DNA from: Acholeplasma sp.
Lineage (GTDB): Bacteria > Bacillota_I > Bacilli_A > Acholeplasmatales > UBA5453
Reading direction: 5' to 3'
DNA: 45,437 nucleotides
NCBI GenBank assembly: GCA_036677365.1
Contig: JAVBWN010000008.1
Coordinates: 1 to 45,437, forward strand
In this document: positions 1-45,437 of the stretch, piece after piece
How the letters are laid out: every line of letters starts with the position of its first letter
Position numbering within the stretch: position 1 is the first letter of the stretch
The notes under the pieces: generated by a model
What the model was told of the DNA's origin: nothing
The model's database searches: none
What the model saw: the letters and a program-made list of their open reading frames with translations, nothing else
Translations under genes and position numbers: made by a program

Positions 1-173
1 TCATAACGCAGCGATCAATATCAACAAAGAAGGATTTAGAAAGTATAAGTTAGCATTTCTGTTATAAACAATTAAGAACCGTAGGGACTACGGGGATAGC
101 CTATTGAGTCACTGGTGGCTACACTGGTTTGGATAGGAAGCCCCCACTTCTAGTTAAGTGGTGGGTAGTTCAC
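1..173 (+). mobile_element. Right end of an IS200/IS605-family (tnpB) element, cut by the window edge
   Basis: 2..67 encodes HNAAININKEGFRKYKLAFLL*, a TnpB C-terminus. It is followed by a hairpin-rich right end ending GGTAGTTCAC at 173. It matches the reverse complement of 44671-44843 at 166/173 nt. Confidence 0.93.
2..67 (+). CDS. tnpB: TnpB RNA-guided endonuclease, last 21 codons only
   Basis: HNAAINI RuvC-III region; near-identical to the C-terminus of the 44777 ORF. Confidence 0.9.
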   Translation, partial: HNAAININKEGFRKYKLAFLL

Positions 174-190
174 ACATAAAAAAATACAAA
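68..190 (+). ncRNA. Predicted TnpB omega/reRNA scaffold 3' part plus guide (ACATAAAAAAATACAAA)
   Basis: Hairpins CCGTAG-gga-CTACGG, CTGGTG-gcta-CACTGG and CCCCCACTT-ctagtt-AAGTGGTGGG. By established TnpB biology the guide is the flank after the element end. The 5' boundary is uncertain. Confidence 0.7.
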
Positions 191-218
191 ATGGAAACCA
201 TCTTGTATTATTTTTATC
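175..218 (-). terminator. Probable intrinsic terminator of the hydrolase operon
   Basis: Imperfect AT-rich inverted repeat AATACAAAATGG-aaa-CCATCTTGTATT with a minus-strand T-run, just past the 219 stop. Confidence 0.55.
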
Positions 219-1097
219 TTAGCGAACAAATGTTAAGATTTCTTGTGTCAATCGATTGGGTTGATCAACCAGTGGTGAATGTCCACATGGTTCGAGTTTG
301 ATGTATTTTGACCCAGGAATTGCATTCAAGTTATCTAATACCATGTATTCTGGTACTGTTTTGTCTAAATTGCCCCAAAACATCAAGGTTTCTGCTTTGA
401 TTTGTTTGATCGACCCATCCCCTTTACTGTATAAATTCGGGGTCTCACTCATATTTAAGCTCGCTAATGCGAAATCAGCATCCACCAAACAACGTTGTTT
501 GAGGGTTTCTTTGATGTAAAGTTGGTTCACCTCTGGTGTTGGTTTTTGATGCGTATAGATGGTTAAATCATAAATATATGACATGAAGAATGCATTTTCA
601 GTAGCGATGGCATCCAATACTGGTTTTACTTGTAGCGGGTCGAGTGCCATCTCATCTTTAGATTTGTAACCTTCAGTGAAGATGGGTGCATTATTCTTAT
701 CTTTCTTGAAGATTGGGTAACCTTTATGGGTAGTTGAATTGATCAAAATGAGCTTTTCTGTCGATTTAGGATAGCGGCTCGCAAATTCCATCGCAACCCC
801 ACCACCCAATGACCAACCTACAATGGTTGCTTTATCGATTTTAAGTTCTGACATGAATAATTGCACATCGGTGGCGAGATTGGCCAACGAATCAAAACGT
901 TCATGGTATGATGAATCACCAAAACCACGTAAATCTAAGGCGATGACACGTACATCATCTGGTAATCGCTCAATGAGGGGTAAATAATAAACAGATGAGG
1001 ACAAATTGCCATGAATGAGGATCATCGTTTTGCCATGACCTTTTTCGAGGTAAGCGTAAGTTTCTCCGTTTTTTAATTGTACAAATTTCTTTTCCAT
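219..1097 (-). CDS. Alpha/beta hydrolase resembling the Bacillus thuringiensis-type intracellular PHB depolymerase PhaZ
   Basis: HGN oxyanion motif, GWSLGG nucleophile and CGHSP catalytic His. The segments KGYPIFKKD, DPLQVKPVLDAI and IYTH match my recollection of B. cereus-group PhaZ. Confidence 0.75.
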   Translation of the reverse strand: MEKKFVQLKNGETYAYLEKGHGKTMILIHGNLSSSVYYLPLIERLPDDVRVIALDLRGFGDSSYHERFDSLANLATDVQLFMSELKIDKATIVGWSLGGGVAMEFASRYPKSTEKLILINSTTHKGYPIFKKDKNNAPIFTEGYKSKDEMALDPLQVKPVLDAIATENAFFMSYIYDLTIYTHQKPTPEVNQLYIKETLKQRCLVDADFALASLNMSETPNLYSKGDGSIKQIKAETLMFWGNLDKTVPEYMVLDNLNAIPGSKYIKLEPCGHSPLVDQPNRLTQEILTFVR

Positions 1098-1106
1098 CGT
1101 AGCCTC

Positions 1107-1928
1107 CTATATGACGTACTTGGTATCTTTCGCGTTGATGAACCCTAAACATAAGGTTGAGAACAACAACGGTTTTTCATACATCGATGCGTGACCTGCC
1201 CCAGGTATTTTGACCCAATGGCTGTGTTTAATGCGTTCGGCCACATATTTTTGATTGTCTACTGGTGTTAAGTAATCTTCTTCTGCTGAAACGATGAGGG
1301 TTTCAGCTTCAATCGTATGGATGGTTTCCCTGACATCATAGGATTCACTCGACAAGGTCAATCGTTCCATTTGATCGAGAAAAACATCATTTGAGAATAC
1401 AGGTACGAGGATTTTTTTACGATTTTGCATCCAAGTTTGATTGGATTCATAAAAAACTGGTGAATAAATGACTGGAATGGCGGTATTATAATAAGCTTCA
1501 CCATTACGGGTTTTAGCTGCTGCCATCCACGCTCTGCCAATATCTTTTAACCAAGGGTTGGTATAGGCAGCGGTATTAAATAAGACCAATCGGTTGACCA
1601 ATGCCTTATGTTTGATAGCAAATTGAATGGCGATTTCACCACCATAGGAAATACCGACGATGGATGCCTGTTCTAATTTTAAGTGATCGAACAATGCTTT
1701 TAACAAATCGACTTGGATTTGATGGGTATACGATTCTCCGATGAGCTTATCGGACTGACCTTGGTCAAAGAAATCCACCCGAATCAAACGGTTGTTTGCT
1801 TTAAATGTATCGACAAAGGGTGCCCAGCTTTTGGTGGACATCATGATCCCGTTGAGGAGTATGATGGGTTGCCCACTGCCTTCATCTTCATAAAAGACTT
1901 TTTTGTCGTTAATCCAAAAATGACTCAT
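1107..1928 (-). CDS. Alpha/beta hydrolase (enol-lactonase/esterase-like)
   Basis: GISYGG, D in EEDYL, and AGH. Start reassigned to ATG 1928 (MSHFW), which overlaps the end of the upstream CDS. Confidence 0.85.
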   Translation of the reverse strand: MSHFWINDKKVFYEDEGSGQPIILLNGIMMSTKSWAPFVDTFKANNRLIRVDFFDQGQSDKLIGESYTHQIQVDLLKALFDHLKLEQASIVGISYGGEIAIQFAIKHKALVNRLVLFNTAAYTNPWLKDIGRAWMAAAKTRNGEAYYNTAIPVIYSPVFYESNQTWMQNRKKILVPVFSNDVFLDQMERLTLSSESYDVRETIHTIEAETLIVSAEEDYLTPVDNQKYVAERIKHSHWVKIPGAGHASMYEKPLLFSTLCLGFINAKDTKYVI

Positions 1929-3231
1929 GGAGGTACCCCGCTTTAATTGCTTCTTGGGTGAGTTGTGCTCTAAATTTAGGATGGGCAATCGAAATGAGGA
2001 GTTTACATCTTTCGCGTATATTGGTACCACGCAAACCGACCATACCATATTCAGTGACGACAAAGTCAACGTCATTTCGGGATAACGATACGGCTGCACC
2101 TGGTTTAAGCATCGAAACAATCTTAGATACCTCTTCTTTTTCACCAGTGACCGGGTTTTTCACCATGGCTGTGGAATAAAGAGCGATGAAACTGCGCCCA
2201 CCTTTGGCGTTTTGTGCGCCAACAGCGGTATCGGTTTGACCCCCAGTACCAGAAAATTGTTGGGTACCGATGGATTCGGAACAACATTGTCCACTCAAAT
2301 CGATTTCGATGGTTGAGTTGATCGATACTTGATTGTCATTTAACCCAATAATGGCTGGGTCATTGACATATTTACCGTTTAAAATCCAGCAGGATGGGTT
2401 ATCATGAATGAAATCATAGAGATCTTGTGTCCCCATGGCGAAACAAGCGATGTGTTTACCACGGTGTAATGTTTTCTTTTTACCTGTGATGACCCCCGCT
2501 TTGATGAGATTCATCATTTCGTTGGTAAACATTTCGGTATGGATACCTAAGTCTTTTTTACCATATAAAGACTTAGCGACTGCGTTTGGCATACCACCAA
2601 TACCAAGTTGAATGGTATCCCCATCGTTGATTTTTTCAGCAATCAATTTGCCAATGATCATGTCTTTTTCCGATGGTTCAATGTCAGGAATGGTAGGTAC
2701 TGGGTAGTCGGCTTTAACCAAGTAATCGACTTCACTGATGTGGACTTCTAAGTCGCCAATCGTTCTTGGAAAGTTCGGATTAACTTCAAAAATGACGATT
2801 TCAGCGGCTTCAACCATTTGTTTTTCATAAACGTTCGAAGTCGATAACGAGATATAACCATGTTCGTCAGGCATGCTCGCAGCGGTGACGAAAATGCGCG
2901 GTTTTTTATAAAATAAACGTTTATGACCTGCCAGATGCAAGTGGTTAGGGATAAACGAGATATTGCCATGGGGATGTACTTTTCTTAAAACATTGGTATA
3001 AAACCAACCATCTAAGTTAAATTTGTTGCGGTATTGTTCTTCAATGAAAAAATCTGCGTTGACAATCGGTAAGCAGTTGGTAACCGTGACTTTTTCGACA
3101 CGATCGGCACAGAGGTGTAAGTTCGCCATGAAGAGTTGAGGCTCATTGGCCGCCATCCCTACGACGATTTCATCTTTGGGTCCTACTAAATCAATCATTT
3201 CTTGTACAGTGATGTATCTGGCTTGTTTCAT
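1909..3231 (-). CDS. Acetyl-CoA hydrolase/transferase family CoA-transferase (4-hydroxybutyrate/butyryl-CoA:acetate type)
   Basis: QLGIGGMP, GIHTEM (catalytic Glu), SGTGGQTD, VVTEYG and IAHPKFR motifs. Confidence 0.9.
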   Translation of the reverse strand: MKQARYITVQEMIDLVGPKDEIVVGMAANEPQLFMANLHLCADRVEKVTVTNCLPIVNADFFIEEQYRNKFNLDGWFYTNVLRKVHPHGNISFIPNHLHLAGHKRLFYKKPRIFVTAASMPDEHGYISLSTSNVYEKQMVEAAEIVIFEVNPNFPRTIGDLEVHISEVDYLVKADYPVPTIPDIEPSEKDMIIGKLIAEKINDGDTIQLGIGGMPNAVAKSLYGKKDLGIHTEMFTNEMMNLIKAGVITGKKKTLHRGKHIACFAMGTQDLYDFIHDNPSCWILNGKYVNDPAIIGLNDNQVSINSTIEIDLSGQCCSESIGTQQFSGTGGQTDTAVGAQNAKGGRSFIALYSTAMVKNPVTGEKEEVSKIVSMLKPGAAVSLSRNDVDFVVTEYGMVGLRGTNIRERCKLLISIAHPKFRAQLTQEAIKAGYLHESFLD

Positions 3232-3245
3232 AAGTGACCTCTTTC

Positions 3246-3291
3246 AAAAAAATAGGTATCTAGGGGAGCGATTGGCTCCCCTAGCCCTATT
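3246..3291 (-). terminator. Strong hairpin/terminator after the substrate-binding protein gene
   Basis: CTAGGGGAGC-gattg-GCTCCCCTAG with a minus-strand T-run. Confidence 0.75.
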
Positions 3292-3300
3292 CGATTTTAA

Positions 3301-5091
3301 TTATTTTGCTTGAATTTGTGTTAAGGTTTCGATGTCTCTAACTTTAACGAATGCTTTGTATGATGTTTCAACTTCTACGGTTGCAGGGTTATCGCCATTA
3401 ACGACAGTATATTGTAATAATGACATAGAGTCAATACCCCAACGTTTGCCATCGCCGAAGTCAACAGACCCACCCATTGGTACGTCTAGTGGTTCAGATT
3501 CCATGGCTTTGATGAAGGATTCCCAAGTCAATTCTTGACCGGATGCTTCCACTCTTTCAAGACCTTCGATGAAGTTCATTGCTGCGATGTAACCTGCGAT
3601 TGAGAATGAGTTACCCGCATAAGCTGTTTTTTCAGCTTCAGATAAGAAGCTTGCGCCTTGAATAGCTGCGACAAATCCAACTAAACCAGCTTGACCTTTT
3701 GTTGATGTTAAGTCAACCCATGCATTGGTATAAATATCAAATGTATAGTTGATGTTTGCATCTACTGCGGTTGCGTCAGCGTTTACATAAGAGGTGAATA
3801 CAGGAACGTTGACACCCACATTTTGCATGGTACCAATAGCAGCCTTAAAGGATACTTGGTTGGATGCGATGATGATTGCTGCGACACCTTGGGATTGTAG
3901 GTTTTGTACAGTAGATGTCAAGGATGCAGTATCTGTTGCTAAGAATGAAGCGTAAATGAAGTTGTTGTTAACACCATGTGTCTTCGCTTCAATTTCAACA
4001 CCTTCTTTAATGGAGATACCATCTAATGAAGTTGTATAAAGAACACCAATCTTCGCGTTTGCTGCTAATTTTTGGTTCTTGTTTGGTCCATATAAAGCTT
4101 CTTTTAAAGCTCTAGCTGTCATCAATCTACCATCGGTTAGATAAATAGGTTGAACTGGCATGACTGGGTCAAGAGGGTTTCTTTCAGTATAAAGCACGTT
4201 GACACCTGTAGCTGCGTAAACCATTGGGATACCCGCTTCGCGGATGGTGGTTAATGTTGCAGAAACAGTACCTGTACCAAAGTGACCAACCAATGCGAAT
4301 ACTTTGTCTTCATTGATCAATTGTTTTGTATTGGTTAAACCAACGGTTGCGTCAAATGCGTCATCACGGTTAACGTATTCAATGGTTCTACCATCGACAC
4401 CGCCTGCTTCGTTGATGACTTCAAATGCTGCCTTCATACCTGCCACGAATGGAAGACCGACAAATGACAATGCACCTGAAATGGCTGCAGTATTACCAAC
4501 TTTGATGGTGGTTGCTGTCACACCTTGAACAGTCACTGCTCTAACTTCTGCATAGAAGGAAGCGGTAAGTTCACCAAAGGTTACGACAACATCATATTTA
4601 CCAATAACGCCTTGTTTGAATCCAGAAAGGGTATATTGGCTGGAAGTCAACACTTGTTTTCTACCTGTGGAATAAGTGACTTCAACGACTAAACCTGAGG
4701 CGTTGAATTGTTGATCACGGTTATAGATTTGTTGTGTAGGTAGAGATTTTAAGTTAAGTGCTAATGCCACTTCTGGGGCATCTGGGTTAAATACAGCGAT
4801 ACCGAAAGTTGCAGTAACGCCTTCATAAGATACAGTGATGGTTACTAAACCTGCAGTTGCGGTAGTGAAACCTGTTAAAGTATATTCGCTGCTAGTTAAG
4901 ACTTTTTCGGTCTTATCGGACATCACAGCTTTAACTTCTAGACCTGCTGCGTCAAATGCTTCACCAACTAAGTATTCAACTTTAGTCGGAGATGTAACGA
5001 CGAGTCTGCTAACGGTAACTTCAGCTTCTTGGCACGCTACAAGCGCGAATACTGAAATAACTGCTAACAATAATGCTACAATTCTTTTCAT
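3301..5091 (-). CDS. ABC substrate-binding lipoprotein (LivJ/K-like type 1 fold) with two N-terminal bacterial Ig-like domains
   Basis: Lipobox FALVA-C. Two repeats of the PTKVEY..GE.FD.AGL.V...SD/TG type, then QGVT.TTIKVG...GGVDGRTIEY..RDD. Start 5091 follows an AGGAG RBS. Confidence 0.85.
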   Translation of the reverse strand: MKRIVALLLAVISVFALVACQEAEVTVSRLVVTSPTKVEYLVGEAFDAAGLEVKAVMSDKTEKVLTSSEYTLTGFTTATAGLVTITVSYEGVTATFGIAVFNPDAPEVALALNLKSLPTQQIYNRDQQFNASGLVVEVTYSTGRKQVLTSSQYTLSGFKQGVIGKYDVVVTFGELTASFYAEVRAVTVQGVTATTIKVGNTAAISGALSFVGLPFVAGMKAAFEVINEAGGVDGRTIEYVNRDDAFDATVGLTNTKQLINEDKVFALVGHFGTGTVSATLTTIREAGIPMVYAATGVNVLYTERNPLDPVMPVQPIYLTDGRLMTARALKEALYGPNKNQKLAANAKIGVLYTTSLDGISIKEGVEIEAKTHGVNNNFIYASFLATDTASLTSTVQNLQSQGVAAIIIASNQVSFKAAIGTMQNVGVNVPVFTSYVNADATAVDANINYTFDIYTNAWVDLTSTKGQAGLVGFVAAIQGASFLSEAEKTAYAGNSFSIAGYIAAMNFIEGLERVEASGQELTWESFIKAMESEPLDVPMGGSVDFGDGKRWGIDSMSLLQYTVVNGDNPATVEVETSYKAFVKVRDIETLTQIQAK

Positions 5092-5155
5092 ATTTTTCTC
5101 CTTTTTCTTGCCTAACGGCATATATTATCGTTTCGTTTGAAACTAGAAACCCAAA

Positions 5156-5863
5156 TTATGAACCAAGATACGCATTGACGAGTTTTTCGTCTGCTAAGAG
5201 CGCTTGGCCTGAACCTTCACCAACGATTTTACCCAGTTCTAAGATATAGGCATAATCGGCGATTTTAAGCGTTTGTAAAGCGTTTTGTTCAACGATCAAG
5301 ATGGTTTTACCACGTTCTTTGATCTTTTTAATAATTTCGAAAATGTTTCTGACAATCAGCGGTGCCAAGCCTAAAGATGGTTCATCTAACAACAAGACTT
5401 CAGGGTTACCCATCAAGGCACGTCCAATGGCCAACATTTGTTGTTCACCACCGGATAACGTGGATGCTTGTTGTTTTCTTCTTTCTCTAAGGACGGGGAA
5501 ATACCCATAAACTTCATCAAACAACCTTGGGATGTCTGTTTTCTTCACGGTATACGCACCAGCCAAGAGGTTTTCTTCGACTGTTAACCCTGTAAAAATC
5601 ATTCTGCCTTCTGGCGATTGTTTGATGCCAAGTTCTGAAATCTTATGAGGGTCGAGGTTTGCGATATTTTTACCTTGATATAAGATTTCTCCGGATTTCA
5701 CTTTAACTGCCCCAGATATCGAACGGATAAGTGAGGATTTGCCTGCCCCATTCGCGCCTAACAAAGCGACAATCGTACCTGGTTTAACTTCAATGTGGAT
5801 GCCCTTAACTGCCTTGATGATGCCATAATCGATGACTAAATCTTTAATTTCCAAAAGAGCCAT
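5156..5863 (-). CDS. livF: Branched-chain amino acid-type ABC ATPase, LivF-like
   Basis: GANGAGKS, LSGGEQQM and LLLDEPSLGLAP. Confidence 0.9.
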   Translation of the reverse strand: MALLEIKDLVIDYGIIKAVKGIHIEVKPGTIVALLGANGAGKSSLIRSISGAVKVKSGEILYQGKNIANLDPHKISELGIKQSPEGRMIFTGLTVEENLLAGAYTVKKTDIPRLFDEVYGYFPVLRERRKQQASTLSGGEQQMLAIGRALMGNPEVLLLDEPSLGLAPLIVRNIFEIIKKIKERGKTILIVEQNALQTLKIADYAYILELGKIVGEGSGQALLADEKLVNAYLGS

Positions 5864-5865
5864 GA

Positions 5866-6681
5866 CTATTCACCCCCCAAGTAAGCTTCTTGAACCACAG
5901 GGTCCGCTTTGATTTGTGCAGGGGAACCAATGGCTAATTTTTTACCAAAGGATATCGCACAGATGGTGTCACATAACTTCATGACCAACCCCATGTCGTG
6001 TTCAACTAAGAAAATAGTACAGTTGAATTCATTTTGAATCTTGCGGATGGTTTCAGTCAATTTTTCTGTCTCTAAATCATTTAAACCTGCGGCTGGTTCA
6101 TCTAAAATGATCAGTTTAGGGTTGGTCATGAGTGTTCTCGCCAGTTCAATTAACTTTAGTACCCCATAAGGTAAACCCATTGGATAAAAATACATATACT
6201 GAGTCAATCCCAAGTCATTCAATACTTTGAGTGCTTTTTCACGGATGACTTTTTCTTCTTTTTTGTATCTCGGTGTATGGAATAAATGGTCAAAGAAATT
6301 AGATTTATATAGGGTATGTCCTGCTATCAATAGATTTTCTAAGATATTCAATTCCCAAATCAATTCGACATTTTGGAATGTACGAACAATCCCATGTCTG
6401 ACCACATCGTGAACCTTGACGTGGTTGAGTTTAACGACTTTGTCTTGATTATCACGATAAATCAACTCACCACTGGTCGGCTTATAAAACTGAGTGATGC
6501 AGTTGAACACCGTTGTTTTGCCTGCCCCATTGGGTCCGATGAGTCCAAATATTTCACCTTTTTTGACATCAAATGACAAATTATCGACGGCGACCAATCC
6601 ACCAAACTTCATGGTTAGACCTTGAACACTCAAGATCACATTTGGGTCTAACGTATGTTCAGTATGTATAACTTTACTCAT
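5866..6681 (-). CDS. livG: Branched-chain amino acid-type ABC ATPase, LivG-like
   Basis: FGGLVAV, GPNGAGKT, LDEPAAG, VEHDM and EAYLG. Confidence 0.9.
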   Translation of the reverse strand: MSKVIHTEHTLDPNVILSVQGLTMKFGGLVAVDNLSFDVKKGEIFGLIGPNGAGKTTVFNCITQFYKPTSGELIYRDNQDKVVKLNHVKVHDVVRHGIVRTFQNVELIWELNILENLLIAGHTLYKSNFFDHLFHTPRYKKEEKVIREKALKVLNDLGLTQYMYFYPMGLPYGVLKLIELARTLMTNPKLIILDEPAAGLNDLETEKLTETIRKIQNEFNCTIFLVEHDMGLVMKLCDTICAISFGKKLAIGSPAQIKADPVVQEAYLGGE

Positions 6682-7718
6682 GCTTTACCCCCTTTGGTTT
6701 TCCAAAGTTTAATCCAACCTTGGATTTTGATTTTGAGGTCTGCAAATAGCTTAACCAAGCCACCAGGGTAATACATGACAATTAAGATGACGAGTGCACC
6801 AGTGAAGAAATATACGGCATTCCCATTGGTTCTAAAGAATGGGATTTGTTTTAAAACTATGTCTTTCAATCCGAAAATGACGAAAGTACCTAAAGTCACA
6901 CCCCAAATCGATTTTGACCCACCCACAATGACGGCGGCCAAGATGTTTAATGAAATGGCTAAGTTGAATATGCCTGGTTCTGTATATTCGAAGTAAGGCA
7001 TGTAAAGCATCCCACCGATGACAGCCATGATGGTTGCGAGTACAAACGCCAATAAGCGGTATTTCAATACGGAAATGCCCATCGCTTGCGCTGCAGAAGT
7101 TGAGTTTTTAATGGATAACATCGCTCTTCCGGTTGGGCTATTGACAATATTTAAGAATAAAATCATCGACACAACCAGAACTGCAACCACAATGAAATAG
7201 ACCATGTTGCGATACATCAGTGCGTTCGCACCTTCTGTAAAACCAAATAAATTGAATGATTCATATCTTAAGCCCCCGTCACCGCCGGTAATATTGCGGG
7301 CTTTTCTAAAGATTTCAATCATGATTTCTGCCAACCCTAAGGTGATGATGGCCAGATACATGCCTTCAATACGTAAGGATATGAACCCAACCAGTGTCCC
7401 AAAGATGATGGCAACCGCAATCCCAATGATGAAGGCTACCACGAGTGGTAAACCAGCGCTTGCAACAGCGAAGGAAACCAAATAAGTCCCCAAACCGATG
7501 AAAGATGCTGTCCCAAGGGATGCGAGTCCAGTGTATCCAAGTAATAAGGAATACCCTAAACCAACGATGGTATAAATCCAAACAATGGATAAGAAGTCAA
7601 TGGTGGATTGCTTGATGAAACCTGCATTACCAAGTAATCGAACCAAGACTATGGCGATACTAAATATGAAGATCCCAAATAGTGGGCTATTCTTTAAATT
7701 TCTAAAGGTGTTTTGCAT
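6678..7718 (-). CDS. livM: ABC permease, LivM-like
   Basis: GYTGLASLG, YLAIITLG and SPTGRA; multiple TM helices. Confidence 0.88.
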   Translation of the reverse strand: MQNTFRNLKNSPLFGIFIFSIAIVLVRLLGNAGFIKQSTIDFLSIVWIYTIVGLGYSLLLGYTGLASLGTASFIGLGTYLVSFAVASAGLPLVVAFIIGIAVAIIFGTLVGFISLRIEGMYLAIITLGLAEIMIEIFRKARNITGGDGGLRYESFNLFGFTEGANALMYRNMVYFIVVAVLVVSMILFLNIVNSPTGRAMLSIKNSTSAAQAMGISVLKYRLLAFVLATIMAVIGGMLYMPYFEYTEPGIFNLAISLNILAAVIVGGSKSIWGVTLGTFVIFGLKDIVLKQIPFFRTNGNAVYFFTGALVILIVMYYPGGLVKLFADLKIKIQGWIKLWKTKGGKA

Positions 7719-7725
7719 ACGATAC

Positions 7726-8688
7726 CTACACCTTCTTCGCTATCTTCTTGCCAAAAATACCGACTGGCTTGATCAAGATAACGATTAATAATAAGAAATA
7801 CACGAAGGTCAATACCCATTGGTCAATGTTGCTACCAAGAATGCTGATATTGACACCAAATAACAAGTCTTTGATGATCACTCTTGCAAATGTAATCATG
7901 AGTGCAGCAGCAATCGGTCCACCAAAGGTATAAAACCCACCTAAGACACCCGCCAAGAAGCCGTTGACTTGCATAATGACCATCATATCGGGTCCTAATG
8001 TGAAGATGAGTGGTGCATACAGCGATGCTGCTAAAGCACCCAAACCACCAGCCAATCCCCAGCTCATCGCTGTGATCATTTTGGTGTTGATGCCCATCAT
8101 GCCTGCCACTTTTTCATTTGAGGCTGTGGCTCTCACACCGATACCCCATTTGGTATATTTCAAAGCGATGAATATGGTAGTGATGACTACTGCAGAGATG
8201 ATGATGGCCAAGAATCCATGACCTGATAAGGTTAAGTTGGGCTGACCTGCGAACTTGAGTGTGATGTTCCAAGGAACCAAAGCCCGTGGTGTACGGGTTT
8301 CCATACGAAGACCTGTGAACACCACTGAAATTAACCCTGAAATCATGAGGATAATCCCCATGGTTATCATTTGTTTGGAAACCGGATTTGAATATTTGGA
8401 TTTACGGATGATCATCGTGTCGATGAACACTCCAAACCCAGCACCAATGATGACACCAATCACGATTGAGATGACCAAACCAATCCACGCTTGTTCAAAA
8501 GCAAAGTATTGTTTTAACCAAGTATCGAATAATGCAGTAACGGTATAAGCCGATATGGTAGCAATCGAGCCTTGAGCAAAGTTCGTGGTGAAGGATGTCT
8601 TATAAATGATGACAATCCCTAAAGTAACCAGCGCTAATATGGCTGAATCTTGTAATCCAAGGAATAGGAGGTTGATAATTTCGCGCAT
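7726..8688 (-). CDS. livH: ABC permease, LivH-like
   Basis: NFAQG, T.WGIGVRA and GVLGGF; multiple TM helices. Confidence 0.88.
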   Translation of the reverse strand: MREIINLLFLGLQDSAILALVTLGIVIIYKTSFTTNFAQGSIATISAYTVTALFDTWLKQYFAFEQAWIGLVISIVIGVIIGAGFGVFIDTMIIRKSKYSNPVSKQMITMGIILMISGLISVVFTGLRMETRTPRALVPWNITLKFAGQPNLTLSGHGFLAIIISAVVITTIFIALKYTKWGIGVRATASNEKVAGMMGINTKMITAMSWGLAGGLGALAASLYAPLIFTLGPDMMVIMQVNGFLAGVLGGFYTFGGPIAAALMITFARVIIKDLLFGVNISILGSNIDQWVLTFVYFLLLIVILIKPVGIFGKKIAKKV

Positions 8689-8689
8689 C

Positions 8690-9724
8690 TTATGCCCCCC
8701 ATCTCACGACATTGGCTGCCCATACATACCCAATCCCTGCAGCAAGCATGCATACAATCGTGCCATCTTTAACTTGACCGCTTTGTAATGCCAAATGTAA
8801 GGATAAGATTTGGTCGATTTGACCAATGTGTCCGTAGTTTTCTAAGTAAATCGATTGTTCAGGTTGTAAATTCAAATCTTGTAATAACGATACATGGCCT
8901 GAACGTTTCATATGTAAGATGGCTAGGAATCCATCTTTGGAAAAATCCGCTTTGGTGTAGTTCGATTTGCGTAAAGATTCTTCAATGCACTTGTACCAGT
9001 TTGGCATCGATACTTCATTCAAGCGATTTTTCATTTTAATTGGGTCTAATAAACGTAAAGACTTTTTCGCTTCTTCGACGTTATCTTTGGTAATTGGGTT
9101 ACAAATACCGCCAATTTCAACCCCAGCAGTTCTTGATAATGACCCATCCCCAATGATGTGTGAACCCAAAAGTTCATTTTTTCCATGGTTCTTCTTTAAG
9201 ATGATGGCACCACCACCAGCTGCTAGGTCATACATCATCGACATGTTTTTATCTGTGTAATCGACGAAATCTAAATTTCTATAACCGCCAACCACCATGA
9301 CCATGTGGATATCATCATCTGCGATCAACATATCCTTAGCCATTTTTAGGGCAGATACGGTGGTGCAGCAACGGTTTTGAACGTCAATTCCCCAAGCGTT
9401 CACAGCACCGATACGGTCTTGAACGTATAATGCAGATGTGGTCAATGGGTATTCTTTCCATTCCTCAGTGACACATAAAATCACATCGATGTCTTTCGGG
9501 TCAACGCCTGTGTTTTTTAAGCAATCCAGGGCAGCCAATGCCCCCATTTCTTGAGATCCGTCCATGACTGGGTCTGCAGGAATGACTTTCTCTAGGATGC
9601 CTAATTTTTCTTCAATGGCTTGTTCTGTCCAAACGCCATTGGTTCTTTCTGCGATTTCTTTCGCAGTCATTCTACCTTTGGGTAAATATATACCTGTACC
9701 AACAATACCTACAGATGGTTTCAT
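8690..9724 (-). CDS. 3-oxoacyl-ACP synthase III (FabH)-like thiolase-fold enzyme
   Basis: GIVGTGIYLP N-terminus, catalytic Cys in QNRCCT, ILHMK, YGHIGQ and AAGIGY. Confidence 0.85.
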   Translation of the reverse strand: MKPSVGIVGTGIYLPKGRMTAKEIAERTNGVWTEQAIEEKLGILEKVIPADPVMDGSQEMGALAALDCLKNTGVDPKDIDVILCVTEEWKEYPLTTSALYVQDRIGAVNAWGIDVQNRCCTTVSALKMAKDMLIADDDIHMVMVVGGYRNLDFVDYTDKNMSMMYDLAAGGGAIILKKNHGKNELLGSHIIGDGSLSRTAGVEIGGICNPITKDNVEEAKKSLRLLDPIKMKNRLNEVSMPNWYKCIEESLRKSNYTKADFSKDGFLAILHMKRSGHVSLLQDLNLQPEQSIYLENYGHIGQIDQILSLHLALQSGQVKDGTIVCMLAAGIGYVWAANVVRWGA

Positions 9725-9809
9725 AAATAGATCCTTTCCAACCTCTAATGAGGCTTAATTATAACGAACGACAAGCCAAACGGTCGTTTGGCGTGTTTTT
9801 CAGTTTGTA

Positions 9810-10529
9810 TTATAGACGCATGCCACCATTGACATTGATGGTTTGTCCAGTGATATACGATGAGTCATCGCTGGCTAAGAATAATGCCACTTTAGCGATT
9901 TCTTCTGGTTGTCCGAGACGACCCAACATGGTCAATTTAGCAAATCCATCGAGCAATTCTTGTGGTACTGTTTTTAAAATATCGGTCATGACATACCCTG
10001 GGGCAATCGCATTGACACGGACATTCGCACCTTTTCTCGCAAATTCTTTCGCCCAAGTCATGGTTAAACCCAAGACCCCAGCTTTGGTGGCTGCATAATT
10101 GGCTTGTCCAATGTTACCAAATACACCCACTACAGATGAAATGTTGATGATCGAACCTTTGCCTTGGTTTTCCATTTGTGGACCAACATGGCGGGTTAAG
10201 TTAAATACACCTTTTAGGTTTACGTTGATGACCGCATCCCATTGTTCATCGGTCATTTTGCGTGTCATAGCATCTTTCGTAATACCTGCATTGTTGACCA
10301 AAATATCGATGTGCCCAAACTCAGCCAAAACTTCATCGAAGAAAACTTTGCAACCTTGGGAGTCTGTGACGTTTAATTTCTTGTAAACTACATTTTCGCA
10401 TGCATAGGTCATTTCACCCATGTCTGCAGCGATGACTTTCGCACCTTCTTGTGCAAAAGCTTTCGCAATTTCCATACCAATACCTTTAGCACCACCAGTA
10501 ATGATGGCAACTTGTCCTTGTAATTTCAT
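9810..10529 (-). CDS. fabG: SDR 3-oxoacyl reductase / acetoacetyl-CoA reductase (FabG/PhaB-like)
   Basis: TGGAKGIG, NNAGIT, SSVVG..GN.GQANYAATK and NGG. Confidence 0.88.
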   Translation of the reverse strand: MKLQGQVAIITGGAKGIGMEIAKAFAQEGAKVIAADMGEMTYACENVVYKKLNVTDSQGCKVFFDEVLAEFGHIDILVNNAGITKDAMTRKMTDEQWDAVINVNLKGVFNLTRHVGPQMENQGKGSIINISSVVGVFGNIGQANYAATKAGVLGLTMTWAKEFARKGANVRVNAIAPGYVMTDILKTVPQELLDGFAKLTMLGRLGQPEEIAKVALFLASDDSSYITGQTINVNGGMRL

Positions 10530-10541
10530 AAAAATCTCCTT

Positions 10542-11750
10542 CTATCGTTTGACGATGATGGCAGTACCCATACCGCCACCGATGCATAGGCTGGCTAAGC
10601 CCAGATGCTTATCTTGTTTTTTGAGTTCATGTAACAGTGTAACGATGATTCTATTGCCAGAGACACCCACTGGGTGACCTAAGGCAATCGCACCACCATT
10701 GACATTGGTTTTGCTTAACAAGTCTTGTTTAGATACACCATGTGCTTCAGCAAGTTCATTAACGACACCTAAACTTTGAGCTGCAAATGCTTCATTGAGT
10801 TCAACGAGTTCCATGTCTGATAATTGTAAGTTTGCTCTATGCAATACATCTTTAACGGCTGGTACTGGACCTAAGCCCATGACATTCGGGTCAACCCCAC
10901 CTTGTCCGACAGCAACGATTTCACCCAATACTGGTAAGTGATATTGTTTTACCATCGCCTCAGAAGCAAGAATTAAGAAACTTGCGCCATCATTGATACC
11001 AGATGAACTGCCTGCTGTGACTAAACCATCGTTTTTAAACGCAGGTCTTAGTTTCGCCATCTTTTCAGCATTCGTGCCACGATTTGGGTATTCGTCTTGT
11101 GCGAATACGATGGTTTCTTTTTTGGTTTTAATTTCAATTGGTACGATTTCATCCGCGAAACGACCACTGTCGACCGCGTTGATTGCCTTTTGTTGTGATC
11201 CTAATGCGAAAGCATCCATTTCTTCTCGACTGAGTTGGTGTTTAACTGCGATGTTTTCAGCGGTGATGCCCATGTGCATACCTGGAATGAATGAATCATG
11301 TAAAGCGTCTTGTAAAATGGTATCTTTCATTTCGATTGCGCCCATTTTAACGCCATCTCTCATCTTGGATGTGACAATGTAAGGTGCCCCACTCATGGAT
11401 TCTACCCCACCCGCAACAACCAAATTTGAAAATCCTGCTTGAATGCTCACATAAGCGTTCATCACGGATTTCATGCCGCTACCACATACCATATTTAAGG
11501 TATAGGCTGGAATTTCATTGGATAAACCTGATTTGATTGAGATTTGTCTTGCGATGTTTTGTCCAAGACCTGCTTGGATGACATTGCCCACAATCACTTC
11601 ATCAATCTTGTCTTTAGGGACTTGGGTATCCGCTAAAAGTTGCTTCAATACTTGTATCCCAAGTTCGACTGGATGAAGGTCTTTAAGCGTGCCTAAGAAT
11701 GCGCCAATCGGGCTTCTTTTCGCACCAACAATAAATACTTTTTGATTCAT
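10542..11750 (-). CDS. Acetyl-CoA C-acetyltransferase (thiolase)
   Basis: NMVCGSG, GGVESMS, NEAFAAQ, GGAIALGHP and CIGGGMG. Confidence 0.95.
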   Translation of the reverse strand: MNQKVFIVGAKRSPIGAFLGTLKDLHPVELGIQVLKQLLADTQVPKDKIDEVIVGNVIQAGLGQNIARQISIKSGLSNEIPAYTLNMVCGSGMKSVMNAYVSIQAGFSNLVVAGGVESMSGAPYIVTSKMRDGVKMGAIEMKDTILQDALHDSFIPGMHMGITAENIAVKHQLSREEMDAFALGSQQKAINAVDSGRFADEIVPIEIKTKKETIVFAQDEYPNRGTNAEKMAKLRPAFKNDGLVTAGSSSGINDGASFLILASEAMVKQYHLPVLGEIVAVGQGGVDPNVMGLGPVPAVKDVLHRANLQLSDMELVELNEAFAAQSLGVVNELAEAHGVSKQDLLSKTNVNGGAIALGHPVGVSGNRIIVTLLHELKKQDKHLGLASLCIGGGMGTAIIVKR

Positions 11751-11790
11751 AGTTTCCTCCTTGATGTATCTTAAAATTTATTTAATCGAT

Positions 11791-11975
11791 TGAATCGTTG
11801 TTCATGGTTTTATCAAAAAACTACGTGAATAAAAATTCATATCACACCTTCATTCTACGTGATATGAAATGTGTTGTCAAGCGCTTACATAAAAATAATT
11901 ATTCACCCTTACAGATGAATTCTAATTCACCCAACCATTGACCTGAATTCTCTGAAATCATGAAATGTAATTTCA
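11791..11975. promoter_or_regulatory. Repeated palindromic candidate TetR operators (TGAA-N6/7-TTCA)
   Basis: N6 sites at 11791-11804, 11826-11839 and 11916-11929; an N7 site at 11961-11975. All lie between the divergent thiolase and tetR genes. Confidence 0.6.
11852..11880 (-). promoter_or_regulatory. Sigma-A-type promoter of the thiolase operon
   Basis: Minus strand TTGACA-N17-TAGAAT. Confidence 0.8.
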
Positions 11976-12056
11976 TAAAGCATATAAGGGCTTGATGGTG
12001 GTCTTAACGTTGATATTAAAAATTCACAATATGAAAAAAAGCATCATAAAAAACGC

Positions 12057-12085
12057 TTGTATTTTGAAGCTTGGTGCTATACAAT
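12057..12085 (+). promoter_or_regulatory. Sigma-A-type promoter of tetR
   Basis: TTGTAT-N17-TACAAT. Confidence 0.65.
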
Positions 12086-12101
12086 GAAATCGGTGATTAC
12101 T

Positions 12102-12710
12102 ATGAACAAAGAATCGTATCGTTATCCAAAGACCACCTCAGGCATTAAAACATTCAATAAAATTGTATCTACAGGCAAAAAGCTATTTGCGAAAAATGGT
12201 TATCAATCGACTTCCATCAATGATATCATCGCTAAATCCAAAATTGCCGCAGGTACTTTTTATATTTACTTTGACAGTAAATTGGCTTTATATCTATATA
12301 TTCTCGACTTGTATCGCGTTTCTATCCGAAAAGCCAGTGCCGATGCAACCAAGGGTTTAACACATCGATATGACATCGAACGTGCAGGGATCAAAGCCTT
12401 CATTTCCTATGCATTAAAAGACCCACTTGCCTATCGAATCATATGGGAATCCCTGTTTGTTGACTTTGAAATATTCAAGAACTACTATGAAAGCTTCGCA
12501 GAATCCTATATCAAGCATTTGAAAGAATACGTTGATAAAAAGGAAATCAGAGCAGATTTGGACTTAGAAACCCTATCTTATACACTCATGGGTATATCCA
12601 ATTTCGTAGGGTTACAAATCATATTTAAGAAAGATGTTCAACCCGCTGAAATCGATCGAGTCATCGATGAAGCTATGAGTATTTTAGACCGTGGCATTTT
12701 CGTAAAATAA
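12102..12710 (+). CDS. TetR/AcrR family transcriptional regulator
   Basis: LFAKNGYQSTSINDI...AGTFYIYFDSK HTH. Start placed at ATG 12102 after GGTGA and downstream of the predicted promoter. Confidence 0.9.
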   Translation: MNKESYRYPKTTSGIKTFNKIVSTGKKLFAKNGYQSTSINDIIAKSKIAAGTFYIYFDSKLALYLYILDLYRVSIRKASADATKGLTHRYDIERAGIKAFISYALKDPLAYRIIWESLFVDFEIFKNYYESFAESYIKHLKEYVDKKEIRADLDLETLSYTLMGISNFVGLQIIFKKDVQPAEIDRVIDEAMSILDRGIFVK

Positions 12711-12771
12711 TTGTGACAATATGAGATATTATTCATTATAATTAACTACCAATTTTTACATAAATTTATTC

Positions 12772-12807
12772 AAAAAATACCGCCATCAACTGGCGGTATT
12801 ATTTTTG
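12772..12807. terminator. Bidirectional terminator between convergent tetR and sipW
   Basis: AATACCGCCA-tcaac-TGGCGGTATT flanked by A and T runs. Confidence 0.7.
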
Positions 12808-13451
12808 TCTTTGTCAGCCTCTCTGCGGGCTTTCATCTCTGCTTCAAGTTCGAGTCTTAAGCGTTCTTTCTCCGCTTTGATCCAAATCTCTTTTTCAGTT
12901 TCATGTTTCAATAACATTTTTTCTTCTTGAGCGGCTCTTACCATCTTTAAGAAATTGATGAGTTCATGCATCAAGATGAAGAGTAATAAAACGATGATTA
13001 CGAGGAACACAACATTTTTATAGTTCAAGGTAATGTTCCCTACATCCAACAACATAAAATGAGAAACGACAATACCAATAAAATTTTCTTCAGTGACAAA
13101 ACCAGCATCAACAGATGGGTTATTATCACCTTTCGTGATTAATCCCTCACTCGTTGCTTCGATTGCCCTATGAACGATATTTTTATCGGTTCGAAAAGCG
13201 ATGATGGGTTCTTCACCTTCCAAGACACTTTCATAAACGGAATCATAGGAAACGTAACGAATGATGATAAATTCACCCGTCATGATGGTGGGTTCCATTG
13301 ACCCTGACCCAACCACCGAATAGGTGTGGTTGAATATCTTTAAATATCTGTTTTCTTGTAATGCCAATGTCCCTAGTAATAATAAAAGGATGGATGCCAA
13401 GAAGAAAAATACTGTGAATACCGTCATCGATATTTTTATGATTTTTTTCAT
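12786..13451 (-). CDS. sipW: Signal peptidase I, SipW/archaeal S26B type (second copy)
   Basis: N-terminal TM, SGSMEP (Ser), IVHR (His), TKGDNN, C-terminal TM and a charged tail. Confidence 0.9.
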   Translation of the reverse strand: MKKIIKISMTVFTVFFFLASILLLLLGTLALQENRYLKIFNHTYSVVGSGSMEPTIMTGEFIIIRYVSYDSVYESVLEGEEPIIAFRTDKNIVHRAIEATSEGLITKGDNNPSVDAGFVTEENFIGIVVSHFMLLDVGNITLNYKNVVFLVIIVLLLFILMHELINFLKMVRAAQEEKMLLKHETEKEIWIKAEKERLRLELEAEMKARREADKDKNNTAS

Positions 13452-13470
13452 CTAGATCCCCCCTTTTATT

Positions 13471-15516
13471 TTATTCGGATTCATTGTCACCTACAGGTGT
13501 TTTGGTCTCTTTTGGTAGGCCATCTTTTTTGAGTTTTTCGATGTCTTTTTCAGACTGTTTTTGAATATCTAGCAAGGCTTTTTCTTGACGTTTAGCCATC
13601 GTAAGTTTGAGTTTTTCAAACTCTTTCAATAGTTTTTCTTGTTCTTTTTGACGTTGAAGTTTAAGTTTCTTCATCATTCGATCGTGTTCAATCTTGGCTT
13701 TCTTACGCAAGTTTTGAACTACCAAACGATACTCAGCCTTGGCTTTCTTTTGAGCTTCGGTAATTGCCAATTTTTCTTCTCTTTCAAGTTTCTTAATTTG
13801 TTTAGCCTGTTCTTTTTCAATGGCTTCACGTTCTGCTTGAAAGTGTTTATCCAGTGTAGCAATCTTTTGATCCAATTGGCTTTGTAAGGTTTGTTTTAAG
13901 TTATTAATGAGTGCATTATTTTCTTCAATTGCCTTTTGAGTCTCTGAAGTGATATTTTCATCGACTTGTTTCTTTTCATTGGTTAAAGCTTCACGGTTTT
14001 GGTTGACCAGTTCTAAATTATCCGCCAACATTTGTGCTTCTTTAGCCGCGATGTCTTTTTGTTCTTTTAAGGCCGCATCAATCTTAATGCGTTCAGCTTC
14101 ATCTTCGGTCTTCTTACGGTTCATCAAGATGAGGCGTTGATTCGCCGCTTCAATGTCTTTCATCAATTTGCGTTCTAAACGAATGGCATTATTGTAGTCG
14201 ACTTCTTTGGTTTCACGAATGATTCTCGCAATTTTGGCTTTTTCTTTCGAAACTTCTAGATTTTTCTCAACGTCATCGTCTTTGACCATGCGAGCAAAGT
14301 AATCATCATTTTCTTCGAGTTCGAAATGGTGTTTAAATATGGCATTTGATATTGAGATGGTATCACGTAATGCACGTTTTAACCCAACTTCATAGGTAGA
14401 GCTGCGTTCAACCTCTTCATCCACACGTTTTTTAAATATCTTGATATTTTCTTGTAAGAAGTATTGGTTGATACGTTCATCTTCAACCACGATGGGCTCT
14501 GGCGTATCGACAATATCATTGACATGAATATTGGCAATCTTAAATGCCTTTTTGATGATTTCTTTTTCGACAATTTCATCGTAAGATGGCTTTCTAACCC
14601 CTTGGTTAAAAGCAACCATCGTGAATGTATTGAGTGCTAAGCGTTCAACCGCATCTTGATAAGACCGGTCGAATGTTAAGTCTTTTTCTTTCACTGTAAC
14701 ATCGTATGCCAACGTATTATATCTGTCCAAGAATAGCCATAAGACATAACAATTTCTAAAATCAACGTTCTTTAAAATGACGTTGGTTTGCATGATTGGT
14801 GGCAATACTTTCTTTTCACCAGCCATGATGGTCATGAATGGTGAATTTCGAATCGAGGTTACACGTTTAGATAAGTATTCAACACGTTCCAGAATACCTT
14901 TGTTGTATATATTGATGGATTTATCTTCTAAGTCTTCCTTGAACACAACATCGAGGTTTAAATCGACTTCAAGGTCACTGATGTGAAAGGTTGACGTGTA
15001 GTTAAAATGTTTCTTTTGATACGAAATGATGTTATCCTTGATCAATTCATGACGGCTTCTGACGAAGTTAAAAAGCCGTTCTATGAGGGTCATCACAAAT
15101 CGGTTTTCATACGTACCATAGTCGATGTCGGTTTCAGTCGTCATAATCTTCTTCGGCATGACAACTTCATCACGAATTTCTCGGATAAAATGGGTATGCG
15201 AAGCCAAATGACGAATCGAGTTACTACGAATCTTTTTGGCTTTTTCGATTGGTACAATTTCTTCTAAGTATTTTAAACCCGATTTCGGGTTCAATATGAT
15301 TTTTTCAATGCTTGGAAAATACGATTCGATGGTCTTAATCCACGTTTCATCAAACGTCTTGGTTTCAGACATACTCTTTTGATATAGTGTGTTTTTTCCC
15401 GCCATCAAAGCGCTATAAAAAGTCTTTGGAAAAGTATGGGACTTTTCCAAATCTTTGAATGTTTGATCGTATGAATAATAGAACTGACTTAATTTGTCGG
15501 TTTGTCTTTTTTTCAT
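13471..15516 (-). CDS. DUF2357 / McrC N-terminal-like protein with a long C-terminal charged coiled coil
   Basis: YGTYENRFV motif and a KNVDFRNCYVLW segment. Roughly the last 280 aa are K/E/Q-rich and helical. No PD-(D/E)xK motif is visible. Adjacent to an McrB-like gene. Confidence 0.75.
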   Translation of the reverse strand: MKKRQTDKLSQFYYSYDQTFKDLEKSHTFPKTFYSALMAGKNTLYQKSMSETKTFDETWIKTIESYFPSIEKIILNPKSGLKYLEEIVPIEKAKKIRSNSIRHLASHTHFIREIRDEVVMPKKIMTTETDIDYGTYENRFVMTLIERLFNFVRSRHELIKDNIISYQKKHFNYTSTFHISDLEVDLNLDVVFKEDLEDKSINIYNKGILERVEYLSKRVTSIRNSPFMTIMAGEKKVLPPIMQTNVILKNVDFRNCYVLWLFLDRYNTLAYDVTVKEKDLTFDRSYQDAVERLALNTFTMVAFNQGVRKPSYDEIVEKEIIKKAFKIANIHVNDIVDTPEPIVVEDERINQYFLQENIKIFKKRVDEEVERSSTYEVGLKRALRDTISISNAIFKHHFELEENDDYFARMVKDDDVEKNLEVSKEKAKIARIIRETKEVDYNNAIRLERKLMKDIEAANQRLILMNRKKTEDEAERIKIDAALKEQKDIAAKEAQMLADNLELVNQNREALTNEKKQVDENITSETQKAIEENNALINNLKQTLQSQLDQKIATLDKHFQAEREAIEKEQAKQIKKLEREEKLAITEAQKKAKAEYRLVVQNLRKKAKIEHDRMMKKLKLQRQKEQEKLLKEFEKLKLTMAKRQEKALLDIQKQSEKDIEKLKKDGLPKETKTPVGDNESE

Positions 15517-15528
15517 TTAAAAACTCAC

Positions 15529-17067
15529 CTAGTTCATCTTCTTAAGATCTGTTAGGAATCCGATACATTCTTTGAACACGTTCTTACCGAACAACTTATC
15601 GAGCAATACGATCAGTTCGCTCAGTTCATCTTGTAAGAATGGTAAGTTCAAGACTTCGAACTTTCTTAAGATCTTTCTCGCAACCATATAATCGAGTGCT
15701 TCGTATTCTGAACCACCACAACCGACATAAATCGGTGTGAACAGTTTAATTTGTTTCATGATACGGTTACCAAAGGTGATTTTGAATTTTTGTGCGATAA
15801 AATCATCGAGTTTACCTAAGTTATCGAGTGCTTTTGGAGAAATTGGGTGTGCTTTCCATGAAGCATCAAACAAGGTCTTTAAGTATTCATAGCTCATGGT
15901 GACGCCTTCTGTGTAAGGGGCATCCACAAATTCAGCTTTTGTATTCATAATAATGGAGGATGCACGGTCATAAACTTTATCGGTAATCGTGAATGTGGAG
16001 TCATCCTTGTTCGCTGTACCGACGAACCATACATTTTGAGGGACTAAAATCTTGCCATCCATGAAGTGCTTAGGGTCGGTCGGTTGACGGTCAGAGACCA
16101 CGTCAATCTTCCATTCGGCTTCGTTAGGCATTTCCATGATGGATAGGAATTCTGCGAAATAATACTCAATACGGGCTAAGTTTAATTCGTCTAGGACGAT
16201 GAAGTTTAAATCTTCACGATACGTGGTTTCGTAGAGTTCTTTTAAGAAGTCAGTTTCATTAAACTTCTTGGTAAATTCGTTTAAATAACCGATCATTTCG
16301 GCTCTATCACGCCAAGAAGGTTGGACGGAAATAATCGCGGAATCGTGTCCGAAAAATTTGCCCATCGCATAAGGTAAACTGGTTTTACCGGTACCGGAAA
16401 TACCTTCTAAGATTAAGATCTTAGAGGATGCCATACCAGCAAAGAATGTGCGTATGATCTTTTCATTGTAATATAAGTTAAGTCTGGATGCTGAGAAGTT
16501 TATAAAGCGGTTGACGAGTTCTGGTAGTCCTATGGTGTCTTCTGGTGTCATCTGAATCGATGTGATGACATTTCGATAGGCTTCATCCACTTGTGTTAAT
16601 TTAGCAAATCTGGTTGGTCCAATGGCTTGTGGTGCATTCTTATCTGGTTTTTCTTGTTCTTTACCAGGTAATGACGAGGATGCTGAGGCACCTCCAAGTT
16701 TCAACATTAAAATCTTATTTTTTTCATCGGCAAGTTCAACGGTTTTTTGTGTTAATAAAGCGACTTCCTCAAGTAATTCATCTTTATCCATTTCAGTTTT
16801 AACAAAACGGATGTATACACGAAGTAACTGATAAATTTTGAGTGTAAAGAAAACGATAAAAACCATGTTGATCCCAAGGACCAATATGGCGATTAGCCAG
16901 TCTAAGAAATCAAATAATGTACTGGCTTGTACTAATTTATCAAAATATCCAGCAACGTCATTAATAAATAAATCGGCAAATGCACCAATGATCGCATTGA
17001 AAAATTTGCCGATATTTACGAAAAATTCTCTAATGAAGTCGATGTAATAACGAGCAAAATTAATCAT
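15529..17067 (-). CDS. McrB-like AAA+ NTPase with N-terminal membrane anchor
   Basis: Walker A GISGTGKT, Walker B IVLDELNLARIEYYFAEFLS, McrB NxxD signature GTANKDD, and DKVYDRA. Hydrophobic WLIAILVLGINMVFIVFFTL is followed by a coiled coil. Confidence 0.85.
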   Translation of the reverse strand: MINFARYYIDFIREFFVNIGKFFNAIIGAFADLFINDVAGYFDKLVQASTLFDFLDWLIAILVLGINMVFIVFFTLKIYQLLRVYIRFVKTEMDKDELLEEVALLTQKTVELADEKNKILMLKLGGASASSSLPGKEQEKPDKNAPQAIGPTRFAKLTQVDEAYRNVITSIQMTPEDTIGLPELVNRFINFSASRLNLYYNEKIIRTFFAGMASSKILILEGISGTGKTSLPYAMGKFFGHDSAIISVQPSWRDRAEMIGYLNEFTKKFNETDFLKELYETTYREDLNFIVLDELNLARIEYYFAEFLSIMEMPNEAEWKIDVVSDRQPTDPKHFMDGKILVPQNVWFVGTANKDDSTFTITDKVYDRASSIIMNTKAEFVDAPYTEGVTMSYEYLKTLFDASWKAHPISPKALDNLGKLDDFIAQKFKITFGNRIMKQIKLFTPIYVGCGGSEYEALDYMVARKILRKFEVLNLPFLQDELSELIVLLDKLFGKNVFKECIGFLTDLKKMN

Positions 17068-17094
17068 CGTTTTACCTCACAACCAGAAGAAATA

Positions 17095-17805
17095 CTATTT
17101 GTTGGATTCTTCCTTCTTAAGTTCTTCTAATAATTCTTTACGAATTCTTTCTTTTTCAGCTTCAAGTAGTTGTTCTTTATCAACTGCGTGTTTAGCTTCA
17201 ATCTTTTCTTTGTTAACTGCGAGTAATGTCTTAGTTAAGACATATCCTTGATATGCTAATAATAATACGACAGGTGCAATTACGAAGATTGCAAAACCTG
17301 TTGGAGTTTGTAGATAAGATACTGCACTACCGACACCACCAACATGTCCTGTATGAATGGCTTTAATATTGTCATAGGTTACGATTTCATATTGAACGCC
17401 TGTATTATCTCCACCTATAACATATGGTGCAGATGCAGCAGCTTTATCCCCTTGGGTTACGATATAACTCGGTGTTATATGTACAACTCTGTGGGTATTT
17501 AATGCAACAAGGTTTAAATCATAAAAAGTGACAATATCTCCAACTTTTAAGTTGTCTTTGTCGTTATCACTCAATAATCTAACGAATACAAGTGAGCCTT
17601 TATCAAAAGAGTCTGCTTTAGTACCTTCCATTGAGTCAGAAATAACTGGCAAGAATCCACGTCCGAAGACATTTGCAATGTCTTTATTGGATTTTACACT
17701 AAGATTCGAAATAGAAAATAACAATAATAAAACAATCAATGAATAAAACAATATGTTACCACCGATTTTTAATGCTTTTATAATATTAACTTTAGATTGA
17801 CTCAC
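17095..17805 (-). CDS. sipW: Signal peptidase I, SipW/S26B type (first copy)
   Basis: SDSMEG, NTHRV, TQGD, two TM segments and a charged tail. GTG 17805 is preferred because ATG 17814 abuts the AGGAG. Confidence 0.85.
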   Translation of the reverse strand: MSQSKVNIIKALKIGGNILFYSLIVLLLLFSISNLSVKSNKDIANVFGRGFLPVISDSMEGTKADSFDKGSLVFVRLLSDNDKDNLKVGDIVTFYDLNLVALNTHRVVHITPSYIVTQGDKAAASAPYVIGGDNTGVQYEIVTYDNIKAIHTGHVGGVGSAVSYLQTPTGFAIFVIAPVVLLLAYQGYVLTKTLLAVNKEKIEAKHAVDKEQLLEAEKERIRKELLEELKKEESNK

Positions 17806-17911
17806 TAGACACATCTCCTTTTAGACAACGTTTTCACTAATACAATTATATTATATTATTTGTCGAAAATCTAGTATCAATGAGATTATCTTAAAATATG
17901 AGATATTAAAG

Positions 17912-17944
17912 ATAAGGTTTGCATGGTGTCATGCAAACCTTATT
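17912..17944 (-). terminator. Hairpin/terminator after the putative major subunit gene
   Basis: ATAAGGTTTGCATG-gtgt-CATGCAAACCTTAT perfect inverted repeat. Confidence 0.8.
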
Positions 17945-17955
17945 AATTAATGAGA

Positions 17956-18960
17956 TTAGATGTTATTTGCTGTAAAACCTAATTGAACAGTTAAGTATGA
18001 ACTAAAGATTGCGTCAAATGTGTCAGCATCAAAACCTTCAATCCAAACTCTAACAACCACGTTTCCAGTATAACTGCTACCTGAACCTGTGAGTGTAGCA
18101 ACTACTTGTGCGCTTGAGTTAATATCAGTAGTTCCAGCAATAGTTGGTAACACTGTACCATAGGTTGTATTTTTACCGGCTTGAATACCGTATGCTGCTG
18201 CACCATATGCTGCTGTACCTGGAGCATAAACATCAGGAGTTCCACCATCATTATCGTGGTCAATCAATGTTAAATCATAAGAAGCAACTCCAGTTGTTGA
18301 GTTATAAATTTGTGGTGTACCGCTTGATAAACCTGAAGGAGCTTGATATGTATAGGTGCTTGAACCTTGAATGGAAACTCTAGCACCAGTCCAAGCAGCC
18401 ACATTTTTAACTTCATTTAAAACCCAATCAGTTGAATTATCAGAAGCTTTAAATGTTGGAACGTTAACTGTCCATGGTTGACTATCTCCGGATAATGTTG
18501 CTGAACTCCAAACAATTTCTTTAGCTGCAGAAGATCTAAAATATAATGTAAATTCAATGAATCTTGCGGATTTGCTATATGATTGAGTAACTAATGATTC
18601 ATTTCTAATTACAGAACCGTTAGCTGAGGTTAGATTGTCAAATCTAAAGTTTGTATACATTTTGCTTATGTAATCCTGTATTACTGATGTAGGCAGTACG
18701 GTATACCAAATTGTATTGGAATCTACAGTTGGAACATAGAAGTCATCGGATGTCCCAAGAATTGTATCCACACCTGCATTTTGAACTAAAGTGCCTAATG
18801 TGATTTCGATACCTTCCCCTGCAGTGACTTGTGCTTCAAATGCACTGATTGAAGCTTTATTTGTTAATGTGAACCATGCGAATGTCGATGTACCAAGTGC
18901 GATTACGACTAGTGCCATCGTTACTACTGATAAAACTAATTTTTGAGTTAATTTTCTCAT
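17956..18960 (-). CDS. Secreted protein with SipW-type signal peptide (TasA/CalY-like, putative major filament subunit)
   Basis: MRKL..K + hydrophobic stretch + GTSTFA|WFT; S/T/G-rich beta content; C-terminal VRVWIEGFDADTFDAI...LTVQLGFTA. Confidence 0.7.
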   Translation of the reverse strand: MRKLTQKLVLSVVTMALVVIALGTSTFAWFTLTNKASISAFEAQVTAGEGIEITLGTLVQNAGVDTILGTSDDFYVPTVDSNTIWYTVLPTSVIQDYISKMYTNFRFDNLTSANGSVIRNESLVTQSYSKSARFIEFTLYFRSSAAKEIVWSSATLSGDSQPWTVNVPTFKASDNSTDWVLNEVKNVAAWTGARVSIQGSSTYTYQAPSGLSSGTPQIYNSTTGVASYDLTLIDHDNDGGTPDVYAPGTAAYGAAAYGIQAGKNTTYGTVLPTIAGTTDINSSAQVVATLTGSGSSYTGNVVVRVWIEGFDADTFDAIFSSYLTVQLGFTANNI

Positions 18961-19036
18961 TTTGCTTTTCCCCTTTTTCCTTTGTTTTTTATGTCTTTTT
19001 TATTTCATATCAATTACGATTGTAACCGATTTGTTG

Positions 19037-20008
19037 CTAAATATCAATACTTTCCGCGGATTGAAACTCAAAACTGAATAGCAATGTGTCTTCATATATC
19101 GCATCGAATGAATCAGCGTCCCAGCCTTCAATCCAAATATTCAATCTAAACTTTCCCATATAATAGGTTCTGTTTTGATTATTCACTTGATCGGTAGCGA
19201 TTAATGTTGCAACCTTTGAATTTGAATCAAGTGGTATGTATGGATTATCAGGTGAAAAGTTTGACAAGCGTTCAATGAGTGGTTGTGGTGTTGTTGGTAA
19301 TTGTATAAACACCGCTTTCGATTTTCTTAAATAATCTACACCACCATAGTTTTTACCATAACCACGATCCGGATTTTCCGTCGGGTCATAGATGAAACTC
19401 ACCAATTCACTGTTATCTCTTGTATCCAAGGGATTATCTGTTTTCAATTCGGTAATTGAAATCCTTATCGCATCTTTAGCGTAATAAGTTCTGATTTCAT
19501 TTTCGAACACGATGTCATCTGGTCCAAGATTGAATGTCACTGGACTTCTAAATGGTACACCTTTAGATAGCACATATGTTCCGCGAGTTGGAGGGCTATC
19601 AAATGTGCCGGTTGAACTGACGTTGTTGACGAGATAGACATCTCTGTAGCGCGTGGTTGAACGTACATACAATTCTAATGAAATGTAGTTGCCATTCGGA
19701 ACGCCTTCGAAATTCAATTCTGCATCTACCAACTGGATTCTGTTACCGATGAAGTTTGTGCCATCGGTAGAAGTCAAATCCATCAGTCTGGCACCTCGCC
19801 AAATTTGGTTAACTTGTTCTGTCGTGATTTCACTGGACCAGTTGATGCCATCCAATGAAAATTCTAGGTTACTGCCTTGATTCATGGTGAGTTGAAAACC
19901 GTCGACTCTATTGGTTTCCCCCATACTAACCCACGCGAAGGTGGCTGTTGTGAAGGTCAATGTGAGCAGGATCATCGATAGCGCTGTAATATAAAGTTTC
20001 TTAATCAT
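19037..20008 (-). CDS. Secreted protein with SipW-type signal peptide, paralogue of 17956-18960
   Basis: TATFA|WVS; shares LTS..G, LY(V/F)RS and WIEGWDADSFDAI with its neighbour. Confidence 0.7.
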   Translation of the reverse strand: MIKKLYITALSMILLTLTFTTATFAWVSMGETNRVDGFQLTMNQGSNLEFSLDGINWSSEITTEQVNQIWRGARLMDLTSTDGTNFIGNRIQLVDAELNFEGVPNGNYISLELYVRSTTRYRDVYLVNNVSSTGTFDSPPTRGTYVLSKGVPFRSPVTFNLGPDDIVFENEIRTYYAKDAIRISITELKTDNPLDTRDNSELVSFIYDPTENPDRGYGKNYGGVDYLRKSKAVFIQLPTTPQPLIERLSNFSPDNPYIPLDSNSKVATLIATDQVNNQNRTYYMGKFRLNIWIEGWDADSFDAIYEDTLLFSFEFQSAESIDI

Positions 20009-20012
20009 AGGC

Positions 20013-20753
20013 TTATGCCGCCGCGTTTCTGATGCCGAACTTCATATCAATTTTGATGCTACCGCGTTCCATGTTCGGTTCTGTATCATACCCTTCAATC
20101 CACATGAATACAGTAAATTTTAATACTTTTTGGGTTTGTAACTTTTCGATGGTCTCACTGATGATTGGGTCTCTGCTGTAGTTTTCACTCAGAAAGTTTT
20201 TTGCTTGTGGCATCCCAATCGGATAGTTCTTCGGTGTCGTATCCGGTTTCATATACATCTGTTGTGTGTAACCGAATGGCTCTGCACCTACTTGTTCAAC
20301 AAGAATCATGATTCGGATGTATTCATCCAGACTCTTCGTTACTTCCACGATGTTGATCGAGTAAGTCAAGTTGATCATTTCAAAGCCATTGTTTCTCACA
20401 AAGAATGAATAAGCCAGATAATCGGCATCGGGGTCCTCGTAAAGACCAACCCCACCTTGTGCTTCTGCAATTTTTAGATAACTGTAGGTTGCTTCATCGG
20501 TGTTTTCTTTCGGATCGACGTACAATCGAGAGGTTGCGCTATTTTCTCCAAATAATGGATCTAAGGATAACTGAATCCCTTTCGCAACTGCCTCTTCGTT
20601 CATCGATATGACGAATGAACCGGTGGATAACCCGTAAAATGTGACAACCCCAAATCCGAGTGAAAGTAGACCCGATATGATAACGCCTAGCGTTAAGAAT
20701 CTAGCCGTCATTGTGGTTGTCTTCTTGATCCCAAGAACGGTTGAAAGTCTCAT
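20013..20753 (-). CDS. Membrane-anchored WIEG-motif protein, distant paralogue of the two downstream genes
   Basis: N-terminal TM without a TFAW site; FFVRNNG, IRIMI and FMWIEGYD...IKIDMKF. Confidence 0.65.
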   Translation of the reverse strand: MRLSTVLGIKKTTTMTARFLTLGVIISGLLSLGFGVVTFYGLSTGSFVISMNEEAVAKGIQLSLDPLFGENSATSRLYVDPKENTDEATYSYLKIAEAQGGVGLYEDPDADYLAYSFFVRNNGFEMINLTYSINIVEVTKSLDEYIRIMILVEQVGAEPFGYTQQMYMKPDTTPKNYPIGMPQAKNFLSENYSRDPIISETIEKLQTQKVLKFTVFMWIEGYDTEPNMERGSIKIDMKFGIRNAAA

Positions 20754-20789
20754 ATCTCACACCCCTTGTTCGTAAACAACTGTTTTTTT

Positions 20790-20829
20790 ATAACAAAAAG
20801 CCAGCTGTCACGAAAAATGACAACTGGCT
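20790..20829 (-). terminator. Riboswitch expression-platform terminator
   Basis: Minus strand AGCCAGTTGTCA-tttttcg-TGACAGCTGGCT-TTTTGTT; the 5' arm overlaps the aptamer 3' end. Confidence 0.85.
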
Positions 20830-20895
20830 ACCATTTATATAGGCCCTATAGCTTTGCGTCACTAGATTTCTCTAGTTTTGCCTTTAACATTAGTT
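20812..20895 (-). promoter_or_regulatory. Cyclic di-GMP-I (GEMM) riboswitch
   Basis: Minus strand GGCAAAACTAGA-GAAA-TCTAGTGACGCAAAGCTATAGGGCCTA...GGTAGCCAGTTGTC: GNRA-capped P2, GACGCAAAGC junction and P3 match the class consensus. Confidence 0.93.
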
Positions 20896-20914
20896 TGAAT
20901 TTTACTACACCTAT

Positions 20915-20943
20915 AATATACACCCGATAAAAAAGAATGTCAA
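20915..20943 (-). promoter_or_regulatory. Sigma-A-type promoter upstream of the c-di-GMP riboswitch
   Basis: TTGACA-N17-TATATT. Confidence 0.8.
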
Positions 20944-20962
20944 CAGTTTTGAAATATTTTTT

Positions 20963-22387
20963 TTATAATTGGATGAGTTTAGATAAATCGGTTTCTTTAT
21001 AGTATGTTTTCAAATTCTCAAATGACATCGGACGGGCAAAATAGAATCCCTGAACTATATGGATATTGTAGCCAGCAATGGTTTGTAACATCTGTTCGTT
21101 TTCAATGCCTTCTGAAATGATCGTTTTTTGATTTTTCTCAGCAAATTCAACGAGTAACGTTACGAATCTGGATTTAACATAAGAATGCTCTTCATTTAAG
21201 AATTCTTTCGAGAGCTTGATGGTATCAAGTGGCATCGATTCTAGTTTTGCTAACGTCGCGTAGTCTAGTCCAAAACCATCGACAGCGAACTGGAAGCCTA
21301 AGGCTTTGAGTTGTGTGATGTTTTGTAAGACGACATTGTGTCTATCGAATAACGCGAATTCAACGATTTCTAGGATGATGTTTTCTGCATTCATCTTATA
21401 CTTCTTGAGTACCCTTTGAAAGTCCACAGCCAATGCTTCATTCATCAACTGTTTCGGGCTGATGTTAAATGTAAACTTGATGTTGGCTTTCGGGAAGCTT
21501 TGTTTGAATTCATAGTAACTCTTGATTAAAGATTCCAATCCCCACAGACCTACCCAATAAATATCCCCAGATTGTTCCATGATGTTGATGAACTTAAATG
21601 GTGACAAGAGCCCATGTTCTGGGTGATTCCATCTTAAGAGGGCTTCAACCCCATAAACTTCTTTGGTTTGGATATCCACGATTGGGTGGTAATATAGTAA
21701 GAATTCTTTTTTCGCGATGGCGTTTTTGATTTGATAATAGTAATCCAAGAATTCGCTTTCGGTTTCACTCATGTCTTCACTATAGAGACGAATCGCATTA
21801 CCACCGGTCTTTTTAACGGTGTAGTTGGCGAGCTTCAATGAGTTTAATAAAGATTTCGTATTTTCGCCGTGCATTGGGTAATATGCAATCGAAATCGACG
21901 AAGTCAAATTGACATCGGTAGATCCGAATAAAGTGATGGTTTCATTGATTTGTTCTTGGATTTTTCTTGAAAACTCCACCGCATCCGATTGGTCAAATTC
22001 CATTGGCATAAAAATAACAAAAATGTCATTTTCAAAACGTGCCGCCTTGACTTCTTTTGGTAAGACCCCACGGATACGCTTTGTAATCTTTTCAATCATT
22101 TTATTGGCTTCTTTTTCACCAAAGGCTTGAATGATTTCAGAAAAACGGTCGATATCGATGTAAACCAGTGAAAACATATTGTCTTTACCGATTTTTGAGA
22201 TGTAGTTGGTAATCATGCTGTTCATCGCTGATCGGGAGATGATCCCTTCGACCAAAATGGATTTTTCTTCTTTCCACTTTTGTTCAGCGTATTTCCAATT
22301 GACATAAAGGAAATATGAAGCGACCGCAGTCGCAATCATCAAGAACAACATCAATATGACGGCTAAGGTTGGACTCATGTTTTGCAT
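20963..22387 (-). CDS. Membrane-anchored GGDEF-EAL protein, both domains degenerate
   Basis: One TM. DIDRF..I is present but the active site reads ENDIF. EALLRW, EIVE, SEGIE and QGFYF are present, but DDFGTG reads DGFGLD. Confidence 0.88.
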   Translation of the reverse strand: MQNMSPTLAVILMLFLMIATAVASYFLYVNWKYAEQKWKEEKSILVEGIISRSAMNSMITNYISKIGKDNMFSLVYIDIDRFSEIIQAFGEKEANKMIEKITKRIRGVLPKEVKAARFENDIFVIFMPMEFDQSDAVEFSRKIQEQINETITLFGSTDVNLTSSISIAYYPMHGENTKSLLNSLKLANYTVKKTGGNAIRLYSEDMSETESEFLDYYYQIKNAIAKKEFLLYYHPIVDIQTKEVYGVEALLRWNHPEHGLLSPFKFINIMEQSGDIYWVGLWGLESLIKSYYEFKQSFPKANIKFTFNISPKQLMNEALAVDFQRVLKKYKMNAENIILEIVEFALFDRHNVVLQNITQLKALGFQFAVDGFGLDYATLAKLESMPLDTIKLSKEFLNEEHSYVKSRFVTLLVEFAEKNQKTIISEGIENEQMLQTIAGYNIHIVQGFYFARPMSFENLKTYYKETDLSKLIQL

Positions 22388-22391
22388 AACA

Positions 22392-24929
22392 TTACCTCTT
22401 TCTTGTCAATGATGCAGATCTATCTATATTATATGCTTTTAAGAGCGCGATTGCATCTTCATATTTCATGGCTTTACCTAAATAGAAGCCTTGAATGATG
22501 TCTGCGCCACTCTTTTGTAAGAACTTAAATTGCTTCTCATCTTCGACCCCTTCTGCGATGATTTGTAGGTCTAGGTTTTTCGCGAGCGCGATGATCATAT
22601 TAATAATCGCGCGCGAGTGCTTATCGGCAGTGGAGTGTTTGACGAATTCTTTATCGATCTTAATGGCGTTGATTGGCAGTTCTTTTAGATACAAGAGTGA
22701 GCTGTACCCCGTACCAAAGTCATCCAAGTGAATGTCAAACCCTTTCGATTGTAAGAGTTTGAGTTTTTCAATGATGATATCAAACGAGGTCATCAAGAAG
22801 GTTTCTGTAATTTCGATCGATATCGAGTGTTCTTTTAGGCCATATTGTTCATACGCATTGACGAGTTCTGTAACGAACCCGGCTTGTAAGATTTGAACTG
22901 GAGAGACGTTCATCGATATCTTGATGTCGTAGTCTTCCATTTCTTTAGCCAGTTTGAAGGTTTCATTCATGACGATACGACCGATGTCGATGATCATATT
23001 ATTGTTTTCAGCAATCTCAATGAATTCCGAAGGTGAGTCGAGTTTGTATTTCGGATTATCCCAGCGTACCAATGCCTCAAATCCGACGATTTTTTCAGAA
23101 TTGATGTGGTATTGAGGTTGAAGATACATGACGAATTCATGACGTTCAATCCCAGTCATCATGTCGGTTTCAATGACTTGTCTTCTGGATAAACTTTGCC
23201 CGAAAGTGACGTCATAAACTACGGGTTTTTGTGAGTGGTAAGCGGCCGCACGGTTGAGGGCTAAAATCGCGTTATCATAGACCTGATCTTCATGGATGGA
23301 AACATATTCATCGCTATCAATATTGAATTGACCAATTCTAAATTGTAAAACGAACTTGTTCTTGTCCACATCAATCGGTTTTTCGAAAGCTTCGGTTAAA
23401 CGGTCAGCCCATGTTTCAATCTTTTCATAATTTTCAAGGTTTTCAAACAATATACCAAAGCGGTCAAATGAGATGTGGTATAAGGATGCTTGGAAATCTT
23501 TTAAGGTTTCCTTAACTGTTTTCGCTACATAGATTAAAACTTCACCAGACAACTTTTCACCGATGACTTTGGTAATATCGCCATACTTAAAAATCCCGAA
23601 AATGACTAAAGCGTTTCGATGTTTGAAACGTTTTTCATCCCCAACCAATGCTTTAACATCGGCTTTCATATAGTTCATGTTCGGTTCATTGGTGATGTTG
23701 TTATAAAAGGCAATTTCTCTGTGATATTTATAGGTTTCTTCGAGTTTAGTGATGTCATCCCCAACGAGTGCATACGTCAATGCATAACGCACAGGGATGA
23801 AGCGAATGTATATTTCACCTGAAGGTACTGCGAATTTCGCAACAAATGGTTCTTGTTTTTTCATCTTTTCAAACGCTTCGGTACCACCATCACGCAGTGG
23901 AATATCCGAGACGTTTTTATATTTTTTAAAGTTACGGATGTTGCGTTTGAAACTGGCATTATAAAAGAATATTTTGCCTTTACCGTTGACTTTTAATATG
24001 TATGGTTTGACATAATAATGGATCAGACGTGCGGATTCAATGTCCTCTGATTTCGAATCGAGGATGCGATAAACCGCGAACATGCTCGAAACAAACACAA
24101 TCATGATGATGATAAAAGCAAACATCAAACTGTTCGTCAAGAATGCCATCGAATCTAATAAATCATAATAGTTGATGACCTGACCAAAATAAATCCCACC
24201 GTCTGAAGTGATGGTTTGCATCTGGCTATAGGCGAAAAAGGAAGGTTCATTGAACATCGAAAACTGGCCAACCCCGGCAGTCATACTTGACCCGTTGATG
24301 CCTTGGAAGAATGCGGTTCTGTCGCTTTCAGAAAATACATTGCCAAACTGATCGGTATCATAATCGCCCGCTTGATCGACATACGTATATCCATCGCGAT
24401 GGAAAATGACGTAGCGGTATTTAAGTACGTTGAATGGTTCAACGATGGTATTGAAATAGTCGTGAGCGTCGATTAATGCGACAACATCATCATAGCTGAA
24501 TGCGACATAGTTGGTGGTGACATCATACCCATCTAAAACCAAACTGAGGGGGTAAATCGAAATATTTTGGTCAAAATAATTGGTATCCAAATACCGGAAT
24601 GAATAATTGTAAAATTGACCGTTCACCGTATACCCAGTTAAGGATTTAGAAACGACCAAATCATAGGCATTGATACCATTCAATTGGATGACTGGGTCTA
24701 AGCTTTGTTCGCGATATTCATCGACCATTTCTTTAAATGTATCGTAGGTTTGATTGAGCGTGACTTCAACTCGGGTAGAAATGCCAAGATTATAGGTTCT
24801 AAAGGATTCTTCTGCACGACTCGATATGAAGTTTCGTGTGATGGACATGTAAAAAAGCACCAACACGATGGAGAGGATTAAGAATAATGATGTGAATATG
24901 ATGGCTAAACGTAAACGATAACGACCCAT
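22392..24929 (-). CDS. Membrane sensor GGDEF-EAL protein, probable c-di-GMP phosphodiesterase
   Basis: TM, ~250-aa extracellular sensor, TM; GGDEF site reads SFDRF. The EAL domain is intact (EALVRW, EITE, DDFGTGYSSL, KIDK, EGVE, QGF). Start 24929 follows GAGGTG. Confidence 0.9.
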   Translation of the reverse strand: MGRYRLRLAIIFTSLFLILSIVLVLFYMSITRNFISSRAEESFRTYNLGISTRVEVTLNQTYDTFKEMVDEYREQSLDPVIQLNGINAYDLVVSKSLTGYTVNGQFYNYSFRYLDTNYFDQNISIYPLSLVLDGYDVTTNYVAFSYDDVVALIDAHDYFNTIVEPFNVLKYRYVIFHRDGYTYVDQAGDYDTDQFGNVFSESDRTAFFQGINGSSMTAGVGQFSMFNEPSFFAYSQMQTITSDGGIYFGQVINYYDLLDSMAFLTNSLMFAFIIIMIVFVSSMFAVYRILDSKSEDIESARLIHYYVKPYILKVNGKGKIFFYNASFKRNIRNFKKYKNVSDIPLRDGGTEAFEKMKKQEPFVAKFAVPSGEIYIRFIPVRYALTYALVGDDITKLEETYKYHREIAFYNNITNEPNMNYMKADVKALVGDEKRFKHRNALVIFGIFKYGDITKVIGEKLSGEVLIYVAKTVKETLKDFQASLYHISFDRFGILFENLENYEKIETWADRLTEAFEKPIDVDKNKFVLQFRIGQFNIDSDEYVSIHEDQVYDNAILALNRAAAYHSQKPVVYDVTFGQSLSRRQVIETDMMTGIERHEFVMYLQPQYHINSEKIVGFEALVRWDNPKYKLDSPSEFIEIAENNNMIIDIGRIVMNETFKLAKEMEDYDIKISMNVSPVQILQAGFVTELVNAYEQYGLKEHSISIEITETFLMTSFDIIIEKLKLLQSKGFDIHLDDFGTGYSSLLYLKELPINAIKIDKEFVKHSTADKHSRAIINMIIALAKNLDLQIIAEGVEDEKQFKFLQKSGADIIQGFYLGKAMKYEDAIALLKAYNIDRSASLTRKR

Positions 24930-25048
24930 ATGTGGTGCACCTCTATCGGATAAACTCAATTGAAATTGAAACATCCATGACATACTTCAAAAAACATCAG
25001 TGTGATGTCTCTTTAGGTAATATATACTTAATTATATCATTGATTAAG

Positions 25049-25085
25049 CAAAAAGCACGCATTTATCCAAAAACGGTGCTTTTTA
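25049..25085 (-). terminator. Possible terminator after the GH3 gene
   Basis: AAAAAGCAC...GTGCTTTTT inverted repeat. Confidence 0.5.
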
Positions 25086-25097
25086 CAAAATTCATTT

Positions 25098-28000
25098 TTA
25101 TTGATGTCGAACCAATTCAAGTCTTGAGATACTTAATCCGGTTCGTAAAGCTTTGATGGAGAACAAGAATTTACCTTGAGGGATGATGACTTGTGATGCG
25201 ATATGAATGGTTTTCCCATCGGTACCGTTGGTGGTCAACGTGGATAAAACGGTATCCCCTAGTAGAATCGAAATAGGCATTTGAGCGAGGCTACTTTGAT
25301 CACTTGAAATGGAGAGCTCTACGATGTATTTACCATACATAGGTACTTCTAAACCAAAGCTGATGAGACCATCTTTATCCAAGCTGATGACATTTTGATT
25401 CAAATGAATACCTTCGTTTTGATAGAGTGGTTGGTCAAGTGGTAACTTTGTTTTACCCCACGCATCGGTATTGACTTTGAGGACTTTACTCATCGTCACT
25501 TTATCTGAAATCGATTCGGTCGGTTTGCTTCTTTCAATGTTGGTGATCAAATACGTGTTTTGTTCTACCCCATTATTAACAATGATTAGGGCTGTATTCG
25601 CGTTCTTTTTGATCTGAATGTGGTGCTTTTCATGGGATATCGCTTCAACTACGAAATGGTTTTTAGATTTAATCACGTAATGACCGACCAGTGGATTGAA
25701 CCCCAACAAAGATTCCCCATTGATTTTAATGTCTTCCAATAGGGGTGTGAATAAATGCGGTGCTTTAAACTTAAAGTCGATGTCGTGTTGACGTCTAAAT
25801 GTCGGTGACTCCATCAAATAATGACAAATGTTTTTCGCTACCCTTTGGGCTTCGGCTTTGCTTAGGGAACCTTCTTTGAATGAAGCGATGGTATTGTCAT
25901 TCATGGAGTTGTTTAAAGCATCTACCACCACCATATATAAATCGTTTTGAGCTTGAATCATCGCTTTGGTGTTCGATTTATCCCCGGTTGAGGTTTCATC
26001 GTTCATCTTTGCCCACCAGTCGGTCATAATGATGCCTTTAAAGCCCCATTCTTTTCTGACGATGGTGGTGTTTAAATCATAGTTAGAAGCTGCCCAGATG
26101 CCATTAATTGGGTTATAACTGGTCATGATTGCTTTCGCATGGGCTTTTCTTACTGCGCGTTCGAAACCTTTCAAATAGATTTCTCGTAACGCACGTTCAG
26201 ACACAATCGAATCCGCGTCAAAACGTCTGTATTCTTGGTTGTTGGCTGCCAAGTGTTTCAAAGTCCCAGTCACACCCGCCGCTTGTAGACCAAAAATGAT
26301 GGCAGTAGCCATATCGCCAGTGAGTCTTGGGTCTTCTGAAAAGTATTCAAAGTTTCTACCACACAGTGGGTGACGGTGGATATTCATACCAGGCCCTAAC
26401 AAGATATCAATGTTATAAGACAACATTTCAATCCCGATTAAATAATACAAGCTTTCTAATAACTGTGTGTTGAATGTGGAAGCGAGCGCGGTACCGTTTG
26501 GTAGAGAGGTTGAAGGCATCCCTGAGTCCATACGAATCCCAGAAGGGCCATCGGAACAACACGCAATCGGTAAGCCATGAGCTTTTAATTTGTCTGTGAC
26601 ACCCCCGAATGCGGAGGCAGTCCCTGGGGTGACTTTGGGCGAAGACATCCCTTCACCGCGAACGATTTCAGACAATTCTGTCAATGAAAATTGTGAAACA
26701 AACGCATCTAAGGATACCTTATGTTGATACACATCGAGTAATGTACGCTTTTCTAAACACGTGTGCTGAATTTCTTTGGGTTGATTGTCTTTAATACGAT
26801 CAGCCATCTTATAGGTTCTCAAAGGGACAGATTCATAGGATTCTACCAATTTACCTTGTTTCAAAACAGGTTTCAAACGTTCAAAAGGTTGGATTGGACG
26901 AAGGGCCTCTTGATGGGTTTCAATCAGTTCTGTGTCATGGATTTCAAATTCAAAGAAACTAAAATCGGTTTTAACATCCGTAGATAAAGTCAATTGATAA
27001 AAGCCTTTTTCCAATACATAAGATGAAAAATACCCTGTGACACCGACTTCGTCGTAGGAGGCGAAATCGTATTTTTCAAATTGAATATATACCGTATCGG
27101 TTTCATTTGGTTGTAAAAGGGCGGTTTTGACAAACCCAACCAAGGATTTGAATGGTTTTCCTAATAACCCTTGTGGGGCTTTGATATAGGCTTGGATCAC
27201 GGCTTTACCTGGATAATTACCGGTATTTTTGACATCGATTTCATATTCGAACGGACGGTTGGTTTCTCTGGCATGATAATCAAATGTGGTATAAGATAAA
27301 CCAAACCCAAACGGATATCTGACGGCTTCTGGTTTAAAAGTTTCAAAATAGCGGTAGCCCACATAGATATCTTCAGCATAAATATTTGTATCGTGTCCAC
27401 CAAAATGTTTCGTTGACGGGTAATCTTCTACGTGATAGGCAAATGTGTCTGGTAATTTACCGGAAGGGGTAAATACACCGGTTAAAATGTCGGATACTGC
27501 ACGGCCACCTTCTTGGCCACCATGCCATACATACAATAACCCTTGAATTGGGTATTGGTCCATGAAAGATAAATCCATGGTGTTGCCCACATTCATGATG
27601 ACAACGACTTTTTTAAAGTTAGAGGCTACTTGTTTGATCATATCGGTTTCTAAATCCGATAGATAATAAGACCCCTTGGTTAAGGTGTTGTCTTTGTCTT
27701 CACCAGCAGTTCTACCAATACATACGATAGCCACCTCAGAAAATGCTTTGGCTTGTTTTAGGGTAGCTTCATCCAAAGCCATTTCCACTTGGCTCCAAGG
27801 TTCGCTGGCCCACATCCCTGAACCCGCATTGAATGGGTGGTCTTTTTCCCACACCCTATAAGTATTTAACAATGTTTTATTGACTTCAACCAATGGGTTT
27901 TCTAAGAGTGCTTCGATGATCGATGTGGTATAGTCCACATTGACCAAGCCACCAGACCCGGTGCCACTTTTGTAATAATTGGTTTGAATACGACCAAAAA

Positions 28001-28148
28001 CGTTGATTTTAACGTTCTGTAAAGGTAGGATGTCCTTTTCATTTTTGAGTAAGACAATCCCTTCGGTCGCGGCGATTCTGGATAAGTCTTTCAACCCTTG
28101 GAGTGGTTTCATTTCCAATGGTTTAAAGCGTTCTAAGTAAGATTTCAT
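25098..28148 (-). CDS. Glycoside hydrolase family 3 beta-glucosidase with permuted domain order
   Basis: The GH3_C region comes first (EGIVLLKN, PSGKLPDT, YVGYRY, PFGFGLSY), then Fn3-like, then GH3_N (DGPSG, GRNFEYFSEDP, KH, MTDWW nucleophile), then an extra C-terminal beta domain. Start 28148 follows GAGGTG. Confidence 0.92.
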   Translation of the reverse strand: MKSYLERFKPLEMKPLQGLKDLSRIAATEGIVLLKNEKDILPLQNVKINVFGRIQTNYYKSGTGSGGLVNVDYTTSIIEALLENPLVEVNKTLLNTYRVWEKDHPFNAGSGMWASEPWSQVEMALDEATLKQAKAFSEVAIVCIGRTAGEDKDNTLTKGSYYLSDLETDMIKQVASNFKKVVVIMNVGNTMDLSFMDQYPIQGLLYVWHGGQEGGRAVSDILTGVFTPSGKLPDTFAYHVEDYPSTKHFGGHDTNIYAEDIYVGYRYFETFKPEAVRYPFGFGLSYTTFDYHARETNRPFEYEIDVKNTGNYPGKAVIQAYIKAPQGLLGKPFKSLVGFVKTALLQPNETDTVYIQFEKYDFASYDEVGVTGYFSSYVLEKGFYQLTLSTDVKTDFSFFEFEIHDTELIETHQEALRPIQPFERLKPVLKQGKLVESYESVPLRTYKMADRIKDNQPKEIQHTCLEKRTLLDVYQHKVSLDAFVSQFSLTELSEIVRGEGMSSPKVTPGTASAFGGVTDKLKAHGLPIACCSDGPSGIRMDSGMPSTSLPNGTALASTFNTQLLESLYYLIGIEMLSYNIDILLGPGMNIHRHPLCGRNFEYFSEDPRLTGDMATAIIFGLQAAGVTGTLKHLAANNQEYRRFDADSIVSERALREIYLKGFERAVRKAHAKAIMTSYNPINGIWAASNYDLNTTIVRKEWGFKGIIMTDWWAKMNDETSTGDKSNTKAMIQAQNDLYMVVVDALNNSMNDNTIASFKEGSLSKAEAQRVAKNICHYLMESPTFRRQHDIDFKFKAPHLFTPLLEDIKINGESLLGFNPLVGHYVIKSKNHFVVEAISHEKHHIQIKKNANTALIIVNNGVEQNTYLITNIERSKPTESISDKVTMSKVLKVNTDAWGKTKLPLDQPLYQNEGIHLNQNVISLDKDGLISFGLEVPMYGKYIVELSISSDQSSLAQMPISILLGDTVLSTLTTNGTDGKTIHIASQVIIPQGKFLFSIKALRTGLSISRLELVRHQ

Positions 28149-28183
28149 AAAAAACACCTCTTCGGAATACATATCTATTATAA

Positions 28184-28197
28184 TGAAATCGGTTTCC
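28184..28197. promoter_or_regulatory. LacI/CcpA (cre)-like operator in the GH3 promoter
   Basis: TGAAATCGGTTTCC lies immediately upstream of a minus-strand TATAAT (28177-28182). Confidence 0.5.
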
Positions 28198-28206
28198 TTT
28201 TTCCAG

Positions 28207-28232
28207 TAAAAAAAGGTTACAAATCGTAACCT
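28207..28232 (-). terminator. Terminator of the M28 peptidase gene
   Basis: AGGTTAC-aaatc-GTAACCT with a minus-strand T-run. Confidence 0.7.
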
Positions 28233-29863
28233 CAGTTGGAAAGCTCTAAATGTAATTTAAATACCGGCATTAAGATGGTTAAATGGATGAAGAGTAACGC
28301 GACTAAAATCGGTGTGCCACCGACAGTGAGTGCGAGGAAGAACGAATACAAAATCGGGACAATCAATAAAATCGATACCAGCATGGTCAACCCATATACC
28401 ACATGTTTGAGTAAACGTTGTTTGGTTATCGATACATATAGGACGACAACCCCTAATAACGCTGGAACAAAAAAGAGGAATGACGCACCAGACAATACAA
28501 AACCTGTCAGTAACGCAATCAACAATTGAAAAGCAATCCCAAACGTCAAGAAGGCACGCATTTTTTCAATCGTATTCACTTTGATCGAATAATACTTATA
28601 ACCCAAACCGATCAGTAATACCATGAATAACATGGTAGGTAATTCAGATCCATTCATTCGAACATAGGTGAGTGAAAACGGTGTTCTACCGAACAAAGCC
28701 ATCACTTGTGCAAATAGGTATCCCAATACAATCACAACAAAGAATACCATGAAGAATCTAGATGTATAGTGTAAAATCTTCGTCTTTTCAATCGCGTTTT
28801 GTTTGAATAACCAAAACAATACCGCGATGAATGCTACTAGGGTAAGGATATGTAAAACATTCGCAGTGGTTTCACTATAGGAGATGAATACATTGGCGAA
28901 CAATGTAAAGAACACACTATCTTGTGAAGAAACAAAATAATCAACATCGCCATAGCGTGCATCTTCTACAAATGCTTTAACCAAGGGTTCAATTTGTTCC
29001 CCATAATGTTGAATCGATGTGACACTGACTTCTTGGTAATTATCGAGTGGGGTATGATAATGAGATAACCCTTCGAGTACCGCGAAGTTGATGCCTTGTT
29101 TGTCAATCGCTAAAAATTCAGTAAAATCGGTAAAGTTTGGCATCACTTGATAAACAGCCGTAGCGAGACTGTAAGATACAGGTAAATTGGCTTTACGATA
29201 AAACGATATAACCTTTTGATTGTTCGATGACGTTTCAAACATATAAGCTGCCCCACTGACGCCTCTGGCTTCGATGTTGATAATAAAAGCAATCTTGTCC
29301 ATCAAGGCGGTTTCGGTAGCCATCATTCTCGCACCATAAAGCCCGGTTTCTTCAGCATCCGTAAATAAGAAATAAATACTATTTTTAGGGTTAGAATCCT
29401 TATACAAATGGGCGATTTCGAGCATGGTTCCAAGCGCGTAGCCATCGTCGGCTGCGCCATACGAACGACCCAGTTCACCATAACGACCGATGTGACCTCG
29501 TGAATCGTAGTGTCCAACGAGCATGATACCTACTTCTGAATCCCCTGGGATGACACCAAGGACATTCTTTATGTCATAGTCCGTGCCTTCCCCTAAGGTT
29601 TCTTTCGAATAGTTATATTCATAGACATTGGACGCACCAACGTAAGTGGTCATCGTGTTTTTGATGTATAACCTAACCGCTTCATGTGCAACCGGGTCAA
29701 ATACAGAATGGGGTTCCCTTGAAATGACTTCGATGTGTTCTAAAGCTCGAACCGCTGAAAACCCATCGGGGTTCATTTTTGGTTTAGGGGTGTATAAAAC
29801 AAATAAACTTAAAAAAAGGGATAGTACTGTCGTAAGAATCGCGACTTTTTTCAAACATTTCAT
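28232..29863 (-). CDS. Membrane-bound M28 family metallopeptidase
   Basis: GHYDS, GAADDG, TDAEE, NIEARG and YHT; multi-TM C-terminal half. Confidence 0.9.
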   Translation of the reverse strand: MKCLKKVAILTTVLSLFLSLFVLYTPKPKMNPDGFSAVRALEHIEVISREPHSVFDPVAHEAVRLYIKNTMTTYVGASNVYEYNYSKETLGEGTDYDIKNVLGVIPGDSEVGIMLVGHYDSRGHIGRYGELGRSYGAADDGYALGTMLEIAHLYKDSNPKNSIYFLFTDAEETGLYGARMMATETALMDKIAFIINIEARGVSGAAYMFETSSNNQKVISFYRKANLPVSYSLATAVYQVMPNFTDFTEFLAIDKQGINFAVLEGLSHYHTPLDNYQEVSVTSIQHYGEQIEPLVKAFVEDARYGDVDYFVSSQDSVFFTLFANVFISYSETTANVLHILTLVAFIAVLFWLFKQNAIEKTKILHYTSRFFMVFFVVIVLGYLFAQVMALFGRTPFSLTYVRMNGSELPTMLFMVLLIGLGYKYYSIKVNTIEKMRAFLTFGIAFQLLIALLTGFVLSGASFLFFVPALLGVVVLYVSITKQRLLKHVVYGLTMLVSILLIVPILYSFFLALTVGGTPILVALLFIHLTILMPVFKLHLELSN

Positions 29864-29959
29864 GGTCTTCTCCTTAATACTTTGAAATTCAAAGTTACAT
29901 GTACTATCGTACCACCATTAAACAGATATTTCAACCCATCTTTCATCGATTGGAAATCA

Positions 29960-30001
29960 AAAGAAAAAAAACATGTGAATAAGTATAAACTTACCCACAT
30001 G
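29960..30001 (-). terminator. Terminator of the microprotein transcript
   Basis: Minus strand CATGTGGGTAAGT-ttat-ACTTATTCACATG followed by a T-run. Confidence 0.75.
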
Positions 30002-30051
30002 ACTTGTCTATTTTGGACAATGTAGTCGACATTCGACCGATGTTTACCTAA

Positions 30052-30162
30052 CTATTTTTTAGGTGCTGGTTTTGCTGTAGAAGGCTTAGCTGGTTGCGCT
30101 GCTGGTTTAGCTGGTTGAGCTGCAGGTTTAACTGGTTGTGGTGCTGGTTTCTTAGCTTGCAT
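30052..30162 (-). CDS. 36-aa Pro/Ala/Lys/Gln-repeat microprotein (MQAKKPAPQPVKPAAQPAKPAAQPAKPSTAKPAPKK)
   Basis: ATG 30162 to TAG 30052, G-rich RBS (AAGGGGGG), its own -10 TATAAT at 30313-30318 and a downstream terminator. It is below the ORF-track size cutoff. Confidence 0.75.
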   Translation of the reverse strand: MQAKKPAPQPVKPAAQPAKPAAQPAKPSTAKPAPKK

Positions 30163-30387
30163 GTGTGGTCCCCCCCTTTTTGTATAAAGTCGTTTATATA
30201 CATCAAACAGCCCCCAAATCAGTGGGTGATCGCACCAATGAATTCGCCAAACACTGCAGTTTTTTGAGTTCTAATCACACTTTGATATGGGCCGCTTTTG
30301 TTATCCAGCTTCATTATACTCAAGTGCCCTTAAAAGTAAAGAAAAATCATTCGGTTTTTAGGACTTTTTTAACCATTTTGAAGAAAA

Positions 30388-30427
30388 GTAAAACGCGACC
30401 TCATTTTTTGAAGAAGGTCGCGTTTAT
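30388..30427 (-). terminator. Terminator of the antiporter gene
   Basis: AAACGCGACCT...AGGTCGCGTTT inverted repeat. Confidence 0.65.
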
Positions 30428-30430
30428 TGG

Positions 30431-31603
30431 TCATTCGTTTTCGATTTTTAGCAGTGATGTGTGGGTCCAATCGATGAGGAATGCACCCAGTGGTGCGGTG
30501 AGGATGATGGCCATCACTGCGATGGCAAGTATCTCTGTTCCATGGGTAAAACCAAGCGCCAATGGGATGGCACCAATCGAGGCTTGTACGGTGGCCTTGG
30601 GTATATATGAGACCATCATGAAGATACGTTCTTTGGTATTCGTATTCGAATGGATTGCAGAAACCCATACCCCAAACAATCTAAATACCAAGATGAATCC
30701 GATGAGTCCAATGCCCATCAATCCGATGGTTGGTAAAACCGATATGTCCATCGCAGCCCCAACCAACACAAACAACAACATTTCAGTAAATACCCAAATC
30801 TTCTCATATTTTTTCAATAATCGCATCGATAATATCGGATAATCCTGATAAATCATGGAAGCCATCGCGATGATGCATAGTAGACCAGAGTAATAAAGTT
30901 GTTTTTCAAGCGATATGAATAGTAAAGCAAGCCCAATGATGATCAATACTTTCACGGTATCGCGCATATGGAACTTTTTGAAAAAATAGACCAACCCTTT
31001 ACCAATCAGAATACCATAAATAACGCCTAATACGATTTCAACCGGTACTAAGAGTAGGTTGGATAAATCAAAACTGCCTGTCTGTTTGATAGATACCCCA
31101 ATGGTGAATAATAGAATGACAACTATATCATCGGCAGAAGCCCCTGCCATCACCATATCTGGGATGCCACGCTTCGCACCATACTTCTTTTCAATGAGGT
31201 GAATCATCCTTGGTACGATGACAGCCGGTGAAACTGCCGCTAAAATCGTACCGAGAATAAACCCATCCACCCAAGCCCAACCCATCACAAATCGCGTAAA
31301 TAAAAGGGTACCTACGATTTCGAATGTGGCAGGTAAAAAGGTAAGTAACATAGCGATACGGCCTTGTGAACGGATTTTTTGGGTATCCAAGGACAACCCA
31401 GCACGGATCAAAATGATGATTAAAGCCATGGTTCTTAAATCTTGTGAAATGAGTAATAGCTGATCATCCATTTGATTGAGCACATAAGGTCCCAAAATGA
31501 TGCCGGTTAAAACAAAACCGATGAGTGAAGGCATTCGAATCTTTTTGAATAAAGCAGCGAGCATCAAGCCCACCAATAACACCAACGCTAGGGATAATAA
31601 CAT
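30431..31603 (-). CDS. Cation:proton antiporter (CPA family, Na+/H+ exchanger fold)
   Basis: GIILGP, ILIRAGL, AVSPAV, SADD, PKATVQA and many TM helices. Start 31603 follows GGAGG. Confidence 0.9.
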   Translation of the reverse strand: MLLSLALVLLVGLMLAALFKKIRMPSLIGFVLTGIILGPYVLNQMDDQLLLISQDLRTMALIIILIRAGLSLDTQKIRSQGRIAMLLTFLPATFEIVGTLLFTRFVMGWAWVDGFILGTILAAVSPAVIVPRMIHLIEKKYGAKRGIPDMVMAGASADDIVVILLFTIGVSIKQTGSFDLSNLLLVPVEIVLGVIYGILIGKGLVYFFKKFHMRDTVKVLIIIGLALLFISLEKQLYYSGLLCIIAMASMIYQDYPILSMRLLKKYEKIWVFTEMLLFVLVGAAMDISVLPTIGLMGIGLIGFILVFRLFGVWVSAIHSNTNTKERIFMMVSYIPKATVQASIGAIPLALGFTHGTEILAIAVMAIILTAPLGAFLIDWTHTSLLKIENE

Positions 31604-31613
31604 ACATACCTCC

Positions 31614-31706
31614 AAAAAAATAAAACTCCTACAACTAAAAAAGTTGTAGAAGTCATCAGCAAATTTGCGGTTTAAGTCAAAGACTTGGGGAGCACTTCAT
31701 TCCCAT
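31614..31706 (-). promoter_or_regulatory. Fluoride riboswitch (crcB motif) with overlapping terminator
   Basis: Minus strand GGGAATGAAGTGCTCCCC...AAACCGC...GCTGATGACTTCTAC, then hairpin ACTTCTACAACT/AGTTGTAGGAGT and a T-run. Promoter TTGACT-N17-TATCCT at 31711-31739. Confidence 0.9.
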
Positions 31707-31771
31707 AGATAGGATAATCTACATTCGATGAAAAGTCAAATACAATCAAACTTTTAAGCCGAATTTAGTCA

Positions 31772-33091
31772 TTAAGGTGTTTTGACATTAATGTTAAAGC
31801 TGTAAGTGTTCAATGGGTTTGTATCCAAATATAAATAGACTAGCCTATTGTATTCATTTAAAATCATGGTATAACCTTCAGAATTAATTGAATACGTTCC
31901 AAAAAGTGAATCATTATTAATGAGATGTAGCATTTTCATTCCAAAATAACTGGATACTGTGATTTCTGTACCCATCGGAAAATCAAATTCAATTATCATA
32001 AGGCCGTGTTGTGGGTCAGGTGTATAGTCATAGCTGCCCGAGGTATGGATGATTAAATTTGCTGCATCAAAAAGCGCTGTATCACCAATGCGTTTGATTT
32101 CTATCGTCAAAGAGGATACGAGTATTTGTACATATAAATAATAATACCCTGCTGTATGGATTGTATGATAAGGTTCTGCGAATGTTGGATTATCATAGCT
32201 ATGTTGAAACGTTTTATACCATTGTTGTGGTGTCTCTTTACTGACAATACTGATGTTGGATTTATGATTGGGGTTATTGGTCTCAATTTTATAAATACCA
32301 GCTTCGAGATAAATCTCATAAAATCCTGTATTCGACAAATAACCCTTATAGAGGATGGGTTTACTAGCATCAATCATCACTGGAAAATCACTACTTGGTA
32401 GTGGGAAAAATTGAGTTGAATCCTTCACATCCATCACATCGAAGGTTGCTTGTGTCAACTGACTCTCAAGTTGATATTGAAGCGTTTTATTTTCAAATGT
32501 GAATTCAAAAGATAACTCATATAGCATTGTTGTTTCTGAAAACCGGATATCCATGGTTGGACGAATTCGGTAACCCCCTTTTTTGGTTGGATAAAGTTGA
32601 TCCAACGTATCATAAATTTGATCTAAAGAGGCATCCGTAAAAAAGTTTTCCAAATCACCTTTGAGCACATAATGCATATTATTCTTCTTTGTAATCACTA
32701 ACGATTTGGTTTTAATTTCAATTTCACCCACCACATCGTTGTTTTGATCTATTTCGAGATAGAACAGCTTGCCTTCATAAGTGTACGAATTGACTTGATA
32801 GGTATGTAATTCTCCATCGATTTTGGTTTGAATATAGTTACCAGTGTTGTCTTCATAACGGACATAATATGGGTCACGTTGGTATTCACCTGTGATGGTT
32901 TCTTTCTCAGTGGATGTCCGCGTATTGAAGGAAACTTTAGCCATTCCAGACATGGTAAACGTATACTGATTAACCGTACTTTCAAACGCTTGGATTTTTT
33001 CATTGAGTTCTTTACCGTATAGCCCTAAAGAAATCGTTGAACATCCGGACATAATAAAAATGAAAACCGATGCTAACATCATTTTTTTCAT
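31772..33091 (-). CDS. Hypothetical lipoprotein
   Basis: MKK + hydrophobic stretch + MSG-C lipobox; no family recognised. Confidence 0.7.
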   Translation of the reverse strand: MKKMMLASVFIFIMSGCSTISLGLYGKELNEKIQAFESTVNQYTFTMSGMAKVSFNTRTSTEKETITGEYQRDPYYVRYEDNTGNYIQTKIDGELHTYQVNSYTYEGKLFYLEIDQNNDVVGEIEIKTKSLVITKKNNMHYVLKGDLENFFTDASLDQIYDTLDQLYPTKKGGYRIRPTMDIRFSETTMLYELSFEFTFENKTLQYQLESQLTQATFDVMDVKDSTQFFPLPSSDFPVMIDASKPILYKGYLSNTGFYEIYLEAGIYKIETNNPNHKSNISIVSKETPQQWYKTFQHSYDNPTFAEPYHTIHTAGYYYLYVQILVSSLTIEIKRIGDTALFDAANLIIHTSGSYDYTPDPQHGLMIIEFDFPMGTEITVSSYFGMKMLHLINNDSLFGTYSINSEGYTMILNEYNRLVYLYLDTNPLNTYSFNINVKTP

Positions 33092-33160
33092 CGTAGCACC
33101 TCTAATAAGTAACTATATTTAGTATAGCATATTATTTTATAATATTGAATCCTTAATCGA

Positions 33161-33184
33161 AAAAAAAAGCCCTGGGTTCAGGGC
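33161..33184 (-). terminator. Terminator of the amino-acid ABC/yerC operon
   Basis: GCCCTG-ggtt-CAGGGC with a minus-strand T-run. Confidence 0.75.
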
Positions 33185-33194
33185 AATGGATTAA

Positions 33195-33482
33195 TTACTT
33201 CTTATTTTGTTTGATGAGGACCCGCGCATATCCGCCTGCACCATAACGGACACAGGTAGAAACACGGCTCAAGGTCGTCGAACTGATGTGGGTTTCTTGA
33301 ATGATTTGTTCATATGTTTTCCCTTGTAATAGAAGCTTCGCAGCATGTAAGCGTTGTGCCATCGCATCGACTTCTTTGATGGTGCACAAATCTTCAAAAA
33401 AAGCATAGGCTTCTTCGAGCGATTCTAATTTGAGGATACTTTCTAGTAATGCATCGTTCATTGGGCTCTTCAGTTTCGACAT
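33195..33482 (-). CDS. YerC/YecD family TrpR-related regulator (HisR-like)
   Basis: FFEDLCT.KE...MAQR...A.LL...TY..I...T..S.TT.SRV...YG..GY. Confidence 0.9.
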   Translation of the reverse strand: MSKLKSPMNDALLESILKLESLEEAYAFFEDLCTIKEVDAMAQRLHAAKLLLQGKTYEQIIQETHISSTTLSRVSTCVRYGAGGYARVLIKQNKK

Positions 33483-33491
33483 AACAAGACC

Positions 33492-34205
33492 TCACTTCAG
33501 AAAATCATCAAATATACCATCAATATTTTCGATATCTTGAATGTTTTCACTGAAAATGATACTCGAATTCTTCATAAAAAGCAATCGAGAGGAGATTAAT
33601 TTTGCGAAACGTAAATCATGTGTCACAATTAAGATACCAATTTGCTCATTTTTCAATTTGATAATGATGTCTACCAAGTCATCGATTGATTTGATATCGA
33701 GCGCTGAGGTCGGTTCATCAAACAACAAGATTTTAGGGTGGGTTGCTAGGGCTCTAGCAATCGCGATGCGTTGTTTTTGTCCACCTGACAAGGTGATGGG
33801 ATACGCATCGATCTTATCTTCTAATCCAACCAATTTCAACAACCGTTCGGTTTCTTTTATAATCGTGGCTTTATCTCTTTTAAAAACGATTCTAGGCGAA
33901 AGTTCAAGGTTTTGTCTGACTGTGAGGTGCTCAAACAAGCCAAAATCCTGAAAGATAAAGCCCATGTGTTGATAAAGTGCGCGTTTTTGGTTTTTTTCTA
34001 AGGTGGTGGTTGAAGTCCCTAAAATGATGACCTCACCTACAGAAGGTGTTTCAAGGTTCGCAATCAGTTTGAGAAGTGTACTCTTGCCAGACCCAGAAGG
34101 ACCAATGATACTCAATACTTCACCTGAATCAAGTGACAAATCGACCTGGCTCACTGCCTTTAAATTTTGATAATTTTTGGATAGATTTTTGGTTTCTAAG
34201 AGCAT
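33492..34205 (-). CDS. Polar amino acid ABC ATP-binding protein
   Basis: GPSGSGKS, LSGGQKQRIAIARAL and FDEPTSALD. Confidence 0.9.
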   Translation of the reverse strand: MLLETKNLSKNYQNLKAVSQVDLSLDSGEVLSIIGPSGSGKSTLLKLIANLETPSVGEVIILGTSTTTLEKNQKRALYQHMGFIFQDFGLFEHLTVRQNLELSPRIVFKRDKATIIKETERLLKLVGLEDKIDAYPITLSGGQKQRIAIARALATHPKILLFDEPTSALDIKSIDDLVDIIIKLKNEQIGILIVTHDLRFAKLISSRLLFMKNSSIIFSENIQDIENIDGIFDDFLK

Positions 34206-34206
34206 A

Positions 34207-34863
34207 TCAATTCACCCCGTAAGCGACCAATCGTCGTTTTTCAATGCGTTTAAAAATATACACAATGACATAGGTAAAAATCAAATACAAAATAGCGGCG
34301 ATGAAATAAGCTTCTACCCGAAAGTCTCTGCTGACCGTTTCTCGTGTGTTTCTTAATATATCTGAAATCGCAACCGCACTAACCAATGCGGTATCTTTGA
34401 CGAGTGTGATCATTTCATTGGCAATCGATGGCAATGTTTTATGGATGGTTTGAGGTAGAATCACATATCGATACATTTGATATGGATTCAGTGACAATGC
34501 CTTAGAAGCGTCGTATTGAGACTTGGGTATGGCATTCATCCCTCCTCTAAATATTTCAACAAAATAAGCCGTATAGTTGATGATGAATGTCAAAACCGCA
34601 CCATAGATTTCATCGATTAAGAATATGCTACCAAATAGAATTGGCAACCCATAGACCACAAAAAAGATTTGTAATAGTAGTGGGGTACCACGAATCACCC
34701 ATGTGTATAAGTCGATGATTCTACTGACCATAGGGATATTTAATTTTCGAATGACCGCGATGAATAAGCCGAGAGGTATCGACAACAAGGTCATAGAAAA
34801 GACTAAAAGGGTTGTTTTCGACCCTTGTAGTAAGTAAAGCAATACCTCTATGATGTAATCCAT
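34207..34863 (-). CDS. Polar amino acid ABC permease
   Basis: RGTPLLLQ, AYFVEIFRGG and LVKDTAL. Confidence 0.92.
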   Translation of the reverse strand: MDYIIEVLLYLLQGSKTTLLVFSMTLLSIPLGLFIAVIRKLNIPMVSRIIDLYTWVIRGTPLLLQIFFVVYGLPILFGSIFLIDEIYGAVLTFIINYTAYFVEIFRGGMNAIPKSQYDASKALSLNPYQMYRYVILPQTIHKTLPSIANEMITLVKDTALVSAVAISDILRNTRETVSRDFRVEAYFIAAILYLIFTYVIVYIFKRIEKRRLVAYGVN

Positions 34864-35648
34864 TAGCCTCGAATGAATAGGTTAACGCCAAAATATTTGA
34901 CCGAAATCGGTTGAATCAAACCTTCATTGTATAGTTCATCCAAAATTTCATCGACACGATCACGTAAATCTTCGTCACCCAATCTAAAACCCACACCGTA
35001 TTGTTCAGAACCAATGATTTCAGTGCCAATTTGATACGTATTATTGTTTTTCATCACCACATAACGGGCATAGATTTCATCGACAATAACCGCATCTACC
35101 AATCCGGCATTGAGTGCTAAAATCGCTTCAGAAGAGGTGTTGTATTTTTTCACTTCATTTACTGAAGATGTGATTAAGGTATTTTTGCCTACAGCGATGT
35201 CCGCTGAAGAACTTGTTTCAACGCCAATCTTCTTACCACTTAGATTCGCAATCGTGTTGATATTCGAACCTGTTTTTGAAATGATGATCAAATTATTGTC
35301 AAAATAAGGTTTCGAAAACGTCATTTCAAGTTTACGTTCATCCGTGATGGTCAAACCATTCCAAATAGCATCGATTCTACGAGACTTAAGTTCAACGACT
35401 TTTGCATCCCAATCGATATAACGAAATTCTAACTTGACACCCAAGCGTTCAAACACCAATTGCGCGATTTCAATATCAAACCCAGTCGGTTCGCCATTTT
35501 CTAGAAAACCCATCGGTGGGAAATCTGTATACCCTAAAATAAATGTGCCTTTATCTGTGATGTATTCTAAATCTGTTTTGGCGGGTTGACATGCCGATAG
35601 TATCGCTGTGCTCACCAAAAGTAATGCTAAAACAAACCATTTTTTCAT
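34863..35648 (-). CDS. Polar amino acid ABC substrate-binding lipoprotein
   Basis: Lipobox LSA-C; FPPMGF, GFDIE and IWNGLTITDER. Start 35648 follows GGAAGG. Confidence 0.92.
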   Translation of the reverse strand: MKKWFVLALLLVSTAILSACQPAKTDLEYITDKGTFILGYTDFPPMGFLENGEPTGFDIEIAQLVFERLGVKLEFRYIDWDAKVVELKSRRIDAIWNGLTITDERKLEMTFSKPYFDNNLIIISKTGSNINTIANLSGKKIGVETSSSADIAVGKNTLITSSVNEVKKYNTSSEAILALNAGLVDAVIVDEIYARYVVMKNNNTYQIGTEIIGSEQYGVGFRLGDEDLRDRVDEILDELYNEGLIQPISVKYFGVNLFIRG

Positions 35649-35679
35649 ATTTAAGTTACCTTCCTTTGTTCTGCCTTCC

Positions 35680-35711
35680 ATTATACTTTATCACTCTACT
35701 GCAGTAAAGGG
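35680..35711 (-). promoter_or_regulatory. Promoter with overlapping candidate YerC/HisR operator(s)
   Basis: TTTACT-N17-TATAAT on the minus strand. Palindrome CACTCTA-CTGCAG-TAAAGGG (35692-35711) plus a TACTTTA half-site offset by 8 bp. Confidence 0.6.
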
Positions 35712-35715
35712 TTAA

Positions 35716-35961
35716 ACGTATGATAACGATTTCACAAAATCTTGTATAAATACAAAAAAACAAGCGTTATGGCTTGTCTTATCGGATGCAGAAATCATCA
35801 TCACACATCGCGTTGTTTTGAGTGGCCATGGGGCGAAAATCGATATCCGAACAGGCGACATCGATGAAAAAACCCATTTAGCGATGTTCAAACTACCAAC
35901 CAAACAGGTTAAAACGTTTGAAGTCAAAAATGAAAACGATCAAGTTTATATACAAAAATAA
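35716..35961 (+). pseudogene. Possible decayed Rieske-ferredoxin-like remnant
   Basis: Open frame with no N-terminal start codon: ...LSGHGAKIDIRTG...KTFEVKNENDQVYIQK*. It resembles CPxHGAKFDIRTG...KTYPV but lacks the Cys ligands. Confidence 0.4.
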
Positions 35962-35987
35962 TCGGTCAATGGACCGATTATTTATTT
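35955..35987. terminator. Bidirectional terminator
   Basis: AAATAATCGGTC-aatg-GACCGATTATTT. Confidence 0.7.
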
Positions 35988-36409
35988 TCAAATAAAGATA
36001 TATACGCCCCATAGCCAGCAGATTCTAATGCTTCTACAGGAATGAATCTTAAGGCGGCTGAATTGATACAATACCTCAACCCACCCAGTGCTCTTGGACC
36101 ATCGTCAAAGACATGTCCCAAATGGCTATCTGCTTCTTTACTTCTAATTTCAATTCGAAACATGCCATGGGTATAATCTTTTTTCTCAACCACCAATTTT
36201 GGATCAATTGGTTTGGAAAAACTTGGCCAGCCACACCCAGAATCAAACTTATCTAAGGATGTGAATAAGGGGGTTCCATCGACAATATCGACATACAATC
36301 CCGGTTTGGTGTTATGCCAAAACTCATTATGAAATGGCGGTTCTGTCGCGTTTTCTTGGGTTACCTTGTATTGGATTTCGGATAAAAAAGTCAAGTCTTT
36401 TGGTTTCAT
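35978..36409 (-). CDS. msrB: Peptide-methionine (R)-S-oxide reductase
   Basis: [25 protein letters not shown] and RYCINS. Confidence 0.97.
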
Positions 36410-36437
36410 CTTAACACCTCAAGGTTATTGTATCAAA

Positions 36438-36773
36438 CTATGTTCCAAAATCAAAATTGGATGCTACAGGGTTGACCCATACCCCATGTTCTACCACAAA
36501 CGGTGCCATCATCACAACAGCTTCTGCGTTGATTGGTCCGTATATGTGCGGAAAAAACAAACGATTGTTATTCTTATCTTCATATTTGACTTCACTGGTT
36601 AATTTCGATTCATCGATGATGATGACAACCAGGTTTGGTTTATCCAAGAGTTTTGGTACCACCAAAGGAAACAGTTCAAAGGTAGAGGCGTGGATAAACG
36701 GGTGATTGGCTAAAATCGAAGACCCCAATGGTTTTTCTTCACACAATGATTGTTCGAGGTTAACAATGATCAT
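36438..36773 (-). CDS. DUF952 family protein
   Basis: FIHAS, V.YE and FPHIYGPIN..AV. Confidence 0.8.
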   Translation of the reverse strand: MIIVNLEQSLCEEKPLGSSILANHPFIHASTFELFPLVVPKLLDKPNLVVIIIDESKLTSEVKYEDKNNNRLFFPHIYGPINAEAVVMMAPFVVEHGVWVNPVASNFDFGT

Positions 36774-37054
36774 ATATTGACCCAATAAGCACTGCCATCA
36801 TTGGTGCGGCTGATTAAACCTAAATCGACAAGGTATCGTCTGATCATGACGAAATCATGATAAATGGGTTTGAGCACTTCATTGATTTCTTTTTCTGTGT
36901 ATCTTTTATTTGTATCAAGCGCTTTGACGATGAACAAACATACCCCATGTTGTCTTTTTTGTTTAGATGGGAATGATTTCAATACCAATTCATCGCCTTT
37001 TTCAAAGTATTGTTCATAGATGTCATGTAACTCCATTTCAGTGAGGACTTGCAT
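36770..37054 (-). CDS. DUF2087 family protein
   Basis: FPSKQK, YTEKEIN, D.V.IRRYLVD.G and R..DGS.YW. Confidence 0.85.
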   Translation of the reverse strand: MQVLTEMELHDIYEQYFEKGDELVLKSFPSKQKRQHGVCLFIVKALDTNKRYTEKEINEVLKPIYHDFVMIRRYLVDLGLISRTNDGSAYWVNI

Positions 37055-37119
37055 AAAAACACCACCTTCTTATTCATTATAAACCCTAAAAAGAAAAATG
37101 AAACTGGCAAATGCCAATT

Positions 37120-37338
37120 TCACTTCTTTTCGAGTTTACATGTGTTGATGCCAAATAGGGTGTATAAACCGCAGAAACTGAATAGAGCTGTCAATGTTAA
37201 TACCACAGCGAACACAAACAGTGCGATCGATAACCACAAGATTTGGTTTAAGAGTAATACGCCTACAACGACGAGCAAAGCGGATAATACATAACGAATC
37301 AACTTGTCGGTAGACCCAACATTCTTTTGAATTTTCAT
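37120..37338 (-). CDS. DUF2892 (YgaP-like) small membrane protein
   Basis: KNVG..DK.IR, two TM helices and FC.LY..FGINTC. Confidence 0.85.
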   Translation of the reverse strand: MKIQKNVGSTDKLIRYVLSALLVVVGVLLLNQILWLSIALFVFAVVLTLTALFSFCGLYTLFGINTCKLEKK

Positions 37339-37400
37339 CTTGATTACCTCCATAGTTTCATTGTAATCCGATGAAAGATAAATTCCTATGATAATGCTTA

Positions 37401-37862
37401 TCAATCTCGTTTTTGCTTTTTAGGTACTTTGGTAAGTACCGCCAATGGCAATATAAGACAAAAGGCAGTAAGTACAAACCAAAATTCATAATGGATTGTT
37501 CTACCATCAAATAAGATACCTTTAAGTAAGTTTAAGAATGACATGAATAATAACCCGCAGAGGATGATATTCACGATTTTATGCATGTTTAAGACAAACC
37601 GACTATGACTTTCATGTAGGTATAAAAAATAATGTGGTGTAGCAATCCCATAAATGATGATTGGAATACCTGTGAATACAAGCCCAACAATGAGCATGAT
37701 GCGAATGATCGTCGCTGTAACAAAAACAATCACATCGTCTACACCAAGCAAAAAGGATAAGGGGAAAAATAAAATCAAAAGGAGGCCTAACCATATCAAA
37801 ATCAGGGTGAGTGTCAAGAAGCTACTCAGCAATCCCAAGACAAAACTGGTCTTTTTCTTCAT
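37401..37862 (-). CDS. Hypothetical 4-TM membrane protein
   Basis: Start follows GGAGA; four hydrophobic segments; N-terminus MKKKTSFVLG. Confidence 0.7.
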   Translation of the reverse strand: MKKKTSFVLGLLSSFLTLTLILIWLGLLLILFFPLSFLLGVDDVIVFVTATIIRIMLIVGLVFTGIPIIIYGIATPHYFLYLHESHSRFVLNMHKIVNIILCGLLFMSFLNLLKGILFDGRTIHYEFWFVLTAFCLILPLAVLTKVPKKQKRD

Positions 37863-37872
37863 GGTTTCTCCT

Positions 37873-38328
37873 CTATTTTGCAAGTTTACTTTGTGGTTCG
37901 GAAGTAAAATAGCCCACCAACAACATCGATATGGCAACCATCACCCACAAGACCTTCACATAACTCGCCAATGGCAATATATCTTTAATATCCATAACGA
38001 AAGTATAAATCAGAGTAAATACGATATACAAAATGCCTAGACTGAGGTTGGCTATTTTCGCAAATCCCAAAAAGCGATATCGATATTGTCGATTTGTTTG
38101 AAAGTAAGCCGGTAAATAACACATCGAGAAAATGATGTGAGCAAGGATGATGATTGCTAAAAAGGCTAAGAAAAAAGCAACTAAAATGACGAAAAGCAAG
38201 CCAATCTCTTCATTTAAAACAGAAAATAAAGTCGAGATTTGAGTAACGAAGTAACCAAAAATCGTACTTAATATGATTATATTCATCGTCACAAAACAAC
38301 CCAATATGAAACTCGTGGTTTTTTTCAT
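37873..38328 (-). CDS. Hypothetical 4-TM membrane protein, paralogue of the downstream gene
   Basis: MKKTTSFILG, GGAGG RBS and the same TM layout. Confidence 0.7.
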   Translation of the reverse strand: MKKTTSFILGCFVTMNIIILSTIFGYFVTQISTLFSVLNEEIGLLFVILVAFFLAFLAIIILAHIIFSMCYLPAYFQTNRQYRYRFLGFAKIANLSLGILYIVFTLIYTFVMDIKDILPLASYVKVLWVMVAISMLLVGYFTSEPQSKLAK

Positions 38329-38336
38329 AGGTCCTC

Positions 38337-39371
38337 CTATAAATCGATGATTTGATAACCTGCAGCTTTCTCCAAACGGTTCATCAAAGCATACCCTAGA
38401 TCATCGGTACTTAAGTGATGGATGAATATATAATCCACCGCCCAGTCATCCATGTCTCTTAAAGCAGAAAATAGGTTATGAGCCATTTCTTTTTGATTAT
38501 GTACTGATCCTAAGGCTCGTACAGGAACGTCAAATAAAGAAACGTATTCCGTTTCACAGATCACCGCGTAGCGCTGATTTGGGTGGTTTAAATGGTGTGA
38601 GCGAACATAGTCTTTCATCGCTTCAATATCACCTTTTAGGATGGTGACATCCCCTTTGGGTTTATAATGGGTATATTTCATGCCAGGGGATTTTACATTC
38701 CCCGTGGGTTTGGTATCGGATAAATCAAATATTGCTCGATTTAAGGCCTGTTCAATCATCTTTTTCGTGATGAACCCTGGTCGTAGGATGGTCGGTGTTT
38801 CTGTGGTCATATCGATGACGGTGGACTCTAGCCCAATCTCCGATGGGCCACCATCGATGATGACATCGACACGACCGTTGAAGTCATCAAAGACGTGTTG
38901 AAACGCGGTTGAACTGGGTTTACCAGAGATATTCGCTGATGGGGCAGCCATCGGCACACCCGCCAAATCAATCACTTGTTGAGCGATGAGATTACTTGGT
39001 AAGCGTATCGCTACAGTATTCAACCCACCTGTGGTTTCTAATGGAATCTTTTCGTTCTTTTCAAAGATGAGTGTCAAGGGGCCAGGCCAAAACGTATCCA
39101 TCAATGTTTCTGCTTCTTCACTGACAAAACGCACATAAGCATACACATCTTCTTTATTCGAAATATGCACGATCAATGGGTTATCTGAAGGCCTACCTTT
39201 GGCTTGATAAATCCGTTTCGATGCGAGTGGGTCTAAAGCATTCGCGCCAATCCCATAGACAGTCTCGGTTGGAAAAATGACGAGGTGTCCGGACTGGATC
39301 ACTTTTTTTAATGTTTCTTGGTTTTCTATTAAATTTAAGTCGGTTTCAGACCAACATAAGGTTTGTTTCAA
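38337..39371 (-). CDS. sua5: L-threonylcarbamoyladenylate synthase (Sua5/TsaC2)
   Basis: FPTETVYG, AKGRPSDNPLIVH, AAPSANISG, SPGMKYTHY and a SUA5 C-domain. TTG start 39371 is inferred. Confidence 0.95.
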   Translation of the reverse strand: MKQTLCWSETDLNLIENQETLKKVIQSGHLVIFPTETVYGIGANALDPLASKRIYQAKGRPSDNPLIVHISNKEDVYAYVRFVSEEAETLMDTFWPGPLTLIFEKNEKIPLETTGGLNTVAIRLPSNLIAQQVIDLAGVPMAAPSANISGKPSSTAFQHVFDDFNGRVDVIIDGGPSEIGLESTVIDMTTETPTILRPGFITKKMIEQALNRAIFDLSDTKPTGNVKSPGMKYTHYKPKGDVTILKGDIEAMKDYVRSHHLNHPNQRYAVICETEYVSLFDVPVRALGSVHNQKEMAHNLFSALRDMDDWAVDYIFIHHLSTDDLGYALMNRLEKAAGYQIIDL

Positions 39372-39524
39372 AAGAGTCACTTCACTTTCATGGGTATTAT
39401 ACCAAAAACCGAGGGATTTGTCTTTAGGTTTCATGTGACATTGTTGTGACAATTTTTGATATTAACTATTGTTTATTATTTTTGTTTATGATAAGATATT
39501 GCCATCTATTTAGGGAGGTATTAT

Positions 39525-39716
39525 ATGCAACCCAATGGCAGTATGGGCTCTGGTCCAAATTTAAACCGTCAGGCAGCACAAGCTCAATTTGTCAAAAAGC
39601 CAAACCATCCAGACAAAAAGAAAAAGTATTTTCATGTTAGCAATCTCAAATTTATCGCAACCCTAATCATTTTTGGCTTAATCGTATGGTTTCTAATTTC
39701 ACTTGCTTTGTCCTAA
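39525..39716 (+). CDS. Small protein with C-terminal TM helix
   Basis: Strong RBS AGGGAGG, basic middle segment, hydrophobic C-terminus and a downstream terminator. Confidence 0.7.
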   Translation: MQPNGSMGSGPNLNRQAAQAQFVKKPNHPDKKKKYFHVSNLKFIATLIIFGLIVWFLISLALS

Positions 39717-39750
39717 GAAAAAAAAGTTCACACTGTGAACTTTTTATTTT
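39717..39750. terminator. Bidirectional terminator
   Basis: AAAAAGTTCAC-act-GTGAACTTTTT. Confidence 0.75.
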
Positions 39751-40187
39751 CTCGATTGAGCATAAGCTTCAAATTCAAGGATGAATTGTTTTACACGGGT
39801 TTTAACTTCATCACGGATTTTGAGTAACTCAGGTAAAATCACGCCATAATCGCCCTTTAAGGCTGAAGGGTCTTCAATGTTCCAGTGGAATGTTTTTAGC
39901 ACACCTGGAAAAAATGGGCAACGTTGACCTGAGGCTTCATCACAGACAGTGACCACATAGGTGTATCTGGTGCCTTTTTTCAACATGTCAAAGGTAGACT
40001 TGGTCGTGTTGTTTGAAATATCGATGCCATCGAGTGCCATCACTTTTACAACATTCGGATTCAATCTGCCTGGTTCTAACCCAGCACTTTCCGCTTTAAA
40101 TAAGCCTTTGCCGTAAGCATTTAAATACGCTTCTGCCATCTGACTTCTGGCAGAATTGTGGATACAAACAAATAGTACATCGATCAT
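39744..40187 (-). CDS. arsC: Arsenate reductase, thioredoxin-coupled LMW-PTP family
   Basis: CIHNSARSQMAE, TVCD...CP and W..EDP. Confidence 0.88.
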   Translation of the reverse strand: MIDVLFVCIHNSARSQMAEAYLNAYGKGLFKAESAGLEPGRLNPNVVKVMALDGIDISNNTTKSTFDMLKKGTRYTYVVTVCDEASGQRCPFFPGVLKTFHWNIEDPSALKGDYGVILPELLKIRDEVKTRVKQFILEFEAYAQSRK

Positions 40188-40276
40188 GGTTATTTACCCC
40201 TTATATTGATTTCTATCTATATTATAGCTGAAAAGATTTTGGGTTGCTTTCGAGATACTTTCAGTTTACACATTTT

Positions 40277-40831
40277 TTACAATACAATGAAACCTCTAAA
40301 CCCACGGTCCTTATAATAGGATTGGACACCATTATGGTAGAAAAAGGTGTGGTTATAACGTTTATCCCCAAAAATGGCACCATCCAAATCGCGGATGGCT
40401 TTCGGTGTTAATAACCACGAAGAGGTCTTCGTATCAAAATCACCTAAGGCTTGAAGTTTGAGGTATTGGTCTTCATTGAGTAAGGTAATCCCCATATTCG
40501 AAGCCATATTCATGGCAGAATCTACCGGTTTAAACTCTTTTCTCGCATTTAATGCGTCTTGATCATAACACAGGCTTCTTCTACCGGATGGCGATTCTTT
40601 TGAACAATCCACGATGTATATGAATTTATCTTTTTCATCAAAAACCACCACATCCGGTTCACCACCTGTAACTTCCATTTGATCAATGGTCCATAGCAGT
40701 GCGGGTTGTTTATGGATTTTATCAGATACGGTAGACCAGGATACGCCTGGGTGTCTCTTAGGGTTTTTTTCAAATCTTTGTTGGAGTATTTGTAATAATT
40801 CAGTTTGTCTAGTAACATCTATTTTGGTCAT
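40277..40831 (-). CDS. DUF4256 family protein
   Basis: ME.TGGEPDVV, DCS.ESP.GRRSLCYD, FD.KTSSW and YHNG..SYY..RGFRG. Confidence 0.85.
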   Translation of the reverse strand: MTKIDVTRQTELLQILQQRFEKNPKRHPGVSWSTVSDKIHKQPALLWTIDQMEVTGGEPDVVVFDEKDKFIYIVDCSKESPSGRRSLCYDQDALNARKEFKPVDSAMNMASNMGITLLNEDQYLKLQALGDFDTKTSSWLLTPKAIRDLDGAIFGDKRYNHTFFYHNGVQSYYKDRGFRGFIVL

Positions 40832-40897
40832 TATCTCACATCCTTTAATCCTATTATATACCAATTGAGATTGATCGACTTTTCGAATGCTTATACT

Positions 40898-40929
40898 CAA
40901 AAAAATATGCCCACCTGAGATGGGCATAT
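40898..40929 (-). terminator. Terminator of the XRE operon
   Basis: ATATGCCCA-cctgaga-TGGGCATAT with a minus-strand T-run. Confidence 0.75.
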
Positions 40930-40932
40930 GCG

Positions 40933-41472
40933 TTATTCATTTTGAATGATGTGTTTGAACAAACGTTTTAAATCGTCTTCTTTGAGAAATGGGTATAACG
41001 CATCCAACTGGCTTTCAGAAAGATTACCTGCGATGTATTCATCGACGACAACTGAAAGCGCATCTTCATCTACAAAGGGTGCCATCACGATTGGATTGAG
41101 TTTGGGATGTTTGCCTGTGATGGCCTTTTTAAATAAAGCCGTTGCGTCATCTTCATCCAAAAATGGCATGACTACTGCGATGTCGATGCCATGTAGGGTA
41201 TCTTCATCGCTGATGATTTTTTGAACCAATTCGTGAATCGTATCGTCATCCATGAATGGCAACATTTGCACGAGTTTATGCATTTTGGAGCGGTTTCTTG
41301 GTTCTTCATTTTTTTCTTCTTTACGTGTTTCAAATGACGCGATGAAGGCTTGTTTTTCTGCTTCATCGGTAAACACCAATGGTTCTTGATTTAAATACGC
41401 TTTTTTCGCATCTTCTTTGGATAGCTGGACATGGATATCTTGACCATCCACTTGGATTTTTTTGAGAATCAT
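40933..41472 (-). CDS. Hypothetical acidic protein with four PF-x-x-(D/E)-D helical repeats
   Basis: LPFMDDD, MPFLDED, APFVDED and YPFLKED at roughly 30-aa spacing. Confidence 0.75.
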   Translation of the reverse strand: MILKKIQVDGQDIHVQLSKEDAKKAYLNQEPLVFTDEAEKQAFIASFETRKEEKNEEPRNRSKMHKLVQMLPFMDDDTIHELVQKIISDEDTLHGIDIAVVMPFLDEDDATALFKKAITGKHPKLNPIVMAPFVDEDALSVVVDEYIAGNLSESQLDALYPFLKEDDLKRLFKHIIQNE

Positions 41473-41939
41473 AACATAATACCTCCTCTTTTAATGGTAT
41501 TGAATAAATACTTATGTTCGCTTTGTGTTAAACGAACCGCTAAATCTCTTAGGTTGCAATTCAATTTGTCTTCTTTGATTGCTTTTAAAATTTTCATCCT
41601 TTCTAAGGGTGAAAACTGGTAAAACACATCGGGTATGTTCACGTTGATTTCTCCTTTGATGATTTTTTGGATGATGTATGGTCGACTGTGGTTTTTAAAT
41701 AGATTGTGTTCATCTTCAATCGTGATGGTTTCATTCAAACAAAGGAGATTCTCGACATTCGTTTGAAATAACTGACATAAATCGGTGAGTAAGTCGATTG
41801 AAGGTAAACTGGTCCCATTTTCCCATTTAGATAAGGCTTGACGTGTGATGTTCAATCGATTGGCCAGATCGTCTTGAGTCAGTTGTAAGTCTTTTCGATA
41901 TTGGGTTATTTTTAGTCCGACTTTGATGGCATCTATCAT
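41469..41939 (-). CDS. XRE family HTH transcriptional regulator
   Basis: LTQDDLANRLNITRQALSKWENG.SLP. Start 41939 follows GGAGG. Confidence 0.9.
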   Translation of the reverse strand: MIDAIKVGLKITQYRKDLQLTQDDLANRLNITRQALSKWENGTSLPSIDLLTDLCQLFQTNVENLLCLNETITIEDEHNLFKNHSRPYIIQKIIKGEINVNIPDVFYQFSPLERMKILKAIKEDKLNCNLRDLAVRLTQSEHKYLFNTIKRGGIML

Positions 41940-41963
41940 GGTTTCTTTACCTCCCACACCTAT

Positions 41964-42007
41964 ATTGTATAGGGCTTGTTATGAATTGTCACGCAACGCT
42001 TGGTTGC
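41964..42007 (-). promoter_or_regulatory. XRE gene promoter with adjacent palindrome
   Basis: GTGACA-N17-TACAAT; GCAAC-N5-GTTGC (41993-42007) abuts the -35. Confidence 0.6.
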
Positions 42008-42032
42008 ACAAGAAAAAAAACCTAGGTTGGGT

Positions 42033-42296
42033 TCATCTATTCTTCAGTCTTCTAATTTCATCTTCTAAAGCTTGAATTCTTTTGTCTTTTCTTTCTTCAC
42101 GGTTTTTATCAGTCTTATAAACATAATAATTCCATAATGAAACCAAAAACATAAAGCCTCCAATACTCAATCCAGCCATCGGCCCACTCAAAGGTAATCC
42201 AAAATTAATCTCATAAAATATGCCGGCAATGGCCACAACCACCGATAATACTGCTAACAACACTGCATTGAATAAATAATCACCTCTTGCGCGCAT
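42033..42296 (-). CDS. Small 2-TM membrane protein
   Basis: GGAGG RBS, two hydrophobic segments and a charged tail. Confidence 0.7.
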   Translation of the reverse strand: MRARGDYLFNAVLLAVLSVVVAIAGIFYEINFGLPLSGPMAGLSIGGFMFLVSLWNYYVYKTDKNREERKDKRIQALEDEIRRLKNR

Positions 42297-42507
42297 GTAC
42301 GCCTCCTATTGACTTTATGTATTCGACCAAATCGAGGTCGTTGGTCATGGTATAAATGCCTGCTTCATCTTCAAAGACATCTGTATACATCCCGTTTATG
42401 AGTGTTACCATCCGATCACCATAGGGTTCTGGATGTTCATCATAAGATTCAATGACAGACACTGGAATATAAAGTTTTATGACATCTTTGGTATATCTAT
42501 AAGGCAT
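42280..42507 (-). CDS. Hypothetical protein
   Basis: GGAGG RBS; overlaps both neighbours in operon fashion. Confidence 0.7.
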   Translation of the reverse strand: MPYRYTKDVIKLYIPVSVIESYDEHPEPYGDRMVTLINGMYTDVFEDEAGIYTMTNDLDLVEYIKSIGGVHARKR

Positions 42508-43069
42508 ATGAACCTCCTATAGGTTGATCTATAATGGATTGGATTTTTTGTTTTAATATTGTGTAATCTTCATCACTAAAGGTGGTGGTATTATACACAA
42601 TAACTTGTCCTACAGCATCCTCAATCCGGTGTTCTTTTAAAGCAGCTTCGAATACTTCATAGGATAATAGACCTGTGGATGTATGTGCGATGTGACGGGT
42701 ATGTTGTCTTTGAACATACCGGTCATACAATACCTTCGAATCACTATATAAGAATATTGTAACCATGTCTTGTTCTAAATACCCTGATTTAATTAAAATA
42801 TCTTTAAGTTCATTGGATTTAAAATTAGCTTCGATGATGATGTTTTGATCTGCAAGATGCGCTTGGTGTGCGACTTCAATCATCGTTTGAACGGTAGCAA
42901 CTGATAGTTTTTTATTCTCTTCGCGATTATTAAAACCAATATGGTCAACCAATACCGCTTTGATGTCATCTTTATTCAAACATAAAATACCTAAATCAAT
43001 CGATAAGCGTTTTGATACTGTTGTTTTGAGGGTAGCAAGTCCCCCAGTCACGAGCAATAATTTAGACAT
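42497..43069 (-). CDS. P-loop nucleotide-kinase-like protein
   Basis: LLLVTGGLATLKTT (variant Walker A), NKDDIK, IIIEANF and a R...R...RH lid. Confidence 0.75.
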   Translation of the reverse strand: MSKLLLVTGGLATLKTTVSKRLSIDLGILCLNKDDIKAVLVDHIGFNNREENKKLSVATVQTMIEVAHQAHLADQNIIIEANFKSNELKDILIKSGYLEQDMVTIFLYSDSKVLYDRYVQRQHTRHIAHTSTGLLSYEVFEAALKEHRIEDAVGQVIVYNTTTFSDEDYTILKQKIQSIIDQPIGGSYAL

Positions 43070-43081
43070 AAAAACCTTTTT

Positions 43082-43513
43082 TCATCTTGGCCACGCGTAT
43101 AATAATGACAAAACTATAGCGTAGATCAAAGCGTAATAATCGTAATTTCGTGCTTTCAGTTTGTAGAGAATCGCTATAATTACGAAGACAAAAATCATCA
43201 ATACTGGTATCCCTATGAATAGGCGATCATAATAACTCAAGATTATGGTAATCATAAACATCGAAGTCGCTGGCACCAATAAGACCGCTTTTAAGACAGG
43301 TTTTTTATAATAGTTCAAGGTAATGACATAAAGTAACAGTAAGGTGAGTGCCGAGACCCTTCGTAAAGTATCTGCAGGAAAACCTTGTGGGTTATCTTGA
43401 AACCATACAGTCTCAATGGTAAAGTATATCCCTACATAGATGAACCAGGATAAACCGACTAAAAACAAACCAAATACCGTAATCCAAACATAAGGCATTA
43501 AGTTTCTTTTCAT
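43082..43513 (-). CDS. Hypothetical multi-pass membrane protein
   Basis: About five TM segments; start follows GGAAGG. Confidence 0.7.
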   Translation of the reverse strand: MKRNLMPYVWITVFGLFLVGLSWFIYVGIYFTIETVWFQDNPQGFPADTLRRVSALTLLLLYVITLNYYKKPVLKAVLLVPATSMFMITIILSYYDRLFIGIPVLMIFVFVIIAILYKLKARNYDYYALIYAIVLSLLYAWPR

Positions 43514-43590
43514 TTCTTTGACCTTCCTATATTTCACATTGTTTATACGATTCCATTATAATTCTAAATAATGTTGTATGATACCCCTTA

Positions 43591-44199
43591 TCATTGTTTT
43601 CGAACAGAAAATCTTAAAATGGTCTTCATTTTCTGGGGTTCACTTCTTCTTGGGTCAGAAATATAGATTTCTCTATGACCTTTATGAATGCGTTCATAAC
43701 CGATCGATTGAACATAATCCATCATGGTTGTAAAAGTCTTAGGCTCATCATCATAAGGGCCTATGTGCAACATTTGACATACCCACCCTTCCTCAATCAC
43801 TGCGTATTTGAGTTTATTCAGATAGGGGTTATCTTTCTTCTTCATCACTTGTTTTTGGAAATGATCAAACAAATCTTCATCGACAAAATCGGGTTGTTGT
43901 ATCATCAAATGATATCGATAATTGGATTTATCGGTAATGGGTTTGGTTTTATCCACCAAATCCCATACCCCTTCTAATGGAAAAACCTTATAATCATAAT
44001 AGCCTTGAGGGGGTTCTTTTTTATAAGACATCTTGATGGCATAACTGATTGAATAAAGGGCTTCTACATGACTTTGAAATACCTGACCGTTGGGGTCACC
44101 TTCACCGGTAATCGTAATGAACCTGAGTTTGGGGATATATTGGATGGTGGGTTCTGCTTTGGGTTCATAGAGGGCTTTATACTCTACTTTACTCAACAT
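43591..44199 (-). CDS. GyrI-like small-molecule-binding domain protein
   Basis: G.GDPN, ALYSISY.IKM, PLEG.W, H.GPYDDE and HREIYISDPR. Exact start uncertain (44196-44202). Confidence 0.85.
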   Translation of the reverse strand: MLSKVEYKALYEPKAEPTIQYIPKLRFITITGEGDPNGQVFQSHVEALYSISYAIKMSYKKEPPQGYYDYKVFPLEGVWDLVDKTKPITDKSNYRYHLMIQQPDFVDEDLFDHFQKQVMKKKDNPYLNKLKYAVIEEGWVCQMLHIGPYDDEPKTFTTMMDYVQSIGYERIHKGHREIYISDPRRSEPQKMKTILRFSVRKQ

Positions 44200-44482
44200 C
44201 ATGATCACCTGTGCCTTTATGGGTGATTTTATAGGGTTGTCCTGTGGTATCATAAGTAATCCATTCCCCCAAAGGTTCACCATTTTTAAAATAACCTGAA
44301 CGTTTCAAAGTCCCATCTTTTCGATACCACGTCCAGTAGCCATCTGGCTGGCCATTGACCATCTTCCCCTTAGACCAAACACTTTGTGATTTGTCATGGT
44401 ATTTGATGGTGTATTCATCGATGATTTCGATGCGCTTTTCTTTCAGTTTGAGCTTGATATCGCATTTATCTTTCATAAACAT
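44189..44482 (-). CDS. MORN-variant repeat (YwqK-like) protein
   Basis: GQPDGYWTWYRKDGTLKRSGYFKNGEPLGEWITYD. Confidence 0.75.
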   Translation of the reverse strand: MFMKDKCDIKLKLKEKRIEIIDEYTIKYHDKSQSVWSKGKMVNGQPDGYWTWYRKDGTLKRSGYFKNGEPLGEWITYDTTGQPYKITHKGTGDHDVE

Positions 44483-44485
44483 CCC

Positions 44486-44670
44486 CTATAAAATATAAAT
44501 TAACACACTGGATATAAAAACAATGAGCGTGATGGGTGCCCATAATCTGCGTTCTTTTTGACTCTTGGTGATGAGATTCATGACCGATGACAGTCCCATC
44601 ATAATCATGATGACCCACATCCAAAGGTTTGTAAAAGGCTTTGGTAAAAAAGTCAGCAGTTCACTGTGAT
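44486..44670 (-). pseudogene. 3' fragment of a membrane-protein gene interrupted by the IS
   Basis: The frame ...WVIMIMMGLSSVMNLITKSQKERRLWAPITLIVF... runs directly into the IS end at 44671; the ORF-track start lies inside the IS. Confidence 0.7.
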
Positions 44671-44776
44671 GTGAACTACCCACCACTTAACTAGAAGTGG
44701 GGGCTTCCTATCCATACCAGCGTACCCGCCAGTGACTCAATAGGCTATCCCCGTAGTCCCTACGGTTCTTATTTGT
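44654..44776 (-). ncRNA. Predicted TnpB omega/reRNA scaffold 3' part plus guide (ATCACAGTGAACTGCTG)
   Basis: Same hairpins as copy 1, with a compensatory base-pair change. Confidence 0.7.
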
Positions 44777-45437
44777 TTATAACTGAAATGCTAACTTATA
44801 CTTTCTAAACCCTTCTTTGTTGATATTGATCGCTGCGTTATGATCTCTATCCAAATGTAAGTCACAACTTGGACACTCAAATACTCTCTCAGATAATTTC
44901 AAATCTGTTTTGATGTCCCCACAACAGCTACATGTCTTTGACGATGGGTACCACTCGTCCATCACCATCAAAGTCTTACCTTGTGTTTCTAACTTATACT
45001 TCAAGAATGATATAAACCTAGTCCAACCAAACCGTGATATTTGCTTAGCGTAATAGGGACTTGTTTGAGACATATCTTTAAGATTCAATCCTTCGACACT
45101 CACCAAATCATAACGCTTGGCTATCACGTTTGATTGTTTATGTAGGAAGTCATCTCTTTTATGTCTGATTCTTTCATGTAATAAGGCGATTTCTAATACT
45201 TTCTTATGATAGTTACTAGAACCCTTGAGTCTTCTAGATAAACTTCTTTGAAGGACTCTGAGTTTATTGAAGTCTGTTTGGATGTCTTTAGGATAATCCA
45301 ATTTAAATCCTTCATTATCGATATAGAAATGAGTCATGGAGAAATCTAATCCAATCGATTCTTTTACATCTTTTTTCTTAATCTCTTTTTGGTATTCATA
45401 TAGGATAGAGACATAATACTTACCGGTACTACTCTTA
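44671..45437 (-). mobile_element. IS200/IS605-family element (tnpB plus right end), cut by the window edge
   Basis: tnpB ORF, subterminal hairpin and TTCAC end at 44671. Similarity to copy 1 stops exactly there. Confidence 0.95.
44777..45437 (-). CDS. tnpB: TnpB RNA-guided endonuclease, 5'-partial
   Basis: The frame is open to the window end (KSSTGKYYVSILYEY...). RuvC-I IGLDFS, RuvC-II VEGL, Zn finger CSCC..CPSC and RuvC-III DRDHNAAINI are present. Confidence 0.95.
   Translation of the reverse strand, partial: KSSTGKYYVSILYEYQKEIKKKDVKESIGLDFSMTHFYIDNEGFKLDYPKDIQTDFNKLRVLQRSLSRRLKGSSNYHKKVLEIALLHERIRHKRDDFLHKQSNVIAKRYDLVSVEGLNLKDMSQTSPYYAKQISRFGWTRFISFLKYKLETQGKTLMVMDEWYPSSKTCSCCGDIKTDLKLSERVFECPSCDLHLDRDHNAAININKEGFRKYKLAFQL

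Follow-up and report, generated by a model that had tools for sequence, protein, structure and literature searches.

What does an McrBC-like gene pair do when it appears to carry neither a DNA-reading domain nor a nuclease? The question is raised by two adjacent genes of an Acholeplasma sp. (assembly GCA_036677365.1, contig JAVBWN010000008.1), of which we analyzed a stretch of 45,437 nt (the window). An earlier note on this DNA had proposed either a membrane-tethered, GTP-driven motor acting on protein or a membrane-linked defence variant. Both open reading frames are present on the minus strand where that note had placed them. Gene B (15529..17067) encodes a 512-aa McrB-family AAA+ protein, a putative GTPase of the NxD branch, and gene C (13471..15516) encodes a 681-aa McrC-like partner with a DUF2357 region.

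Genomic context of the gene pair

The pair is part of a tightly packed operon and is not a self-standing defence module. A promoter-like site and a c-di-GMP-I riboswitch are followed, all on the minus strand, by genes for three exported proteins (T3, T2, and T1), a signal peptidase (SipWb), B, C, and a second signal peptidase (SipWa). The operon ends at a bidirectional terminator-like hairpin (12776..12800, assigned to no strand). Gaps around B and C measure only 27, 12, and 19 nt. Downstream of SipWa in the window are a TetR gene and a thiolase, and the operon's neighbours overall are metabolic, transport, and housekeeping genes. A defence island was considered and rejected, as the surrounding genes serve metabolism and transport.

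An McrB-family AAA+ protein with a predicted membrane helix

For gene B we identified Walker A (GISGTGKTS, residues 222-230), Walker B (D293-E294), N353-K-D355-D356, and D367-R368, all invariant or nearly so in an alignment of 16 relatives. The earlier note was right about Walker A, Walker B, and the DR pair, but its reading of NKDD as the McrB NxxD motif did not hold. N353 and D355 are invariant in the 16 sequences and position 356 is either D or E; as judged from this alignment, the signature is N-x-D-(D/E), that of the branch that holds CoCoPALM systems, and not the NxxD of McrBC. McrB is nonetheless the sole sequence match of B among solved structures (E 4e-4 with the protein alone, E 1e-5 with a profile).

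The N-terminus contains one strong hydrophobic helix (residues 58-76; Kyte-Doolittle 19-residue mean 2.81), preceded by a conserved amphipathic stretch of 55 residues and followed by a conserved, charged juxtamembrane helix (about 85-125). Within residues 1-190 there is no Pfam domain above cut-off and no DNA-recognition domain, only the transmembrane and charged helices. This bears out the proposed absence of a DNA-reading part and the predicted membrane helix, but the coiled coil that had been claimed beside that helix was not recovered: heptad periodicity is not significant in the tails of B, C, or the peptidases, by two crude tests that are too blunt to reject a coiled coil.

A McrC-like partner without a detected nuclease

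Residues 59-163 of C match Pfam DUF2357 (E 2e-11; 44 bits versus a cut-off of 23.3), and the YENR motif (136-139) is invariant in 23 relatives. The DUF2357/YENR assignment therefore stands, but conservation is not limited to that part, as had been supposed; residues 1-460 form the conserved module, which includes a predicted long beta-hairpin (166-195). The tail, about 416-681, is variable, K/E-rich, poor in proline and glycine, and helical, with a continuous helix predicted at 416-459. No transmembrane helix was found in C by hydropathy. The K/E-rich character of the tail agrees with the earlier description, but its designation as a coiled coil does not find support in the heptad tests; as the periodicity was not seen, the tail may be a single alpha-helix.

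The claim that C has no visible PD-(D/E)xK motif agrees with the sequence searches. Nuclease families were matched by 0 of 23 orthologues and 0 of 40 more distant relatives, and D...(D/E)xK is not conserved in the alignment, where D264 and E277 are retained but the lysine after them is not. In the model of residues 236-460 there is a single strand. Fold searches with C list no nuclease, although such searches cannot exclude one. Specifically, Foldseek of residues 1-460 against the PDB returned no match at E <= 0.001, and VIA-align gave only generic helical-bundle matches (Z <= 8.0), among which Thermococcus gammatolerans McrC (6ut5_G; Z 6.4, rank 38) is not distinctive. A profile of C against PDB sequences detected coiled-coil noise only, for example apolipoproteins, at E values of at least 0.06. 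Fusions of C with SipW were not seen in the loci examined, nor in any of 9 relatives checked for them, most of which carry N-terminal extensions. The extensions inspected in C relatives are of low complexity.

Two signal peptidases and their putative cargo

SipWb (17095..17814) and SipWa (12786..13451) are archaeal/SipW-type signal peptidases I, both above the cut-off of NCBIfam TIGR02228 (1.9e-15 and 1.8e-16, respectively; SipWb also matches the SipW family at 1.1e-18). Catalytic residues are retained in both: S61 and H108 of SipWb in 99% of 72 sequences, and S51 and H94 of SipWa in all 56. SipWb is bounded by transmembrane helices at its N- and C-terminus and carries a conserved, charged tail in the cytoplasm (LExEKExxRxEILxEL), a layout that SipWa shares, and peptidase tails reach at least 25 aa in 74 of 75. 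A downstream SipW peptidase, in most cases one of the SipWa type, was never seen without C (both in 57 loci, neither in 7, C only in 4, SipW only in 0).

The three exported proteins have no Pfam or NCBIfam match. T3 (20013..20753; 246 aa), the first gene of the operon, encodes an exported or membrane-anchored protein whose N-terminus has a hydrophobic helix (19-37) and whose C-terminus carries the motif WIEGYD; its orthologues keep the same position in related loci. T2 (19037..20008; 323 aa) and its paralogue T1 (17956..18960; 334 aa) are predicted to be secreted. The SipW-type signal of T2 includes an invariant A25-W26, and T1 has an invariant A28-W29-F30 and a C-terminal WxEGxD. In its AF2 model (pLDDT 86) the body of T2 is a beta-sandwich. 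The top VIA-align match, a weak one, is the TasA fibre 8aur_A (Z 6.0, rmsd 3.7, 138 residues aligned); it is the sole chain at Z >= 5, and other donor-strand pilins come next. Foldseek with the same model returned nothing at E <= 0.001, and an Atlas search on the fibre subunit gave only a weak Peptidase_M73 lead (0.85). Overall, the model weakly suggests that T2 is a TasA-like fibre subunit.

Predicted control by c-di-GMP and expression

The riboswitch aptamer (RF01051; 20816..20892, minus strand) in the 5' leader is a full-length match (67.2 bits, gathering score 35; E 3.9e-11). Of 15 related loci scanned, 14 have an aptamer of this family ahead of the first gene for a secreted protein. Following it is a terminator-like hairpin (20799..20829, minus strand; 13-bp stem, then a T run) with a fold z-score of -4.29, and 0 of 200 shuffles fold as well. 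Because the 5' arm of this hairpin overlaps the 3' end of the aptamer, it is probably the expression platform, and we infer from this arrangement that the leader acts as an ON switch. The promoter-like site (20915..20943, minus strand; TTGACA, 17-nt spacer, TATATT) has 11 of 12 consensus matches and is a consensus match only; sites of this kind are no more frequent in the region than expected from shuffling. A further hairpin between T1 and the machinery genes (17912..17943, minus strand; 14-bp stem, poor T run) may, by its form, be a partial attenuator.

Two genes immediately upstream (20963..24983, minus strand) encode GGDEF+EAL proteins of 474 aa and 863 aa (Pfam), both with transmembrane helices, and are probably a local source or sink of c-di-GMP. 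Of the 34 related loci with sufficient flanking sequence, 21 likewise have a GGDEF/EAL gene upstream. Four studies have RNA libraries whose contigs cover the operon and join SipWa to C (12931-13785), C to B (15041-16326), and B to SipWb (16513-17436); since such libraries may also contain DNA, this is not proof of transcription. Contig depth over T3 and T2 far exceeds that over B and C, in figures that are unfit for ranking genes.

Distribution and synteny

Gene B was detected in 31 of 41 related genomes (23 of the 26 of good quality), with identities of 56-97% among full-length matches. Across the class it occurs in 56 of 200 sampled genomes. The order T3-T2-T1-SipWb-B-C-SipWa is found in 8 of 12 loci fetched from relatives, and gene order is kept across Acholeplasmatales, Izemoplasmatales, Anaeroplasma, and related gut Bacillota. 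The lineages that bear the operon thus span several orders of wall-less or small-genome Bacillota.

Synteny was counted, where the flank allows, among the best 80 of 584 relatives in species genomes. In this set C and B are direct neighbours in 60 of 67 loci. An upstream SipW gene is present in 54 of 65 and a downstream one in 52 of 60, and 38 of 42 have at least two T-like genes upstream. A derived clade of seven loci in the same set (FastTree) has B but lacks both C and SipWa. In a further clade, B and C adjoin a GGDEF/EAL gene, and SipW and T genes are missing. These clades indicate that the B/C module can be separated from the rest of the operon.

Both B and C have orthologues in records under the names Acholeplasma laidlawii, A. 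hippikon, and A. granularum. All three are cultivable species, and the question of what the pair does is therefore directly testable.

Proposed function

Our preferred reading, to which we give somewhat better than even odds (roughly 0.55), is that this is a CoCoPALM system, in which B and C supply the NTPase module for a surface-fibre operon induced by c-di-GMP. More specifically, we infer that the pair works as a GTP-driven module in the membrane and, when c-di-GMP is high, governs the SipW-dependent processing and the assembly of the fibre. High c-di-GMP would cause the riboswitch to block the leader terminator, allowing transcription of the operon. T1-T3 would be exported and kept anchored via their SipW-type signal peptides. 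B would form a McrB-like hexamer at the inner face of the membrane, held there by six transmembrane helices. By analogy with the action of McrC on McrB, the DUF2357 part of C, with its long hairpin and the invariant arginine of YENR, would insert into the ring and stimulate GTP hydrolysis. The charged peptidase tails could dock with B at its juxtamembrane helix and with C at its long helical tail; with the tails so docked, we propose, GTP hydrolysis would time or position signal-peptide cleavage, leading to donor-strand polymerization and fibre release. The substrate of the pair would be membrane proteins rather than DNA. The motor acting on protein that the earlier note had envisaged is partly supported, as it fits the absence of any detected DNA-reading or nuclease domain, the SipW/fibre operon, and the near-universality of the genes in the order.

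A literature search returned no experimental work on CoCoPALM, and no interaction, GTPase activity, or fibre for any member. To our knowledge, the TasA and BsaA fibres require no NTPase, so a motor role would be without precedent. If the role is as we propose, a DNA-restriction motor has been rebuilt as a membrane machine for surface-fibre biogenesis, and Bacillota without a wall or with small genomes, gut lineages included, would have this c-di-GMP-controlled machine as a core trait.

A stronger version, which we advance only tentatively, makes the pair the motor of an unrecognized pilus class, in which a restriction-derived GTP ring mechanically gates two signal peptidases. The ring would drive, time, or reverse assembly of a TasA-like donor-strand fibre in cells without a wall, under direct control of the c-di-GMP riboswitch. 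This would amount to an NTP-dependent donor-strand route, distinct from type IV, chaperone-usher, and sortase pili.

Potentially competing with fibre polymerization is a service to other surface cargo, in export, anchoring, or quality control, which we consider unlikely. The cargo in this case would be encoded after SipWa, where many related loci, and by this account most relatives, have a second block of two to three small T-like genes and a giant gene (1000-2300 aa). In 7 of 15 loci this block comes with a c-di-GMP riboswitch of its own, and it is retained where B occurs without C. Two SipW peptidases with conserved catalytic residues in one operon also suggest, from their sequences, two sets of substrates. 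One possible task would be to rid the peptidases of cleaved signal-anchor peptides, another to organize a secretion site. However, the window locus has no downstream block, yet keeps B, C, and both peptidases, and threading of peptides would not be expected by analogy with solved complexes, where, in the available text of PMC11090510, McrC fills the central pore of McrB.

It is less probable still that the pair organizes the membrane or the division site of wall-less cells, with a merely regulatory link to the fibre genes. The near-universality of B and C in the order would suit such a role, as would the FtsB-like label that Bell et al. gave to the N-terminal part of the CoCoPALM GTPase (PMC11090510, in the portion available) and the co-option for division of PcdA, another McrB-family NTPase (PMC10602043, likewise in part). 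Against this, FtsB/DivIC families (Pfam) match 0 of 6 N-terminal regions and 0 of 16 full-length B proteins, most loci place the module between two signal peptidase genes of a single riboswitch-controlled operon, which is unexpected for a division gene, and B was not found in 144 of the 200 genomes sampled from the class.

We regard as very improbable an anti-phage or anti-plasmid role, as a membrane-linked McrBC/CoCoNuT-like variant whose effector is not a McrC nuclease: B is of McrB descent and hits PDC-M26A, a candidate-defence model of PADLOC (2e-37), and NxD-branch CoCoNuTs are predicted to be defence systems in the text available (PMC11090510), but searches of the operon with Pfam and NCBIfam families turned up neither a nuclease nor a HEPN domain, nuclease-less CoCoNuT McrC homologues are, in that same text, always accompanied by another nuclease, and the defence variant raised in the earlier note is disfavoured because the genes are core, single-locus, and syntenic (B at 56-97% identity over full-length matches from the 41 related genomes) and not patchy island genes, with housekeeping neighbours and predicted c-di-GMP-tied expression.

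Comparison with known systems

Canonical McrBC (E. coli and Thermococcus gammatolerans; PDB 6hz4, 6ut6, and 6ut5) shares with the pair Walker A and B, the sensor asparagine, a DUF2357 partner, and two adjacent, co-oriented genes. However, in place of its DNA-binding N-domain B has a transmembrane helix, in place of NxxD it has NxD(D/E), and the PD-(D/E)xK of McrBC was not detected in C. McrBC is also a mobile defence gene, whereas the pair belongs to a conserved operon. CoCoNuTs share with the pair the NxD branch, long helical or coiled-coil extensions, and McrC homologues without an active nuclease. As described in the available text, they are cytoplasmic and always include a HEPN or other nuclease (PMC11090510); none was found among the operon genes, and the GTPase here is predicted to be membrane-anchored and is linked to secretion genes.

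PcdA of Staphylococcus aureus is likewise a McrB-family NTPase moved from restriction to a cellular function. It differs in its EVE domains, its cytoplasmic location, and its binding of FtsZ and DivIVA, and the portion of the paper available mentions no McrC-like partner or peptidase context (PMC10602043).

In TasA-type operons (tapA-sipW-tasA of B. subtilis; sipW-bsaA-bsaB-bsaC of C. perfringens) a SipW-type peptidase adjoins secreted paralogues, as here, and their subunits, like the T proteins, have an aromatic residue just past the predicted cleavage site. As far as the available text describes them, those operons have one peptidase and no NTPase (PMC11580942), whereas here there are two peptidases with conserved tails in addition to B and C. 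The T subunits share no detectable sequence family with TasA. A co-mention of McrB and SipW in the same paper was rejected as a link, since McrB appears there, in the text available, only in the genotype of an E. coli strain.

The closest match is CoCoPALM, named by Bell, Makarova, Wolf, Koonin et al. (eLife 2024; PMC11090510) in one paragraph that defers its analysis. In the text available, it is defined by an NxD-branch McrB-like GTPase fused to an FtsB-like transmembrane and coiled-coil region, an association with a signal peptidase family, and a DUF2357 McrC homologue with a coiled-coil extension, DUF2357 being the N-terminal domain of McrC (Figure 3 legend). The pair has the same NxD-branch GTPase with an N-terminal transmembrane helix and helical segment, and the same McrC homologue with a long helical tail and no detected nuclease. 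SipW peptidases flank B and C on both sides, matching the peptidase association. Nothing here contradicts the published definition as far as it is given in that text, although the FtsB homology was not reproduced by Pfam. The B/C system is thus of a named kind, for which the sources consulted, available in part, yielded no published characterization. Beyond the CoCoPALM paragraph, this locus adds intact SipW catalytic residues and conserved tails, putative TasA-like cargo, a riboswitch, and core status in Acholeplasmatales.

Locus organization and regulation

The McrB-family AAA+ protein B and its McrC-like partner C are encoded by real open reading frames on the minus strand (15529-17067, 512 aa, and 13471-15516, 681 aa, respectively). 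They form an McrBC-like pair, as an earlier sequence-only note had proposed. The pair has a gene for a SipW-type signal peptidase on each side, SipWb (17095-17814) upstream and SipWa (12786-13451) downstream, both also on the minus strand, with gaps of 27 nt (SipWb-B), 12 nt (B-C), and 19 nt (C-SipWa). Upstream of SipWb are three minus-strand genes, T3 (20013-20753), T2 (19037-20008), and T1 (17956-18960), for proteins with N-terminal hydrophobic signals, and further upstream of T3 are two GGDEF+EAL genes.

We identified a full-length c-di-GMP-I riboswitch on the coding strand of the operon (20816-20892; Rfam, 67.2 bits, E 3.9e-11). It is preceded by a promoter-like site (20943-20915, minus strand, sequence match) and overlapped by a 13-bp terminator hairpin (20829-20799, minus strand). 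Because the 5' arm of this hairpin belongs to the 3' side of the aptamer, the leader sequence implies an ON switch, in which ligand binding would prevent termination. The operon is closed by a bidirectional terminator-like hairpin at 12776-12800. Most relatives carry a second riboswitch-controlled block downstream, in which T-like genes accompany a giant gene; this block is missing here. A TetR gene (12057-12710, plus strand) and a thiolase/SDR/KAS III-like set (8690-11750, minus strand) come after the operon in its place, and loci L025 and L026 show the same replacement.

RNA-library contigs from four studies align to the operon at ≥95% identity and bridge SipWa/C (12931-13785), C/B (15041-16326), and B/SipWb (16513-17436); they document presence in RNA libraries and are no proof of transcription. 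In all four runs, contig depth was far higher over 18794-21000 (T3 and T2) than over 13000-17400 (peptidase, B, and C), a pattern compatible with attenuation downstream of the subunit genes, although such depths cannot rank genes. Elsewhere in the window, there is a fluoride riboswitch (RF01734; 31640-31713, minus strand, 42.8 bits, E 1.2e-8) with a Na_H_Exchanger-family membrane gene (30431-31615) immediately downstream of it, and a TnpB/Cas12f-like fragment (OrfB_IS605 and TNB domain) occurs at the window edge (44777-45337, minus strand).

A putative membrane-anchored McrB-like GTPase

Protein B had no Pfam match at or above cut-off, and the only solved structures matched by its single sequence were those of McrB (E 4e-4, residues 197-373). 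A profile built from 16 relatives also matched McrB (E 1e-5), AAA_5 was weakly matched in 14/16 of these aligned relatives, and B matched the PADLOC candidate model PDC-M26A (2e-37). In the alignment, Walker A (G222-S230), Walker B (D293 and E294), N353, D355, and D367-R368 are invariant or nearly so. The Walker motifs and DR are kept, as the earlier note described, but its NxxD label requires revision: in the N-K-D-D of B, it is N353 and D355 that are invariant, and D356 is replaced by E in the paralogue of the same genome. This pattern is an exact fit to the NxD branch of McrB GTPases, described in the relevant passage of Bell et al. (eLife 2024, PMC11090510) as having an NxD 'usually followed by a glutamate or a second aspartate'. 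A hydropathy scan also bore out the predicted membrane anchor, with a single strong transmembrane helix at residues 58-76. The basic residues directly after this helix suggest, by inferred topology, that the AAA+ domain is cytoplasmic.

An McrC-like partner that likely lacks a nuclease

Protein C matches DUF2357 (E 2e-11, residues 59-163), as do 15/23 aligned C orthologues; the Figure 3 legend of Bell et al. (PMC11090510) names it as the N-terminal domain of McrC. The alignment shows one conserved module, residues 1-460, in which YENR (136-139) is invariant, followed by a tail that is variable in length and sequence. No transmembrane helix was detected in C by hydropathy scan. The family is large, comprising 1531 clusters (50% identity) at E ≤ 0.001 and 409 at E ≤ 1e-30.

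The nuclease part of C had been thought missing. No nuclease family was matched by any of the 23 orthologues, or by any of a further 40 relatives, selected from the best 150 representatives because of their length, an N-terminal extension, or a weak score (DUF2357 was matched in 16/40). D264 and E277 are conserved in the alignment, but without a conserved lysine after them. Residues 1-460, modelled with AlphaFold2 (mean pLDDT 76), show a long beta-hairpin at 166-195 and, past residue 236, helices and one strand, with long helices from 347 on. Foldseek with this model returned no match at E ≤ 0.001, and VIA-align returned generic helical bundles (Z ≤ 8.0), with McrC of T. gammatolerans ranked 38th (Z 6.4, rmsd 4.2, 134 residues aligned). 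On these results, C likely lacks a nuclease, though this is not proven. The tail is K/E-rich, as had been noted, with two prolines and two glycines in 222 residues; its designation as a coiled coil is unproven, as neither of two crude tests for heptad periodicity was significant, and a single alpha-helix is a possible alternative.

Signal peptidases and candidate fibre subunits

Both SipWb and SipWa match TIGR02228 above cut-off, and the catalytic Ser and His are kept (S51/H94 in 56 SipWa sequences and S61/H108 in 72 SipWb sequences). At the C terminus of each is a second transmembrane helix and then a highly charged tail, which reaches at least 25 residues in 53/62 SipWa and 74/75 SipWb sequences. 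The SipWb tail has the conserved motif LExEKExxRxEILxEL, and the SipWa of the window has a comparable stretch.

The signals of T1 and T2 both end in an invariant Ala-Trp. Another invariant motif, W-x-E-G-x-D(-x-D), is found at the C terminus of both proteins (17956-20008) and of their relatives, where it might bind metal or dock a strand. T2 was modelled confidently (pLDDT 86, pTM 0.82). Its best structural match by VIA-align, and the only chain with Z ≥ 5, was the TasA fibre subunit 8aur_A (Z 6.0, rmsd 3.7, 138 residues aligned); donor-strand pilins and archaeal TasA-like filaments ranked next (Z 3.7-5.2). Foldseek with the T2 model found nothing significant, and Atlas gave a weak Peptidase_M73 lead, so the assignment of T2 as TasA-like from its predicted fold is coherent but weak.

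Distribution and variant loci

B-like matches were found in 31/41 related genomes, including 23 of the 26 of good quality, with full-length matches 56-97% identical to B. Across the class, 56 of 200 sampled genomes had a match; presence was concentrated in some families, and 17 families of this sample had none. The order T3-T2-T1-SipWb-B-C-SipWa occurs in 8/12 loci from relatives. Scanning species with one genome each recovered 584 relatives. The best 80 belong to records whose titles name Acholeplasmataceae, Anaeroplasma, and Izemoplasmatales, and to MAGs with the labels Bacilli, Clostridia, or Erysipelotrichaceae. Among these 80, where the flank permitted, C directly follows B in 60/67 loci, a SipW gene occurs within two genes upstream in 54/65 and within four genes downstream in 52/60, at least two T-like genes are upstream in 38/42, and a GGDEF/EAL gene is upstream in 21/34; these counts lean towards similarity because the 80 are the closest relatives. 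In 68 loci with sufficient downstream sequence, C and the downstream SipW gene were both present in 57 and both absent in 7, while 4 had C without SipW and none had SipW without C, which is a pattern only, because related genomes are not independent.

Of 15 further loci, 14 have one to four tandem c-di-GMP-I riboswitches upstream of T3, the exception being a locus with B only, and 7 have a second riboswitch ahead of the downstream block, which holds small T-like genes together with a giant gene. Three to four tandem copies occur in L015 (4426-4877), L016 (5217-5544), and L093 (4775-5199), compared with one in the window.

A tree of 90 B proteins, built with FastTree, contains two derived groups. 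Seven loci with B but without C and SipWa (L014, L034, L038, L045, L048, L049, and L052) group together as a single cluster within Acholeplasmataceae, with complete loci as the sister group (support 90) and two label changes required on the tree. Their order is T3-T2-T1-SipWb-B, followed by three small genes and then a giant gene of ~1600-2300 aa, and in at least one genome such a locus adjoins a complete one. In a second, small clade (L019, L059, L067, and L074) a GGDEF/EAL gene is followed by B and C, and SipW and T genes are lacking; a giant gene often precedes this set. The genome of the window itself also encodes distant paralogues of the pair, located on a different contig (L021, contig C12, 4792-9083), with no SipW or T genes beside them. 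The first protein (908 aa) has 12 predicted transmembrane helices before an McrB-like AAA+ domain with an N-R-D-E motif, and the second (521 aa) is C-like and keeps the YEN motif.

Proposed function and relation to known GTPases

Two roles had been suggested for the pair, a defence variant and a motor acting on protein. The former is disfavoured: the window is not a defence island, and its remaining genes are metabolic and transport genes. The motor reading is supported by context. We infer that B could form a GTP-driven ring with C as its McrC-like activator, that this ring would dock on the SipW tails, and that the docked ring would gate processing of fibre subunits. Our literature searches found nothing tying TasA-like proteins, McrB, signal peptidase, and donor strand together, and nothing relevant on CoCoPALM, a class named by Bell et al. 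(PMC11090510), beyond that paper and its preprint. In the passage that introduces them, CoCoPALM GTPases are NxD-branch proteins that carry a fused FtsB-like portion with transmembrane and coiled-coil segments, with coiled coils on the McrB and McrC homologues alike, and their analysis is left for later publication. We assign the B/C system to this named but uncharacterised class.
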